Assembly (NCBI GenBank): GCA_963766795.1
Contig: CAVYBN010000004.1
Coordinates: forward strand, 11,179-75,178
DNA: 64,000 nucleotides
Direction: 5' to 3'
DNA from: Candidatus Parcubacteria bacterium
Lineage (GTDB): Bacteria > Patescibacteriota > Minisyncoccia > Phycocordibacterales > PALSA-1337
Positions 1 to 64,000 of the stretch are shown here, one piece after another; within the stretch, counting starts at the first letter, position 1; each line of letters starts with the position of its first letter. The position numbers were made by a program, and so were the translations under genes. Below the pieces are notes generated by a model. It was not told the DNA's origin. It saw nothing but the letters and a program-made list of their open reading frames with translations, and did not search any database.

Positions 1-91
1 CCATAAAGAGGGGACAGGGTACAGTCATGATACAAATTCACTTTACACTTCTCTCTGAACCCTGTACCCTGAACCCTATACCCTAATCATC

Positions 92-536
92 ATGAAAATC
101 ATCCTACTCAAAGACATCCCCAAAGTCGGCAAACAACACGAGATCAAAGAAGTCTCCAGCGGCCATGCCATCAACTTGCTTATTCCAAGAGGCGACGCCA
201 TCGCCGCCACGCCGGAAGCCTTGAAGCGCACAGAGACGATGAGGACCAAGTCCGAGGCCGAGCGCAAGATCCGCGAAGACTTGCTGGTCAAGAATCTCAA
301 AGATCTCGACGGCACTACTCTGACCGTCTCTGGAAAAGCCAATGACAAAGGACACCTCTTCGCAGGCTTGCACAAGGATGAGATCGTCGCAGAATTATTG
401 AAACAGACCGGGCTTCAGATCAATCCGGACATGATCATGCTCGAGCATGCCGGTCAAAGAAGTCGGCGAGCACACCATTGAAGTCAAGGCGGAAGGGAAG
501 TCAGTCAAGTTCAAACTGGTCGTGACAGCTGAATAA
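92..536 (+). CDS. rplI: 50S ribosomal protein L9; reading frame broken near 446-452
   Basis: The N-terminus MKIILLKDIPKVGKQHEIKEVSSGHAINLLIPRG is canonical L9. After ...IMLEH the +1 frame continues as PVKEVGEHTIEVKAEGKSVKFKLVVTAE to a stop at 534-536. Confidence 0.85.
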
Positions 537-817
537 GGCAGAAGCAGAACATGGGGTGAGGCGGCCTGCGGAGGCGCGAAGACGGCGCATAGGGGTGTTC
601 TCTTTGCCCAGAAAATTCTAAGTCAAAACCGCATAAGCATGGTCTTATAACGAAGCGGTGCAAGGCTCGTTTGGAACGCAAAATATTGTACGACATGAAA
701 AAGGCCCTTCAGTTTTTTCGAGGAATGAATAGCCGGCTCACCATTAACTACTGAAAATCCAAGCCGTCTTTTTGGCTTTTTCCTTAAATGAGTGCCCTAA
801 AATCCTAAATAAGCAGA

Positions 818-1090
818 TCAATTCACGCTCACGATGCTTTTCCTCACGATATCATTATTGAACGAAGTCTTGCGCTTCGAGGAGAATGAGACGACGCCTT
901 CCTTCAAGGCGAACAGGGTATAGTCCTTGCCCACGCCAACGTTCCTGCCCGGAAGGCATGTCGTGCCGCGCTGGCGCACGATGATCTGGCCCGAGAGTAT
1001 CTTCTGGCCATGATTGATTTTCACGCCCAGGTATTTCGGGTTGGAATCACGCCCGTTCTTGGTTGAGCCTGTAGCTTTCTTATGGGCCAT
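818..1090 (-). CDS. rpmA: 50S ribosomal protein L27
   Basis: [24 protein letters not shown]...IIVRQRGT is the L27 signature. Confidence 0.95.
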
Positions 1091-1296
1091 AGTGGAAACA
1101 GCTTAACATAAGGCTATTTTTCATGCAAGAGCCAATATATGGCTTAGAATAAGGGTTTTTGAGGTGTTAAATATGGCCTTGTTGAGCCATATTCTGACAC
1201 GAGAGGTATTGACTTTAAACCCTTGACCTGCTAGACTAGTAGGTACAGAACGAGCCAATGAGCACCATGCTTGCAGGCTTGTTTTTTAATTGAAAT

Positions 1297-1759
1297 ATGA
1301 CTGAAACACTAACGGGCCTGGCTTTCCTGGTTTCCTCGCTCTACGGAGCCGGCCAACCTTCGGCAGCCGCCCAAGCGATCGCGATCCCACAGACGAGACA
1401 GGCGACTACTTCTGAAGCGACCAGCACTTTGACTGACAACGGCGATATCCGATCCTATGTCCGGACCGCTTACGCGGACGAGCCTATCCTCGTCGACATC
1501 GCGCGTTGCGAGTCGGCTTACCGCCAGTATGACTCGGACGGCAACGTCCTTCGCGGCAGAGCCAATCATGAGGACGTCGGGGTCATGCAGATCAATGAGA
1601 AGTATCATGCCAACCAAGCCAAGAAGCTGGGCTATGATATCTATACCGTAGAAGGTAAACGTGGCTTTCGCCAAATATCTCTACGCCAAGTATGGCACTC
1701 TACCGTGGAGCTCCTCGGAGGTTTGCTGGGCCGATTCAAGCGGGCTCGCCAAGAATTAA
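1297..1759 (+). CDS. Secreted transglycosylase-like (lysozyme-fold) protein; frame broken near 1655-1665
   Basis: There is a signal-like N-terminus and the motif ARCESAYRQYDSDGNVLRGRANHEDVGVMQINEKYH. After TVEG a shifted frame reads NVAFAKYLYAKYGTLPWSSSEVCWADSSGLAKN to a stop at 1757-1759, followed by a terminator. Confidence 0.7.
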
Positions 1760-1764
1760 AACAA

Positions 1765-1795
1765 AAAGCCTCATCTGTTAAGGAGAGGCTTTTTG
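1765..1795 (+). terminator. Rho-independent terminator
   Basis: The stem AAGCCTC ... GAGGCTT is followed by a T run. Confidence 0.7.
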
Positions 1796-1992
1796 CGTTC
1801 AAGCGGATGATAGCTGCAGGGCAGGGCGGTGGTCGATCGATCATTATCACCGATTTCAATCGCTGCCTTCCTTGTTCATTTCAAAGACATACCATGTCGC
1901 ACAATATATGTTGTATGACAAATAGGTTATTATGGGTTATTACAAATTAGAGGCGCATCGACCCAGCTCTACCCTGTTGGATATTTTTTCGA

Positions 1993-2295
1993 TTACTGCA
2001 CAGGCGGCGGCAATGGCGGCAGAGTCGGCGCGGACGTCGCGATATTCGTCGGCTTGCCTGCTTTCATCTGCTCGAGATTGTAAATGGCCGGATCCCAGAT
2101 CAGGTTGACGAAGACATCGTTCCAGAGGTAGCTCGCGGGCTGTTTCAGATACGTGTCCCAGACTGTGACCGTGCTGGTGGCCACATAAGTGAAGTTGTCC
2201 TGCGTCACGGGTTGTTCGACCAACGATCGCAGACTGAAGCCGAAATAGCTCAAGATAAGGAGCACGATCACAAGGATTATTATCCACTTAATCAT
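1993..2295 (-). CDS. Small membrane-anchored hypothetical protein
   Basis: A 100-aa ORF with the N-terminal TM helix MIKWIIILVIVLLILSYFGF and a Pro-rich tail. Confidence 0.55.
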   Translation of the reverse strand: MIKWIIILVIVLLILSYFGFSLRSLVEQPVTQDNFTYVATSTVTVWDTYLKQPASYLWNDVFVNLIWDPAIYNLEQMKAGKPTNIATSAPTLPPLPPPVQ

Positions 2296-2377
2296 GGAGC
2301 TATTGTACCACCTCCCTGCTGTACAGAAAGACCGGGGTGTGGACTATTAAGACGAGCGTTGTTAATCGATCAATCTG

Positions 2378-2451
2378 TGCCGGGGACCAGGATCGAACTG
2401 GTGACCTCTTCCTCTTCAGGGAAGCGCTACTACCAACTGAGCTACCCCGGC
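2378..2451 (-). tRNA. tRNA-Phe (GAA)
   Basis: The reverse complement GCCGGGGTAGCTCAGTTGGTAGTAGCGCTTCCCTGAAGAGGAAGAGGTCACCAGTTCGATCCTGGTCCCCGGCA folds as a cloverleaf. The anticodon loop is CTGAAGA, and CCA is not encoded. Confidence 0.9.
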
Positions 2452-2528
2452 TTGTTTTGATTTTTAAGCGAACCTGTAGGGGACTTCCCTGCCATTCCTT
2501 CCACCTTGTCGTCGATCGATGCTTCGCC

Positions 2529-2834
2529 TTATGGCGACTGCTGCAGTAGCTGTTTCAATTGCGCCGCGGCGTTCTCGACGGAAGTCGGGTTGACCTCGGT
2601 GGTGATGTTGCCGCCGGAGCTTCCGCCGCCGATGAGACCGGTCAAGACGTTGAAATAAGGCTGGATCAGGTAATACGCTCCGAAGCTCAAAGCGATGATG
2701 ACGACCCAATAAGCTATGCGCATGGCCGTAGAGACGCGGTTCGAACGGCGCAATCCTAGGAGAAGAGCGTTGTTCTCCTGCGCGAGCTTCAAGGTGCGTT
2801 CGAGCAATGATTTTTCCTCTGGCGTCATCGGCAA
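2529..2834 (-). CDS. Small membrane hypothetical protein
   Basis: A 101-aa ORF with a central TM segment (IAYWVVIIALSFGAYYLI) and a Gly-rich region. Confidence 0.5.
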   Translation of the reverse strand: MPMTPEEKSLLERTLKLAQENNALLLGLRRSNRVSTAMRIAYWVVIIALSFGAYYLIQPYFNVLTGLIGGGSSGGNITTEVNPTSVENAAAQLKQLLQQSP

Positions 2835-2896
2835 TCAGTCTAGCAGAAAATCCGTTTGGCCGCAAAATGCCATTTTTGTGGTATATTCACGTCATC

Positions 2897-2971
2897 GCCC
2901 CCGTAGTTCAACGGATAGAATAGCTCACTCCTAACGAGCTGATCCAAGTCCAATTCTTGGCGGGGGCACCA
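2897..2971 (+). tRNA. tRNA-Arg (CCT), CCA encoded
   Basis: Acceptor stem GCCCCCG/CGGGGGC, anticodon loop CTCCTAA, T stem CCAAG/CTTGG. The T loop TCCAATT is atypical, with C at the position normally U55. Confidence 0.8.
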
Positions 2972-3046
2972 GATACCAAAACTTTCTTTATGATGTTATT
3001 ATATTTGTAGTTAAAGAAAAGCCTTACAATCAATAATTTTAATGCC

Positions 3047-3451
3047 ATGCCAAAGAAAAAAATCGTTATCTGCGCAAGCGCATCTTTCGAAACAGAGATA
3101 ATGGATTTGAAAGACAGACTAAAGAAAGATGGTTTTGAAGTTATTAAATACCCCACAAAAATAAAAGGTGACCTTAGTAAGGGATATGGAAAAGAGTTCC
3201 CTGAACATTATAATGCTATTACGAAAACAGATATACTGTTAGTGCTTAATTTAGACAAAAAAGGCGTACCTGGTTATATAGGTTCCGGAGTATTTGCTGA
3301 AATGGCTTTTGCAATAGGCTTAAATAAAGTTTTTAATAAGAAGATAGAAGTTTGCTATTTGTTTGATCTCCCTCCTGAAAGGAGTTTACCTTATTCTGAC
3401 GAATTGAAACTATGGGAGGATCTTGGCTGGATAAAAATTTTTAAGAAATAA
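3047..3451 (+). CDS. Nucleoside 2-deoxyribosyltransferase-like protein
   Basis: A 134-aa ORF in an AT-rich block. The pattern KKIVICASASF ... TDILLVLN ... GYIGSGVFAEMAFAIGL fits the NDT-like Rossmann family. Confidence 0.45.
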   Translation: MPKKKIVICASASFETEIMDLKDRLKKDGFEVIKYPTKIKGDLSKGYGKEFPEHYNAITKTDILLVLNLDKKGVPGYIGSGVFAEMAFAIGLNKVFNKKIEVCYLFDLPPERSLPYSDELKLWEDLGWIKIFKK

Positions 3452-3480
3452 AAGCCGTCTTGCTAGGTACGGCTTTTTTG
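3451..3480. terminator. Bidirectional hairpin terminator between convergent genes
   Basis: The stem AGCCGT ... ACGGCT is flanked by an A run and a T run. Confidence 0.65.
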
Positions 3481-3481
3481 T

Positions 3482-4789
3482 TCATAAAGAATCCTTTTGC
3501 CAATTGTCGGCGATGAATTTCTCAAGCTCTTTGTAAGCACTCTCCATTCGTTTGAAATCATCCACGCTACCCCACCAATGATGATTATTATTGTAGATAT
3601 GGAATTTACTCCAATCATGGATGTGCTCGGGTATATGCAAGTCGAAGGATTTTGCCTCTCTGAAAACATATGATCCCGGTAAAGGCGCGAACCTGAACAG
3701 AGAAACCCTTTCAACCATAGGTGCGATCTCCTTAAGAAGAGAGATCGTATCTTTTGTGCTAGCCAAATCTTCGCCAGGAAAGCCATGAATAAGGAAAATC
3801 TTGACTTTGATCCCTACAGAGTAAGATAGAGTGATAGCTTGCCGAATCTGATTACATGAGATATTTTTGCCCATAATCCGCAACATCCGCTCGCTTCCAG
3901 ACTCAACTCCGAATTTGAGTTCAATGCACCCTGCGTCACACATAATTTCGAGCAACTCATGATCAACCGTATCTATTCTAGAAAGGGCCGACCATTGCAA
4001 TCTGAGGTCCTTTATTGATTCACAAACGCTTTTTACCGCATTTTTATTGACAACAAAATTGTCGTCAACAACTGCGAAGCCTTCAATGTGATATCTCTGC
4101 TTCAGATGCTCAAGTTCCATTCTAATGTTGATACTGGAACGGTATTGAATCCTTTTTTGCAGAACCGCGCAAAAATGACAAGCGAATGGACATCCCCGGC
4201 TTAACATTACATGAGTCATTCGAGTGTCCGTGTTAGCTAGACGATTGTTCATGATGAAATCTGGTTCATCGAGCAAATGTCTGGCTGGTAAGGGAATCCA
4301 GTCGATTGACTTTTCGATTGGACGCTTCGGGGTGGTGATAACTGAGTGCTTATCCACAAAACACACACCGCTGATTTTGGAGAAATCTTTAGTGTTATGT
4401 GCACGAGTTATCTCGATGATTGTTCTTTCACCGCTTCCAATTCCGACTACATCTGCTTGAAGATCAGCAAGCGTTTCTTCTGGGAAGAAGCTCGGGTGTA
4501 CCCCACCGACTGCAACAATCTGCTTATCAGAATACACGCTCGAAAATCTTGACTCTCTTACGATCCCGTATGTCGCAGAAGATGGAATACTGAAGCCAAT
4601 AATGTCATATTCGCGAAAATCACATCGCATACTGCTTTTATTGATCTTAAAGATTTTGGCCTTGATGCCATTTTCTTCAAGAATAGCAGCAAGATACAAA
4701 ACACCGAACGGAGAGAACTCTTTTCTTTTTTCTTTGTAATGAGCAAGATCGTAAACTTCAGGATAAACTAGGGCAACTTTCATAGTCAC
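3482..4789 (-). CDS. B12-binding-domain radical SAM protein (class B)
   Basis: The N-terminal Rossmann-like region (KVALVYP...GVLYLAAILEENG) is followed by the Cx3Cx2C motif SRGCPFACHFCA. Confidence 0.75.
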   Translation of the reverse strand: MTMKVALVYPEVYDLAHYKEKRKEFSPFGVLYLAAILEENGIKAKIFKINKSSMRCDFREYDIIGFSIPSSATYGIVRESRFSSVYSDKQIVAVGGVHPSFFPEETLADLQADVVGIGSGERTIIEITRAHNTKDFSKISGVCFVDKHSVITTPKRPIEKSIDWIPLPARHLLDEPDFIMNNRLANTDTRMTHVMLSRGCPFACHFCAVLQKRIQYRSSINIRMELEHLKQRYHIEGFAVVDDNFVVNKNAVKSVCESIKDLRLQWSALSRIDTVDHELLEIMCDAGCIELKFGVESGSERMLRIMGKNISCNQIRQAITLSYSVGIKVKIFLIHGFPGEDLASTKDTISLLKEIAPMVERVSLFRFAPLPGSYVFREAKSFDLHIPEHIHDWSKFHIYNNNHHWWGSVDDFKRMESAYKELEKFIADNWQKDSL

Positions 4790-4936
4790 TCCTTTCTTTT
4801 AGTTTTAAATAGTTTTAACACAGGAAAATATCAAAGAACCTTTAAATGTAAACTAACATATTTTTAGGATATTGTATACGTAGCCAATGTAACAGCTCAA
4901 TCTCCACTCTCGCCCGCCTTCCCTGTTTTCTCGAAC

Positions 4937-5872
4937 TCATGCAAGCGCCTCGATGATCGGCCCCAGCTTCCCTTCCAGGATGGCCGGCAGATTGTGCCAT
5001 GATTCCTTGATGCGGTGGTCGGTGATGCGGTCCTGCGGGAAATTGTAGGTGCGGATCTTCTCGGAACGGTCGCCGGTGCCGATCTGGCCGACGCGCATGG
5101 CCGCGAATTTCTTCATGTCCTCTTCGGCTTTGATGGCCTCGAGCTTGGCCGCCAAGACCACGAAGGCACGCTCTTTGTTGGCATTCTGGCTGCGCTCGGT
5201 CGAGGACCGGATCATGATATTCGAAGGCTTGTGGAAAAGGCGCACTGCCGTCTCAACCTTGTTGACGTTCTGGCCGCCTTTGCCACCGGAGCGCGTAAAT
5301 TCGACCGTGATGTCCTTCGGATCGATGACGATCTTAGACTTCTTGCGGATGGGCATGATGGCCACGGAAGCAGTCGAGGTGTGGATGCGGCCGGACTTCT
5401 CGGTCTCCGGCACGCGCTGGACGCGGTGCACGCCTGTTTCCCAGCGCAGGTCATCGTAGACGCCCATACCTTTGATTTCCATCGAGGCTTCTTTGCAGCC
5501 GCCAAGGTCATTCTTGGATTCGTCGATGACCTTGGCCGACCAGCCTTTCGATTCGGCGTATCTCTTGTACATGTCCAGAAGCTCTGACGCGAATAGGGCC
5601 GCCTCGTCGCCGCCGGCGCCCGCCCGGACTTCCAAGATGATCTCATTCGGCTTCTCGTCCTCTTCTTTTTCGCCAGCCAAAATGCCGTCCATCTGCTCTT
5701 GCATAGATTTCTTCTGCTCAAGAATCGAGACTAGCTCATGCTCGGCCATCTCTTTCATGCCCGGATCTTTTTCGATCATCGCACGCGTTTCCGCTTCGTC
5801 TTTGAGCAGCTTCTCAAAAAGGCTAGCTAGGAAAGCGGTCTTCGGGTTGTTTTTGTAGGTTTCTAAGTCCAT
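4937..5872 (-). CDS. prfA: Peptide chain release factor 1
   Basis: Carries the GGQ motif ([11 protein letters not shown]) and a PxT-type codon-recognition motif ([15 protein letters not shown]). Confidence 0.9.
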
Positions 5873-5889
5873 AGAAGTAAGCTATGTAA

Positions 5890-6003
5890 GTATAACGTTA
5901 GCCGCTTCCGCAGGCGAGAACGGTTTTCCGAGCCGAGCCGCAATTCTGCCGAAAGGCAGAGCGGCTCGAACGGAAAAACCGTTGTCGCCGGAAGGAAGCG
6001 GTG
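5890..6003. repeat. Long (about 110 nt) near-perfect inverted repeat / hairpin between rpmE and prfA
   Basis: The helices CCGCTTCC/GGAAGCGG, GGCGA/TCGCC, AACGGTTTTCCG/CGGAAAAACCGTT, CGAGCCGC/GCGGCTCG and CTGCC-GAAA-GGCAG stack into one stem. Confidence 0.7.
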
Positions 6004-6009
6004 ATGTAG

Positions 6010-6270
6010 TTACTTCTTGGCCTTCGCCTTCGACATGCGCGTCTTGAACTTCTCCACGCGGCCGGCCGTGTCTATCGTCTTGTCCTGCTTCGTATAGAAA
6101 GGATGCGAAGCGCTCGAGATCTCGACGTGATGCACCGGATAGTCCTTGCCGTCAGTCCATTTCTCGGTCTCCTTGGCCTCGATGGTCGAAGATATCAGGA
6201 ATTTAGCGCCGCTCGAATTGTCGGCGAAAATGACCGGGCGGTAATTCTGCGGATGGATGTCTTTCTTCAT
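6010..6270 (-). CDS. rpmE: 50S ribosomal protein L31 (type B, no CxxC zinc motif)
   Basis: [15 protein letters not shown] ... [20 protein letters not shown]. Confidence 0.9.
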
Positions 6271-6310
6271 AGTTTCACTAAATTATCATAGATTGGTATA
6301 ATAAGCAACT

Positions 6311-7483
6311 ATGAATACGCCTCGAGTGCCGAAGAGCCATATGGTCTACACGATAGCCGTCATCGGCTTCATCTACACGCTCCACTTGGTCATCCCCATG
6401 TACTCGAATTCGAGCTTTCTTAGCCTGTTCGCAGACGAACAGACCGTCGGATTCATCTACATGATCGGCGCGGCCGTCTCCATCCTAGGCTTCCTTCTGG
6501 CACCGACCGTCATCCGCAGGCTCGGCAATTATACGACCACCTTATGGCTGGTGGTCATCCAGATCATCCTCTTTTACGGACTTTTGGCCACGAATGATCC
6601 CTACATCATCGCCGGCATATTCATCCTGCAGACCGCCGTCATCTCTCTCATCGGCCTCTCCCTAGACATATTCCTGGAAGTCTACACTGACGGCCAATCA
6701 GTCGGCGCGGTGCGAGGCCTTTACACGGCGACCTTGAACGCTTCGTGGGTGGTGGCGCCATTGATCGGCTCGATGCTCATCAACGGCACGAATAACTATC
6801 GCAACACTTACGTCGCCGCTCTGGCCATGCTCCTGCCATTGCTCTATCTCATATATCGGAACTTCCCGCGATTCAAGGACCCGAACTACATGCATCTCTC
6901 GCCGTGGCAGCTGGCCAAGCACGTGTCCGCGAATCGCAACTGGGTCAGTCTGTTCTTCGCCAACCTGATCCTGCAGGTCTTCTACGCCTGGATGGTCGTC
7001 TACAGCCCGATCTATCTGAACAAAGTGATAGGTTTCAGCTGGGAGTCGATCGGCATCATCTTGGTGGTCATGCTCATCCCCTTCCCTCTCATCCAATATC
7101 CGCTGGGCAAGCTGGCCGACAAGAAGTACGGCGAGAAGGAGATCATGGCGCTGGGTTTCGCCGTCATGGGCCTCTCGACCATAGCTCTGGCCTTCATCAC
7201 CTCGAACAGCGTCTTCGTATGGGCGGCAGTCTTGTTCGTGACCAGGATCGGCGCGGCTGCGGCAGAAGTCATGATGGAGGCCTATTTCTTCAAGACCGTC
7301 TCGCCGCGCGACTCCGCGGCGCTCGGCATCTTCCGCATCACCCGCCCGCTCTCGTATCTCTTCGCGCCTCTGGTGACCGTGGTCGGCCTCTTATTCACGA
7401 CCAATGAATATCTGTTCGTTATCATCGGCGCCATTTCCCTGCTCGCGCTGTGGCCGACCTTGATGATCAAGGATACCAATTAG
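6311..7483 (+). CDS. MFS-type transporter
   Basis: A 390-aa polytopic membrane protein with about 12 hydrophobic segments. Confidence 0.7.
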   Translation: MNTPRVPKSHMVYTIAVIGFIYTLHLVIPMYSNSSFLSLFADEQTVGFIYMIGAAVSILGFLLAPTVIRRLGNYTTTLWLVVIQIILFYGLLATNDPYIIAGIFILQTAVISLIGLSLDIFLEVYTDGQSVGAVRGLYTATLNASWVVAPLIGSMLINGTNNYRNTYVAALAMLLPLLYLIYRNFPRFKDPNYMHLSPWQLAKHVSANRNWVSLFFANLILQVFYAWMVVYSPIYLNKVIGFSWESIGIILVVMLIPFPLIQYPLGKLADKKYGEKEIMALGFAVMGLSTIALAFITSNSVFVWAAVLFVTRIGAAAAEVMMEAYFFKTVSPRDSAALGIFRITRPLSYLFAPLVTVVGLLFTTNEYLFVIIGAISLLALWPTLMIKDTN

Positions 7484-7650
7484 CAGGAAATTGGAAATGT
7501 AACTGATTATGAGAGGAAATTCTTTGCGACAGAGACAGACAGTTGAAATTTATGCTAAATATGCTAGTCTAATACTAGACCCATTTGGGGAGAACCTATG
7601 ACAAAATGACTCATAGGCTCGTTAATACGGAAAGAGTATGGAGTAAATTT

Positions 7651-7815
7651 ATGGATTCAAACTCTCAAGCGGTAGATGCCGTCCCATTCATGTTCAGATT
7701 TTTTGAGACCGTTCAGGTACCCAAGATCTCACCCGAATGCTCGATGGCAACCCAGTATACGACAAGCTCGGGTGGACGCGAGACCGAGTACGACGACGAT
7801 CCCGATCCGGAGTGA
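7651..7815 (+). CDS. Candidate graspetide (omega-ester peptide) precursor
   Basis: The 54-aa peptide MDSNSQAVDAVPFMFRFFETVQVPKISPECSMATQYTTSSGGRETEYDDDPDPE has GGAG 7 nt upstream of the ATG. Its leader motif PFMFRFF resembles the microviridin PFFARFL. The C-terminus is rich in Thr/Ser and Asp/Glu, and a terminator follows. Confidence 0.6.
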   Translation: MDSNSQAVDAVPFMFRFFETVQVPKISPECSMATQYTTSSGGRETEYDDDPDPE

Positions 7816-7843
7816 TTGCACAAGTCACAACCGCGGGATAACA

Positions 7844-7872
7844 CACCCCATCTTTCAGGTGGGGCCTTTTTT
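7844..7872 (+). terminator. Rho-independent terminator after the precursor ORF
   Basis: The stem CCCCA ... TGGGG is followed by CCTTTTTT. Confidence 0.6.
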
Positions 7873-7901
7873 AACATCTGAATTTATGGTAGATTCAGAC
7901 T

Positions 7902-8438
7902 ATGGAAACGGTATTACTAAAAATCGGATATGCTTTTACTGACATAATCGAAAAGAGAGAGACCTTTTTTGCCAGAAGACTGTGGCGAATAATCCTTATC
8001 TGTTATTTTATATCCCTTTCAAAAATCTTAAAAAGACGCAAATTCGATTTGTATCTAAGGATTGGCACATTATATTCAAATCTTAAAAGATATGGAAGTG
8101 CGTCATCTTATTATGGCAAAGCATCGATTCTTGCAAAAGATAATGCTGATGAAGTCCGGGTGAATATATGCCTAGGCAATCTAGCATTTTCAAAAAAATC
8201 ATATGCAGAGGCACTTGAACGCTATCGCGAATCATTAACTACAGCACGATACAAGACAACCATTTTATCTGATATCGCTTACACATATGAGGCCATGAGG
8301 GAATACAAAATGGCCATGGAATATGCTGAGCGATCTATTGAAACTTCTAGAAAGGAAACCGATTTGAACCATACGATACCGCCCGAAGAAAATGTTAAGG
8401 CGCTTATTGTCCGTTTAAAAGAAAAACTACCGGAATAA
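7902..8438 (+). CDS. TPR-repeat protein with an N-terminal hydrophobic segment
   Basis: 178 aa with repeated A..Y..A motifs (YGKASILAKDN, YAEALERYRESL, YKMAMEYAERSI). Confidence 0.55.
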   Translation: METVLLKIGYAFTDIIEKRETFFARRLWRIILICYFISLSKILKRRKFDLYLRIGTLYSNLKRYGSASSYYGKASILAKDNADEVRVNICLGNLAFSKKSYAEALERYRESLTTARYKTTILSDIAYTYEAMREYKMAMEYAERSIETSRKETDLNHTIPPEENVKALIVRLKEKLPE

Positions 8439-8460
8439 CCCGGTAGTGGCGATAAGAAGA

Positions 8461-9426
8461 TTATTTAAGCGAACGGCTCTGCAGAGCGTCTACCAATGCA
8501 TCCGTGATTTGAAGACCGGCATAATGCTCGATCCAGACCCACTGACTATTCGGGTTCATCTCGAAAAATACATAGTCTCCGGACGGAGTCACGGCGAAGT
8601 CGAATGATGCAAAGTGAATTCCAAAGGAATTCATGAACTCTATGACCTTGTGTCGAATCTCAGATGGAATAGAGATTGCTGAATGTGGAACATGCTCAAA
8701 ATCATACTTCCTCCAATCAATCTGAGTTTTCTGACTTCGTTGCGAATCGATCCTGCAGGCGAATATCAAATCATCGACTACGGTTATCCGCAATTCGAAT
8801 TCTTTTTTAATTTCTTCCTGCAAGATCATAGGGACTGCCCTGATCGATGACGATTCTGGAGCCATATTTTTCGCTAAGAGCGATGTGTATATAGCCCCAA
8901 ATGATTTTCCCTGCTTAATGATCTTGCCGAAACCGCCAAGAGTCTTGGCGATGACTGATTCATGCTTCTGTCTGAAGAGCTCGAACTCATCTGGGCTTGA
9001 GGTGATGAGGGTATCCGGAATATTGAACCCCATGTCTTTAGCGCGCTTGAGTTGAAGCATTTTATTGCCAGCCAGTCTCAAAGATGAAGCGCTATCGAGA
9101 ACTTTCGCGACTGGCAGTTGATTCAACCACCATTCCCAACACAATTTCCATTCTTGCGTCAGATAGTCAGAGATCAGTTGATTGTCATGTTTGATAGGGC
9201 GGCGAGGAACCCGACGTTGCCATACAGCTCCGATCTGATCGAGAGAAATCTCAGTGCATCCATCTGAGAGCGACCAATTATTTTTTTCCATGGGCCGGAA
9301 TGAGAAAAACCCCATTTTTCTAACCTCATCGAGGTTTATCCTCTTGTATGCCAATTGCCTTAATGTTAGTTTCTTTATGACGAAATCGGCACTTGAGTCT
9401 TCTTTACATGTAAGTATCAATATCAT
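8461..9426 (-). CDS. ATP-grasp RiPP maturase (MdnB/MdnC-like graspetide ligase)
   Basis: The N-terminus MILILTCKEDSSADFVIKKL, the motif QIDWRKYD and the C-terminal FFEMNPNSQWVWIE are typical of microviridin-type ATP-grasp ligases. Confidence 0.7.
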   Translation of the reverse strand: MILILTCKEDSSADFVIKKLTLRQLAYKRINLDEVRKMGFFSFRPMEKNNWSLSDGCTEISLDQIGAVWQRRVPRRPIKHDNQLISDYLTQEWKLCWEWWLNQLPVAKVLDSASSLRLAGNKMLQLKRAKDMGFNIPDTLITSSPDEFELFRQKHESVIAKTLGGFGKIIKQGKSFGAIYTSLLAKNMAPESSSIRAVPMILQEEIKKEFELRITVVDDLIFACRIDSQRSQKTQIDWRKYDFEHVPHSAISIPSEIRHKVIEFMNSFGIHFASFDFAVTPSGDYVFFEMNPNSQWVWIEHYAGLQITDALVDALQSRSLK

Positions 9427-9552
9427 AGCTATCCTCTTTGTTTTTTGTTTTCAAGGAATTGTTTTAAACAAGGTATTATATTTAGTCTATTCTGTCAAGG
9501 TCTAATCGCATTACAGTTTCTAGAAGTAACAACTGTATTGTGAGCACTGATG

Positions 9553-9807
9553 CTAAAACCCCACATACCCTTTCGCCTTCAAGATCGCTGCGATGGCTTC
9601 GCGGTCGGAATCAGCCGTGATCTCACCGTCGAGATCCATGGTCGGCGTCTTCGACTGGCCAGACTTGGCGACTAATTCCTTGAAATAGGCCTCATTTCCG
9701 CGGACTTCGCGCTCTTCGAATTTCACGCCCTTTTCCTTGAATAGGTCGAGAACGCCCTTGCACCACGGACAGCCGGTCTTTATATATAGGATGATGTTCA
9801 TAAACAC
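9553..9807 (-). CDS. Glutaredoxin-like protein
   Basis: Has the CPWC active site (KTGCPWCKGV) and a thioredoxin-fold length. Confidence 0.8.
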   Translation of the reverse strand: MFMNIILYIKTGCPWCKGVLDLFKEKGVKFEEREVRGNEAYFKELVAKSGQSKTPTMDLDGEITADSDREAIAAILKAKGYVGF

Positions 9808-9948
9808 AGTATAACAGTATTAAGGTATAAAAGCATAAAATCGCACGATTTAAGTGGACAGACAGAGAAATTCATCGCATAGAAATCATATCCCCGTAAA
9901 TCCGGCACTTGTCCACAGCTTCTCCACGAGGTTCTCAACGATGATCGG

Positions 9949-9977
9949 TTGACACTATTTTGGATTGCGAATAATAT
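9949..9977 (+). promoter_or_regulatory. Consensus-like sigma70 promoter
   Basis: TTGACA (9949-9954), a 17-nt spacer, then TAATAT (9972-9977). Confidence 0.6.
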
Positions 9978-9983
9978 GTATCT

Positions 9984-10147
9984 AGGTTCGCTTGTATGAT
10001 GGAGAAGATCCTTAAACCCAACAATATAGGAGCCACAAAAATACCGGCACTATTGCCGGGCACGGCCCCACTTTAAATTTTCGGAATCTCTCTCCAGAAT
10101 CTAGCCGAGCCTACCCTATGACGAAAAACCGCTGCGAAGCGGTTTTT
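9984..10147 (+). ncRNA. Candidate small structured transcript (6S-like closing helix?) or 26-aa micro-ORF
   Basis: It begins after the promoter above. 9983-10011 pairs with 10083-10104 (CTAGGTTC/GAATCTAG, GGAGAAGATCC/GGAATCTCTCTCC), and there is an internal hairpin CCGGCACTATTGCCGG. It ends at the terminator AAAAACCGCTGCGAAGCGGTTTTT. Confidence 0.35.
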
Positions 10148-10411
10148 CGTTTCCCGCGCGGATTACGCTTGAGGAGCAGGCGGCGTAGTCGGCTGTGCCG
10201 GTTGCTGCGGAGCAGGATTTGGCTTGTTTGCCATAGTAATACGGCGGGTGGGTTATCTCCCGCATGCGACCATTATACTCCCGAATCAAGCCCGGGGCGC
10301 TCTGTGTCATTCCTTTGACAAGCGGTCAAAACTAGCAATCAAATAATGACTTGAATGCACAGTTTGTAGGTATGATGTAGTTTGAACAAAAACTACGGAA
10401 CTTTTTAAGTA

Positions 10412-11251
10412 TTATGGCAAGGAAATCCCAAATATTCTTCGAGCATTCCCAAGCAGAGCTTTCTCGACTTCCTCGAGCGGCAAGCCTTTTATCTTGGCGA
10501 TAGCCGCGACGACTTCATTGACATATGCCGGCTCGTTACGCTTGCCGCGGTGCGGCACTGGCGCCACGAACGGGCAATCGGTCTCGGCTTGGATCATGTC
10601 GAGCGGCGTGAATCGCACCAATTCCTCGTACTGCTTGGCGAAAGTGATGACGCCAGTGAATGACAGCGTGAAGCCGAGATCTAGAAAACGCTTGGCTTCT
10701 TCGAGCGTGCCGGCGAAGAAATGTGCGTTGCCTTTGATGGTCGGATGAGCAGCCAGTATTTCAAGAGCATCGGCATAGGCCTGACGGATGTGAAGCATCA
10801 GAGGCTTCTTGAATTCTTCCGCCAAGGCGATCTGGCCGTAGAACGCTTCCTTTTGACGTGCCTGCGAATCTTGCGAGAGCCGGTAGTAGTCGAGCCCGCA
10901 CTCCCCTATCCCGACGACCTTCGGATTTCTCAATAATTCACGGTACGCATCCGGATCGAATGTCTCACCGCGCGAGGTGAATTCCTTGCCGCCTTCGCCT
11001 AGCTCTTTCTCATCGTGAAATGAAGCCGAGGTGTGGATGGGATGCAGGCCGACGATGGCGTAAGCACCTTCAGGATATTTTTCCGCCAGCGCCACGGCCG
11101 ACCGCGAAGTGTCGAGCTGGGTGCCGACCGTGATGAAGGCCGTGCCGCCGTCGATCGCCCGTTTCGCCGTGGCATCGCGGTCCGCGTCGAAAGCCGCGAA
11201 GTTCAAGTGCGAGTGTATGTCGATGCGGCGGAAGGAGGGCATGGATTTCAA
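10412..11251 (-). CDS. tatD: TatD-family metal-dependent hydrolase
   Basis: IDIHSHLNF, GECGLDYYR, LMLHIR and ETDCPF motifs. Confidence 0.85.
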   Translation of the reverse strand: MKSMPSFRRIDIHSHLNFAAFDADRDATAKRAIDGGTAFITVGTQLDTSRSAVALAEKYPEGAYAIVGLHPIHTSASFHDEKELGEGGKEFTSRGETFDPDAYRELLRNPKVVGIGECGLDYYRLSQDSQARQKEAFYGQIALAEEFKKPLMLHIRQAYADALEILAAHPTIKGNAHFFAGTLEEAKRFLDLGFTLSFTGVITFAKQYEELVRFTPLDMIQAETDCPFVAPVPHRGKRNEPAYVNEVVAAIAKIKGLPLEEVEKALLGNARRIFGISLP

Positions 11252-13034
11252 TGCAACCCGATCTGATATTCATACAACCTCCGATAGACGCCGCCTTCCT
11301 TGGCGATCAATTCGTGATGCGAACCAGTCTCGACGACCTTGCCCTTCTGTAAGACCAAGATGGCGTCGGCTTTGCGCACCGTCGAGAGGCGATGGGCGAT
11401 GATGAAGGTCGTGCGTCCTTGCATGAGCTTTTCCAGGGCTCCGGTCACGATCTGCTCGGTTCCGGCATCGAGAGCGCTGGTAGGCTCATCGAGGATGAGG
11501 ATAGCCGGCGCTCGTAACATGGCCCTGGCGATGGCCACGCGCTGTTTCTGGCCGACGGAAAGCTTGATGCCGCGCTCGCCGACGATCGTCTCGTACTTCT
11601 TGGGCAGAGCGGAGACGAAATCGTCGATATGCGCCTCTTTGGACACGCGCAGGACGTCCTCGTCAGAAGCCTCGAATGAGCCGTAGCGGATATTGGCACG
11701 GATGGTATCGTTGAAAAGCGCCACTTCCTGGGGTACGACGGCGATATGCCGGCGCAAGACATTCAGATCGAGCTTCCGAGTGTCGACTCCGTCGACAGTC
11801 ACGCTTCCCTTCTCGGGGAAATAATAGCCGGAGATGAGAGAGATGGCGGTCGATTTGCCGACACCGGATTCGCCGACTAGAGCGATCGATTGCCCCGGCT
11901 TAACTATAAAATCTATATCGATAAGGACTTCAGGCTGGCCTGGACCGTAACGGAATGAGACATGATCGAATCTGACTTCGCCGGAAACATGCTCGGGCCG
12001 GACCGCTCCGGCTGGAACATACTCTTCTTCCTTCCTTTCGAATATTGTCTCGGCGCTGGCCGCGGCTGTCATGCCGTTCTGTATGACTTGCCAGCTGTTG
12101 CCCAGAGCCGCCACCGGTCCGAAGAACATCAAGGCGTATCCGTTCAAGGCTACCAGCTCGCCGACCGTGATCGAGCCGTTCGCGACCAGTCGAACAGCCA
12201 AGATGAATATGGTCAATTGGGTAAGGAAGACGATCGTGCGCTGGAAGAAATTCGACGTTGCTCCAATTGCGCTCCAATTTGACCCAGAATGCTTGCGTCC
12301 GGCCCCAAAGATTGGTGGTGGCTTTTTTGGATTCGTATTCTTCGGCAGAAGCCTGTTTGACGCTCTCGATCTGTTGGACTGACGCCGCCGAGTCATCCCA
12401 GCTCTCATTCCAGGACTTGTGCGCAGCCCTGTCGATGGCCGCCACTGGGCGCAAGATGTGCAAAAGAAGCAGGATATAGAGCAAGACGCCGAGGAGCAGG
12501 ACCGAAGCCAGAAGAGAGCTGATAGTCGCCGCCAAAGCAATGCCGATGAATATGCTTAGGAATTGCGGCACGATATTGCTGACTGTGCTCAATATCGCGG
12601 AGATCCGCCAGCCGGCCTGGCTGATCTTCTGGAGCTCTCCGTTGGTATGGGCGTTCTTGTGATATGACAAAGGCAGGCGGAACATGTGAGTGAAGCCGTC
12701 GGTTTGTATCTTAAAGTGGACGCCGACATCCACCTTCCTTCGCAAGCGGTCCGAGACCCAGTCGATATTGTTGGCGACGAGCTCGACTACGACCCAAGCG
12801 CCCAGGAATACGGCCCAGATCGGCAATGAGTTGGCTACGACCAGTCGATGCTCCGAGAGGCCGATCAGCGCGTCGAAAAAGCGGCCGGTGATATAAGGCA
12901 CGAAACCGTTGGCGATCGACGAGATCACGCCAAGGATACCCAGAGCCGTCAGTTTTCCCCGGAACGGCTGAAGATGCCGTCAAATAGCCGCCATTCCCTC
13001 GCGCGCGTGCGCGTTCTTTTTCCCGTGGTTTTCA
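11248..13034 (-). CDS. ABC transporter, fused permease/ATPase (MsbA-like); at least two frame breaks (about 12255-12300 and 12956-12968)
   Basis: Walker A GESGVGKST, signature LSVGQKQR and Walker B ILILDEPTS lie in ORF 11248-12540. The TMD is in ORF 11930-12928. The true N-terminus MKTTGKRTRTRAREWRLFDGIF lies in a third frame starting at 13034. Confidence 0.8.
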
Positions 13035-13083
13035 TAGCTGTTGATTGTACAGCATATTCTGGCGTTCTGCACATAAAAAATGC

Positions 13084-13443
13084 CTATTTAGGCCTTATTC
13101 CGATCGCATAGATGCCGAACTTAGGTATGCGCTCAGCGTATCCTTCCAGATCGTGATAGCTCTTGATGCCGCTCTCGATGTCAAGACCGCTTGAGAGGAC
13201 ATTTTCTACGCCTTCCGTCTCGAGCATGGACCGTACATCGTGATACCAGCGCACTGATAGGACATCACAGATCATCGATTCGCCAGTCGTTTTGTTTGTA
13301 AAGGTGATGGCGTCGCCCGGGGTCATGTGCTCGTAGGTCTTGTCATTTTCGGTCCTAGGCGTACGGCCCTCGATCTTCTTAGTTCCGGCTTTTATCGCCT
13401 TGAACGGCCGGTCGTTCAGATTCAGATTATAATTTGCGGTCAT
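13084..13443 (-). CDS. ASCH-domain protein
   Basis: 119 aa with FKAIKAGTKKIEGR ... PGDAITF, typical of the ASCH / PUA-like fold. Confidence 0.6.
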   Translation of the reverse strand: MTANYNLNLNDRPFKAIKAGTKKIEGRTPRTENDKTYEHMTPGDAITFTNKTTGESMICDVLSVRWYHDVRSMLETEGVENVLSSGLDIESGIKSYHDLEGYAERIPKFGIYAIGIRPK

Positions 13444-13919
13444 CGTACTTTACTGATTATCTGATCAGCCGTCTCTTCAGGAGTCTGTTCTGAATTGTCG
13501 ATCATTTTTCCAAAAGACGGATTGTGAATTCCGATATCGTAATGGTACTTGATCCTTTCCCGCTCCCAGTCATCCAATTTTCTGGTGCCTCTGTCCGTTA
13601 ATGCCTTTTCGAGCTTTGGGGCGAGAGTAAAAACATATATCTTAGCATCGAGGCTTTTTAGTTCATTCGTAACATAATCATAGTTTCCTTTAGACAATGG
13701 ATACGGAACGATCACATTCAGGCCTCTTTTGGAGAAATTCCTGATGACGGCGACAGCATTCTCGAGATTGATCGGTACGGCTTGATTTATCGGCATCCAC
13801 GAGATCATGTCTCGGAGCGCGTCTATCTCCACCAAAGCGACATTAGAAAGCTTCGTAGCCAATATCTTAGCTACGGTGGTTTTCCCAGCATTTATCGAGC
13901 CGTTAATGAAGATAATCAT
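13440..13919 (-). CDS. P-loop kinase-like protein (AAA_33 / chloramphenicol-phosphotransferase-like)
   Basis: Has the Walker A motif INGSINAGKTT. It is 159 aa, and its stop overlaps the next start (ATGA). Confidence 0.55.
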   Translation of the reverse strand: MIIFINGSINAGKTTVAKILATKLSNVALVEIDALRDMISWMPINQAVPINLENAVAVIRNFSKRGLNVIVPYPLSKGNYDYVTNELKSLDAKIYVFTLAPKLEKALTDRGTRKLDDWERERIKYHYDIGIHNPSFGKMIDNSEQTPEETADQIISKVR

Positions 13920-13943
13920 GATTAAGACATTCTACTACATAAT

Positions 13944-15347
13944 CTACCGCCAATGTCCCGCCGGGAATGGTATTTTAACACACAAAAAAAGGAGAGCCCG
14001 AAGACTCCCCTTGTGTTTGGATGCGTTCAGGCCATAGCTTTTGCGCACAGATCGTGGCAAAGCTTGACCCAACTCGGCGATCCTTTCTACGGACGATGTC
14101 GCTCCAAACATGCGGAACTCGATCGTGCCATGCTTGGATATCCTTATGAGCGTCCAGCATTTGCGCGGGTCTTTGTTAAACCCCTTGGTGCGCGCCGACC
14201 GATAGAGATCGGCCCAATCCGCATATTGTGGCGGATCACATTCTGGAGCAACCGTCCTGTAAATCTCCAGGCGTTCTCCGAACGAGCCGTTGCCTTTCGC
14301 GCACAGCCGCTCGCACTGCGGAGCGACGCGATTGTAAACGCGAAGAGCAGTCTCATGATCCGGCATTCCCACATGGACATGCGTGCCGATGACCCGGCAG
14401 GCGGCCAAGAGGACATGACGAGGCATCATCTTCACGATCTCCTGATATCTTCCAGACGGATCCGGATAGACATCAAGCGGCATACCCTCGGGTCCAACTT
14501 CTGAATGAAGCCGCCTAAAGCCGAGCGATCTTTCCCATGTCGTCAGCTCTTCCTCAAGCCTTATGAGATGACCGTAAGCCGAGCCGACATGGCACGGACC
14601 GATCTTATACTCAAGCTGGCAGGACGAAAGCTCATAACCGTATCGTGGAAGCATAGAATCGTCTTCTCTGCGAGGCAAACCGGCGATGATCCTCGGCGCA
14701 AGCGGGAGTATCGTGCCGCTCTCATCGGTCAAGAAGCATTCTTGTTCAACACCGACGGACAATGTCCTAGCCTGGTCGAATCGGAATAAGTCCATGAACG
14801 CCTTTTGTCGGACATCCAACAGCCAGTAAGTCCTATCCGCATGCGCGGCATCGCGTATGCCGAGGTCGACGAAGCCGGACCTTTCATAGACATGGCGAGC
14901 AACACGCGCTTGGGTATCGGTACGCAAGACGATAGCTGTGATACCGGCGTTCTGGGCGACGCCTATGAGCGACGCGGTCAGAGCGGACGATATCCGTCGG
15001 CCGCGATGATTCTTGGCGACTCCCAGCTCATCGACATAGAAGACACGGCTTTCTCCGTCGAATACCGGATCGAGAAGGCTGTTTCCCGCGATTGCCCTAA
15101 GCTCATTCATGTCCACTGAATATCCGTGCGTGAATCCGACTACATCCCCATTATCCATGGCCAGGAATGCCGTGGCATCTGGGTTTTTCATCTCTCTCCG
15201 AAGATCGACGACGACGCCTTCGGGTCGCCAGAAATCTTCATTCCACGGCGGCTCTTTCCATATCTCACAATAACAGTTTGCCCATTGCTCCAGGATCTCC
15301 GAAGGAATGGCGTTCATATCTACGCGCTCTATCGAGACGTTTTTCAT
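13944..15347 (-). CDS. Fusion protein: N-terminal GNAT acetyltransferase plus C-terminal glutamate-cysteine-ligase family 2 (carboxylate-amine ligase)
   Basis: The GNAT core is VDELGVAKNHRGRRISSALTA. The GCS2 motifs are GVEQECFL and GTHVHVGMPD...TIEFR. Confidence 0.65.
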   Translation of the reverse strand: MKNVSIERVDMNAIPSEILEQWANCYCEIWKEPPWNEDFWRPEGVVVDLRREMKNPDATAFLAMDNGDVVGFTHGYSVDMNELRAIAGNSLLDPVFDGESRVFYVDELGVAKNHRGRRISSALTASLIGVAQNAGITAIVLRTDTQARVARHVYERSGFVDLGIRDAAHADRTYWLLDVRQKAFMDLFRFDQARTLSVGVEQECFLTDESGTILPLAPRIIAGLPRREDDSMLPRYGYELSSCQLEYKIGPCHVGSAYGHLIRLEEELTTWERSLGFRRLHSEVGPEGMPLDVYPDPSGRYQEIVKMMPRHVLLAACRVIGTHVHVGMPDHETALRVYNRVAPQCERLCAKGNGSFGERLEIYRTVAPECDPPQYADWADLYRSARTKGFNKDPRKCWTLIRISKHGTIEFRMFGATSSVERIAELGQALPRSVRKSYGLNASKHKGSLRALLFLCVKIPFPAGHWR

Positions 15348-15447
15348 AAGTATCCTTTTGTTAAAGAACTACGACAGGTACTGCCGACACACGAGTGCAG
15401 GCAGTAGTCTATCGCCAACCAGAGTTGGGATAGCTGTGAGCCGGTTC

Positions 15448-16530
15448 TCACCAATGGAATTCAGTCCTCCTTTTTCCCAATTCGCCGAGAAAGTCCTGCA
15501 GTGCCTGATAGAATGTGAGACACGAATCAATGCTGATATTCTCATTATCGCCGTGTATGTCTCCGCCAGTGGGCTTGATCATCAGTATCGGGATATCGAG
15601 GTCGGCAAAGTGACGCGCATCCGAAGCGCCATATGTCCCTTTTATCTGGATCTTTTTCCCGACGCTTTTTTCGAAGCATTTGATGAACATCTTGACTACA
15701 GGTTCATTGATATCAACCGAGGTCGGACTGCCGATTGAGTGTGTCGATATCTTGAGCGAAGAGTCGATCTTCCTGGCTAAAGCTGATACCTCGTCGCGAA
15801 TCGCCTTGAATGTAGTCGTCTCCGGGAATCTGAAATCTAGGATCGCGTATGCTTCAGGGCATACCTGATTGGCAGAAATGCCGCCTTGGAGCTTCCCGAT
15901 ATTGACCGTTGTCTTCCAAGATTCTCTTCGATTGTTTTGTTTATATCTCTTAAGCACCGCGCCGCACAGAGCGATTATCGGTTCGAGAGCGTTCTTGCCG
16001 TCCCATATCCTGGACGAGTGAGCCGGCGTGCCAGTCGCATCTATACGCAACGCACATACGCCTTTAGATCTATTTACGAATATGAGATCGTCTCCGCCAT
16101 CCGGCACGATCAGGACTTTAGGCCTTAGCTTGTATTGTTTAGCCAGATAAGCGGCTCCTTCGAATCCCCCTGTCTCTTCATCCGTGGTCACGATAAAGGC
16201 GAATGAGATGTCCGATTTTCTTTCAATGAGCTCATTCAACAGCGCATATCCCATGGGAATGGAGAATTTCATATCGCTTACGCCTCGCCCGTAGGCGATT
16301 CCCTTTTTGATAGTCATCTTGAATTGGGCGGGCTTTCCAGCCACGACATCCGCGTGTACTAGAAAACACACATCCGGATCGCGCGTATCTATATTCGAAG
16401 CAATAAAAGATTCCGCATTGCCGTTCTTGATTCTCTTTACGATCGCCTTCTTGCTTATCTTTGACTCGATGAAATCAAGCGCTTTCCTGTTCTGATCGAT
16501 GTCAGATCGTGAGCGTCTTGAATGATACAA
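15448..16530 (-). CDS. M20-family metallopeptidase (ArgE/DapE/ACY1-like)
   Basis: HADVV, GRGVSDMK and TTDEETGG motifs. Confidence 0.75.
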   Translation of the reverse strand: MYHSRRSRSDIDQNRKALDFIESKISKKAIVKRIKNGNAESFIASNIDTRDPDVCFLVHADVVAGKPAQFKMTIKKGIAYGRGVSDMKFSIPMGYALLNELIERKSDISFAFIVTTDEETGGFEGAAYLAKQYKLRPKVLIVPDGGDDLIFVNRSKGVCALRIDATGTPAHSSRIWDGKNALEPIIALCGAVLKRYKQNNRRESWKTTVNIGKLQGGISANQVCPEAYAILDFRFPETTTFKAIRDEVSALARKIDSSLKISTHSIGSPTSVDINEPVVKMFIKCFEKSVGKKIQIKGTYGASDARHFADLDIPILMIKPTGGDIHGDNENISIDSCLTFYQALQDFLGELGKRRTEFHW

Positions 16531-16898
16531 GCCTTGATAGGTCTTCTGTGAATTGTTCTTTAGTTAGATTTTTCATGGTAAGTGATTAGTTAGTTAAAAC
16601 AAAAACACCCTCTTTTACGAAGGGTGTTTTGTCTCTAAATGAAGCTTTTGCTTGATTAGTATGAGACATGCCAAGAACCCCCTCCGTGCGAAAGGCGGTT
16701 ATGATGCCAGTTATTGACCTGAATGGCTGTCTTTTTCATGTATGTGCTATGGTAGCAAACTGCGTATTTGGATGCAAGCGCACGCCATCTGCAAACACTA
16801 AAATCCTATGAACAAACTTGCTCTTATCCACTTGGCTTATAGATATAGCCGACTTTAGGTAGCGTATACACTTACACATGGATAACTGAACCCCATTT

Positions 16899-16907
16899 TG
16901 ATATAAT
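16899..16907 (+). promoter_or_regulatory. Extended -10 promoter (TGaTATAAT) placed for a leaderless maf mRNA
   Basis: TATAAT lies at 16902-16907 and the ATG at 16914. Confidence 0.45.
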
Positions 16908-16913
16908 CGTCGC

Positions 16914-17489
16914 ATGAGAAAAATCATCCTCGCCTCTAGTTCGCCACGCAGGAGGGAAATTTTGTCAAAGTTGGGATTTCCATTCGAGGTGAAGACAAGC
17001 AACTACAAAGAAGACATGGGCCTTCCTCTTCCCCCATCTGAACTTGCCAAATTCCTTTCGGCTGGTAAGGCGCTATCTGTATCAAATGAAAACCCGGGGT
17101 CTCTCGTAATCGCAGCTGACACATTCGTGATGCACCAAGGCACTTTACTTGGTAAACCAAAGACAGAACGGGACGCAATCGCCATGCTCAAAATGTTGAG
17201 CGGCAAAGAGAATGACATTGTGACAGGAGTCACGATCATAGATGGCCTAAGCGGTAACAAATCATCTTTCCATGAGATTACCAAGGTATTTATGAGGGAC
17301 ATCACAGAACAGGAGATTCATGCGTATGTCAGAACCGGCGAACCACTCGATAAGGCTGGCGCATATGCCCTACAGGAACTCGGCGCGATATTCATACAAA
17401 GGATCGAGGGCGATTTCTTTAATGCGATGGGCCTACCACTTGCCAGGCTAGCGCGTGAGTTGGAAGGGTTTGGAATCAAGATTTTATAA
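16914..17489 (+). CDS. maf: Maf-like nucleoside-triphosphate pyrophosphatase
   Basis: MRKIILASSSPRRREIL ... AGAYALQE. Confidence 0.9.
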   Translation: MRKIILASSSPRRREILSKLGFPFEVKTSNYKEDMGLPLPPSELAKFLSAGKALSVSNENPGSLVIAADTFVMHQGTLLGKPKTERDAIAMLKMLSGKENDIVTGVTIIDGLSGNKSSFHEITKVFMRDITEQEIHAYVRTGEPLDKAGAYALQELGAIFIQRIEGDFFNAMGLPLARLARELEGFGIKIL

Positions 17490-17500
17490 ATAGGATCTTT

Positions 17501-17971
17501 TTATTCTATATACGCGACAGTTTTATTTTTTATAGCATCCAAGCATGCGGGTATGCTTTTCTGCAAACTTGTAGATAAGATCGGCATGGCTTTTTCTGGA
17601 GAAGTAAAAACATATTCTTTCAGCTCGTCTGTTTGTAGCTTTATCTGGACGATTTGCTTATCAGTGAGAGTGCCGCCGAAATAGACAAATTTGAGCGAGT
17701 CAGTAAAAACTACTTTTCTTGTTCCATAATATATACCGACCAATTGTAATTCCGTGGCATCAAGACCGATCTCTTCTTTTGTTTCTCGGATAGCGCAGTG
17801 GAGAGGAGATTCATTGTCCTCGGTGGCTCCCCCGGGAACAAGCCATCCGTCTTTATAATCAGGTTTTAAGATAAGCAATTCTCCTTTTGTGTTAAAAAAC
17901 AAGACTGCTGTGCCAACCTGCTTCTTAGGAAGTCTTAGGGCATATTCCTCGTCGGTGAATTTCTTTACCAT
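17501..17971 (-). CDS. NUDIX hydrolase
   Basis: Nudix box GGATEDNESPLHCAIRETKEEIGL. Confidence 0.85.
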   Translation of the reverse strand: MVKKFTDEEYALRLPKKQVGTAVLFFNTKGELLILKPDYKDGWLVPGGATEDNESPLHCAIRETKEEIGLDATELQLVGIYYGTRKVVFTDSLKFVYFGGTLTDKQIVQIKLQTDELKEYVFTSPEKAMPILSTSLQKSIPACLDAIKNKTVAYIE

Positions 17972-18181
17972 TTTTTTATCTTATCACCCTTTGTTATTCT
18001 ACGGAATAAGAGCCATCGCAACATCCTAGGAAGATTCCGTGTAATATTTATATAAACTACTTGCCCCCCTGTGCACAAAATCCCTAAAAATAGGTCTTAA
18101 GTTGATCATCCCGCGTATTCCGGCGTTCTGCACATAAAAAGCGCGGGAATGACCCCGCGCTTGAACTGGCAAATACCCGCC

Positions 18182-19219
18182 TTAGAATTCTGCGAACACT
18201 TTCTTGGATCGCGAGTCGATTCTGACCATGCCGCCATAAGGTAAAGGGATCTGTGGTTCGGTGTGACCAAAGTCCATGTTTTGCAGGATCGGAGCAGTCT
18301 TGTTATACATGCGGATGATCTGGATGGTCGTCTCGCGTTGCTCCTTGCGATACTCCTTTCGTTCGTCCGGATTCTTCTGTTTGTCGTATTCCCACGATTT
18401 CGGCCTGCCGACCAGCACGGCTTTCACGCGTTCCAAGATACCCCTCTCTCCGAGAGCGCGATACACTCTGGACACATAGCTTGCCGGTGATATTTCTTCG
18501 CACGTTTCCGTGAATAGGACGATGTCTTCAAATTCGCTCAATTCAGGGATGCGCGAGCCGTGTCGAAGCATTTCGTCAATGGATTCGAGACAACCTCCCC
18601 ATGTTCTTCCTACGACACGACCTTCCCCATCCCAGAACCAACCGTCATTCTTCTCGTACGCGAGTTCCTTATCCATGTTTGATGGATCATTCCAATCGAG
18701 TCCGATGTCGTTGAACATCTCACTCGAGGTGAGCTCGACTTCGCCAGCTTCGAAAAGCGCCTTCTTGATATACCCAACGGTGAACGGATCCATGTGCCCA
18801 TTCAAGGCAAATTGAGTGTGCAGGGAGGCGCCATAATACGACGGTATGCCCGCAAGCCACAGGAAATTCGCGAAGTGAGTATTGTCGCTGTATCCGAAGA
18901 ATGGTTTCGGGTGTGCTTTGAATGGCGCGATCGGCAGATTTTTGACGTATGTGACCTGATCATCGCCGCCGATGGATGTGATCACGGCCCTTATGGAATG
19001 ATCTTCGAATGCGCGAATTAGGTCGGCAGACCTTTCCTCCTTGCTCGCCCCGAGCTTCTTCGTCGTCGGGAATTCAACCGGCTCAAGGCCGAAGATATCC
19101 CGCAGACGCGTCAGACCGAGTTCATACATATGCGGCCATTGTCCAGGAGCCGCGAATGACGGTGAAAGTATCGCCACCTTATCTCCCGCTTTAAGTTTGT
19201 TTAATTTGGTAAAGTTCAT
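18182..19219 (-). CDS. LD-carboxypeptidase / MccF-like S66 peptidase
   Basis: LKAGDKVAILSPS ... RAVITSIGGDD ... FGHTEPQ. Confidence 0.8.
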   Translation of the reverse strand: MNFTKLNKLKAGDKVAILSPSFAAPGQWPHMYELGLTRLRDIFGLEPVEFPTTKKLGASKEERSADLIRAFEDHSIRAVITSIGGDDQVTYVKNLPIAPFKAHPKPFFGYSDNTHFANFLWLAGIPSYYGASLHTQFALNGHMDPFTVGYIKKALFEAGEVELTSSEMFNDIGLDWNDPSNMDKELAYEKNDGWFWDGEGRVVGRTWGGCLESIDEMLRHGSRIPELSEFEDIVLFTETCEEISPASYVSRVYRALGERGILERVKAVLVGRPKSWEYDKQKNPDERKEYRKEQRETTIQIIRMYNKTAPILQNMDFGHTEPQIPLPYGGMVRIDSRSKKVFAEF

Positions 19220-19261
19220 AATATTAATATTACCATAATAAAAATATGATTATCTGTCAAC

Positions 19262-19400
19262 ACTCCGGGATCGAAGTGCTACCGATATGCTGGATATCGA
19301 GAAGATATGAGCCGAAGATCTCTCTTATCAGCCGGGCTTCATTCTCATATAGATCTTTCCATTCGTCTGAATGCGCCACCAATAGGGTATTTTTAATCAT
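19262..19400 (-). pseudogene. Truncated 5' fragment of a GrpB-family gene
   Basis: The minus strand reads MIKNTLLVAHSDEWKDLYENEARLIREIFGSYLLDIQHIGSTSIPG and then degenerates. Confidence 0.55.
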
Positions 19401-19401
19401 G
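19359..19401. repeat. Direct repeat, left copy (43 bp), bounding the AT-rich island
   Basis: CCATTCGTCTGAATGCGCCACCAATAGGGTATTTTTAATCATG matches 24463-24505 at 40 of 43 positions. Confidence 0.9.
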
Positions 19402-19460
19402 AGATGATATCATTTTTTATAAACATTTTTTATTCCCAGTCTTAATTTATTTAATAGCAT

Positions 19461-20555
19461 TCATTGTTTTTGCTTGAAATAAGAATACGGAATAGCCTCT
19501 CTTCCCAACTTTTTAATTATTCTATTTATTGAAACATATGATTGCGAAGCCAAAGTAATAAACTGGTTATCAATAAAGAAAACCTTTACACAAGAAAAAA
19601 ATTTTGACAAAACAAACTCCTGGTAATACCATGGCCACCTTTTTAAGCTCCTCATATCTCCCATTAAAATATGCTGATTAAAAAGCGCCTCGGGCATTGA
19701 CGATTGGATAAGCAAAATTCCATTTTTTCCTAGACTTTTCTTTAATTCGGGTCCTTTATATTTGATAAATGGTGGTTGCGCCCCATAAAAAACACCTACA
19801 CTAATTAAACTTACATTATCAGGAAAACTCATTTTTTTACAATCCTGAAAATTGAAAAAAACTTCAATCTTGCTTTTTTTCGCTATTTTTCTTAAATAAG
19901 TATTTAAATGCAATTTAAGATCCTGACTTAATTCGTTTACTATAACCTTTTTGGGGCTGTAATTTTTTAAAACAAACGCACTTAACTCTCCAGTCCCTGA
20001 CCCTATGTCAATAAAACAGTTAATTTTTTTTAAGGTGTCACAGGATGCCCTGAGAACCTTCAGCATGCTTTTTTCTGGACCAATAAACATACCCCCTCCT
20101 TCCTTTAGAGCAAATTTAACATCAAATTCTTTCACCATCTCTTTATAAAAACTCGAGTCAGTTTTTTCGATATCAAGTATCTCCATGCCTAATGGATTTC
20201 TTTTATCTTTTTTATATTTTGTATGATTGACTTTTTCTTTATTATCATCAACATGTAACAATGGAATAAAGCCAACGGCTAGATCTACAAATAATTTCAA
20301 TCCAGACTTTGTTAAACGATCTTTCCAGTCACTTCTTATTTTCCTGTATCTTGGATAAATTTCCCTTGAAAAGCTTCCTCTTCCAAGTATATTTTTATTT
20401 TGAAAAATTATATAATATGTGACACAAGGTATTTTATTTTTTTGTGATGTGTATGTCTGGATATTTACACACTTTGAATAAAGTATCTTTCCACCAATAC
20501 TTTCAAAAAATAATTTAGTTATTTTATCTGCTTTTGTTATATTGGCTTGTTTCAT
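19461..20555 (-). CDS. Protein with a C-terminal class I SAM-dependent methyltransferase domain
   Basis: Motif I is FIDIGSGTGELS. The N-terminal region of about 170 aa has no recognisable motif. Confidence 0.55.
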   Translation of the reverse strand: MKQANITKADKITKLFFESIGGKILYSKCVNIQTYTSQKNKIPCVTYYIIFQNKNILGRGSFSREIYPRYRKIRSDWKDRLTKSGLKLFVDLAVGFIPLLHVDDNKEKVNHTKYKKDKRNPLGMEILDIEKTDSSFYKEMVKEFDVKFALKEGGGMFIGPEKSMLKVLRASCDTLKKINCFIDIGSGTGELSAFVLKNYSPKKVIVNELSQDLKLHLNTYLRKIAKKSKIEVFFNFQDCKKMSFPDNVSLISVGVFYGAQPPFIKYKGPELKKSLGKNGILLIQSSMPEALFNQHILMGDMRSLKRWPWYYQEFVLSKFFSCVKVFFIDNQFITLASQSYVSINRIIKKLGREAIPYSYFKQKQ

Positions 20556-20582
20556 AATAATTATTAATAATATCTTATTATA

Positions 20583-21725
20583 TTATTCGATATAATAAGA
20601 ATGGGGTTCATTCCTAACATTTTCTATTCTTACATCCCAGTTTACACCAAGACTTTCTTTTATTTTTTTTATTATTAAATCAATATCATGATAATCCTCA
20701 GATAGGATAGAATACATTGTCGGCCCTAAAGAGCTCATGCCCAAAAATGGCACTTTATCCTTGAAGGAATCATTACCAGACATAAAGCTATTCCTTACTT
20801 CATATCTTTTGGCAGGATTAAGATTATCTTCCATCATCATTAAAGGTGGTTTTTGTTCATCGGAAATCAAAACATACTTACAGTTTCCTAGTCTTTTCCA
20901 TTTAAAAATTAATTGGTTCTTTAATAAATTCATAATCTTCATTAATGCTTTTTTGTTTAATTCTAATTCAATTTTTTTCGTTCCAAATCTAACAATATCA
21001 AGCAAGTTATCAATAAATTCAAAATAGTTTTTATCTAACAATCCTGGGATCAGGCCCATTAGAGTATTTGTGCAGATTGCCTCAACTTCCGAAAGTGGAA
21101 CTGGGGTATTTGATATAAATAAGCTACTTTCATCTATTTCATTATTTAGAGAGATGGAGGTTGGTATTATTAAAAGTATTTTCCATCTTTTGGGAAATTT
21201 ATACCTGCCAATCAACATAGGAGGGCAAGATGCATGATCACCAAATGTTTTCTTTTCCTCATTGGGTCCCATTTTATACCCACCATCGACTATCAAGCCT
21301 CCATACATAAATGAGTAGTAGCCTATTCCAGAAACCCCCGCCCTGTTAGTAACAAAAGCAATTTTCTTTAATGAGATTTTCTTTTTATACAATAAGGCAA
21401 TACCTCTGCCTATACATAGTCCTAATTGGGTTCCGCTACCCAAACCAACATGTGTTTTAAAAGATTTTTTTATGTTTATCTTAACTCCAGAAGATAGTTT
21501 CAAATATTTAATTATACTATTAGCAAAATGGCATGCTTTATTTTGTAAATAATCATTACCTCCAATTACAACTATTTTATCGCAAAATGAAAATTCTATT
21601 TCCAAAAAAAGATTGTCTACTGCCAACCCAACACCACCACAACCCCTACCACCAATTTGATTCATTTTTAAACTATTAAAATGGAGTCTTGCAGATGATC
21701 TAAGAATGACTTTTCTTGAATTCAT
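20583..21725 (-). CDS. Beta-ribofuranosylaminobenzene-5'-phosphate (beta-RFAP) synthase-like GHMP-superfamily protein
   Basis: SSARLHFNSLKMNQIGGRGCGGVGLAV and HVGLGSGTQLGL match the family pattern RLH..l....GR..GG.G and GLGSGTQL. Confidence 0.55.
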   Translation of the reverse strand: MNSRKVILRSSARLHFNSLKMNQIGGRGCGGVGLAVDNLFLEIEFSFCDKIVVIGGNDYLQNKACHFANSIIKYLKLSSGVKINIKKSFKTHVGLGSGTQLGLCIGRGIALLYKKKISLKKIAFVTNRAGVSGIGYYSFMYGGLIVDGGYKMGPNEEKKTFGDHASCPPMLIGRYKFPKRWKILLIIPTSISLNNEIDESSLFISNTPVPLSEVEAICTNTLMGLIPGLLDKNYFEFIDNLLDIVRFGTKKIELELNKKALMKIMNLLKNQLIFKWKRLGNCKYVLISDEQKPPLMMMEDNLNPAKRYEVRNSFMSGNDSFKDKVPFLGMSSLGPTMYSILSEDYHDIDLIIKKIKESLGVNWDVRIENVRNEPHSYYIE

Positions 21726-21751
21726 AATTTTTAATAAGAAATAAGGTAAAT

Positions 21752-22774
21752 TTAAATGTTTTTTACATTCTCATTAACCAATTTTAATGCTTTATTTAAT
21801 TTTAATTTATATTTCTTAGTGTTAAGATTTGGTATCGCCTTCCCGCCCAGAAGCCCACACGCAAGCTTGTCTTCTTTTCCAAACGATATAAATTTTTTAA
21901 CCTCAAACCCTGCTTTTTCAAGTATTTCCTTAAGTTCATTTACCTTTTTTTCGTCAATATATTTATTGGTTCCAATTAGATTACTCGGATTATACTCACA
22001 TAAAATTACTCTGTGATACTTTGGATTCAATAGTTTAATTAAATCTTTTACTTCTTTTTTTGATGTTGTAGTAAATGGACCATCTCCACATAACACAGCT
22101 TTCTCAAACATCAAGAAATTTACAACAACTTTTATTCCCGAAACTTTTGCATATTTCTCCGAAGAAGAAATGACTTCTTTTAGCGGATAAATTTTATTTA
22201 TGGGCATAATCTGATCTCTGTCGTTTACGCTATGGACCGACAGGTGCAAAAGAATCTTGGCATTTCCAAAATCTCCTCTAGCAAAATCGTTTGCAAGCTT
22301 TTTGATAATCTGCGGATTCCCACTTGTAGCAAAAATGTGTCTATAGGTTTCAGATCCCAATTTTTTTACAATTAAATCGGTCCCGACAATCGCTGCTTTA
22401 ACTTTTTCATAAGAAAAGCTAGGTTCCCCTTGGCCCATATAAGCAAACTCCCTTCTATTTTTAGAATAATCAGTAATTTCGTCATCAAGCATCATAAAAA
22501 TATTTTGAAACGCTATTTCCCTACTACTTAAAAGCCTTAAAAAAGGAATGGTGTTTCCTGTAACACAAAATTTACATTGATTGCATTTTTGCGACAAAAT
22601 ACAACCCAAAGACACAGATGTGGTATACGCTCTTATGTTCTCATCAGGTGTCCCCTTGCCTAATTTTGTTCTTCTTAAAAAAGCACCGCTTTCAATATAA
22701 TAATCGTTTTTTCCATCAATTTCCCATGCATATCTAATACCTTCTTCGCCACATTTATTAACATATTTTCCCAC
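21752..22774 (-). CDS. Radical SAM enzyme of the RlmN/Cfr-like methyltransferase architecture
   Basis: The blocks GCILSQKCNQCKFCVTG, YMGQGEPSF, FATSG, LHLSVHSVND, RVILCEYNPS and C-terminal KLACGLLG parallel the RlmN blocks GC..gC.FC.TG, MGMGEP, STsG, LAiSLHA, NLIP.N and ACGQL. Confidence 0.6.
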   Translation of the reverse strand: MGKYVNKCGEEGIRYAWEIDGKNDYYIESGAFLRRTKLGKGTPDENIRAYTTSVSLGCILSQKCNQCKFCVTGNTIPFLRLLSSREIAFQNIFMMLDDEITDYSKNRREFAYMGQGEPSFSYEKVKAAIVGTDLIVKKLGSETYRHIFATSGNPQIIKKLANDFARGDFGNAKILLHLSVHSVNDRDQIMPINKIYPLKEVISSSEKYAKVSGIKVVVNFLMFEKAVLCGDGPFTTTSKKEVKDLIKLLNPKYHRVILCEYNPSNLIGTNKYIDEKKVNELKEILEKAGFEVKKFISFGKEDKLACGLLGGKAIPNLNTKKYKLKLNKALKLVNENVKNI

Positions 22775-22812
22775 AAGTTTTATATTTATTTTTTTTCATA
22801 TTATTGAGGTAA

Positions 22813-23781
22813 TCAATTACTAACAAAAACGCGATTTGCACAGGCCGCCTCACACGGCTGGCATCTATACCAGTACCTATCATTAATAATATTTTTCACC
22901 ATAATTTTTAACTTTGGGTTTTTTCCTTCAATCGATTTTAATACATTAATTATACCGTCCGCAGGGAGTTTTTTGCCTAAATCTGAATTCAATAATTTTT
23001 CTAACCTTAAACGAAATTTCAATGATTGCCCCGGCAAAGAAAGTTTTGTTATAGGAACAGGATGATAGCACCCATACCAAAAACCATCAATTGCCAACAA
23101 CAATGAATCACCAATTAGGCATTTAAAGTTATTCGGTTTTTCTGTAATCGTATACCCTTTTCCTTTAATGGCTGAGGGAAGAAAAACAGCTCTCCCAGTG
23201 GCAGTTACATTTTTTTTCACAATAGTTAACCCCTTATCTTGATATTTTTTCTTAAATTTTTCAAACAATTTATTGTCTCTTCGGTTGGATGTCCACCTAA
23301 TATTTAACTCAAACTTATACTTGTTTTTATGTTCAATAAAATAATCAACTAAATTAGAAGTCCCATTTTTCTTTATAAAAATTTCCTTATATTTTTTTTC
23401 TTTTCTTAGTATTCCTTGGTTATGAAAAATGTCTATGCTTATATCATAAATATCGGCATTTAATAATTTAAATAATAGCGGATTCTCAAGAAAACTTAAG
23501 CCATTTGTATCTATTCTAATTTTAGAAAATTTGTAATTCGCTTTAATTGTTTTAACAATTTTAGCTATATTTGGATGTAAAGTTGGCTCACCACCAGTAA
23601 TTATAAAATTATTAATCTTATTTATTCCTGACTTCTTTAGGTCGGCTAGGGCATCATTAATTTGGGTTAAGGTTAGCTTTTCTTTCTTTTTTGGCGAAGA
23701 ACTGAAAAAACAGTGAGGACAAGATTGATCACATTCTTTTATTATTTGAAAAACTACATGGTTAAATTCTTTTTTTATCAT
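22813..23781 (-). CDS. Radical SAM protein with a C-terminal Cys cluster (possible auxiliary Fe-S / SPASM-twitch-like)
   Basis: Has CDQSCPHC (Cx3Cx2C), GGEPTL and a C-terminal CQPCEAAC. Confidence 0.65.
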   Translation of the reverse strand: MIKKEFNHVVFQIIKECDQSCPHCFFSSSPKKKEKLTLTQINDALADLKKSGINKINNFIITGGEPTLHPNIAKIVKTIKANYKFSKIRIDTNGLSFLENPLLFKLLNADIYDISIDIFHNQGILRKEKKYKEIFIKKNGTSNLVDYFIEHKNKYKFELNIRWTSNRRDNKLFEKFKKKYQDKGLTIVKKNVTATGRAVFLPSAIKGKGYTITEKPNNFKCLIGDSLLLAIDGFWYGCYHPVPITKLSLPGQSLKFRLRLEKLLNSDLGKKLPADGIINVLKSIEGKNPKLKIMVKNIINDRYWYRCQPCEAACANRVFVSN

Positions 23782-24113
23782 TTTATTATTTTACTGCATT
23801 TTGCACAATCTCCTCTGCAAAATACTCTAGTGTTATATTTTTTACATATATGATGAAAGTTCATGTTTTTATTTGAAAAAAATATGTAAAACATTGGACA
23901 TAGTCCCAAATCAACTCCTTTTTGTTGAATTTTATAATCCAAATATAATTGCTCATCTAATGTAAGATCTTGAATCTCAGCCTTTAAAACATTCACTTTA
24001 GAAACAATATCTCTGATTTTTCCAAATCTTTCTGATATTGTTTCCATCTTATTTAAATCTTCAATATACCCACCATCCTTAAAATCTCTAAATATTTCAT
24101 CTACTAAATGCAT
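23778..24113 (-). CDS. 111-aa Cys-rich hypothetical protein, translationally coupled to the radical SAM gene
   Basis: There is a 4-nt stop/start overlap. The C-terminus is CPMF...HHICKKYNTRVFCRGDCAKCSK. Confidence 0.45.
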   Translation of the reverse strand: MHLVDEIFRDFKDGGYIEDLNKMETISERFGKIRDIVSKVNVLKAEIQDLTLDEQLYLDYKIQQKGVDLGLCPMFYIFFSNKNMNFHHICKKYNTRVFCRGDCAKCSKIIK

Positions 24114-24188
24114 ATATTCTTAATATTATTAAATGTTTATAAATTTCGTCAAAATACTTTCTTAGATAATCAAGATAAATATCATTTT

Positions 24189-24413
24189 TTATTTTGATAG
24201 TTTAATGGCTTGAGCCGGGCAACCTTTTACAACTTCTATTATCTTCTTCTGCTGGTTAGCGGATATATTAATCGACGAAGATGTTAAGAGCTTACCTTTT
24301 TGCTTTATTTTTGCTTTAAATTTTTTAATATCAAATTTAAACAGGTTAGGAATACATGTACTGCAATAACCACACCCGGCACATTTTTTTTGGTCAATCG
24401 AAAGATGTGACAT
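24189..24413 (-). CDS. Small single-cluster 4Fe-4S ferredoxin
   Basis: IDQKKCAGCGYCSTCIP ... GCPAQAI. The start is taken at MSHLSI. Confidence 0.65.
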   Translation of the reverse strand: MSHLSIDQKKCAGCGYCSTCIPNLFKFDIKKFKAKIKQKGKLLTSSSINISANQQKKIIEVVKGCPAQAIKLSK

Positions 24414-24462
24414 GAACTGAATTATACATAAAACACTTGAAATATTCAAACTTATAAATAAC

Positions 24463-24505
24463 CCATTCGTCTGAATGCGCTACTAATAGAGTATTTTTAA
24501 TCATG
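24463..24505. repeat. Direct repeat, right copy (43 bp)
   Basis: CCATTCGTCTGAATGCGCTACTAATAGAGTATTTTTAATCATG encodes the same MIKNTLLVAHSDEW. The three differences from the left copy are all synonymous. Confidence 0.9.
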
Positions 24506-24783
24506 GGATAAGTATACCAAATAAAATTTTATCTGCAGACCGCGTAGGATGTTATTCGAACGGGCTTAAGCCATACTCGCATTTGACAAACATGGGCGTG
24601 TCAGTTAGCATATTGACTATGCTTAATAAGCATTTCAGCCTGAATATGTGCTCTAACACCCTCGCTGGGTGGTCGCTTTGCGTTGCCGGCATCGGTTTTT
24701 ATCCGGATACGCAAGAGCTTATATTCAGCCGCGATGCTTCTAACTCATAAGATATAAACATATTTCTTCTGATAATTAAAAGG

Positions 24784-24813
24784 ATTCCGGCTGAATGAAA
24801 GCCGGGATTTTTC
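24784..24813 (+). terminator. Rho-independent terminator or attenuator upstream of the MFS gene
   Basis: A 9-bp stem ATTCCGGCT / AGCCGGGAT is followed by TTTTT. Confidence 0.6.
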
Positions 24814-24883
24814 ATTTAGCACAGTTCTTTGTAATAGTCCCTGAACAAAAGATAATAACCGCAAAAAATAGAAAGGTTCAGTC

Positions 24884-26083
24884 ATGAAATCATCGTTAGC
24901 CCGTCGCAATATCGCCCTTTATAAGGTTTTCGTCCTATTCAACGAACCCTTGTTTTGGGGACCGATCCTCATCGCATCACTGCAAAATCTTGGGAAGATG
25001 AAACTGCCGGACATATATTTTATGGAATCAGCGGTCATGGTGATCTGCGTCCTCCTGAATGTCCCACTGGGATCGCTCGCCGATACTATCGGCCGCAAGA
25101 AGACTCTGATCATCGGCAGAATATTCTTGTTCGGCAGTGCCGTGATGTTTGCAACCATGTATTCTCCCCTTACGGCTTGGATCGGCAATATCTTGTGGGC
25201 AATCGGCTATTCGTTCCAATCGGGAGCCGACAAAGCTCTGCTCTACAATGTGCTCAAGTCAGTCGGTCTGGAGGATAGGTATAAGAAGATCGAAGGCTGT
25301 GCCGTTGGCTTGAGATATCTAGTCATTGCCTTCTGTTCTCTACCCGTTGGATATCTCGCGAACATTAATATGAGGATTCCGCTCTACATGTCCGTGCCGT
25401 TCATGCTCATCCCTATGATTGCCGCCTGTTTTCTAACAGAGTCGAAGGTCAGTGAACGGCGATATGCCGTGAAAGATCAACTCCATATATTGGTGGATGG
25501 GATCAAATACGCCTTACGAAAAACGGAGATAAGATGGATCATCGGGCTTTGTGCGCTCATCATGGGCGCGTCGAAGATATGGTTCTTCGCTTATAATCCG
25601 TACTTCGAAAAGGTCGGCATCGACATCAAGTATTATGGTTTCATCTTCTTTCTCTTGAATATCGTCGCCTGGGCATTTAGCCATTACGCCCACAGCATCG
25701 AGAATCGCTTCTCGGAAAGCACTTGCGTAAAAGGCATGATCCTCTGCGTCGGCGTTCCGATATTGCTCATGGGAGCATTGCCGTTCTGGCCGCTAGCGTA
25801 TCTGGTGATCAGCCAGAATGTCGTGCGCGGATTCATGGTGCCGTTCGTCGGAGCATTCACCAATCGCCACATAGAATCGGAAAGCATGCGAGCCACGGTA
25901 TTATCCGTCAGATCTTCGCTTACCGACGCTGTGACGATCATCTCTCTGGCCATGTTCGGGTTGATGGAGAAGCCTTTCGGGCTTCTTCCGTCTCTTATCA
26001 TTCTGGGGACTATCGTTCTCGTGCTTGGCAAATTCAGTTTCACGCGTTATCGGATATTATTTCCGCAAAACGCCGGGGACTGA
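24884..26083 (+). CDS. MFS-type transporter
   Basis: A 399-aa polytopic membrane protein containing a D(T)IGRKK loop motif. Confidence 0.7.
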   Translation: MKSSLARRNIALYKVFVLFNEPLFWGPILIASLQNLGKMKLPDIYFMESAVMVICVLLNVPLGSLADTIGRKKTLIIGRIFLFGSAVMFATMYSPLTAWIGNILWAIGYSFQSGADKALLYNVLKSVGLEDRYKKIEGCAVGLRYLVIAFCSLPVGYLANINMRIPLYMSVPFMLIPMIAACFLTESKVSERRYAVKDQLHILVDGIKYALRKTEIRWIIGLCALIMGASKIWFFAYNPYFEKVGIDIKYYGFIFFLLNIVAWAFSHYAHSIENRFSESTCVKGMILCVGVPILLMGALPFWPLAYLVISQNVVRGFMVPFVGAFTNRHIESESMRATVLSVRSSLTDAVTIISLAMFGLMEKPFGLLPSLIILGTIVLVLGKFSFTRYRILFPQNAGD

Positions 26084-26130
26084 CCACAGGCGGCATGGAT
26101 CACATTCATGCCGCTTTTTTTATCCTGTCT

Positions 26131-26592
26131 TTATACCGTTATGTCCATCTTATAATCATGATCGATCAATATCTTATCGGTGATATCGACTTTTTTGCTC
26201 TTCATGACGGCTTCACGGATCCTCTTGAATGTTTCATCGGGAAGAGGCTCGCAAACGCGCAATCGCTTCATGGCGATCTTCGCCAGCAGATCGTTTCGCG
26301 ATATCCTTCGAACAGAGTTGCAGTCAAAATAGGTCCGTTTGGTGAATTCTTTGTAATCTCGCGGGTAAACATCCACGACCGTTCCGGGTTCATACCGTTT
26401 CATCCGTTCAAGCACTTTGAATTCTTGCGAAGTCGCCCACGTCAAAACCAGGATCTCATCGCTTTTTTTATCCTCGTTTAGCACGACGAAGTAGTGCCGA
26501 GTCTCTTTATCGATGAAGCCGTCGTGGACGAAATACAGCACGCATCCGTGATTGACCGCCGCCGCCAAGCGTATGTCATCCGCGATATCCAC
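26131..26592 (-). CDS. Hypothetical protein; candidate toxin partner of the Panacea-domain antitoxin
   Basis: 153 aa, starting 4 nt downstream of the SocA/Panacea gene, with no recognisable motif. Confidence 0.35.
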   Translation of the reverse strand: MDIADDIRLAAAVNHGCVLYFVHDGFIDKETRHYFVVLNEDKKSDEILVLTWATSQEFKVLERMKRYEPGTVVDVYPRDYKEFTKRTYFDCNSVRRISRNDLLAKIAMKRLRVCEPLPDETFKRIREAVMKSKKVDITDKILIDHDYKMDITV

Positions 26593-26596
26593 GGCA

Positions 26597-27217
26597 TTAA
26601 GCGTTTAGAAGCTCGCCGACTTCGCGATTCTCCTTGAAAATGTCCCTTGAAAACGCAAGTAATCCTGGATCCTCGGTGAATTTGTCTTGTCCGAACTTTT
26701 TCGCCAATTTCTTCGGATTCTCGAAGAAATCTTCGAGTTTCATCTCAAAACGCTTCTCGCTGTCAGTCTTGAATTCGGCTTCGAATCTTTTCCATTCCGG
26801 ATATTCGTGCGTCAATTTTGCCAGTTCAAATCCCTTCTCATCGCCGAAAGAACCGAAGCTGTCCCAAGCGAATTTCAACGCTTCAATGTCGGTTTCCGAG
26901 AAGCAGACCGTATCTATGTTTTTGATCGATTCATAATCGTATTCGCTGACAGGCTTGATGTACCCGCGGCTGTAATTGACTTCCGGAATGTCATTGCTGT
27001 CTTCGGCGATGTCGAGAGTGACCGACGGTATAGGACCGTAAGGAAATGCAAAATAGGAGTCTCCCGTCACTAGGCGGCCGTAGCGGCGCAGATGATAACG
27101 GTCGGCGAAGTAGACCAATTTGACGGCTTTCAACCGGCTGATGCGACCACCCGCCTTTTTCGCGAAGTAGTTGAGCGCTTGCGTGGCCTTTTTATGCTTG
27201 AAATCGAAGGTATTCAT
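26597..27217 (-). CDS. SocA / Panacea (DUF4065) domain antitoxin-like protein
   Basis: LKAVKLVYFADRYHLRRYGRLVTGDSYFAFPYGPIP is the characteristic Panacea core. Confidence 0.7.
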   Translation of the reverse strand: MNTFDFKHKKATQALNYFAKKAGGRISRLKAVKLVYFADRYHLRRYGRLVTGDSYFAFPYGPIPSVTLDIAEDSNDIPEVNYSRGYIKPVSEYDYESIKNIDTVCFSETDIEALKFAWDSFGSFGDEKGFELAKLTHEYPEWKRFEAEFKTDSEKRFEMKLEDFFENPKKLAKKFGQDKFTEDPGLLAFSRDIFKENREVGELLNA

Positions 27218-27295
27218 GGGGATTTCGGCAATTACGATATGTTCATGATATCACATCCCAATTAGCTGCGCTCAAACCTCCATTTATTACTTGTC

Positions 27296-27748
27296 TCAAA
27301 TACTCAGTTCTCTATAAGCACGGAGACAATCTGGCAGATAATCTACTACTTTATAATTACCGACATCTGTAGGCTTGATCCACGCCAAGGCATCATGCTC
27401 TTCTGGATTTATGACCACATTGGTATTAGAAGTCTTTGCGTGAAATATCAAAGTCACAAATTGCATATTCTTTGAGTTATCGATATTTGATCTCTGAAAA
27501 AACAACTTAACATTAGAAATATCCAAACCCGTTTCTTCTTTTATCTCTCGCGTTGCTCCGACCGCTGGATCTTCACCATCTTCTAGTGTTCCTCCAGGCA
27601 AATCCCAATATTCAGGAAGAACGTCATTCCTCTTTGACCTCTTTAGTATTAATACTTCCCCTCGATTATTAGATATGACCGTATGTACGATGAGTCCTTT
27701 TTGCATGATTGATATGCTATCATTTTGATAATCATATGACCATCTCAA
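27296..27748 (-). CDS. NUDIX hydrolase
   Basis: Nudix box GGTLEDGEDPAVGATREIKEETGL. Confidence 0.85.
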   Translation of the reverse strand: MRWSYDYQNDSISIMQKGLIVHTVISNNRGEVLILKRSKRNDVLPEYWDLPGGTLEDGEDPAVGATREIKEETGLDISNVKLFFQRSNIDNSKNMQFVTLIFHAKTSNTNVVINPEEHDALAWIKPTDVGNYKVVDYLPDCLRAYRELSI

Positions 27749-28086
27749 AAGCCACGGAATACCTCGGCAAAATCGTCACGATCACCATCGACCGGCCTTT
27801 ACATTCGAAGCATCCGAAACATGGCTTTGCCTATGAACTGAACTATGGTTTCGTTCCCGGTTCTATGTCTCCTGACGGAGAAGAATTGGACGCGTATGTC
27901 ATTGGTCCCAATGTTCCTCTAGAAACATTCAAAGGTATCTGCATCGCTGTAATCCATAGAACAAATGATGACGATGATAAACTCGTAGTCGTTCCAGAAT
28001 ATGTAAAGATAACTGACGATGAGATACGGTCTGCGACTCACTTCCAAGAACAATTCTTCAAATCTGAGATAATCAGAGAAAGCTGA
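27735..28086 (+). CDS. Small inorganic-pyrophosphatase-like protein
   Basis: ITIDRPLHSKHPKHGFAYELNYGFVPG...DGEELDAYV. The start is taken at MTISKATEY. Confidence 0.5.
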
Positions 28087-28552
28087 GTGCCCTTTCCATA
28101 ATCCTCTCGCCCACCTCACCCCAATCGAAATATTTTTTGTAATCCGCTGGATCAATCAATTTGATCTCCGTTACATCTCCATCCGGATCCGATACAAACG
28201 GTCCGTACGGTTCAACGATGCAAACTGACCGAGTCTGCCGTACTATTCGATCTGGTTCGTAGATATCCTGATAACCAATATACTTCTGGTTCAAAACTTT
28301 CATGTTTGTCTCTTCCTTAACTTCACGGATTACTGCTTCCTCATAGGTTTCTCCCGTTTCGATACCCCCGCCCGGTGGAGCCCAATATCCTTTTTCGGCG
28401 GCGTATACGACTACAAGTTTGCCACCGCAGAAGCAGAAGGCGTGAACAGCTTGGAGAATTTTATCATCGAGATCTTTTAAAGGATCATCTTCACGGTAAA
28501 TAAGATCAAGTTTTTGACCGGAGCGATTTGTTAGAGAAGATTTGATTTCCAT
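28073..28552 (-). CDS. NUDIX hydrolase
   Basis: Nudix box PGGGIETGETYEEAVIREVKEETNM. Confidence 0.85.
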   Translation of the reverse strand: MEIKSSLTNRSGQKLDLIYREDDPLKDLDDKILQAVHAFCFCGGKLVVVYAAEKGYWAPPGGGIETGETYEEAVIREVKEETNMKVLNQKYIGYQDIYEPDRIVRQTRSVCIVEPYGPFVSDPDGDVTEIKLIDPADYKKYFDWGEVGERIMERALSFL

Positions 28553-28694
28553 GAGTATTTTGCTGATAGCTTTGAACGACAGGGAGATTGTTACTCTTCA
28601 TGATGATGTCGTAGATTTAAATATATCTTCATGAATCAAATCAATCTCTGTGAATTGATCTCTTTTAATTGCAATATCTTGAATATCATATTGG

Positions 28695-30044
28695 TTATCG
28701 TACCCTCCTCGACGACGAACCGCTTATGAGCAGAATGTTCGCTTTGCCGTTACGGATATCCTTGAAGACGGCTTCTTCGTCATATGAGCCGTATTTGTTG
28801 TCAGATTTGATCACGAATGTGTCCTTTGTCTTGCTTGGCATAAAACGCCGAGCCCAGCGAAGAGGCTTATCATTCTTGGCAGTGAAACCAGCTAGCGTCT
28901 GTCCGGCGCGAACAACGATCTCGTCGCCCCAATTATCACGATATATGCCTTCGTATTTCTTGAACGGCACTGTTTTGACTGTCTGGCCGTTATTGTTGAG
29001 GATCTTTCTAGCCGCATCGAGTATGCCGAAAGCGATGCTTGACGGATTGATTCCCAAAGAGTTCGCATAGACCATGACGCCGATGTCCGTTTTAATGTCC
29101 AAGACAGTCCTGGTCAAGAATCCATCGAACCCTCCGCCATGACCTATCGTTTTCGAACCGTCCGCATAATCGATGTCTAGTCCCAACCCATATTCGTCAT
29201 TGTCGCCAGTTTTTCCGTGAGGTCTGGACATTTCCTTCCTGGATTCCTTGTGAAGGATGCGGCTTGAAGAAGCTATTGGCGATATCGCCGCAATAAATTT
29301 GGTCATGTCCGAAAGATTGGAAATGAAACCGGCGGCCGGGGCGTATGCCTTCGTGACATAGTGCCCGAATATCTTTCGTTTTTCGTCAGGAATAACCGGT
29401 CCATAACCCGTGGCGATATGCGCGATGCCGGGGTGATAATCGACATATGTGTTTTTCATGCCAAGCGGTTTCAGTATGTTCGCGCGGACATAATCGGCAT
29501 ATGGCATGTCCGAAGCTTTCTCAATGATCGGGCCGAGAAGCGAGTATCCGTAATTCGTGTATTTGAAATCGGTCAGGTTCTCGATGACGAGCGATTTGGA
29601 CGAGAATGACTTCTTCAGGTCTTTCGGGAAATCGCCTGTCTCCCATTGCGGTGTATCGCCGTCGCGGAAGATGCCGGCCGTATGTGACAGAAGTTGGCGA
29701 ATGGTTATGTATTTCGCGTCGCTTTTGGCCGTCTTGGCTTTGAACCATGGAATATAGTCGGCAACCTTATCATCTAGGCGGAGCTTGCCAACTTCGACAA
29801 GTTGCAGGATCGAAACCGCAGTGAACATCTTCGAGTGCGAGGCGATTCGATAGAGCGTCTTATCATCGGTTTTAACATTCTTCTTCAAATCGGCAAAGCC
29901 GAACCCTTTGGCGTAAAGAAGTTTACCTTTGTGAGTTATACCGATAGATATGCCTGGATTGCAATCATACTTGATCTTGAACGGCATCCAGATATCCACG
30001 AGATGGCCAGTTTGCTTAATGGCTTCCTTTTGGGTGATTTTCAT
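28695..30044 (-). CDS. Serine hydrolase of the beta-lactamase (class C / DD-peptidase-like) family
   Basis: Has the SxxK motif YRIASHSKMFTA and is 449 aa. Confidence 0.75.
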   Translation of the reverse strand: MKITQKEAIKQTGHLVDIWMPFKIKYDCNPGISIGITHKGKLLYAKGFGFADLKKNVKTDDKTLYRIASHSKMFTAVSILQLVEVGKLRLDDKVADYIPWFKAKTAKSDAKYITIRQLLSHTAGIFRDGDTPQWETGDFPKDLKKSFSSKSLVIENLTDFKYTNYGYSLLGPIIEKASDMPYADYVRANILKPLGMKNTYVDYHPGIAHIATGYGPVIPDEKRKIFGHYVTKAYAPAAGFISNLSDMTKFIAAISPIASSSRILHKESRKEMSRPHGKTGDNDEYGLGLDIDYADGSKTIGHGGGFDGFLTRTVLDIKTDIGVMVYANSLGINPSSIAFGILDAARKILNNNGQTVKTVPFKKYEGIYRDNWGDEIVVRAGQTLAGFTAKNDKPLRWARRFMPSKTKDTFVIKSDNKYGSYDEEAVFKDIRNGKANILLISGSSSRRVR

Positions 30045-30133
30045 GACGGTAATGATGCGCTAAAAATGTAGGAAAATCAAGCGCACTGGTATATTTTCAT
30101 AATGCGGATTACGAATAACTACCAATCAGAATT

Positions 30134-30841
30134 TCAACCGTCTATTTCCGCGATCAAACCCTTATGGTCAGAAAGATATTCTTCTACCATCTCAAGGCGT
30201 GCGAATGTTAGATTGTCGGGTATCATTATGTAGTCCAAACACCAGTTGTCCTTTGGGTATGAGATATAAGGCTTGTAATCAAAAGATAATTTATAGCCAA
30301 TCAGAGCATCAAGATATCTTGGTAGATCATGCAGATTGAAATCACCGGCCATAATCCTTCTTTCTCCCCGTGAATGAATGAAATCCAGAAATTCTGTTAA
30401 CTCAGCTTTGGCGGACCCCTCACTATTGGTAAAATGTATATTGGCAAAATTATATACTTTCTGTCCTATTCTCACGTCAAAGCAGAGGATCGATCTCGGC
30501 TCCGATCCATTCGGGGTTAGATAATACTCGAATGAATTTACAACAGGATGTCTTGAAATAATCGCCATCCCATGTTGGATAGTTTTCTTTAATTTTTGGC
30601 CTCTTTGAGATTCTTTGGGGTAGATCGTAGAGTGTATAGAATATTCATATTCTGGCAGAATATTCTTTATAATCTCGACTTGCGAGAAAGGAGATATCGT
30701 AGTATCTATTTGCACTTCCTGCAAGAAGATCACATCCGGTTTTTTGGTTTTGATGATTTTCTCGAGATTAGACAACCTTGAGTCAAAATCATAATATCTC
30801 CATAGGTTTAGAGTGAAGATCGATATCATATGTTTAAGCAA
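30134..30841 (-). CDS. Endonuclease/exonuclease/phosphatase (EEP) family protein
   Basis: TLNLW ... DVIFLQEV ... AGDFN ... SDHKG. Confidence 0.8.
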   Translation of the reverse strand: MLKHMISIFTLNLWRYYDFDSRLSNLEKIIKTKKPDVIFLQEVQIDTTISPFSQVEIIKNILPEYEYSIHSTIYPKESQRGQKLKKTIQHGMAIISRHPVVNSFEYYLTPNGSEPRSILCFDVRIGQKVYNFANIHFTNSEGSAKAELTEFLDFIHSRGERRIMAGDFNLHDLPRYLDALIGYKLSFDYKPYISYPKDNWCLDYIMIPDNLTFARLEMVEEYLSDHKGLIAEIDG

Positions 30842-32210
30842 TTAATCGTTTTTTAAATTTATCAGCTAACTTTGAATCTAACAGTTTTTGTCGTATTTTG
30901 TCGGTAATAAATTTGTTCTCGCTTATGATTCTTAAAATATACTCAAATCCACTGATATTGGCTATACTATCGACAATAGATTCTAGTATCTCTGGAGATT
31001 TTGAAGCGATAGCAAAAGGTAATAATTTATGCCATATTCTACTCTCTGTAATTTTCAGAATCTCTTGATCAAGATCGGTCGTTTTTTTCGCGGTATTCCA
31101 TAGCTCAGTTAGTTCCTGGTTGGAAATTGAAATGTCGTCATATAATTCTCTGACTAAATTATCCAATGAAAGTTTGGCATCATAATAAATATCGATAAGC
31201 TCATCCACATTATTTATCCCAAGTCTTTGAAAAGCAGGCTTTGCTTCAAAAAAGCATTCATGCAGAGAGTGGCTGTTTAGACGTAGTAATGTATCATTCT
31301 GCGTCTTGATATATTTAGACCGTAGAGTAAATTTAACTAATAAAATAACTTCGATGGAGGATTTATATTGAGCATACGCATGTGATGAAATTGAGCCTCT
31401 CTCAAGTAAAATGTCTAGACCTTTGATAAAGAAGGGTGCAGTTTCCTGTTCTCTTTCTTTATTATCTAGATTGTTAATAATATAATACCAATCTAAAAAG
31501 ATGATATCTCTGCTAGCCCCAAAATCGTATTTTAGATTTGGTCCGTTCTCAGTTCTTTTGGTAACATAATCATGTCTATGAAACAATCCGAATTCTGTGA
31601 TAAAGCGACTAATCTTATCGTCTCTTGTGTCCATATCTCTAATCAATTCAGTATATGTTCTAGCGATTTCAGTATTACCGATTATAAATTTGACATCGGT
31701 GGCCTTGCTAAATTCAATCATGTCATGACAATTATCTTTTTTCATCTCTTCAATCGAAGACCACCCCGCAATATCCACTTGGTCAAAAGGGAGACCCAGC
31801 ATACTTTCTCGAATTAATTTTTTGATATCAGCGTGACAATCATCGATAAAAACTAAACCTATATCTAGATCTGAATTTGGCAACATGAGATTCCTTGAGG
31901 GAGATCCAAATAAAAATACTGCAAAAGGCAAATCAGTTGCGTCAAGTTGTATGTCAATCGTAATATCGCTGACTATTTTATTAATAGCGTCAAATACTAA
32001 GATACTCATTCCTTTTGTCGAGTCTAATACAGATATTTCTCCACACAAAACACGGTGACTCATTAAATGGAGCCTCTCGGACACTGACTTCGCCGTTGTG
32101 ATCTCCCGATCAGGGGTATCGGTCTTGTTGAAAGCATCAAAATCTCCCATACTCGTCCTTCTAAAAATAGGGACATCATTTTGACCGGTGGATTCTATAA
32201 GTTTTTCCAT
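30834..32210 (-). CDS. GlnD/GlnE-like nucleotidyltransferase-domain protein
   Basis: The pol-beta NTase motif FLFGSPSRNLMLPNSDLDIGLVF and the downstream GPNLKYDFGASRDI resemble the GlnD PNxKxxxGGxRD block. Confidence 0.55.
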   Translation of the reverse strand: MEKLIESTGQNDVPIFRRTSMGDFDAFNKTDTPDREITTAKSVSERLHLMSHRVLCGEISVLDSTKGMSILVFDAINKIVSDITIDIQLDATDLPFAVFLFGSPSRNLMLPNSDLDIGLVFIDDCHADIKKLIRESMLGLPFDQVDIAGWSSIEEMKKDNCHDMIEFSKATDVKFIIGNTEIARTYTELIRDMDTRDDKISRFITEFGLFHRHDYVTKRTENGPNLKYDFGASRDIIFLDWYYIINNLDNKEREQETAPFFIKGLDILLERGSISSHAYAQYKSSIEVILLVKFTLRSKYIKTQNDTLLRLNSHSLHECFFEAKPAFQRLGINNVDELIDIYYDAKLSLDNLVRELYDDISISNQELTELWNTAKKTTDLDQEILKITESRIWHKLLPFAIASKSPEILESIVDSIANISGFEYILRIISENKFITDKIRQKLLDSKLADKFKKRLIA

Positions 32211-32914
32211 ATCAATTCATTAACGCGTTTTGAAAAAAATATGATGTACATCTCGATTTCCGGTCGTCTTATATGTTCCAGACTGATTAGGTTACTGATG
32301 ATATTAGTCTCATTGATGTCTAGCTCTTGCTGAAACCTGTCTAGGAACAAATTTACGACCTGTCTATTATTCAGCTCAGCTATATTTTTGTAATCAATGG
32401 CGCCTTCAATGATGAGAATATCCTTCATTATCCTTATAAAATATTTTTTATAAGTTTTTAAGTCATTTGAAAATACATAGTTTCTCCTTAAAAGCCAGAT
32501 GTAATATCTCATCTTCTCTATCACTGAGGCGTTCATTTGTTCTCGTTTTAATTTGGAAACAATGTCTAGATAGATATTCTTTCCAATTAACACATTGGAT
32601 GAACATAGAACATGGATAAAGTATATTCCTTGATTTCCATTTTGAAAGATAATACTATCTTTATAGATAATCTCATCTATTGAATGAAAGCTAAGGTCGA
32701 TCTTATTAGAGAAGCTGAATATATCTTTTATTGCTCTTAAGGTTTCCACATCAATTTTTTCTAGAACAAGATGGAAATCTAGATCTGACTGGTCGTTAAA
32801 ATCCTCTTTTTGTTTTACTGATCCATAATTAAGCAAGCAGACTATATTATCCCTAATAGGCATTTGCTCGCATAATATTTTAACTTGATTTATTATATTG
32901 TATTCAGGATTCAT
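32195..32914 (-). CDS. Small nucleotidyltransferase (MNT/KNTase-like)
   Basis: LLNYGSVKQKEDFNDQSDLDFHLVL is a GS...DxD motif. Confidence 0.6.
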   Translation of the reverse strand: MNPEYNIINQVKILCEQMPIRDNIVCLLNYGSVKQKEDFNDQSDLDFHLVLEKIDVETLRAIKDIFSFSNKIDLSFHSIDEIIYKDSIIFQNGNQGIYFIHVLCSSNVLIGKNIYLDIVSKLKREQMNASVIEKMRYYIWLLRRNYVFSNDLKTYKKYFIRIMKDILIIEGAIDYKNIAELNNRQVVNLFLDRFQQELDINETNIISNLISLEHIRRPEIEMYIIFFSKRVNELIWKNL

Positions 32915-33039
32915 GAGATGTGTAACCTTAAGTTACAATAAATTTATAGTTAGCTTTTGTGTCCATGGTATCACTCATCTTATGAAAGTAAAGGGGTATT
33001 CTTTCCAAAACTGTGGATAACTATGATTAGCATATATCT

Positions 33040-33720
33040 TCAAAACTTCTCGAGAACATCCTTGTATTTTTGCGCTTCCTTCCATAATATTTTCAATATC
33101 TCCTCAAAACTCTGGCCTTCTTTCACGCATTTCGCGTACACCTTTACGAAATATTCCGTCATGCCGGTACCTCCTATTTTCAAGACCTTGAATGAATCAT
33201 AACCCCACATTGTCGATTGTATCAGGCTTTTTATTCTGGGCTGGCATTGAAGGATTATCGGATCCATTATTTCGCTCAATCTCCAAGTCAAATGCGGGCT
33301 TTCATATTGATCTTCCGGAATTTCAGGGAATACCTCCTTCCATTTCTTGAACCACAAAAAATGAAGGATCTCGTGAGCGATTATCTCCCTCGCTAGCGCC
33401 GTATTTACCCTATAACCGACGCAAAATGAATATTTATCGAGGAATCGCGGAAATACCGGCAGTATCGAGATGTATCCCGTAATCGTGCTTTTATCTCTAG
33501 GCCATTCGGTTTGAAAATGTATCGGCTAAAGTCTCAAGAAATTCATTGCCGACCAGTGCTCCAATCATTTTGGATCATATCTTTTGCCTTGATAATGGCC
33601 GCCTTATTTATTCTCGATCACCTTCTCCGCGAATTCCCGGCATTTCAGGATAGCTTCATCTTTATCTTTTGTTTTCTTGATGATGTCCTCCAATTCCGGA
33701 TAGACTCTATTCATCACGGC
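33040..33720 (-). pseudogene. HExxH metallopeptidase-like gene, disrupted
   Basis: The ORF extends upstream of the tracked TTG start through ALAREIIAHEILHFLW. Further upstream, MNRVYPELEDIIKK...VIENK is cut by an in-frame TAA, and a frame shift precedes EWPRDKSTITGY. Confidence 0.45.
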
Positions 33721-33871
33721 GCCGAATCTTCGTTCTGTCCGAGAAAGAAATACAGATATTCAGCCTCCAGTTCTATCGGAGCGAGCTCGAATTTGACTTC
33801 TGGGATATATTTTTATTATCCATATTTGATTATGATCTGCAACGAGTATTGTAGCAGATTAAGGGGTATGA

Positions 33872-34516
33872 TCACTCTCCCAGATGCGCTTGGTCGTTCC
33901 AGGTAGATATCAGCCAGAGCCTGCCGAACGGATCTTCGCTGTCATAACGGAACACCGACAAGCCGGTATTCCCGGTCTCCAGCCTGGACATGAAGCGCAC
34001 GCATTCACGGCCGTCGAGCTCGTCTCCCATGACGGCGTACGCGGCCATGATGCGCAGGAATATGCCGTGCGTCACAGCCAATATTGATCCCTCCGGCCTT
34101 GCCGCCAAATATTCCAGAGCCTTCTCCGCTCTTGCTTTCAGATCGTCGAAATTCTCCTCGTCTGAATGCCTGAAACCTGGTTTGTCGAAATTGTCCCATA
34201 ATGACCGCCAAATGGCTTGGATATGTTCGGAATCCTGCGGTTGGCCGAAGACCACCGACGGCTTCCGGCGCTCCGACAGCAGGTCTGACGATTCCGCTCT
34301 GATCTTCAAAGACGCGGCTATTATCCGGCCAGTCTCCTCGGCTCTTTCGAGAGTGCTCGTGATCACCGTCTGGATGGAAAGGCCGGCGCATCTTCTGGCC
34401 AGGAATTCGGCTTGCTCTCGGCCTTTCTTGCTCAATGGGGAGTGATTCAGATTACCAGTCGGGCTAATGTTTCCTTCGCTTTCGCCGTGACGGACGAAGT
34501 ATACGGTTTTTTTCAT
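33872..34516 (-). CDS. Histidine phosphatase family (phosphoglycerate-mutase-like) protein
   Basis: VYFVRHGESEGN with a downstream H in VTHG. Confidence 0.85.
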   Translation of the reverse strand: MKKTVYFVRHGESEGNISPTGNLNHSPLSKKGREQAEFLARRCAGLSIQTVITSTLERAEETGRIIAASLKIRAESSDLLSERRKPSVVFGQPQDSEHIQAIWRSLWDNFDKPGFRHSDEENFDDLKARAEKALEYLAARPEGSILAVTHGIFLRIMAAYAVMGDELDGRECVRFMSRLETGNTGLSVFRYDSEDPFGRLWLISTWNDQAHLGE

Positions 34517-34534
34517 AACGGTTTGGATCTTATG

Positions 34535-35581
34535 TCATCGCTTCTTTTTCTTCGCGCCCAAGATCTTCTTCACCTCCCTGTCGAAATCGGAGATGTAGTT
34601 TTTGTCTTGGACGGCTCTGTATTTCCCATATTCTTTGAGAGCCAGAGCTTCCGCCACTTCATGGCTGACTTTGCCTGTATCAGCCAATATCTCTCGTTCA
34701 TTGAATTTCAAAAAGGCATCGAGCTTTGCTACCCAATCTTTCATGCGCATGATGATCCCGCGCTCGGCCTGCATTTCCGCGTAATCGAGGTACATGGTTA
34801 CGATCCTGTTCAAATGGTCGAGCTCTTTTTCTTGCAGATAGTTCTTCGCGATGATGACATCAGTCTCTCGGATCTCGCCTTTTGGAGCATTTTTCCAAAC
34901 AGTCAGCCCCATGTTTTGCTTTGTGCTGTCCACCCGCGAATGTATTATTTCCGCCGCAGTCTGTCCAGTGATGGCAAAGTGGAGCTTGTTCTGTACCGTG
35001 GCAAAAAACATCTTAGTTATCTCTTCATTTGGATCATAGTCGGCGCTGCACTGCGCGTATATGTCAGTTACTTTTTGATACATCCGCCTTTCACTCGAAC
35101 GAATATTCCTGATCCTCGCCAGTTGTTCTTCGAAATAATCATGTCCAAAGAATCCGTTAGGATCTTTGAGACGCTCATCATTCATAGTGAATCCTTTGAT
35201 TATGTACTCTTTCAATCTTTCAGTAGCCCAAATGCGGAATTGGGTGGCTTGCGCGCTGTTCACCCTATAACCGACGGAGATGATGGCATCCAAGTTATAA
35301 AATTCCAATTCCCTGTTTATGGCTCTATTTCCCTCATTTTGAACTGCTCGAATTTTTCGAGTAGTTGAATTTCTGTCTAATTCACCTGACGCGTATATTT
35401 CACTCAAATGGTATGTAATCGTATTAGATTCCACGTCAAAAAGCTCACTGATTTTCTTTTGAGTCAGCCATATATTCTCGTCGCGCAGGAATATCTCGAC
35501 CTTAACCTTGCCATTCGGCGTGGTGTAAAGCAGAAACTCCGTAAAACTGTTATTCGGAACGATTTGATCCTTTTTACTCAT
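34535..35581 (-). CDS. RhuM-family protein
   Basis: VKVEIFLRDENIWLTQKKISELF...ISVGYRVNSAQATQFRIWAT. Confidence 0.8.
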   Translation of the reverse strand: MSKKDQIVPNNSFTEFLLYTTPNGKVKVEIFLRDENIWLTQKKISELFDVESNTITYHLSEIYASGELDRNSTTRKIRAVQNEGNRAINRELEFYNLDAIISVGYRVNSAQATQFRIWATERLKEYIIKGFTMNDERLKDPNGFFGHDYFEEQLARIRNIRSSERRMYQKVTDIYAQCSADYDPNEEITKMFFATVQNKLHFAITGQTAAEIIHSRVDSTKQNMGLTVWKNAPKGEIRETDVIIAKNYLQEKELDHLNRIVTMYLDYAEMQAERGIIMRMKDWVAKLDAFLKFNEREILADTGKVSHEVAEALALKEYGKYRAVQDKNYISDFDREVKKILGAKKKKR

Positions 35582-35920
35582 GGCTACATTCTATGCCTTT
35601 TTGAGCAAAAGTGAAGCTGAGATCATGTTTATGCAGTACGAATCTTTTTATTTTATAAATGACGGAATGTGTACAAAATGTGCACAGAATCGCTAAAATA
35701 CGGCTTGATCTGAGTTTGAACCGGCTTAAAACCCCTTGACATTTGCCTCTTTACTTTTGGGTGCCATATGTGTTATAATAGCCTTGAATTGGAATGCTTA
35801 CAGTTCTTTTGTCAGTCCTTAGTCCTTTGACAACGGAATACTCTGAAAGCATCGACCGATCTCGACTTAAACCCGACCCGCGCCGCCTGCGGCGCCGGTC
35901 ACAGAAAAAGAAAGGAGGGC

Positions 35921-36500
35921 TTGATGAAAGCACTTCGTAAGATCGCGATGTTCGCCATCGCACTCATCGCCCTCTTTGCTTTCGAAGCGAAGGGGCAGAC
36001 ACCACAAGCATCGACGGTTCCGGCGGGGTTGCCGCAGTCACTGCCGATGTTCGCGAACACGAATGAGATGGTCACTTGGTTAATCACCAATCAGCCCGCC
36101 AATGTCAATGTGTTCGTACATTATATTGACAAGGAGGAACGAACAGATCAGAATCAACATTGCAAATTTGACCGTGTTTAATTCTCATGGCACATACCAA
36201 AATTATGTGGCAACTAACGCGGTTGGGTTGGTCAACTGGATCAAGACGCATTATAGCCCGTCCTCGCAACCGGCTTGGCTTGAGGTATGGGTATACACTG
36301 ACCCAACGCAACCTGTCGATTCGTTATCTTTGCGTGCCACGAACACCTCGTTGAATGCAATAACTTCGGCTTGGGTCTCGAATAAGTTGGCGCCGAATTA
36401 CATCTACTCAATGTTCCCGTTCCGGGGCTTCAGCAATTCACCATCAGATGAACGAGTCCGTCATACTAATTCGTGGAAGGCGGCAATCCGTCGCAAATAA
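35921..36500 (+). CDS. Secreted hypothetical protein; frame broken near 36120-36130
   Basis: The signal peptide is MMKALRKIAMFAIALIALFAFEA. Two similar halves (EMVTWLITNQPANVNVFVHY and AVGLVNWIKTHYSP...WLEVWVY) lie in different frames. Confidence 0.45.
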
Positions 36501-36965
36501 CCTACCAAACCGCCGCTATCCAGCCCGAAAGGACCACGGCGAATGGTTGGTGCTCAATTCGTGGTACTGCCCTTGGCGCGACCGAGAAGCGAGATTCAGC
36601 GTGACGGCAACGAGGTCAAGCGCAGATGTACACCCAGAACCGGAGCTCCGCTGTTGCCGGCCGGCTCTGTCAATGTTTCGCCTCGCTCGTTCAGTTGCAG
36701 GCTCTCATGACCACCGGATCGGACATGACGAGTCCAATGTACGCCAATCGATCTTGGCCAATGGTTGGCAGACGTCGTCGACTGTCTCTTGGTCATCGAA
36801 CACCGGTACGGCGACGATAGTCGTAAATCAACCGACGCAAGCCAAAGGCAACATCGTGCCACCCCCAACGCAAAGGTTTTTCAGAGCCTTTCCGAATTAG
36901 CTTCCACACTCTCCCGGGCAACCGCCCGCGAGAGGTTCTTTCATTCCGTCTAGAGTCAATAACCT

Positions 36966-39900
36966 TTATATCTCTCCTTCCGAGGAAGAAACTACATTTA
37001 ATGTCGCTAGTGCTGTAATCTCTTGATTTCGATTGGCTCTGTACAACGCAAGAGTGAATATGCGTTGGCCAGAATTTATGGCGGAACGGTGAGACCAATC
37101 TGATATTGGAAACTCCTGATTGCAAACCGGACAAATCTACAGAACCTAGAGATGATGAATATTTGATTGCCCCGGTAATTTGGCAATCGCATCCTCCAGC
37201 TGTGAGCCATGAATAATCAGCACTTAGATTCACATACCAGCCCAGAACGAATGGCTGACCTTTTGTCACGGTGGCTGAAGAGTATCCTGAAGGAAACTGG
37301 CATTCGCCGCAGCGGATCGGAACAGAGCTTCCGCCTGAGATCAAGAGCTTGAGATGCGTCGCGGGATTGATCCTCGAGATCGGACTGCAGGAGCCTCTGG
37401 CGGTATTGTTGTCGCCGTCGGTCACGCTCACGGCAATGCTTGCCGAGTCTCCGGGATTCAGCGCCGTCGATTGAGTATAGGTCGACGGGCTAGCGCCGGA
37501 AGACGGCCCGCCGGCATTCAAATTGTTGATCGAGGATGAGGACCAATTTATGGTATACCCCGTCCCGCTTCCGCCCGAGGCAGTCGCTATCCAAACAGCT
37601 TCATTGGAGCCATTGAGCGGTTGGCTTGCGCAGTCTAGAGCAAGTTTAGCCGTCGGTGCTCCGCAACCCGGACCGCCGCATTCGAAATGGACTGGCGTAA
37701 AAGTCGGCGACGGAATGGCGTTGCCGCCGACGCCGAAGCCTTGTCCGAAGTTGAGCCAACCGATAGCGCTGTTCTCCCATCCAAAGCCGCCGAATGTGCC
37801 CTGTATATCGCCGGATGACAGCGTCTGAGTCTGGAATGTCATGCCTCCCGCCAGATATTGCTTCCCGAGTATGGTTATCGTATTGAAGTCCGGCGATAGG
37901 AAATTCGTGGAAGAATTCCACGGAGATGGGAGGATCGTTCCAGACAGCGCGATACATCCGTCCCAGCCGTTCGCGGCGCCGATGCCGGAATAGGCGCGGG
38001 CAAAGCCGCTGACGGTGCCGGTCGTGAGATCTGCCGTGGCCGCCAGGCCGCAGGACGGAGCGGCGGAGATATCATCCGGCTCGAAGCTGACCCAGCCGAT
38101 ATTCGGAGACCATGCGTAGCCGCCGAAGCAGGCCTCTGTCATGGAACAGCCCGCCGTGGAAGTGCTGACGGTGACATTGTAAGCCGCGCCGCCTCCTGCG
38201 CCGGAATCATTGGAATTGAAGCTGAGCCAGCCGATATTGGACGACCATGCCCAGCCGGATAGCGGAGTCGGGCCTTGAGGAGCGTTGCTCTGGTTCTGGC
38301 CATTCTGGTTCAATCCGTTCGCCAGATAATAATCGTACAGAGCCGTGACGTCGTCTGAAGAAAAAGGCCTGTTATAGATGCGGATGTCGTCGATGGTCCC
38401 GTTGAAATCGCGGAACGCGCCAGAGCCGTATTGACAGCCGATAGCTACGCCGTAAGGCCCGTATGCTTTCGATGGCGCGGCATACGAGTTGAACGAAGGA
38501 TGCGCGACTAATTGTCCGTTGACGTAGAAATCCGTCTCGGACCCAGTCTGCGTCATGACGATGTGATACCATTGATCGGGCGCGGAAAAGGAATATCCGG
38601 TATCGATCCAAGCCACGCCGTCCGCGAGCCCCTCGAGCTTCCCATTGTCTATACCGAACGAATATCCGTTGCCGTTGTTATTGTTATCCGTGCCGTTTAA
38701 GACGACATTGGACTGCTGCTCCAGGATGGCCGGATCTATCCAGGCAGTCATGGTCCAACCGCTGGTCTGATCCGTGGCAACGCTGTTCGCGAGGACGCAG
38801 CCGTCAGTGCCGCTAAACGACAGAGCGGCTTGCGATCCGTTGCCGTAAGTGTTCGTCGAAGTCCAGCGCGCGCCGGAATCGGAAAGACCTCGGATAGCCC
38901 CGTCATTACCGCTTCCCGATGAATCAGCCGTGGAAGCGCCTGTGCCTTCCTCCATATTCCACCATCCTACCAGGCCGGTCGTGTAGTCCGGAGGGGAAGG
39001 GTTGCCTGGATTGCCGGAGCCGCCGCTGATATCATCTTGAGAAAGAGCTCTATTATAGATGCGGACATCGCTCATATAGCCGCTCCAATTGCGGCCTGAA
39101 TCGGTAGGATCATACCCGATGGCGTAATTGGAATCGGTCGTATTGTAAGACGCTCCATTATTGGTCACGGTACCGGCAAAGCTCAAAGCCTGCGGCACGC
39201 CGTTTATGTATATTTTGAGCGGATACGGGGCCACATTCGGGTTTCCGCCGGAATAAGTCACCGTGACCAGAGACCACGCGTTCAGATGGATCGCGTCGTT
39301 GCCCGTGTACCAATCGTTGCCGTCGGACGAGAAGTATATCTCATCATTCCCCCTGGCGTCGAAATTCAGAGAGAACTTCGCGAGCGGCCCGTCAGTACCG
39401 GAATCGTATATGGTCTGGAAAGAAGAACTACGTGGGATATACCCAGGCCGAGATCGTCCTCGGGGAACCGCCGCCCAGGTCCATGGCCGGCAGGTCTATC
39501 CCCGCCGTAGAGTTGAAGTTGAGAGCGCAGCTTATGTTTCCCGCCGATGATTCGATGTATTGGAGATTTTTCACCGTCGCCGTGCCGTTGTTCCCGTTCC
39601 CGCTGCTGTCCGGCACGTTGGAACCGGAACTTCTGGACGAGTACGTATACGGAGAAGTGACGCCGGGAGTGAAAGCGCCGCCGTTCGTCATGTTGGCATC
39701 CGTCAAAGATGTGACATTCCCCACGTCCTGCCAATGATAACCGTGGGAAGGCGAAGCCGCCGTATAAGGAGAGACCTGTGAAGATGTGAATGCCGAGGAA
39801 GAAGTGAATGTGCTATGGTTTGCCAAGCCGTTGTCCGTGTAAGAAGTGACATTCCCCACGTCCTGCCAAGACGAAACGCTAAGATCTTGAGAACTGTAAC

Positions 39901-40714
39901 TTTCATAGATGTCTGCTTCAATGACATACCCGTCTGCTCCCGACACTGGGTCCCAAGAAAGGCTCGACTCAAAAGATTGGCCTCCGAAAGCATGGTAGTC
40001 GTTCGAGTCATCCGCGAATTGCACGCCATCATCCGAATAGACGCGCGTACCGTCGGGTGCGACTTTGTACGCCCATACCTTATAAGTCATGCCGGTATAT
40101 CCGGAGTAGAAATAATTATCGCCGGTAACGGCAGAGATAGTTCCGTTGCCGTCTTGATCACCGACCGCGGTGGTAACGTACTGCTGAACGTCGGACTGGA
40201 TGACGTATCCGTCCGCGGAGCTTACCCCGTCCCAATTGAGATTGACCGTGAAAGACCTGTCGATATCATCGCCAACCGACGCGAATGGCACCCCGTCGGC
40301 GGAGTAGACGCGCGCGCTGTTGTTAGGAGCTTCTTCGTACGCCCATATCTTATATGATACTTTGCTGTCAGCAAAAGTATTAGTATTATTGACTACTTGA
40401 CTGCCTGCGTAGACCACGCTTCCGCTTCCATTTCCGTCTTGGTCCGCGACGGTAAAGGTCGAGGAAGTGCCTCCCAGACACCCGTTCAATTGATACCAGC
40501 CGACCAGCCCGCTGGTGATGTCGGCATGCGCCGCGCGCGGTGCAACCAAGAAGACGGCTGCGGCGAAAGCTAATAAAGGGTAAAATATTAACCCTTTGTT
40601 CCGGCTTCGACTCGGACGCTGTGAATGCAAGCATTCACGCGTCCTCGCTCGCCGGAATAAAGTTGTGAGAGACGCCTTTTTAAGCACGCACACAAGGGGA
40701 GATGGGCTTTTCAT
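36966..40714 (-). CDS. Very large secreted protein with LamG/concanavalin-like domains; at least two frame breaks (about 39425 and 37110)
   Basis: Has a signal peptide and repeated LamG hallmarks (WNMEEG...VRIYNRALSQDDI, IRIYNRPFSSDDV). ORFs 39428-40714 and 36793-39261 join through PRSSSFQTIYDSGTDGPLAKF. The likely true C-terminus RIFTLALYRANRNQEITALATLNVVSSSEGEI ends at 36966. Confidence 0.6.
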
Positions 40715-40795
40715 GCCTTGATTTTACACTAGAATTGACAAGCCAGCCACAAACCAGATGTGGATATCGCATGTCAAATGCTCGGTAGCGGCGCT

Positions 40796-43040
40796 TCAGC
40801 CCGGCCAAGATTCGACTATTAATAGCTTCTTGCCACGAATCGGCATATCAGCCCAAATCTCCTCCGTCACGAACGGCATGAACGGATGCAGAGCTTTCAG
40901 AAGCGCGGCGAGCGCGTCTGATAGGAATTGCCGGCGCGACTCTCTTGTCCGCTTCACTGCCATTCTCGAATATCGGCTTGCTGTCCTCGATGATCTTGTC
41001 CGCGAATTCATGCCAGACATAATGGTAGAGCTTCTCGGCCACGATGTAGAATTTGAATCCGTCCATCTCTTTGGAGATCTCTTTAAGGAATGCTTGCAAA
41101 TCTCCCCAAAGCTTAGCGTCAGCTGCGTTGAATTCGAAGTTTTCAATGCTTGCGTCTTCACTTTTTAATTTTGAATTTGACTTTTGACTTTTGACTTTTG
41201 ACTTTTGAATTTTCTCCGTGTTCTCCAAGATAAATCGGGTGATATTCCAGAGCTTGTTCGTGAACTTTTTGTATGCTGAGACCTTGTCTTCTGACAAAGC
41301 CAGCGAAGTCCCTGGTGTATTGCCTATGATGATCCCCATGCGGAACGCGTCCGTGCCGAACTTGGAAGTCAGCGTCAAGGGGTCGATGACATTGCCTTTG
41401 CTCTTGCTCATCTTCTGACCTTTGGCGTCGAGCACTAAGCCGTGGAGATAAACGGTCTTGAACGGAACCTTGCCGGTGCGATAAAGCCCCAACATGATCA
41501 TGCGCGAGACCCAGAAGAAGATGATCTCACCGGCAGTTTCCATGACATCAGTCGGGTAATAGGTCTTGAAATCGTCACTGTCAGGAAATCCGAGCGTTGC
41601 AAATGGCCATTGTCCTGAAGAAAACCATGTATCGAACGTGTCGGAGTCTTTGACGAGCTCACCCTCGCATTTCGAGCACTTCACAAGCTTGTCATCGAGG
41701 TCAACAAAGCCTTCGCCGCATTTCTGACAAATTTTAGCCGGAATAGGAATGCCCCAGACGATCTGACGGGAAATGTTCCAGTCGATGATGTTCGTGAGCC
41801 AATGCGTTGTGATCTTCTCGTAATGATCCGGAATGTAGACGACTTCTTTGGATCTGATCTTTTCCAGGGCTTTCTCGGCCAAAGGCTTCATGCGCACGAA
41901 CCATTGGCTCTTGATCTGCGGCTCGATGATCGTCCCGCACTTGTAGCAAGTCCTGACCACGTGCGTGTATGCCGGGTCGACCTTCTCGACCAATCCTTTC
42001 TTCTGCAGCTTCTCGATAATAGCTGGGCGGGCTTTCTTGATATGCATGCCGGCGAATTCACCGGCGATCGCCATGAGCTTTCCTTGTTCGTCTATGATCT
42101 GTTCCTTGTCCAAGCCGTGCCGCTCGGCAATCCCGAAATCGACGGGATCATGCCATGGCGTGATGGTCATAACCCCAGTTCCAAAAGCCATGTCAATGGC
42201 TTCATCCTTGATGACAGTGGCTGTGATAGGTCCGTTAATCCATTCGAGTTCGATCTTCTGACCATCCATGTACGCCTTATAGCGCTTATCGTCGGGATGC
42301 ATCACCACATATTTATCTCCGAACTTGGTCTCTGGACGAGATGTGCCGATCACGAATGGCCCATATTTCAAATAATAGAAGCTTTCGGTTTTTTCTTCAT
42401 CCTTGATCTCAAGATCTGAAAAAGCCGTCTGATGCTTCGAACACCATGAGACGATGCGCTTGCCGCGGTACAGAAGGCCGTCGTCGGAAAGCTGTTTGAA
42501 CGTCCCGTAGACCGTCTTTATGACGCTTGGATCGAGCGTGAATTTCTCCCGGGACCAATCGCATGAGGCGCCCATTTTTTTGACCTGCGACTTGATGTTA
42601 TTTGAATTGGCCAGCGTGAATTCCATTATCTCATCATAGAGCTTCCTAGGCTCGATCTCGAAGCGAGTCCTGCCTTCCTTCTCTAGCTTCTTCTCATATA
42701 CCACCTGCGTTTCAAAGCCTGCATGGTCGAGTCCCGGCAGCCACAAGGTTTTGAAGCCTTTCATGCGCTTGTATCGGGTGATGATGTCTTCAATGGCCAT
42801 GACCAGACCATGGCCGGCATGAAGCGAGCCGTTGGCATTGGTCGGCGGCATGATGATCGTAAAGGACTTGGCATCAGCCTTGGTAGCTCCTTTTTTGACG
42901 CATTGATCCGGATCAAAGAACCCGCTCTCTTCCCAGAGCTTGTATATGCGATCTTCGGTCGCGGCCGGGTCGTAAGGCTTAAGATATTTGCCAGGAATGT
43001 TCTGGACCGGCCTATCGCTTGTCTCCACTTTCTCATTCAT
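40796..43040 (-). CDS. valS: Valyl-tRNA synthetase; frame broken near 40935-40950
   Basis: PPTNANGSLHAGH (HIGH region), GLDHAGFETQ and KMSKSKGN. The C-terminal LHPFMPFVTEEIW lies in the shifted ORF 40796-41161. Confidence 0.85.
41163..41215. repeat. 7-bp microsatellite (ACTTTTG x4) inside valS
   Basis: TTGACTTTTGACTTTTGACTTTTGACTTTTGAA is translated in frame as QKSKVKSQKSNSKLKSE. Confidence 0.85.
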
Positions 43041-43120
43041 GCCGGAAATAGTAGCAGAAAAAGACGCCTTTTGACACTTCGCTTTGCGTTTCGCTTTGCG
43101 TTTTCCACTGTAAACTTATG

Positions 43121-43686
43121 TCAATATTTGCGGATGACGCCTTTGACCACCGCGGCGATCTCCAAGCTTTCCTGCGGATAGATCGGCTTGTAAGCTTTGT
43201 TGGCCGGCTCGAGATATGTCTGGCTGCCCTTCCGGCGATAATATTTCATAGTCCAGCCGCCATCGACGAGAGCGATGACGATGTCGCCAGCTTTGGCTTC
43301 CTTGCCGCGCTCGGCCATGACCAAGTCTCCCTCGCGGATACCGGCGTCAATCATCGAATCGCCTTTGACGCGTAAAAGATATGAAACATCTTTGTGATCG
43401 AAGAGATATTCATTGACATCGATGGTATCTAGCGTCTGCGCGTCTGCTTCCGAAGGGAATCCAGCCTCCACCAAGCCGAGCATCGGCACTTCCCCGACCA
43501 GGCGGTCCGGCGACAGCCGGCCGCTGGCATCCTTGTGGATGACGCCTTCGCCGACTAGCTTATTGATCAGTTTGTAAACTGCATTCTTGGACTTGAAGCC
43601 GACCGAGCCGCCATGATCTCCGCATAGCTCGGCATGCGCTTGTTATTCCTGTAAAATCCCAGGATCTTGTCTTTGTAATTATTCAT
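43121..43686 (-). CDS. lexA: LexA repressor (S24 peptidase); frame broken near 43610-43620
   Basis: The C-terminal VKGDSMIDAGI...GDIVIA is in ORF 43121-43489. The N-terminal MNNYKDKILGFYRNNKRMPSYAEIMAA and SVGFKSKNAVYKLINKLVGEGVI lie in two further frames. Confidence 0.8.
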
Positions 43687-43889
43687 AACATGAACATGCT
43701 GACAAAGCTAAGCGAGCGGCCGAACCAAGATTCTCTCTTCGGTGAAAGCCTGTTCAATTGCGACATCAGGAACTTATGCCTTCGCGATTCAGCGTAATAC
43801 GGCAGGCCCTGAATGATCCTGCCATCGATGATCCGATTGACCTTGCGGATCTCCTGCTTCAACGACTTCACTATCTCGTGTTTGCTCAT
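43683..43889 (-). CDS. 68-aa hypothetical protein co-transcribed with lexA (ATGA overlap)
   Basis: MSKHEIVKSLKQEIRKVNRIIDGRIIQGLPYYAESRRHKF.... It lies between the SOS-box promoter and lexA. Confidence 0.4.
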   Translation of the reverse strand: MSKHEIVKSLKQEIRKVNRIIDGRIIQGLPYYAESRRHKFLMSQLNRLSPKRESWFGRSLSFVSMFML

Positions 43890-43940
43890 GGAAATGATTA
43901 TTGAAATAGATGCTTGATAAATGCGTCCGACCACGGATAT

Positions 43941-43970
43941 AGTATAGGTGAACGATAGTTCACCTGTCAA
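43941..43970 (-). promoter_or_regulatory. Promoter with an embedded LexA (Cheo-type) box
   Basis: The minus strand reads TTGACA GGTGAACTATCGTTCACC TATACT. The palindrome GAAC-N4-GTTC lies between the -35 and -10 elements. Confidence 0.65.
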
Positions 43971-44083
43971 ATGACGGGTGTGGATAAGTGCCTGCGGCAC
44001 TTGTTCCGTCTTCGCTCGCGCATCATGTCTGCCTTCGCAGCCACGATGCCGCTCGCTAGACGGAATAACTCGCTTCGCCAAAC

Positions 44084-44115
44084 AAAAGCGCCCGACCTTT
44101 CGGCGGGGCGCTTTT
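44084..44115 (-). terminator. Rho-independent terminator after cspA
   Basis: A GC-rich stem (GCGCCCCGCC / GGTCGGGCGC on the minus strand) is followed by TTTT. Confidence 0.7.
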
Positions 44116-44132
44116 GTATGGCGAGCGGCTAT

Positions 44133-44336
44133 TTAGGCGCGCTGGACGTTCTTGGCGTTCGGGCCCTTCTGGCCGTCGACCACCTCGAAGGAGACGGCGT
44201 CGCCGACATGCAGGTCGGCAAACGAAACGCCAGACAGGTCGTTGGAGTGGAAGAAGAGGTCCTTCGTCTCTCCATCGCGAGCGATGAAGCCGAATCCCTT
44301 ATCCGCAACGAGGGTCTTGATTGTTCCCTTATTCAT
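44133..44336 (-). CDS. cspA: Cold-shock protein (CspA family)
   Basis: GTIKTLVADKGFGFIARDGETKDLFFH carries the RNP1/RNP2 motifs. Confidence 0.95.
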   Translation of the reverse strand: MNKGTIKTLVADKGFGFIARDGETKDLFFHSNDLSGVSFADLHVGDAVSFEVVDGQKGPNAKNVQRA

Positions 44337-44587
44337 GAGAATAGTTTTTGATGATTGCTAGCAAAGAAAAATTTCGACTAAGCTTTCTAAGACGGCAATC
44401 ATAGCATACCTGCCTATAATTTGTCAAACTTGTGACCAAACAGTCTGGCTTTCAGAACTCATAAAGCAGAGGGATTCGATCAGGGTCAGCCTTCAAGAAC
44501 TCGGCTCTCTCGTTGCTAATACTACTGTATGAGGTAACATGTGTGCAAGTAGCCATATGGCAGACATAGTTGCTATACTTACACGCA

Positions 44588-44992
44588 ATGAAAAAAGATT
44601 TCGATAACTGGAATGCAAAAAAGAAAGAGCTGCATGACCGCCCTGCCGGACCCTTCTACCATGAGCGCGAAGTGTGGTGGTGCGCTCTGGGCATCAATGT
44701 CGGCTTTGAACAGGATGGCACGGGTAAAAACTATGATCGGCCGGTGCTTATCGTACATGGCTTCAATGCACATGTCTTCTTTGGCGTGGCACTTACGGGA
44801 AAAAGTAAGCGGGGACGATATTATTTGCCAGTAGGAAAAATTGAGGGCAGAGAAGCATCGGCCATCCTTTCGCAGGTACGGTTGATTGACTCGAAGCGCT
44901 TGGTACACAAAATGGGCACACTTGATGAGCCCTTATTTGAGAAAGTCTGTGAGGCTCTAAAAGATACCCTGTTTGGTAAAAGAAAGGCGTAG
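44588..44992 (+). CDS. PemK/MazF-like toxin family protein
   Basis: MKKDFDNWNAKKKELH...EVWWCALGINVGFEQDG...RPVLIV. Confidence 0.6.
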   Translation: MKKDFDNWNAKKKELHDRPAGPFYHEREVWWCALGINVGFEQDGTGKNYDRPVLIVHGFNAHVFFGVALTGKSKRGRYYLPVGKIEGREASAILSQVRLIDSKRLVHKMGTLDEPLFEKVCEALKDTLFGKRKA

Positions 44993-45407
44993 AAACGATT
45001 TTGCCCCGCCGTGAAGCGGGGCGAGGCCGAAGCCATTTGTACCCATAGTATATCTGAAGCGGGTAAAGAAAGTCAAGTTGTCAACAAAGGTGTAAACGAC
45101 GAACGGTACCCATATAGGATGCCGTTCAAGTCTGATGGAGCCAGTATAGCAGGTCCGCTCTCACTATCAATAGAGTTTCTTCTTTCTCTTAATCATCAGA
45201 TACGCGCCGATAATTACGAGGATAACGAACCACTATCGGTGGAGATAGTCTTCAGTCAAAACTCGCGCCACAAAGGGCCACAGAGGGCCACACAGGGCGT
45301 GAAAAACAGAGAAATGACCTGCTATCGTTTGGGGTTTTGTTTTCCCTTCACCATAGATCGGCCTAACGATACTGCGACTTTTCAAAATGGGTATGTCAGA
45401 CACATAA

Positions 45408-45442
45408 AGCAAAATGCTCAACACTTATCGCATTGAGCATTT
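45408..45442 (-). terminator. Rho-independent terminator after the surface-protein operon
   Basis: The stem AATGCTCAA / TTGAGCATT has a T run on the minus strand. Confidence 0.6.
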
Positions 45443-45464
45443 AGCATTTCTTATAGCTTAGAGA

Positions 45465-46184
45465 TTATTGCTTCGGCTCTGACTTTCGGCTATACAGCCA
45501 GTAGCCAACTACAGCGAGCACCACGACGATAAGCAGAATCCGATAACCATGTGTAGCTTGTAGAACTTGCCGTGGCTGCGGCTGCTACTTGCGTATTCTG
45601 TGCGGGCTGTACAGCAACTGGCGCGGTATTGCGTGGCTTCTTGAACCACCGGCTGTGTTTGAACCGCGGGCGTTGCCTGTTCAGTCGTCTGTGTCGGAGC
45701 AACAGCGGCGGCAGACACGGTGAACTCCGTTCCGCTTCCGGTAATGGCGCTTTGGCCGTTAGTATCAAAGGCCAATGACTGGCTGCCGATGGTAATCGTT
45801 CCGCTTCCGGCTTTTCTGGCCGTGAATGAGATCGTGCCGAACACGGTCTGAGCGGAGATCCCTTTTGGGTATCCGGCCGTCTTGATCAGGATTCCGTTCA
45901 TATTGTCGGTCAAGTCATAGCCGGGTTCCGTCAGGGCCATCCAGTTACTTCCCAGCGTGAATGAGCTTACTTGCAACAGGTTGGACGGATAATCCACCTC
46001 TACCTTCTCGACATCGTTGATGAAACCTTGTGGATTAACTGCGACAACCACATTAAATTGCTGTCCTGACGCGATTTTGAGGCTTGCAGGGGTCAATGAA
46101 GCCGTTGTCGCGGCAAAGGCCGGTAAGGCGAATAACACCGTTCCGAGAGCTGCCGCAATGACTGTTAGAAGTGATTTTTTTCAT
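45465..46184 (-). CDS. Cohesin-domain membrane-anchored protein; several frame breaks
   Basis: The core SLKIASGQQFNVVVAVNP...GTISFTARKAGSGTITI is cohesin-like. The true start MKK(S)LLTVIAAALGTVLFALPAFA is shifted by an A7 run at 46174-46180. The C-terminal TM segment GYRILLIVVVLAVVGYWLY lies in a third frame. Confidence 0.6.
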
Positions 46185-46204
46185 GGTATTTATTCGTCTT
46201 ATAA

Positions 46205-46822
46205 TTAGCTTGTCCAATTAGCCATTAACCACACGAAGTCCTGAATGCCGACGATAGCCATCTCCGGTGAAATCGGCCGGAATACCTGACTCCAGGCTTA
46301 CCCCAATTAGCCATCAAAGACACGAAATTTGAGATGCCTACCGTAGCGGTGGTAGGAGTATAACTGCCTCCACCACCTCCGCGAATGAACCGATATTGCC
46401 TCCGCCTGCTTGATACGCTCGAAATGCGGCACGGGAATGTTGATCGTGTAGAGATACGAGACGGCGGTCGAAGACACGCTAGTCGGTAGCAGGAGATAGC
46501 TTCGATCGTCATAGATGAATTAACCGCAATAGGACCGGAATAGGTATTACCCGTTGAGCAGGTCGCGGTCGTGCCGTCCGTGGTGTAGTTGATACTGGTT
46601 GCGCCAGCGGCGGTCAGAGTCACACTTTGCGCGGAAGAATAACTACCAGCAGCAGGACTGGCGATAGGCGGTGTGATAACGATGCCATTCATAGGATTGC
46701 CGTTCGTGGCACTTATGCCCGTAGTCAGGGTGCCGGTCACTTGATCTGCCAATGCCAATACCACAAGCCAATATCGGCAAGATAGCCATGACCGCAACTA
46801 TTAACTTTGATTTATTTTTCAT
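46205..46822 (-). CDS. Secreted protein with a chitobiase/FN3-like domain and two dockerin-like repeats; several frame breaks
   Basis: SAQSVTLTAAGATSINYTTDGTTATCSTGNTYSGPIAV, then VGISNFVSLMANWGK and IVGIQDFVWLMANWTS spread across frames. Confidence 0.5.
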
Positions 46823-46841
46823 AATGATATTCTGATTGGCT

Positions 46842-49800
46842 CTATTCAATAGACACATCATATGTGGTCGTCTTGCCGTCAACGGTGATGGTCAGGGTCT
46901 GGCTTGTCGCCGGAGCGGAGCTGTCGAAGCCGGTGACATTTGAGGCATCGACTGTTTCGACTTGCGTGGTGCTGTCGCTGTTGGTGCCGGTAACAACCAA
47001 GCCGGTGAGATCAAGCGGTTGACCGACGATATAAGCGAGCTTCGAGGCGGGAGTGGTGATGGCGATGCTGGAGAGCGTAACCGGCGCGGGGGCAGCAATA
47101 GACACATCATATGTGGTCGTCTTGCCGTCAACGGTGATGGTCAGGGTCTGGCTTGTCGCCGGAGCGGAGCTGTCGAAGCCGGTGACATTTGAGGCATCGA
47201 CTGTTTCGACTTGCGTGGTGCTGTCGCTGTTGGTGCCGGTAACAACCAAGCCGGTGAGATCAAGCGGTTGACCGACGATATAAGCGAGCTTCGAGGCGGG
47301 AGTGGTGATGGCGATGCTGGAGAGCGTAACCGGCGCGGGGGCAGCAATAGACACATCATATGTGGTCGTCTTGCCGTCAACGGTGATGGTCAGGGTCTGG
47401 CTTATCGCCGGAGCGGAGCTGTCGAAGCCGGTGACATTTGAGGCATCGACTGTTTCGACTTGCGTGGTGCTGTCGCTGTTGGTGCCGGTAACAACCAAGC
47501 CGGTGAGATCAAGCGGTTGACCGACGATATAAGCGAGCTTCGAGGCGGGAGTGGTGATGGCGATGCTGGAGAGCGTAACCGGCGCGGGGGCAGCAATAGA
47601 CACATCATATGTGGTCGTCTTGCCGTCAACGGTGATGGTCAGGGTCTGGCTTGTCGCCGGAGCGGAGCTGTCGAAGCCGGTGACATTTGAGGCATCGACT
47701 GTTTCGACTTGCGTGGTGCTGTCGCTGTTGGTGCCGGTAACGACCAAGCCGGTGAGATCAAGCGGTTGACCGACGATATAAGCGAGCTTCGAGGCGGGAG
47801 TGGTGATGGCGATGCTGGAGAGCGTAACCGGCGCGGGGGCAGCAATAGACACATCATATGTGGTCGTCTTGCCGTCAACGGTGATGGTCAGGGTCTGGCT
47901 TGTATCGCCGGAGCGGAGCTGTCGAAGCCGGTGACATTTGAGGCATCGACTGTTTCGACTTGCGTGGTGCTGTCGCTGTTGGTGCCGGTAACAACCAAGC
48001 CGGTGAGATCAAGCGGTTGACCGACGATATAAGCGAGCTTCGAGGCGGGAGTGGTGATGGCGATGCTGGAGAGCGTAACCGGCGCGGGGGCAGCAATAGA
48101 CACATCATATGTGGTCGTCTTGCCGTCAACGGTGATGGTCAGGGTCTGGCTTGTCGCCGGGAGCGGAGCTGTCGAAGCCGGTGACATTTGAGGCATCGAC
48201 TGTTTCGACTTGCGTGGTGCTGTCGCTGTTGGTGCCGGTAACAACCAAGCCGGTGAGATCAGGCGGTTGACCGACGATATAAGCGAGCTTCGAGGCGGGA
48301 GTGGTGATGGCGATGCTGGAGAGCGTAACCGGCGCGGGGGCAGCAATAGACACCATCATATGTGGTCGTCTTGCCGTCAACGGTGATGGTCAGGGTCTGG
48401 CTTCTCGCCGGAGCGGAAGCTGTCGAAGCCGGTGACATTTGAGGCATCGACTGTTTCGACTTCTGGTGACTATGCGCTGTTGGTGCCGGTAACAACCAAG
48501 CCGGTGAGATCAAGCGGTTGACCGACGATATAAGCGAGCTTCGAGGCGGGAGTGGTGATGGCGATGCTGGAGAGCGTAACCGGCGGAATCGGCTGGAAAG
48601 TGGAAACGGCGCTTGTCAGCGTGGTGACCGCGGCATCAACATCGGATTGCGCCTGGGCATCGGTAATGGCTTGAGCAGTGGTAATAGCCGCATTCAGAGT
48701 GTCAACGGAAGCTTGGGTATAATTGCCGGGAACTGTGCCGATTGTGGCGGCAGCGACATCACCTTGAGCTGTGGTAATCTCGCCATTAAGATTAGTGAGG
48801 TCAGATAGAGGAACTTTTGTGAAAGCGGAAACGGCACTGGTTAGCGTAGTGACTGCGGTATCAACATCTGACTGCGCTTGAGTGTCTTTCACGGCTTGGG
48901 CGGTGGTGATAGCTGTGTTCAGGGTATCAACGGAAGTCTGCGTATAATTACCCGGAACATTTCCAACCGTGGCGGTAGTGACTGCGGCTTGTGCAATGCC
49001 AATCTCTGCAGCAAGAGCCGAGAGATCAGAAAGTCCAATTGGTTTAAACGCACCGACGGCGCTGGTAAGAGTAGCAACTGCGGTATCAACATCGGATTGC
49101 GCCTGAGCGCTAGTAATAGCTTGAGCAGTGGTGATAGCGGCGTTCAAAGCATCAACGGAAGTTTGGGTATAGTCACCGGGAACTACGCCGATGGTAATGC
49201 CAACTTGAGCATTCTGTGCTGCTAAGATTTCAGTATTTAATGCCGTGAGACTGGAAGGAGGGGACGATAGCCGCGTTGTAAGCGGTGATGGCGTCATTCA
49301 ATGTGGACACTTGACCGTCAACCACTGATTGAGCGGAAGCATCGGTCGCGTTGGCGGCGGCAAGAGCTGAAGAAAGCGTGGCGAGCGAGCCGATTATGTG
49401 ATCACCCGGAGTCGTTGATTCGGTCGCGTTGGCGGTGATCAATGCTTGAGCTGAAGATTGAGCTGCGGTCAAAAGAGAGACATCAGAATGTCCAACAATA
49501 GCCGCGTTGTAAGCGGTGATGGCGTCATTCAATGTGGACACTTGACCGTCAACCACTGATTGAGCGGAAGCATCGGTCGCGTTGGCGGCGGCAAGAGCTG
49601 AAGAAAGCGTGGCGAGCGAGCCGATTATGTGATCACCCGGAGTCGTTGATTCGGTCGCGTTGGCGGTGATCAATGCTTGAGCTGAAGATTGAGCTGCGGT
49701 CAAAAGGAGAGACATCAGAATGTCCAACGATAGCCGCGTTGTAAGCGGTGATGGCGTCATTCAATGTGGACACTTGACCGTCAACCACTGATTGAGCGGA

Positions 49801-50955
49801 AGCATCGGTCGCGTTGGCGGCGGCAAGAGCTGAAGAAAGCGTGGCGAGCGAGCCGATTATGTGATCACCCGGAGTCGTTGATTCGGTCGCGTTGGCGGTG
49901 ATCAATGCTTGAGCTGAAGATTGAGCTGCGGTCAAAAGAGAGACATCAGAATGTCCAACGATAGCCGCGTTGTAAGCGGTGATGGCGTCATTCAATGTGG
50001 ACACTTGACCGTCAACCACTGATTGAGCGGAAGCATCGGTCGCGTTGGCGGCGGTAAGAGCTGTAGAAAGTGTTGCTAGTGAGCCGGCGACATGCTGGCC
50101 CGGAATCGTTGATTCGGCTGCGTTAGCGGTGATCAATGATTGAGCTGAAGATTGGGCTGCGGTCAAAAGAGAGACATCTGAAGGAGTGACAGTGACCGTT
50201 CTGATAACTGGAATAGCCGCAAGACTGCTAGAAGGATCGGAGACATTATATGTAAGAGTCTGTGCGCCGAGAGTGGAGGTAACAACGGTACCGGTAAGCT
50301 TTATATTCGCGGTGATATTACCGTCAGCGTTGTCATAAGCCGTAGCACCAGCGTCCGTGTAGGTCGAACCGGCAGGGACGGTAACCGTAGAATTGCCGAG
50401 TAAGGTAATGACCGGGGCTGTGGCATTGGGATTCGTCTGTATGCCGTAGCTCGTCGAATATGAGCCGCCAGCCGAACCGGAAGGCACAGACGCTTCAACC
50501 GTCACCTGAACATATTTCTCTCCTGCTGGAGGAGTACCAAGAGTGACATTTGGATTGAGGTACATCGGAGCGCTGTATGTGCCGGAACTATTGATCGTGA
50601 TGGCCGAGGCTGGAGAGGAAGCGTTCTGCGATTGCGCGGAGTAAAAAGCGATATTGCCTTTGGATAGAGGAATGGTATTTGAACCGCTGGTCCAGTCGTC
50701 GAACTTCATATTCAGGACCGTCTCGTTCGCCGGTACGGTCACATAAAAGACCCAGCGCCATCCGTTGTCGAAAGAGCCGTCAGCCGTGGCATATCCGACC
50801 GTGCCGCTTGAGTTAGCGATCGGGGTAATCCCGGTTACGCTCAAGACAGGAGAAGTTTGAGCGTGAGCGCTTTGTGTGCTTATAAAACCTGTGCCGACCG
50901 CAAAAGCGATGGCAAGGATGGGGACGAACATAACCCGGGCAAGTTTGGTAGCCAT
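46842..50955 (-). CDS. Giant secreted repeat protein (Ig-like and helical repeat arrays); multiple frame breaks within the repeats
   Basis: Begins with the signal peptide MATKLARVMFVPILAIAFAVGTGFISTQSAHA and an Ig-like segment VITLLGNSTVTVPAGSTYTDAGATAYD. These are followed by 77-aa, 75-aa and 83-aa tandem repeats. Confidence 0.65.
46850..48560. repeat. About seven tandem copies of a 249-bp (83-aa) unit, the first four nearly identical
   Basis: Identical ORF fragments recur at 46892, 47141, about 47390 and 47639 (a 249-bp period), then with small offsets (47875, 48126) in the indel-bearing copies. The unit is VTLSSIAITTPASKLAYIVGQPLDLTGLVVTGTNSDSTTQVETVDASNVTGFDSSAPATSQTLTITVDGKTTTYDVSIAAPAP. 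Confidence 0.9.
48602..49262. repeat. Three divergent tandem copies of a 225-bp (75-aa) unit
   Basis: GGAAACGGCGC at 48602 recurs at 48827. The encoded unit is ...VPGNYTQTSVDTLNTAITTAQA...AQSDVDTAVTTLTSAV. Confidence 0.75.
49270..50190. repeat. Four tandem copies of a 231-bp (77-aa) unit
   Basis: GCCGCGTTGTAAGCGG recurs at 49270, 49501, 49733 and 49964. One copy carries an extra G, which breaks the frame. Confidence 0.85.
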
Positions 50956-51256
50956 ATTATTGTAATTGTAATAAACGATCCTTAATAAATAACCCTAACT
51001 CAATATCAGGAAAATTGTGGCTTTATATATGGATATTTCCATCCATCCACAACGCCCCTGGCAACTGGGTAGTTACAGAAGCGCACTATACCACATGATG
51101 ACTATCAGTATCAAGTGTGACAAGAATATCCTGACTGTTGATAAGTTGTGAATACAAGAATCGTTTTGACTGCCTCTATAGGCAATAATCTGCCACATAG
51201 ACCGTGGTACTCATAGTCGGTCGCTTCATGGTCATCATCCGACCTATGCTTTGAGC

Positions 51257-51478
51257 ATGGTTAAGGGAAACGACATCCTAAAGAGGTTTGGTAACAGAGT
51301 TAGGAATCTCCGTACTCAAAAAGGCATCAGCTCCCAGATGAAAATGTCTTTTAAGACTGGATTGGATCGCACCTACATCGGCGGTATAGAGCGCGGTGAG
51401 AAAATGTCGGTCTTAAAAATATGAGAGAGGATCGCGAAAGCGCTCGGCGTTGAGTTGGACGAGCTATTCAAGTTATAG
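51257..51478 (+). CDS. XRE-family HTH regulator, locally disrupted (in-frame TGA at 51422-51424)
   Basis: GLDRTYIGGIERGEK...ERIAKALGVELDELFKL. The alternative frame across 51401-51424 reads NVGLKNM, which fits the family better. Confidence 0.6.
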
Positions 51479-51582
51479 AACATTCGAAATAGCGATAATT
51501 TTGTTGAAAAGCTGTCGATAAATATCGGATTATTTTAGCGTATCGCTTGTTTTATAATTTGAATAGGATATAATTCATACAT

Positions 51583-51768
51583 ATGGAACCTTCAAGAGAA
51601 CAATTTCTAAAGGTTTATGCGAACATTCCTCTCAATTTGAGGGATGAGATCATCTTGGTTTTTGAAGGCAAACCGCTTACGTGGAATGTCGCTTATTTAG
51701 AGATAAAAGCCAACACAAATGTCAGCACCGGCATTCTCAGGGAATTGAGAGGTCTCAAATTGATCTGA
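51583..51768 (+). CDS. Hypothetical 61-aa protein
   Basis: An ORF in an AT-rich block, co-oriented and closely spaced with the two ORFs that follow. Confidence 0.35.
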   Translation: MEPSREQFLKVYANIPLNLRDEIILVFEGKPLTWNVAYLEIKANTNVSTGILRELRGLKLI

Positions 51769-51777
51769 CGCAAACAA

Positions 51778-52005
51778 ATGGATATACCGCAAAGAGAAAA
51801 AGAATTGGTACTAGCGAGACTTGAGGTTCTATCACCCGAACTGCATTTTTCCGTTGGGACAGATAGTGATAATTTCTCTAGAGACGAAATGATAGAACAA
51901 ATAAATGGAAACACCGCAGTCGGTAAGGATTTTATAAAAGTTGAGCTAGAGTTTCTGAGAGCATTCAAAGATGGTTCCTTGATGAATAATCTAGCTACAA
52001 AATAA
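51778..52005 (+). CDS. Hypothetical 75-aa protein
   Basis: The ORF begins 10 nt after the previous stop. Confidence 0.35.
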   Translation: MDIPQREKELVLARLEVLSPELHFSVGTDSDNFSRDEMIEQINGNTAVGKDFIKVELEFLRAFKDGSLMNNLATK

Positions 52006-52007
52006 TT

Positions 52008-52534
52008 ATGTCAAGAACTATCCTAGTATCCAATGCATCACATGATGCTCCTACGGAGTATTCGGAATCTTGGTTCAGTAAAATCGTTGATTTAGTCAAG
52101 AAACGGCCGGATACGATATTATTTGAATTGAGAAAAGAAAAGGCTAATAGAAAAGAACTCGAAGAATTGTCCACTCAATGGCATGTGAATCGGCAAAGAA
52201 ACTTGGGCAAAGATGTATCACCATAGGGACTAGGTCCTTCATAGGATACAAGGAAAAGTTCAATCTTGTTCACCTGGATAAAAAATCCCAGAGAGACCAA
52301 CTTGCGGATCCTATCGTTAGTTTTTTTCTTGAACCAGCCTACGAAGCTGTGACGGCTCTGGTTGAAGGCAAGACAACTGGCGATGCTTTTATGAGATCCC
52401 AAAATATGTATAGAGAGAAACTAACTGTATTGCTCACTAGCGATGATACGGAATATAATACCGTATTGGCCAGCCGATTGTATCACAACTTTCAACATCA
52501 AGTCTGTTTAGGAGACCGAACGGCGTCATTTTAA
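52008..52534 (+). CDS. Hypothetical protein; frame broken near 52170-52200
   Basis: ORFs 52008-52226 and 52178-52534 overlap in different frames and read as one roughly 175-aa product. Confidence 0.35.
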
Positions 52535-52537
52535 ATG

Positions 52538-52612
52538 TGACCCCATCGGGATTTGAACCCGAGTTCCGGGAATGAGAATCCCGTGTCCTAGACCAGGCTA
52601 GACGATAGGGCC
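52538..52612 (-). tRNA. tRNA-Glu (CTC)
   Basis: The reverse complement is GGCCCTATCGTCTAGCCTGGTCTAGGACACGGGATTCTCATTCCCGGAACTCGGGTTCAAATCCCGATGGGGTCA. The anticodon loop is TTCTCAT, and the acceptor stem has two G-U pairs. Confidence 0.85.
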
Positions 52613-52680
52613 GCGCTTCGCGAAATCAAAATGCAAAAATCAAAAGGCAAAATGAATCGCACCTCAAAATAACACATATT

Positions 52681-54186
52681 TCACTTCTTATCCAGCCACT
52701 CCTTTTCCTGTCTCACTAGAAGCTTGCCCGCTTGATCCGGATCGCGGAGCAATGCCGCAGTGACGCGCTCCATGCGCATCGATTGAGAACCCTTTACGAG
52801 GATGATGTCGCCGGTCTTGACCAGCGGAACAATGAAGCGAGCTGCTTCAGCGGCTGAACCAAATCCGCGCACGACATCAGCTGACATGCCAGACTTCAAT
52901 GATTCTTCGACAGTGAGACGCGAGCGCTGTCCGACCGTGATCAATCGATCGACGACGCCGGCCGCTTCCCTGCCGATCCGGCGGTGCTCTTCAGCCGAAT
53001 ACTTGCCGAGCTCCATCATGTCTCCGAGAAGGGCGATCTTGGCTCCGGCACATTCGAGACCTTTCAATGCCTCCAGAGCGGCGGATGCCGCGTCAGGCGA
53101 TGAATTGTATGCGTCATCTATTAATGTCGAACCATTGATACCTTGAATGATCCGCATGCGGCCTTTGGGCGCGTCATAGGCAGAGAGTGAATGGGCGATC
53201 GATTGTAGCGCGATACTCCTAGCCTTTCCGACCGCCGCAGCCGCCAGCAACGGATACAAATAAGTTTTTCCGAGGATGCCTTTGACAGAAACTAATTGTG
53301 ATTGAACAACGGCCGATTGCGATTGGTCGGCAATCGGTTGTAATTGAACTGCAATCGGTTGAGGCTGATCTTTAGCTGAATCATTTGAACCTGACCTTAT
53401 TTGAGCATTGCAATCGATGATCAACTTGAATGACATGCCAATCGGTGCGCTAACCGTCTTCGGCGCGAATTTGAATTCATTGGTCGACAAGCCTCCGGCG
53501 CTCTCGACTTTCCATTCCTTGACCGGCGGCTCGTCATACAAAACCTTGATATCTTCGGCTTTGACGTCAGCCTTTTCATTCAGGCCGAATGAAATCACCG
53601 AAACATTGCGGCTTTTCACGCGCTCTGCCAGATTGGCGACCTTTTCATCGTCGGCGAACAGGATGAGCGTGCCGCCGGGCTTTACGGCTTCAGCCAGAGA
53701 CGCTTTCTCTTCGAAAACCGCTTCCGGAGACTTGAAGAATTCGACGTGAACGGGGGTGCGGCTGATCTTGGCGATGACCGCGATGTCCGGACGCAACCAA
53801 CGGGCGATCTTTCTGATGTCGCCGGGATGATCAGCTCCTACTTCGAGGACAAGACAATCCGGATATTCAGATCTCTTGAAGATAAGCCGCGCACCAGCGG
53901 AAAGATTATCCAGCCAACCGCCAAAGCTGTGCCAGGCGTTCGGAACGCCAATCACAGTCAACGGCAAGCCAATGTCGCTGTTCAAGCTCTTCTGGCTTTT
54001 CCTGACAAAGCAGATCTTCTGACCTTCGCAGACGCCGTCTCCTTTGAGCACGTCATATATAGCATCTTTAGTCGAAGTCTTGCCGACACTGCCGGTCACC
54101 GCCACGATGAAAGGTCGATACTTATTCAAAATAAGCCGAGATTCGAGTGTCAGCAACCAGATGACGATTTTCTTAAAGAAAGACAT
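52681..54186 (-). CDS. murF: UDP-N-acetylmuramoyl-tripeptide--D-alanyl-D-alanine ligase
   Basis: VTGSVGKTSTKDAI and the Mur ligase middle and C-terminal domains. It contains a low-complexity insert, QPQPIAVQLQPIADQSQSAVVQSQ. Confidence 0.85.
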   Translation of the reverse strand: MSFFKKIVIWLLTLESRLILNKYRPFIVAVTGSVGKTSTKDAIYDVLKGDGVCEGQKICFVRKSQKSLNSDIGLPLTVIGVPNAWHSFGGWLDNLSAGARLIFKRSEYPDCLVLEVGADHPGDIRKIARWLRPDIAVIAKISRTPVHVEFFKSPEAVFEEKASLAEAVKPGGTLILFADDEKVANLAERVKSRNVSVISFGLNEKADVKAEDIKVLYDEPPVKEWKVESAGGLSTNEFKFAPKTVSAPIGMSFKLIIDCNAQIRSGSNDSAKDQPQPIAVQLQPIADQSQSAVVQSQLVSVKGILGKTYLYPLLAAAAVGKARSIALQSIAHSLSAYDAPKGRMRIIQGINGSTLIDDAYNSSPDAASAALEALKGLECAGAKIALLGDMMELGKYSAEEHRRIGREAAGVVDRLITVGQRSRLTVEESLKSGMSADVVRGFGSAAEAARFIVPLVKTGDIILVKGSQSMRMERVTAALLRDPDQAGKLLVRQEKEWLDKK

Positions 54187-54436
54187 ATACGCATCTTACA
54201 TCTTAAGTTTCATATCGCCAAACTTCAATTCAACAATTAATTATACTTGGAACGGCTTTCATCATATATCTTCCCTTTCGTTTAAAAATTCTAAGTCAAA
54301 ACCGCAAAAGCATGGTCTAGTAACATAGGCGGCATAAGGCTCGTTTGGAACGCAAAATATTGTACGACGTTAAAAAGGCCTTTCAGTTTTTTTAGAGAAA
54401 TGGAATCTCTGCGACACAGTTATAGCGCAAAACTTC

Positions 54437-56158
54437 TTATCTGTCTGGTTGAATATTATAGTAGTTAATCAGAAAAGTCGCCAGATTATCGTACGGCTTG
54501 GTAAGCGTCTCCGAAGCGTATTGCGCTCCTTTGGGATAGACCTGATAGAGAAAGACGATGAATCGCGGGTTGTAGGCCGGGAAAAATCCGAAGAATGAGT
54601 GCAGATAGCGGTCGGCGTAATAGCCGCCGTTCTTTGGATCGGCGATCTCGGCCGTGCCGGTCTTGGCCGCCATGGTGTAATGATCCTTCTTGATGGTGCC
54701 GTTGGCGAGCGAGATGTCGACGACTTTGACCAGCATGTCTTTTACTTCCTGAATCGTCTGCGGTTTCAAGACCGGCCCGGTCTTGGGAGCATCGATCTTC
54801 TTCACTGAACCGTCGGCGTAGTCTATCTCCTTGACCAAGTGCGGCGTCACCACATAGCCGCCATTCCCGATGACCGACAGCGCTCTGGCCATGCCGACTG
54901 GAGAAACAGCTATGCCTTGGCCGTAAGCCGCCGTGGCGATGTCGATGTCAGTGCCGCCTTTCAGGTTTGAGGCGAGCGGCGTGGCCTCGTTCGGCAGATC
55001 TATGCCAGACTTAGAAGCGATGCCAAAACTGTCGAAATATCTCTCGAACGTCGTCGAACCCGTCTGGAGAGCGATCGTGGCTGCGCCGACGTTGAGCGAT
55101 TGCGAGAGGATCTGCTGCATGGGTATGACGCCGCGGGCCTTGCCGTCGAAGTTGCAGATCTTCTTGCCATTCTCGGTCATGCAACCGGTGTCATTGTAAG
55201 TGGAATCCGGGGTCTCGGCGCCGCTGTCGAGAGCCGCGGACATGGTCAAGGGCTTCATGATCGAGCCCATCTCGTAGACGTGCTCGACCAGCGGATCCGA
55301 GAAGGCGCTGGCATTCTTGACATCCGAGGTGTCGTTCGGATCGAAAGTCGGCAGAGAGGACATGGCCACTATCTCGCCGGTCGCCGGGTCCATGACGATG
55401 CCGCCGATCTCGTCGGGATGCCAGGAAGCGCTGGTCGAAGCCAGGATCCTGTCGAGATATGCCTCGACGACGGGTTCGATGGTCGTGACAATGTCGCCGA
55501 ACTGCGCGCCGCTCGAGCCGAAGACCGAATCCTTGAGGCCGGAGAAGAGCTCGGCGAAGACATTCACGGACGGACCGGTGCCCGGACGCGAGAGCGTGGA
55601 GTCATATGAGCGTTCCAGGCCGTATCTGCCGACGATGGCCGAGGAGCTGGCATTCTCTCCGATCAACCCCAATTCATGCGATGCCAGAGAACCGCCCGGG
55701 TATGAGCGCCATGTTTCCGGCGCGGCGTATATGCCGGGAAGACCGAGGCCTTGGATGCCGACGGCAGAAGCGGCATCGATATGATCCGCCAGCTCTTCAT
55801 AGGAGTCGTTCGCCTTTCCGGCCTTGGCAGTGAATGAGGCGCGGCTGATCGACGGGAGATAGTGCGACAAGGCTTCATAAGCGCTGGAGGCATCGGCGAC
55901 TTGCTCCGGATCCATGTAGACCAGGTAGCCGCTTCCGACCGTGGCGGCGGCGGTCTGTATGCCGTCCTTGCCGGAAAAATATATCGTGCCGCGATCGAAT
56001 AAGACCGCGGCTGGTTTTACGTATTGCGCTCTGGCCTTGGCCGCATAGGAACCGCCACGGATGATTTCCGTGGAATAGAGAGATGCGACAAGGACCGCGG
56101 CAACAATGCCGACGGCGATGAGGGTCAATCTAGCTCGAAGGCGTTGTTTAGAATTCAT
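54437..56158 (-). CDS. ftsI: Penicillin-binding protein 2 / FtsI-type transpeptidase
   Basis: SxxK (GSIMKP), SxN (SQSLN) and KTG (AKTGTA) motifs. The start is taken at MNSKQRLRARLTLIAVGIV. Confidence 0.85.
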   Translation of the reverse strand: MNSKQRLRARLTLIAVGIVAAVLVASLYSTEIIRGGSYAAKARAQYVKPAAVLFDRGTIYFSGKDGIQTAAATVGSGYLVYMDPEQVADASSAYEALSHYLPSISRASFTAKAGKANDSYEELADHIDAASAVGIQGLGLPGIYAAPETWRSYPGGSLASHELGLIGENASSSAIVGRYGLERSYDSTLSRPGTGPSVNVFAELFSGLKDSVFGSSGAQFGDIVTTIEPVVEAYLDRILASTSASWHPDEIGGIVMDPATGEIVAMSSLPTFDPNDTSDVKNASAFSDPLVEHVYEMGSIMKPLTMSAALDSGAETPDSTYNDTGCMTENGKKICNFDGKARGVIPMQQILSQSLNVGAATIALQTGSTTFERYFDSFGIASKSGIDLPNEATPLASNLKGGTDIDIATAAYGQGIAVSPVGMARALSVIGNGGYVVTPHLVKEIDYADGSVKKIDAPKTGPVLKPQTIQEVKDMLVKVVDISLANGTIKKDHYTMAAKTGTAEIADPKNGGYYADRYLHSFFGFFPAYNPRFIVFLYQVYPKGAQYASETLTKPYDNLATFLINYYNIQPDR

Positions 56159-56501
56159 GTCCGCCGGCGGCCAGCGTTCCAAATGGAGCCGCGTAAGCGG
56201 TCGAAGCCGTGCGCGGGATGTAGGCGCTGACTTGGCCCTGCTCAAGTCCGTATGAAGCTAAGGCATCCACGCTGGCAGTGTCGCTCAACTCCAGATACCG
56301 GCTGTCCAAGCTTTCGATTTGGCCGGTCAGAACGGCGCTTTGGCTGTTGATCTTCTGCAAAGCCACCGTCCGCGAGATGACGTGATACAAACTTAATGCG
56401 TACAAAAAGGCGGCCATGAGGCAACCGGCGCACAGGGCGGCGGTAAAATAGGCCCTGAAAGGATTGGTGACATTGTATGTTTGTGCGATGATCTTGGTCA
56501 T
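56148..56501 (-). CDS. ftsL: FtsL-like small cell-division membrane protein
   Basis: 117 aa with a single TM segment (FTAALCAGCLMAAFLYALSLY) followed by a coiled segment. It sits between rsmH and ftsI. Confidence 0.55.
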   Translation of the reverse strand: MTKIIAQTYNVTNPFRAYFTAALCAGCLMAAFLYALSLYHVISRTVALQKINSQSAVLTGQIESLDSRYLELSDTASVDALASYGLEQGQVSAYIPRTASTAYAAPFGTLAAGGHEF

Positions 56502-56598
56502 AGATAAATTGTCATAGATAAATTTAAAAGTTAAAAATCAAAAGTCAAAATTGAAAGTCAAAATTCTAAAGTCAGTTCGTGATCGTGATTTGGTGCTA

Positions 56599-57717
56599 TT
56601 AGATATTTTTTTCAATAATCCTCAATTTGGCGCTGCGTGAACGGGGATTTTCGGCGATCTCTTGAGGTGAAGCGGTGATCGGCCTTTTGGTTAGCACCAT
56701 CGCGATGCCTTCCGCCGCTTTTCCTTTGAAAAAATCCTTGACGATGCGATCTTCGAGGCTGTGGAACGATATGACTGCCATGCGTCCGCCGGAGCTCAAC
56801 CGTTCGAAGCCTTTTGAAATCCCTTCTTTCAATGCCGCGAGTTCGTCATTCACGGCGATCCTCAAAGCCTGGAAAGTCTTGGTGGCTGGATGGATCTTTC
56901 CGTGTCGTGCGAAGCCTGGGACAGACGTCTTCACTATCTCCGCGAGCTCAAGCGTCGTCTCAATAGGCTTCTTCTCGCGGTACGCGATGATAGCTTTGGC
57001 GATCCTTCGAGCGAATCGTTCCTCGCCGTAGGCGAAGATGACATTGGCGATGTCTTCCTCCTTCCAGCCGTTCACGATGTCTTTGGCCGTGAATGGATAG
57101 CTCGCCGAATCGCCCATGGTCATGAGAAGAGGCTCGTCTTTCATGAATGAGAATCCCCTGCCGGAGCCTTCCAATTCGTCGGATGAGATGCCGAGATCGA
57201 AGAGGATCAGATCCACCGATTGAATCGCGTGCTTATCGAGGACTTTGTCGAGATTCCTGAAGCTCTCGCATTCAAGAATTATCTGGCCTTCAATCCCGAT
57301 CGCTGCCTTCCCTTCTTGAATCATGAATCCTGAATCATGAATCCTGAATCTCTCTTTGGCGAGTTCAATCGCCTGTGAATCACGATCTAGGCCGATCACA
57401 TTCACCTTGCCTTTGAATGCCTGGATGATCGCAAGCGCGTGTCCTGCGCCACCTAGGGTTCCGTCAAGGTACCAGATGGGCTCTTTCGCTTCGGGCCTAG
57501 CAACTTTCTCAAGCCCTGCAGAACTCGCTTCGCGAGATCGCGGAGGCTCGGTCGCATCTGCTGGCGCAGAATTTGCTCCGTCGCCTCTCGCGATCTCTGC
57601 TCGCTCAGACAGGCTTCGGTCTTTCGAAAGTTCTAGGCCCTTCGCTTTCAAGAGCCCTCCGACTGTCTCATGTAAAAGAACCGGTACGTGAATGCTGTCT
57701 TCTGGGGAATTTGCCAT
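56599..57717 (-). CDS. rsmH: 16S rRNA (cytosine1402-N4)-methyltransferase
   Basis: HVPVLLHE, DGTLGGAGHA, DLGISS and SFHSLEDR. There are two low-complexity inserts. Confidence 0.9.
   Translation of the reverse strand: MANSPEDSIHVPVLLHETVGGLLKAKGLELSKDRSLSERAEIARGDGANSAPADATEPPRSREASSAGLEKVARPEAKEPIWYLDGTLGGAGHALAIIQAFKGKVNVIGLDRDSQAIELAKERFRIHDSGFMIQEGKAAIGIEGQIILECESFRNLDKVLDKHAIQSVDLILFDLGISSDELEGSGRGFSFMKDEPLLMTMGDSASYPFTAKDIVNGWKEEDIANVIFAYGEERFARRIAKAIIAYREKKPIETTLELAEIVKTSVPGFARHGKIHPATKTFQALRIAVNDELAALKEGISKGFERLSSGGRMAVISFHSLEDRIVKDFFKGKAAEGIAMVLTKRPITASPQEIAENPRSRSAKLRIIEKNI

Positions 57718-64000: not shown

Follow-up and report, generated by a model that had tools for sequence, protein, structure and literature searches.

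Three genes lie within less than 1.8 kb of the window, which is the whole stretch of DNA that was analysed and is 64,000 nucleotides long: a gene for a short precursor peptide and a gene for a TPR protein, both on the plus strand, and a convergent gene for an ATP-grasp ligase on the minus strand. These genes, the signals associated with them and the gene that precedes them are the following.

6311-7483, plus strand: MFS protein (Pfam MFS_1, 2e-21), directly 5' of the precursor gene
7640..7643, plus strand: Shine-Dalgarno sequence GGAG, 7 nt 5' of the precursor ATG, read from the sequence
7651..7815, plus strand: precursor gene, with ATG at 7651 and stop at 7815, encoding 54 aa plus the stop (MDSNSQAVDAVPFMFRFFETVQVPKISPECSMATQYTTSSGGRETEYDDDPDPE)
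7684..7707, plus strand: leader recognition motif PFMFRFFE (residues 12-19)
7750..7812, plus strand: predicted core TQYTTSSGGRETEYDDDPDPE (residues 34-54)
7846..7873, plus strand: intrinsic-terminator-like hairpin (7846-7864) and T run, with an 8-bp stem containing 5 GC pairs, followed by CCTTTTTTAA
7902..8438, plus strand: TPR protein, 178 aa (Pfam TPR_1, TPR_2 and TPR_12 at about 1e-9)
8426..8447, minus strand: terminator-like hairpin just past the ligase stop, with a 9-bp stem containing 5 GC pairs and a T-rich tail
8461..9426, minus strand: ATP-grasp graspetide synthetase (macrocyclase), 321 aa, with an MvdD-type pre-ATP-grasp domain
9475..9504, minus strand: sigma-70-like promoter match 5' of the ligase gene (consensus match only)

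The preliminary description of this DNA had given the 54-aa open reading frame a Shine-Dalgarno sequence and a terminator of its own, and all of these elements are present. The terminator-like structure at 7846..7873 may be an attenuator placed ahead of the TPR gene. The hairpin behind the ligase gene overlaps the final codons of the convergent TPR gene, whose stop codon occupies 8436-8438. The promoter match consists of TAGACC and TATAAT separated by an 18-nt spacer, and agrees with the consensus at 10 of 12 positions; sites of this kind are no more numerous in the region than expected from shuffled sequence.

The block was also said to be richer in AT than its flanks. Within the window this is true of the TPR gene (36% GC), the ligase gene (44%) and the intergenic DNA (32-36%), as compared with flanks of 52-57%, but it does not hold for the precursor gene, which has a GC content of 53%. 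Judged by base composition, the two-gene block formed by the TPR and ligase genes looks horizontally acquired. The MFS gene does lie immediately upstream, as had been noted, but its membership of the system is unsupported, since its linkage is not conserved (a tblastn search at E<=0.01 detected no homologue in any other ligase locus) and its GC content resembles that of the flanks. Two more distant candidates were also rejected: the ABC exporter at 11248-12928 is not a PCAT, as it has no peptidase domain and is split over two reading frames, and the M20 peptidase at 15448-16530, considered as a leader peptidase, is unlinked and about 6 kb away. No leader peptidase, dedicated exporter or immunity gene was found at the locus.

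The ligase and its precursor peptide

The ligase, which contains the segments LILTCKEDSSADFV, QIDWRKYD and FFEMNPNSQWVWIE, had been proposed to be a macrocyclase of the MdnB/MdnC type, and this assignment is borne out by family models, by solved structures and by the predicted fold, where the best matches are all to graspetide synthetases. Four NCBIfam models of ATP-grasp ribosomal peptide maturases match the protein over its full length, at 1e-64 to 1e-37; TIGR04187 is found at 1e-64, MvdC at 2e-57 and MvdD at 6e-49, with RimK at 5e-12. Sequence matches in the PDB are led by MdnB (6e-68) and MdnC (1e-64), together with AMdnB and CdnC at about 1e-65, and a profile search of the same database ranks MdnB, AMdnB, MdnC, CdnC, PruB and PsnB before LysX/ArgX (1.7e-4). 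The AF2 model (pLDDT 87.9) has as its top Foldseek match the complex of MdnC with MdnA (TM 0.82), with CdnC at 0.80 and PsnB at 0.76, while RimK, LysX and ArgX give TM values of 0.58-0.66. By NCBIfam, PDB and Foldseek comparison alike, the enzyme clusters with RiPP macrocyclases rather than with RimK or GshB.

The placement of the ligase within this group is less specific. The Pfam model of the MvdD pre-ATP-grasp domain, PF21068, scores 28.8, above its gathering cut-off of 27, but the scores against the curated NCBIfam models all lie below the cut-offs, at 218.7 versus 350 bits for TIGR04187 (the GRASP_SAV_5884 subfamily, which is the best model), 194.7 versus 425 for MvdC and 166.9 versus 475 for MvdD. 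Since the ligase falls below the cut-off of every named NCBIfam maturase family, there is no characterised subgroup whose chemistry could be transferred to it. Its nearest homologues are annotated as Patescibacteria, Paceibacterota or Saccharibacteria, and it is these annotations that underlie the description of the genome as CPR-like. The residues reported to be conserved in graspetide ligases are the equivalents of Arg72 and Arg213 and a D(F/W)R loop (bioRxiv 10.1101/2021.03.09.434688). In the present family R71, R213, D237-W238-R239, D276, E289 and N291 are the same in all 22 homologues compared, and these motifs align to MdnB; R71 and R213 are matched to Arg72 and Arg213 by motif context, not by direct alignment with PsnB, and D276, E289 and N291 constitute the Mg-binding D...E-x-N motif.

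The leader of the precursor contains PFMFRFF at residues 12-18, which resembles the microviridin helix PFFARFL, as was pointed out in the preliminary description. The segment, which reads P12-F-M-F-R-F and lies inside the N-terminal 30 residues, fits the Phhx(1,2)h pattern of the leaders in the two CPR branches of graspetide loci which were described, with their TPR proteins, by Makarova et al. 2022 (PMC8939145). In an alignment of 10 precursors P12 is invariant and F13 nearly so, and the leaders are otherwise divergent apart from the PF(L/M)F.FF helix motif. The strict regular expression for Phhx(1,2)h matches eight of the 10 clade-A members, the other two having PFLFRSF and PLLFRSF. For the 10 clade-A precursors there is no match at threshold to the curated precursor models TIGR04186 GRASP_targ, TIGR04497 GRASP_targ_2 and PF12559 Inhibitor_I10; a sub-threshold match of Inhibitor_I10 to the leader (E 0.03, 15 bits against a cut-off of 21) occurs in one of the 10, the precursor in the window.

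The core is predicted from the sequence to start at T34, two residues before the 'YTT...' start in the preliminary description, whose version of the core, YTTSSGGRETEYDDDPDPE, does hold five Thr/Ser and seven Asp/Glu as claimed. The two residues that precede the core (-2/-1) are GG in some relatives and MA in the window, and because they differ among relatives the position of the cleavage by which the leader would be removed is uncertain. The candidate donors are T34, T37, T38, S40 and T45 and the candidate acceptors E44, D48 and D50. All 10 family members share T34, Y36, T38, S40, R43, E44, D48, D50 and P51, and the core has a near-invariant consensus of 18 residues, T-x-Y-[ST]-T-x-S-G-x-R-E-x-x-[YF]-D-x-D-P. 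The core signature of branch 1 in the CPR survey, TxxxTx(6-10)Dx(1-4)D (PMC8939145), is found in 10 of 10 clade-A precursors, by way of T34, T38, D48 and D50. It matches a single one of the 339 small ORFs of the window, and the present ORF is the only one of these to combine the leader motif with the core signature. In pairwise comparisons with the window, the core codons show 5-11 synonymous versus 0-5 non-synonymous differences per 16 codons; the core is under purifying selection.

The precursor is conserved next to homologous ligases in no fewer than six independent loci of Patescibacteria type, and in five of the loci (L002, L003, L007, L020 and L021) its homologues adjoin ligases of 46-64% identity. 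The small ORF had been open to challenge if it proved not to be conserved, and the search for homologues next to orthologous ligases that had been suggested as a check recovered them. Core types and the ligase tree co-vary, and precursor and ligase are co-inherited. The family is small: when 1.84 billion cluster representatives were searched with a profile, only seven genuine precursor clusters emerged; one protein on record (P0089) is identical to the precursor. Most of the other profile matches, as seen in five long ones (P0098, P0102, P0105, P0106 and P0126), were rejected as precursors, being translated DNA repeats of the form FQFTTSHGGR....

The locus is a genuine small gene cluster, whose ATP-grasp enzyme is predicted to form ester-linked rings in the 54-residue peptide, and it belongs to a graspetide type that has already been noted bioinformatically in the ultrasmall CPR/Patescibacteria. 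The whole reading, as a compact locus of CPR/Patescibacteria type for the biosynthesis of a graspetide (an omega-ester-containing RiPP), is assigned a probability of about 0.85.

The TPR protein, the predicted rings and the probable product

The TPR protein has about 3.5 TPR repeats, preceded by a hydrophobic helix at the N-terminus and followed by a helix at the C-terminus, and its AF2 model (pLDDT 86) has a generic fold like that of CTPR and LGN proteins. It had been described as a TM-anchored TPR protein lying between the precursor and the ligase. The TPR assignment and the position stand, but the anchor is not established, the hydropathy being borderline: the best 19-residue Kyte-Doolittle mean is 1.0-1.7 in four orthologues, against about 2.3 for MFS helices, and at the N-terminus AF2 places a helix at residues 22-42 only. 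A search of 5.8 billion proteins gave only four orthologues, of about 50% identity. The orthologue is found in the window and in loci L002, L007 and L008, and is syntenic in four independent loci, with its gene between precursor and ligase in L002/L017 and L007 and adjoining the ligase in L008/L016. In sister clade-A loci the same slot is occupied by DUF6624 proteins (in L003, with weak matches in L020 and L021), which are not homologous to the TPR protein; a distant relationship between the two was considered and rejected (hhalign probability 0.1%). The TPR protein is a clade-specific accessory, most likely a binding partner of the peptide or the ligase or a scaffold.

The strongest competing explanation is that the graspetide system is real but minimal, comprising two genes, with the ligase maturing the peptide alone and the TPR protein present as a bystander, a regulator or an immunity factor; this has a substantial chance of being correct, somewhat short of even. 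Most characterised graspetide synthetases do act alone (PMC13097080), the clade B and C loci show no TPR or DUF6624 match near their precursor and ligase, the TPR fold is generic, and the presence of non-homologous DUF6624 proteins in its place in the sister loci means that the TPR protein may be dispensable. These considerations must be balanced against the extreme rarity of the orthologue and its association with the system, as every copy with readable neighbours adjoins this ligase clade and is on the strand of the precursor. Synthetases that depend on a partner also exist, since MirB, which is of TIGR04187 type, requires MirC (PMC13097080).

In the proposed mechanism, the TPR gene would be co-transcribed with that of the precursor, downstream of the attenuator-like terminator. 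The 54-aa precursor would be translated with its N-terminal leader, and the amphipathic PFMFRFFE helix would dock on the leader-binding domain of the ligase, in the manner of the MdnA leader on MdnC. The ligase would then phosphorylate carboxylate side chains in the core at the expense of ATP, with E44, D48 and D50 as the strongest candidates, and the hydroxyls of T34 and T38 (possibly also those of S40, T37 and T45) would attack the acyl phosphates to give macrolactone rings, each with a loss of 18 Da. Two to three rings would be expected, none of them a lactam, since the core lacks Lys and the locus encodes only one ligase.

The most likely connectivity would be a nested hairpin, in which a T38-D48 ring lies inside a T34-D50 ring, possibly with a small S40-E44 ring; this arrangement is favoured because the G41-G42 turn sits between the donors and the acceptors. 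The idea that the ring topology may be new is tenable relative to microviridin, but the core fits a catalogued, experimentally uncharacterised motif class, TxxxTx(6-10)Dx(1-4)D. The same enzyme and substrate could instead produce rings that interlock in a cage-like fashion (for example T34-D48 crossed with T38-D50, as in microviridin or rosaritide), or two rings only, an outcome that we regard as rather unlikely. In rosaritide, S-S-x-T donors and D-x-D-x-D acceptors give interlocking rings (PMC13097080), the core in the window resembles it in its donor cluster and in its D-x-D acceptors, and the ligase is nearest by sequence to MdnB and MdnC, which form cages. On the other hand, the compactness of the core and its G-G turn, halfway from the donors to the acceptors, appear to resemble hairpin cores such as that of plesiocin, and the precursor of sister clade C has only a short TQSSCGGED motif, which permits small nested rings.

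By analogy with characterised graspetides, the product would most likely be a constrained peptide that inhibits a protease, with R43 as the candidate P1 residue. The cyclised peptide might, alternatively, not be an exported protease inhibitor but act inside the cell or at the interface between symbiont and host, either signalling or regulating proteins of the producer itself. Exporter, peptidase and immunity genes are all missing from the island, rosaritide did not inhibit growth in the organisms tested (PMC13097080), and Makarova et al. speculate on CPR-host interactions (PMC8939145); even so, such a role is judged unlikely, as all characterised graspetides with reported bioactivity were protease inhibitors as of 2022 (PMC8939145) and the GG that precedes the core in some relatives is typical of exported peptides. 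A more elaborate proposal, which is improbable as a whole, is that a rare clade makes a tricyclic hairpin graspetide of a kind not seen before, that the synthetase depends strictly on the TPR protein, which is interchangeable with DUF6624 in the sister loci, and that the product, with its Gly-Gly-Arg-Glu loop, is a protease inhibitor used by an ultrasmall episymbiont on its host. If this were true, the obligate TPR partner would represent a second, non-homologous solution to partner dependence of the MirB/MirC kind. Finally, a housekeeping ligase of RimK, GshB or LysX type next to a 54-aa ORF that is there by chance can be set aside as extremely improbable, for despite sub-threshold Pfam matches to RimK and GSH-S_ATP (E 0.01-0.08) and the label 'glutathione synthase/RimK-type ligase-like' that some databases attach to homologues, RimK trails the maturase models by more than 50 orders of magnitude, only graspetide synthetases appear among the best matches in the PDB and by fold, and the small ORF is not only conserved and co-located but also shows purifying selection.

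In the searchable literature no CPR/Patescibacteria graspetide was found to have been made or tested, and no report of dehydration, ring mapping or activity was found. The locus leaves graspetide chemistry as it is known unchanged, but its minimal size and near-invariant core make it a convenient entry to the ring pattern behind the TxxxT...DxD signature, and it is also suited to asking whether the TPR protein (or DUF6624 in the sister loci) is a partner protein and what target the peptide inhibits. Since CPR genomes are tiny, a peptide-cyclising module that is retained and horizontally shared probably matters for a symbiotic or parasitic lifestyle.

Comparison with known graspetide systems

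The closest solved structures and sequences are those of the microviridin system (MdnA with MdnB and MdnC; group 1), whose leader helix is also similar, and by this analogy the ester-forming chemistry is probably common to the two systems. The core differs from that of microviridin, as was noted at the outset, in having neither the TxKxPSDx(E/D)(E/D) motif, with its PSD element, nor a Lys. The locus has, moreover, a single ligase where microviridin has two, one forming esters and the other amides; a GNAT or ABC partner gene is missing, and the ligase falls far short of the equivalog cut-offs for MvdC and MvdD. Plesiocin and its ligase PsnB (group 2), which represent the hairpin type, are similar in that one ligase forms several esters, as is predicted for the window, in the compact core with N-terminal donors, a turn and C-terminal acceptors, and in the conserved Arg residues and D(F/W)R loop. 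PsnB is, however, more distant from the ligase (E 3e-14, TM 0.76), and plesiocin has repeated TTxxxxEE units with Glu acceptors, whereas the core in the window is single and has Asp and Glu acceptors and a longer loop.

Rosaritide and its MirB-MirC pair belong to group 21, which is dependent on a partner protein (Carter et al. 2026, PMC13097080). MirB is a member of TIGR04187, the best NCBIfam model of the ligase in the window; the Ser/Thr-rich donor cluster and the D-x-D spacing of the acceptors are shared, and a small accessory protein that does not look enzymatic is conserved in the window-type locus as well. The accessory protein is, however, a TPR protein instead of a PpiC-type PPIase, a PCAT transporter is absent, and the ligase is below the TIGR04187 cut-off.

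The view that RiPP clusters are uncommon in CPR-like genomes, which was expressed in the preliminary description, is outdated for graspetides: the two branches mentioned above were described by Makarova et al. 2022 (PMC8939145), and groups of graspetides rich in candidate phyla are listed by Carter et al. 2026 (PMC13097080). One of these, RODEO graspetide group 42, comprises 22 BGCs from candidate phyla with DUF6624. It resembles the present family in its candidate-phyla hosts, in the DUF6624 accessory, as seen in sister locus L003, and in short precursors whose core starts with an aromatic residue followed by T-T (the representative ends in ...GFTTHGTPNDPDSGGTD). The representative nevertheless has the leader PLILDRL and another core, which lacks the TxxxT...DxD signature, and identity of the family with group 42 is not supported, as the leader and core motifs of the representative occur in none of 95 related loci.

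The greatest likeness is to branch 1 of Makarova et al. The locus has in common with this branch the Phhx(1,2)h leader, the core signature, the presence of one ligase and the absence of a lactam-forming Lys, and the nearest homologues of its ligase are from Patescibacteria. Its loci carry TPR proteins or the uncharacterised 'cluster 23' family, which is probably DUF6624. One difference is the loop that links the second Thr to the first Asp; in the window it measures 9 residues and includes an S-G-G-R-E segment. No match to the core or leader strings from clades A, B, C or E was found in those parts of the supplements of Makarova et al. 2022 and Carter et al. 2026 that can be searched as text, and the family in the window may be an additional precursor cluster relative to the former study. 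By its leader, core and accessory genes, the locus thus appears to be a new, uncharacterised member of the branch-1 kind.

Ligase identity and composition of the locus

The three closely spaced genes that sequence reading places at 7640-9504 of the window, which encode a precursor, a TPR protein and a ligase, form a bona fide CPR-type graspetide module. What the preliminary description observed is confirmed, and its central reading, that of a graspetide-type RiPP locus, is supported. The features of the locus and its neighbours are as follows.

6311-7483 (+): MFS transporter, upstream of the precursor
7 nt 5' of the precursor ORF (+): GGAG, from sequence reading
7651-7815 (+): precursor ORF, 54 aa, MDSNSQAVDAVPFMFRFFETVQVPKISPECSMATQYTTSSGGRETEYDDDPDPE
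7846-7873, 3' of the precursor: GC-rich hairpin followed by a T run, from sequence reading
7902-8438 (+): TPR protein ORF, 178 aa, matching several Pfam TPR models at ~1e-9
8447-8426 (-): terminator-like hairpin of the ligase
8461-9426 (-): ligase ORF, 321 aa, convergent
9504-9475 (-): promoter-like site of the ligase
9553-9807 (-): glutaredoxin, beyond the ligase

Every string quoted in the preliminary description is present in the window, and its counts of five donors and seven acceptors are correct. A 7-bp inverted repeat (TCTGAAT...ATTCAGA, 7877-7900) separates the precursor terminator from the TPR gene, immediately 5' of the TPR start codon, and may be a hairpin with a regulatory role.

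The ligase is a graspetide synthetase. It matches the NCBIfam model TIGR04187, “ATP-grasp ribosomal peptide maturase”, over its full length at 1e-64, with further full-length matches to MvdC (2e-57), MvdD (6e-49) and the grasp-with-spasm maturase (1.5e-37), compared to 5e-12 for RimK and 7e-5 for glutathione synthase; its MvdD pre-ATP-grasp domain (Pfam) scores above the gathering threshold. A PDB search with a profile built from 22 ligase homologues ranks MdnB (6e-68), AMdnB, MdnC, CdnC, PruB and PsnB ahead of every ligase of primary metabolism, the first being LysX/ArgX (1.7e-4), and the AlphaFold2 model (pLDDT 87.9) fits the MdnC-MdnA complex best (TM 0.82), followed by CdnC, AMdnB, MdnB, PruB and PsnB, with TM values of just 0.58-0.66 for LysX, ArgX and RimK. 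The earlier assignment to the MdnB/MdnC-type macrocyclases is borne out, and the enzyme is not of the RimK or GshB type. Arg72, Arg213 and the D(F/W)R loop, which are conserved across graspetide ligases according to a study of PsnB (bioRxiv 10.1101/2021.03.09.434688), correspond to R71, R213 and D237-W-R239, and these residues, like the Mg-binding D276, E289 and N291, are invariant in the family alignment. Since the ligase reaches the curated cut-off of none of the named NCBIfam maturase families, it is a member of the superfamily that lies outside all curated subfamilies.

The block had been described as more AT-rich than its flanks, which holds for the TPR gene, the ligase and the spacers, at 36%, 44% and 32-36% GC, respectively, when compared to flanking genes at 52-57%, but not for the precursor gene, at 53%. 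The whole window is a GC mosaic with several further low-GC islands. The stretches at 19000-25000 and 30000-33000 are very AT-rich, at 28-36% GC compared to 50-58% in the rest of the window, and their GC skew is strongly negative; together with the graspetide block they give the contig a mosaic composition. Another low-GC island (2972-4800, 38-42% GC), which begins directly after tRNA-Arg(CCT) at 2897-2971, looks like a tRNA-adjacent acquired island; it contains a 134-aa ORF (3047-3451, +) and, at 3482-4789 (-), a radical SAM enzyme of the B12-binding type (Pfam B12-binding 2.5e-11, Radical_SAM 1e-17), for which a reading of the ORF list alone found no peptide substrate. The graspetide module itself is apparently intact and horizontally mobile.

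Conservation of the precursor and its core

A protein search with the 54-aa peptide returned the identical peptide and three homologues whose leaders are 40-60% identical and whose last 18 residues, TQYTTSSGGRETEYDDDP, are the same. A six-frame scan of 95 loci (the sequence surrounding homologues of the ligase, drawn from metagenomes and species-representative genomes) found related precursors adjoining ligases of 46-64% identity in L002, L003, L007, L020 and L021. The small ORF is conserved, and is a real precursor co-inherited with the ligase. When 1.84 billion cluster representatives were searched exhaustively with a profile, only seven genuine precursor clusters emerged. The precursors of the window ligase's clade (clade A) fall outside every curated precursor model in Pfam and NCBIfam. 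Most other profile matches are long multi-stretch proteins, and those fetched are translated repeats. Four such database proteins (P0098, P0102, P0105 and P0106), built of repeated FQFTTSHGGR, FNSRPHTEVD or LSIHDLTRRST units, were rejected as false positives, and look like multi-frame translations of a DNA repeat array.

In an alignment of 10 precursors, the leader is invariant at P12 and V21, and the core at T34, Y36, T38, S40, R43, E44, D48, D50 and P51. Across the 16 core codons, differences between loci are mainly synonymous at the DNA level, with 11 synonymous and one non-synonymous between the window and L021, and seven and none between the window and L002.

In a neighbour-joining tree of 76 ligases, clade A is monophyletic and is sister to two more clades, whose precursors retain the leader helix (PLMFQLREF in B, PLVFQLREL in C) with a shortened version of the core (YMSKSTGCAGREDEYDD and HMTQSSCGGEDTYE, respectively); cores beside more distant ligases (31-35% identity) include TFVETDTGGHGDTD. 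Core type follows the ligase phylogeny, as is expected of enzyme-substrate pairs. The sister-clade cores contain a conserved Cys, in STGCAGRED and TQSSCGGED (for example L023 3270-3410 and L010 4137-4271), and clade C has TxxxC at the place of the clade A TxxxT, so that a thioester or other Cys-based link is a possibility in these clades. One clade C precursor (L030 5029-5238, +) carries two tandem core copies (…HMTQSSCGGEDTYDSDETEPRTMHMTQSSCGGEDTYE), and is a multi-core graspetide in the same ligase family.

Accessory and neighbouring genes

Only four orthologues of the TPR protein (~50% identity) turned up in a search of 5.8 billion proteins, and every copy with readable neighbours adjoins a clade A ligase. 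In the window, L002/L017 and L007 the gene separates precursor from ligase; in L008/L016 it adjoins the ligase and the contig stops before any precursor. The same slot is occupied by a DUF6624 protein in L003 (Pfam 1e-23) and by a weak DUF6624 relative in L020 and L021; homology between the TPR protein and DUF6624 was rejected (hhalign probability 0.1%). DUF6624 recurs beside family ligases (L003 6033-6479, -; L034, L055, L056, L064-66, L078 and L094), and its invariant His, Asp, Arg and Gln fit a published suggestion of an undiscovered enzyme.

The structure modelled for the TPR protein (pLDDT 86) is a TPR solenoid of generic type, closest to CTPR and LGN. The claim that the protein is TM-anchored is unsupported: because the hydropathy of its N-terminal hydrophobic helix (residues ~22-42) is borderline, at 1.0-1.7 across orthologues compared to ~2.3 for MFS helices, a membrane anchor is possible but unproven. 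Nor does the evidence tie the MFS transporter to the locus, since other ligase loci contain no homologue of it and its GC content matches the flanks. No peptidase or PCAT is present within the graspetide island, and the neighbouring ABC exporter, broken over two reading frames, carries no peptidase domain. This MsbA-like exporter (11248-12928, -) consists of two overlapping ORFs (ABC_membrane 11930-12928, ABC_tran 11248-12540; no C39 peptidase domain); the gene may be a pseudogene, or may have been split by a frameshift or an error of assembly.

Proposed product and relation to published graspetides

The mechanism proposed for the locus follows established graspetide enzymology, in which activation is leader-dependent, the intermediate is an acyl phosphate, and Arg213 escorts the acceptor carboxylate (PMC13097080; bioRxiv 10.1101/2021.03.09.434688). 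The PFMFRFFE leader helix would dock on the ligase, E44, D48 and D50 would be phosphorylated one after another, after which 2-3 macrolactones would arise from T34 and T38 and perhaps S40, T37 or T45. Four positions are unlikely to form rings, judging from their natural variation: L020-type precursors have Asn in place of S39, L003, L007 and the database protein P0125 have Gly in place of E46, P0125 also has Pro in place of D49, and two members have Phe in place of Y47. The invariant G41-G42, which separates the donors from the acceptors, points to nested rings in a hairpin; the main alternative is an interlocked pattern like that of the rosaritide rings (PMC13097080). A core without Lys implies no lactam, which agrees with the single ligase. 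Because the graspetides characterised by 2022 with a reported bioactivity were all protease inhibitors (PMC8939145), the invariant loop residue R43 might, by analogy and speculatively, be a candidate P1 residue.

RiPP clusters had been thought uncommon in CPR-like genomes, a view at odds with the two CPR branches of graspetide loci reported by Makarova et al. 2022 (PMC8939145) and with the candidate-phyla groups 27 and 42 noted by Carter et al. 2026, who enlarged the classification to 43 groups with RODEO (PMC13097080). The literature searched contained no paper that combines “graspetide” with “Patescibacteria”, and the exact core and leader strings of the window are absent from the searchable supplements of both studies. 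The group-42 representative differs from the window precursor in both leader and core. Loci of branch 1 of Makarova et al. combine leaders of the form Phhx(1,2)h with the core signature TxxxTx(6-10)Dx(1-4)D, and often have TPR and “cluster 23” proteins beside them (PMC8939145). All 10 clade A precursors fit this core signature exactly, through the invariant T34, T38, D48 and D50, and the signature occurs in only one of the 339 small ORFs of the window. Carter et al. also note DUF6624 as a partner that recurs without explanation, and report the first graspetide synthetases that depend on a partner protein (PMC13097080). The locus is not a surprise but a compact test case for the structure, partner-protein dependence and function of CPR graspetides: the surrounding branch is already known from bioinformatics and is experimentally untouched, and what the locus adds is a precursor family not yet catalogued, accompanied by a TPR accessory that is rare.

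Follow-up and report, generated by a model that had tools for sequence, protein, structure and literature searches.

The start of grpB in a Patescibacteria (CPR) contig is split by 5.06 kb of foreign DNA, which on balance was probably acquired horizontally as an island without its own recombinase and entered by reciprocal recombination at the grpB start. The host contig has a G+C content of 46%, compared with 30% for the DNA between two imperfect copies of the grpB start. The flanking LD-carboxypeptidase served to place the host in Patescibacteria; E. coli genomes gave no match, which speaks against an enterobacterial host, and an exact search retrieved no record of the MFS protein of the other flank. 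Within the 64,000-nucleotide stretch that was analyzed (the window), the 3-kb flanks of this segment have G+C fractions of 0.456 and 0.464 versus 0.300 between the repeats, GC3 is 0.18–0.29 in the island versus 0.50–0.63 in most neighboring genes, and the island has a tetranucleotide distance of 0.066, whereas no other 5-kb segment exceeds 0.031. Windowed G+C, GC3, codon-usage, and tetranucleotide profiles thus bear out the AT-rich foreign island of the original prediction; the segment is compositionally foreign. A flanking repeat was also searched for at the second low-GC stretch of the window (30.0–33.2 kb) and none was found; the island-plus-repeat pattern is therefore not general in this genome.

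Features of the grpB island and its flanks, in window coordinates
Feature	Position	Strand	Basis or remark
LD-carboxypeptidase, host flank	18182..19219	-	Profile match
Promoter-like TTGACA-17-TATGGT of LD-carboxypeptidase gene	19232..19260	-	Consensus match
Truncated grpB remnant, 47 codons + stop	19257..19400	-	Pfam GrpB, E=6e-9
Left repeat copy, downstream	19359..19405	-	Local alignment
AT-rich island body between repeats	19406..24462		G+C 0.300
364-aa protein, weak class-I methyltransferase-like C-terminal half	19461..20555	-	Pfam Methyltransf_25, E=0.004, below cut-off
Beta-RFAP synthase/ForT family protein, 380 aa	20583..21725	-	TIGR00144; PDB ForT 2e-12
Distant RlmN/Cfr-like radical-SAM protein, 340 aa	21752..22774	-	NCBIfam RlmN/Cfr 1e-19; PDB Cfr 5e-12
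Radical-SAM enzyme, 322 aa	22813..23781	-	Pfam Radical_SAM 7.7e-15
p111, small Cys-rich protein, rare family	23778..24113	-	Homologue search
4Fe-4S ferredoxin, 74 aa from ATG	24189..24413	-	Pfam Fer4_15/Fer4_13; gene call in L001
36-codon ORF beginning in right copy	24394..24504	-	ORF; overlaps ferredoxin start in another frame
Promoter-like TTGAAT-17-TATAAT	24421..24449	-	Consensus match only; 7 nt upstream of ferredoxin ATG
Right repeat copy, upstream in transcription direction	24463..24509	-	Local alignment
MFS transporter, host flank, divergently transcribed	24884..26083	+	Profile match

The imperfect direct repeat at the two ends of the island spans 47 nt, of which 43 are identical in the local alignment. 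The right copy consists of the 5 nt before the ATG (24504) and of grpB codons 1–14, with ACT, TTA, and GTA as codons 5, 7, and 8. The left copy also covers codons 1–14 but has ACC, TTG, and GTG at these positions, and T replaces C at position −2. Coordinates and differences of the two 43-mers initially described (19359–19401 and 24463–24505, three mismatches) were reproduced; each copy translates on the minus strand into the same GrpB N terminus (MIKNTLLVAHSDEW), and the coding differences (ACC/ACT, TTG/TTA, and GTG/GTA) are all third-position and all synonymous. The chance of finding 3/3 synonymous differences is 0.006–0.033, varying with the mutation model. The fourth mismatch, located 2 nt upstream of the ATG, lies beyond the 43-mer. 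It qualifies the statement that the island-side copy always carries the A/T variant, which holds at the three sites of the 43-mer and fails at the fourth, where A/T is found in the left copy.

The edges of the repeat are sharp. Similarity past either edge is not significant compared with shuffles (p=0.08 and 0.25), and the AT-rich DNA of the island stops within 8 nt of the left-copy ATG and, in the right copy, directly after codon 14. No further copy of the repeat was detected in the window, and none in 100 shuffles. A 5+5 palindrome within the repeat (CATTCAGACGAATG) was dismissed, as about 0.35 such palindromes per 47 nt are expected by chance according to a rough estimate.

The mismatches follow the codon preferences on the two sides. 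The island has codon fractions of 0.61/0.65/0.75 for ACT:ACC, TTA:TTG, and GTA:GTG, compared with 0.43/0.20/0.32 for the host, so that the right copy features island-preferred and the left copy host-preferred codons, with a likelihood ratio of ∼10 each. All four mismatches are compatible with a single crossover between −2 and codon 5, which predicts that the mismatch at −2 goes in the opposite direction. Across loci, the AT-shift of the upstream copy amounts to 13:6, 12:11, and 3:1, which is not significant.

In the integration that we favor, the incoming element would have been circular at the time of recombination and would have borne a 47-bp patch, AT-rich in its codon usage and homologous to the grpB start. 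A single reciprocal crossover with the chromosomal copy of that start, probably inside the 15 identical bases CATGATTAAAAATAC, would insert the element and leave two hybrid repeats. The right repeat would then combine the host promoter with element codons 5–14, followed by the promoter and operon of the element, and the left repeat would combine upstream DNA of the element with host codons, followed by the remainder of grpB. The enzyme responsible would come from outside the island, supplied by the homologous or short-homology recombination of the host or, alternatively, by a trans-acting integrase. The cut in grpB at codon 47 would be due to another event, at the LD-carboxypeptidase promoter. 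An element bringing its own AT-rich grpB 5′ end, as originally proposed, is in keeping with the foreign DNA, the mobile genes, the sharp edges, the codon match, and the crossover fit; the donor side of the proposal found no counterpart, as neither a cassette copy adjoining a grpB gene (in a donor or relative) nor a circular junction was recovered, nor, among the relatives found, an empty site in which the MFS and LD-carboxypeptidase genes flank an intact grpB.

The left copy indeed continues into a truncated grpB remnant, as had been noted: its 47-codon ORF matches the N terminus of Pfam GrpB. This fragment of a GrpB gene covers profile positions 4–39 of 159 (PF04229), falls short of a full-length match, and represents about a quarter of full GrpB, which is present in full length (181 aa) in L003. 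Both its G+C (0.44) and its GC3 (0.50) are host-like. A word-indexed homologue search with the 47-aa remnant retrieved no close GrpB, indicating that this N terminus is not widely shared. The truncation, at codon 47, coincides precisely with the −35 hexamer in the promoter-like site of the LD-carboxypeptidase gene; the remnant takes its stop codon from the first base pairs of this site, which is also where homology to L161, a 90%-identical relative, starts. Because the truncation point is an independent synteny breakpoint in L161, the loss of the remaining grpB codons is probably an event separate from the island insertion. In L161, the LD-carboxypeptidase (93% identical at the amino acid level) has no island beside its gene, and grpB is absent too.

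On the opposite side, the right copy opens a 36-codon ORF that shows no significant grpB similarity after codon 14; a tblastn alignment of this stretch with grpB (43% over 46 aa) was discarded, as it is non-significant without the 14 shared codons. The description of this stretch as junk did not hold, since it contains the promoter-like site of the island and overlaps the start of the ferredoxin gene.

Both junctions are spanned by L001 (99.99% identity), the left junction is also found in L002 and L169, and a further ENA contig shows the gene order of the window. These junction-bearing assemblies stem from different samples and assemblers. The recurrence of the junctions in several independent assemblies settles the concern, raised with the original prediction, that they might be an assembly chimera: they are not. 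In addition, L002 and the window diverge by ∼14% over one tract of the M20 peptidase gene, which implies that exchange with DNA of this divergence occurs in the population.

The island carries a six-gene operon coding for a ferredoxin, p111, two radical-SAM proteins, a ForT/beta-RFAP-synthase-like protein, and a methyltransferase-like protein. The ferredoxin, whose ORF is open from a TTG at 24449, is restricted to the island of this lineage, with tblastn matches only in the window and in L001. A search of 1.84 billion proteins yields 21 representatives of the p111 family, including a fusion of 452 aa; in some relatives (e.g. L090), p111 is fused to an RlmN/Cfr-like radical-SAM protein. An AlphaFold2 model of p111 calculated without an alignment was unusable (pLDDT 48) and gave no confident structure.

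The 322-aa radical-SAM enzyme resembles YydG, MoaA, and the N-terminal region of viperin (YydG and viperins in the PDB). All of its NCBIfam matches stay under the cut-off, and PADLOC pVip matches at 3.7e-12. Assignment as a prokaryotic viperin (pVip) was rejected, as the viperin_w_prok score is 39.9 bits with a cut-off of 180, and the pVip and PDB viperin matches are confined to the N-terminal radical-SAM core. Similarly, the 340-aa protein was rejected as an RlmN/Cfr methylase (70.6 bits versus a cut-off of 290); the CX3CX2C motif is absent, and its only invariant cysteines are Cys-58, Cys-67, and Cys-70, which form a non-canonical CX8CX2C motif. By sequence, the protein qualifies as a distant RlmN/Cfr relative only. 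Distant homologues of this protein in gut metagenomes have other neighborhoods (polysaccharide loci, HD phosphohydrolase) that are uninformative for function.

Members of the beta-RFAP synthase/ForT family adopt a GHMP-kinase fold and use PRPP for ribosylation. The 380-aa protein passes the subfamily cut-off of TIGR00144 (186.4 versus 113.5 bits) but misses that of the equivalog NF040726 (201.6 versus 328 bits), and the same reaction is therefore not implied. The 364-aa protein shows weak BioC/UbiE-like matches, and a sequence search found no relatives of it in the PDB. Deduced solely from these distant family resemblances, the product of the operon may be a modified ribosylated small molecule or a nucleotide analogue.

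A five-gene core of the operon (58–78% amino acid identity) is found in other contexts in L077, L080–L085, L083, L086, and L165. This recurrence at other sites demonstrates that the gene set is mobile among CPR bacteria. Wherever the flanks are long enough, the related cassettes are low-GC islands as well (0.31–0.34 versus 0.38–0.45). In L080, the island occupies the tRNA-Gly(GCC) 3′ end, which is repeated exactly over 20 nt, and supplies its own terminator behind the restored tRNA. The islands of L077 and L083 are flanked by direct repeats of 168 nt (87%) and 143 nt (80%), respectively. As a control, a repeat at E<=1e-5 was obtained in 1 of 167 random 5-kb pseudo-islands of comparable contigs. 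However, the L077 and L083 islands both lie upstream of a host gene of one family, X (53% identity), and their repeats are hence not independent evidence; gene X exists as tandem paralogues elsewhere (L064), and these repeats might derive from 5′ regulatory regions that are paralogous or were duplicated. The short flanks at hand for L165 and L086 contain no repeat, a 17-nt repeat of L089 was judged to be promoter consensus and left uncounted, and a 27-nt terminal overlap of L078 was rejected as evidence of a circle, because it lies inside the flanking repeat and is expected of a k=31 assembler.

More distant versions of the cassette occur in AT-rich genomes (L162 and L163) with native composition and no repeats, making AT-rich Patescibacteria plausible donors. 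A deoxynucleoside/thymidylate-kinase-like gene is present in distant versions. Searches of viral contigs and of phage and plasmid records with the most conserved cassette protein returned only distant RlmN/Cfr genes and no phage or plasmid vector. Rfam detected no RNA family at any junction of the island with its flanks, L077, or L083.

Scans of the six island proteins against Pfam, NCBIfam, PADLOC, and PHROGs agree with the earlier observation that the island contains no integrase, transposase, or tRNA; the PHROGs matches are generic radical-SAM and ferredoxin families only. Neighbor scans likewise revealed no integrase or transposase within about 10 kb of the island, and there is none among the annotated genes of L077, L080, and L083. 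The island thus shares deviant composition and target-derived flanking repeats with integrase-type islands and lacks their recombinase, and it has the imperfect repeats at both ends and the recombinase-free interior of the H47 GI/CIME type. Insertion as an IMEX (Xer at dif) was rejected, as shared dif-like 28-bp sites are absent and the repeats differ between lineages, originating from a piece of grpB, a piece of tRNA-Gly, or the region upstream of gene X.

Two other histories of the repeats have to be weighed, both of which we consider unlikely. The 47-bp duplication of the grpB start might have been made during insertion or have pre-existed, with copies that were once identical and later acquired mostly AT-biased mutations. 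In the right copy, which is truncated and presumably non-functional, every one of the three coding differences is a GC-to-AT transition; a transition-only model still yields 3/3 synonymous changes with P ∼0.03, and a donor with a grpB-linked cassette was not found. Four mismatches are few, and such transitions in a dead copy could produce the pattern with a chance of a few per cent. However, at the fourth mismatch it is the left copy that has A/T, the changes follow the codon preference of the island, and a long decay should have blurred the repeat edges, which are sharp. Moreover, repeat lengths of 20, 47, 143, and 168 nt are unlike the fixed target duplications of transposases; these lengths, the missing transposase and terminal inverted repeats, and termini that are not conserved between lineages also exclude a transposon or IS.

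The second history, to which we assign a similarly low probability, takes the repeats as attL and attR of an integrase-type element or satellite, whose integrase gene was deleted or resides on a helper, as in CIMEs. The L080 island, with its tRNA-Gly 3′ end, exact 20-nt repeat, and own terminator, has the textbook layout of an integrase target, and a gene with an rve domain lies 0.8 kb from the cassette on one distant contig. Intragenic elements commonly bring a replacement gene end with silent differences, as known from phage 21 and e14 in icd. Yet no integrase is located beside the cassette in any lineage with sequence at hand, several different integrases would be required because the repeats differ by lineage, and independent loss of the integrase in several lineages is unlikely to have left one and the same set of five genes directly abutting both repeats. 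That nothing was inserted, the DNA between tandem grpB paralogues having been replaced, the operon being native but odd, or the contig being chimeric, is highly improbable: tandem paralogues of target gene X in another CPR genome and other low-GC stretches without repeats in the window would fit, but paralogue replacement would leave it to coincidence that the AT-rich DNA ends right at both copies, the island is an extreme outlier in composition, the cassette occupies other sites in other genomes, and junctions reproduced in several independent assemblies largely refute a chimera.

Recombinational entry of a recombinase-less island at the grpB start would matter for a group with tiny genomes and few recognizable mobile-element genes, in which the route of DNA entry is poorly understood. 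Up to 13% of genome length in CPR/Patescibacteria has been ascribed to horizontal transfer (PMC12455944). The grpB locus and its tRNA-Gly and gene X relatives provide a concrete, testable case of an operon that moves without its own recombinase. As its cargo, the operon brings together a ForT-like PRPP enzyme, a pair of unusual radical-SAM proteins, and a rare, small Cys-rich partner; this set is conserved but previously undescribed, and it may represent a new pathway to a small molecule or nucleotide analogue. Speculatively, and with little confidence in the scheme as a whole, ∼5-kb recombinase-less cassettes might spread in Patescibacteria by carrying a patch copied from the previous site and re-entering by homology at gene starts or tRNA ends, perhaps after DNA uptake, and their cargo might be an undescribed modified (C-)ribonucleotide-like pathway, possibly antiviral or antagonistic. 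If true, this would place such a pathway in organisms otherwise known for minimal biosynthesis; should the island turn out to be a decayed integrative element of the ordinary sort, the finding would be a routine one.

For the cargo, the nearest known systems are the ForT/beta-RFAP synthase pathways (the C-nucleotides formycin and pyrazofurin, and methanopterin) and the nucleotide-modifying systems of the prokaryotic viperin type. Points of resemblance are the ForT-like PRPP enzyme, the viperin/MoaA-like N terminus of one radical-SAM protein, and the kinase-like gene of the distant versions. In contrast to both, the matches in the island are distant and below curated equivalog cut-offs, and other pathway genes are absent.

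With regard to the mode of insertion, Campbell-type insertion-duplication predicts two hybrid patch copies with mismatches on either side of one crossover, as seen here. Most known cases of Campbell-type integration through short homology involve plasmids and laboratory constructs, and we know of no natural cassette family described as spreading in this way among CPR bacteria. Integrase-type islands and prophages resemble the grpB island in their target-end repeats, silent copy differences, and foreign DNA, and L080 uses a tRNA-Gly 3′ end. However, the grpB island has no integrase, its duplicated end is the 5′ and not the 3′ end, and its target is truncated at codon 47 and non-functional. CIMEs and cargo-only satellites also hold cargo between att-like repeats without recombination or transfer genes, but neither a parent ICE or IME nor tandem accretion was seen at the grpB island. 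The H47 GI of Escherichia coli, a 13-kb microcin H47 island described by Azpiroz and Lavina, has no recombinase and extensive imperfect repeats; its excision is RecA-independent, and the excised circle was shown experimentally (PMC5426353). Both are small one-function biosynthetic islands with imperfect direct repeats and no recombinase of their own, so that mobility must come from host functions. Whereas the H47 GI is enterobacterial, the grpB island has a CPR host and a 5′-gene-end repeat and is known from sequence alone. On the best reading, the island belongs with features already known, namely integrase-less islands such as the H47 GI or CIMEs, but its host is unusual and its cargo new.

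The segment is a horizontally acquired island that lacks a recombinase and has inserted at the beginning of grpB. Between its flanking repeats, the G+C content is 0.300 versus 0.456 and 0.464 in the flanks, the GC3 of the island genes is 0.18–0.29 versus 0.50–0.63 in most neighboring genes, and the island exceeds every other 5-kb segment of the window twofold in tetranucleotide distance, all in agreement with the compositionally distinct, AT-rich island of the original prediction. No tRNA was found inside the island, and domain scans detected no integrase or transposase domain in any island protein, as had been claimed, nor in the larger ORFs scanned within the neighboring 10 kb. These 10 kb hold accessory genes (NUDIX paralogues, a SocA/Panacea pair, a β-lactamase-fold protein, and RhuM). 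An MvdD-like ATP-grasp gene sits in another lower-GC patch of the window. A second low-GC stretch lies at about 30000–33200 (GC 0.29–0.39), and a search around it found no flanking direct repeat.

The 43-mers predicted to bound the island are both present, with their three differences. The corresponding degenerate pattern (three variable positions) occurs at two places only in the 64-kb window and in 0 of 100 shuffles. Local alignment extends the direct repeat to 47 nt (19359–19405 and 24463–24509; 43/47 identical), with a fourth mismatch located 2 nt upstream of the ATG. The repeat edges are sharp (flanking similarity against shuffles, p = 0.08 downstream and p = 0.25 upstream). On the minus strand, each copy opens with an ATG and encodes MIKNTLLVAHSDEW. 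The three coding differences (ACC/ACT, TTG/TTA, and GTG/GTA) are indeed all third-position and synonymous, which has a probability of 0.006–0.033, depending on the mutation model. The left copy continues into a 47-codon ORF whose match to Pfam GrpB is confined to the N-terminal quarter, confirming the proposed truncated remnant; full-length GrpB in a related MAG comprises 181 aa. The right copy, which lies upstream, runs into 22 further codons. This stretch, initially described as junk, lacks grpB similarity but holds a consensus match to a promoter (TTGAAT-17-TATAAT) 7 nt before the ferredoxin ATG, so that the island is likely to carry a promoter of its own. At junctions, extended −10-like promoter sequences (ATTTTATGCTAYAAT, TTTTTATGATATCAT, and TGGTATACT) recur a few nucleotides before start codons, a hint that transcripts in these genomes may be leaderless or have short leaders.

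Features of the island, of its surroundings, and of related loci (L-numbers denote comparison contigs; other positions refer to the window)
Feature	Position	Strand	Location
Ferredoxin, 4Fe-4S	24413-24189	minus	island
p111, 111-aa Cys-rich protein	24113-23778	minus	island
rSAM322, radical-SAM enzyme, YydG/MoaA/viperin-like core	23781-22813	minus	island
rSAM340, distant RlmN/Cfr-like radical-SAM protein	22774-21752	minus	island
GHMP380, beta-RFAP synthase / ForT family protein	21725-20583	minus	island
MT364, 364-aa protein, one half weakly methyltransferase-like	20555-19461	minus	island
Accessory genes: SocA/Panacea-domain protein and 153-aa partner; three NUDIX paralogues; RhuM-family protein; MvdD-like ATP-grasp protein	26131-27217; 17501-17971, 27296-27748, 28073-28552; 34535-35581; 8461-9426		accessory-gene-rich surroundings
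Exo_endo_phos protein	30134-30841		second low-GC stretch
458-aa protein with nucleotidyltransferase motif	30834-32210		second low-GC stretch
239-aa protein, function unknown	32195-32914		second low-GC stretch
Extended −10-like junction sequences	L077:7300-7330, L083:7413-7440, L089:7955-7985 and 13215-13245, window 19402-19425 and 24510-24535		junctions
Gene X	L077:12529-13374, L083:12366-13181, L165:5306-5398, L064 (three copies)		

Across 9 kb that include both junctions, L001, a Logan contig from a separate run, matches the window at 99.99% identity. The left junction is also covered by the contigs L002 (ENA) and L169 (JGI), and a further ENA contig shows the same gene order; the junctions are thus not an assembly artefact. 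Close host relatives are scarce, and only proteins of 93–94% identity were found. The best matches of the LD-carboxypeptidase encoded beside the grpB remnant (up to 68%) come from Paceibacteria, Azambacteria, Vogelbacteria, and other Patescibacteria MAGs; a search of E. coli gave no match. In the relative L161 (90% nucleotide identity), no island lies beside the LD-carboxypeptidase gene, but this is not a clean empty site. L161 aligns with the window solely from 19260 to about 18136 (L161:396–1520). The −35 hexamer of the LD-carboxypeptidase promoter, which doubles as the stop codon of the remnant, is the exact point where the homology begins, and the homology ends just past the gene. Both neighbors differ from the window, with the N terminus of an IS481/IS630-like transposase upstream (opposite strand) and a 193-aa HTH protein downstream. 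Judging from this alignment, the grpB truncation point is coincident with an independent breakpoint, and transcription units seem to be shuffled one by one among these genomes. A long JGI contig (22,533 nt) encodes an LD-carboxypeptidase 94% identical to that of the window (P0262). Because a JGI scan for the cassette radical-SAM gene returned no window-like copy, this contig may be an empty-site relative.

As judged from its relatives, the cargo is demonstrably mobile among CPR bacteria. A few metagenome contigs encode homologues of the GHMP-fold protein at 59–71% identity, and further Patescibacteria encode others at 42–55%. Among the contigs compared and in a JGI metagenome scan, the core of five genes, from p111 through the methyltransferase-like protein, was found in at least five other lineages that are mutually about equidistant (58–78% identity to the window copy and 60–85% among lineages). 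At loci with long enough flanks, the core again forms a low-GC island (0.31–0.34 versus 0.38–0.45). In L080 to L085, the island is located in the 3′ end of a tRNA-Gly(GCC) gene within a tRNA array. The tRNA end is repeated exactly over 20 nt at the far side of the island, which supplies a terminator of its own after the tRNA. A 215-nt inverted repeat (95%; L080:6014–6228 and 11304–11518), which represents the 3′ part of a small gene and its terminator, brackets the L080 cassette and is followed by an inverted tRNA-end-like fragment (11519–11540), suggesting more than one integration or rearrangement at this site. Distant cluster versions (L162–L168 and the contig of P0010) start with a deoxynucleoside/thymidylate-kinase-like gene and possess a 119-aa gene between the GHMP-fold gene and the last gene. 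The distant cluster is lower in GC than its surroundings in L166 and L167; in the AT-rich genomes L162 and L163, it has native composition, and no repeats were found around it. In one related contig, an rve-domain gene lies 0.8 kb upstream of the cassette.

Direct repeats that cover a promoter and leader region also surround the island in L077 (168 nt, 87%) and L083 (143 nt, 80%); of 167 random 5-kb segments taken as a control from comparable CPR contigs, just one had a direct repeat between its flanks at E ≤ 1e-5. In L083, promoter and leader are 97% identical between the copies, the first 24 codons only about 65%, with conservative replacements. Gene X, of ∼270 aa and with an N-terminal EIYTPL motif, lies directly behind the cassette in both contigs as well as in L165 (53% identity of the L077 and L083 versions), so that the two repeats do not count as independent cases. 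X is, by its occurrence in L064 without the cassette as tandem paralogues beside a histidine kinase, a host gene. The L077 and L083 repeats could therefore mark a shared or preferred insertion site or, just as well, represent 5′ regulatory regions that are paralogous or duplicated. In L165 and L086, no repeat is present within the 250–580 nt of available flank, and across loci the upstream repeat copies are not significantly more AT-rich.

The predicted integration at the 5′ end of grpB is supported in part, with a real horizontally acquired island and mobile cargo, but a grpB-like patch of the element's own is only probable. In the best-fitting reading, the element would have carried such a patch from an AT-rich donor, and one reciprocal exchange between this incoming copy and the resident grpB start would have taken place somewhere within CATGATTAAAAATAC. 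All four mismatches in the window are compatible with a single exchange there: the A/T variant upstream of CATGATTAAAAATAC is in the left copy, and those downstream are in the right copy. The island-side copy carries A/T at the three coding sites, as stated for the 43-mers; at the fourth site (−2), which lies outside them, the left copy has it. The right-copy codons are those preferred in the island (fractions 0.61, 0.65, and 0.75) and the left-copy codons those preferred in the host, each with a likelihood ratio of about 10. The same layout would also result from an integrase whose attP mimics the start of the gene. The main rival, a 47-bp duplication made on insertion, with subsequent AT-biased transitions in the dead copy, is unlikely: the sharp edges of the repeat, its varying length between lineages, island termini that are neither conserved nor inverted when lineages are compared, and the lack of a recombinase argue against simple decay of a fresh duplication, as well as against a transposon. 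As to exchange through a homologous patch, the M20 peptidase gene (15448–16530) indicates that host recombination in this population does extend to DNA of about 14% divergence. L002 is ∼0.1% divergent from the window over 16200–20910 but about 14% at 15445–16195, and 105 of the 112 mismatches fall in a 750-nt stretch of this gene, a pattern suggestive of a tract imported by homologous recombination within the population.

GHMP380 (380 aa) scores above the curated β-RFAP synthase subfamily cut-off and below the equivalog cut-off. Among solved structures, it is closest to the ForT-type C-glycoside synthases, which use PRPP (PMC8183095). rSAM340 is a distant Cfr/RlmN relative whose family features a CX8CX2C instead of a CX3CX2C cluster motif (Cys-58, Cys-67, and Cys-70 invariant in family alignment A1); the cysteine of the C-terminal KLACGLLGG (Cys-306) is likewise invariant. 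Most of rSAM322 matches YydG, whereas viperins or MoaA are matched by its core only. The p111 family is very small (21 representatives among 1.84 billion proteins). In some genomes p111 is fused to a Cfr-like protein (452 aa in one lineage; P0243, L090:9239–10597), and the two therefore probably act together. In another lineage, p111 occurs as two paralogues flanking a reduced cluster (L096:3117–3461 and 7907–8236). The cargo families and the kinase-like gene of the distant versions suggest synthesis of a modified ribosylated compound or nucleotide analogue; known pathways and defense systems compared with the cargo gave no match.

This kind of feature is already known. The arrangement at the window island is that of the product of a Campbell-type insertion, as would be expected if a circle had entered via a short homologous patch. 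A precedent also exists for a recombinase-less island with imperfect repeats, for which excision independent of RecA and of known site-specific recombinases is documented (PMC5426353). New are the host group, the cargo, and a target at a 5′ end with differences that are silent and AT-shifted.
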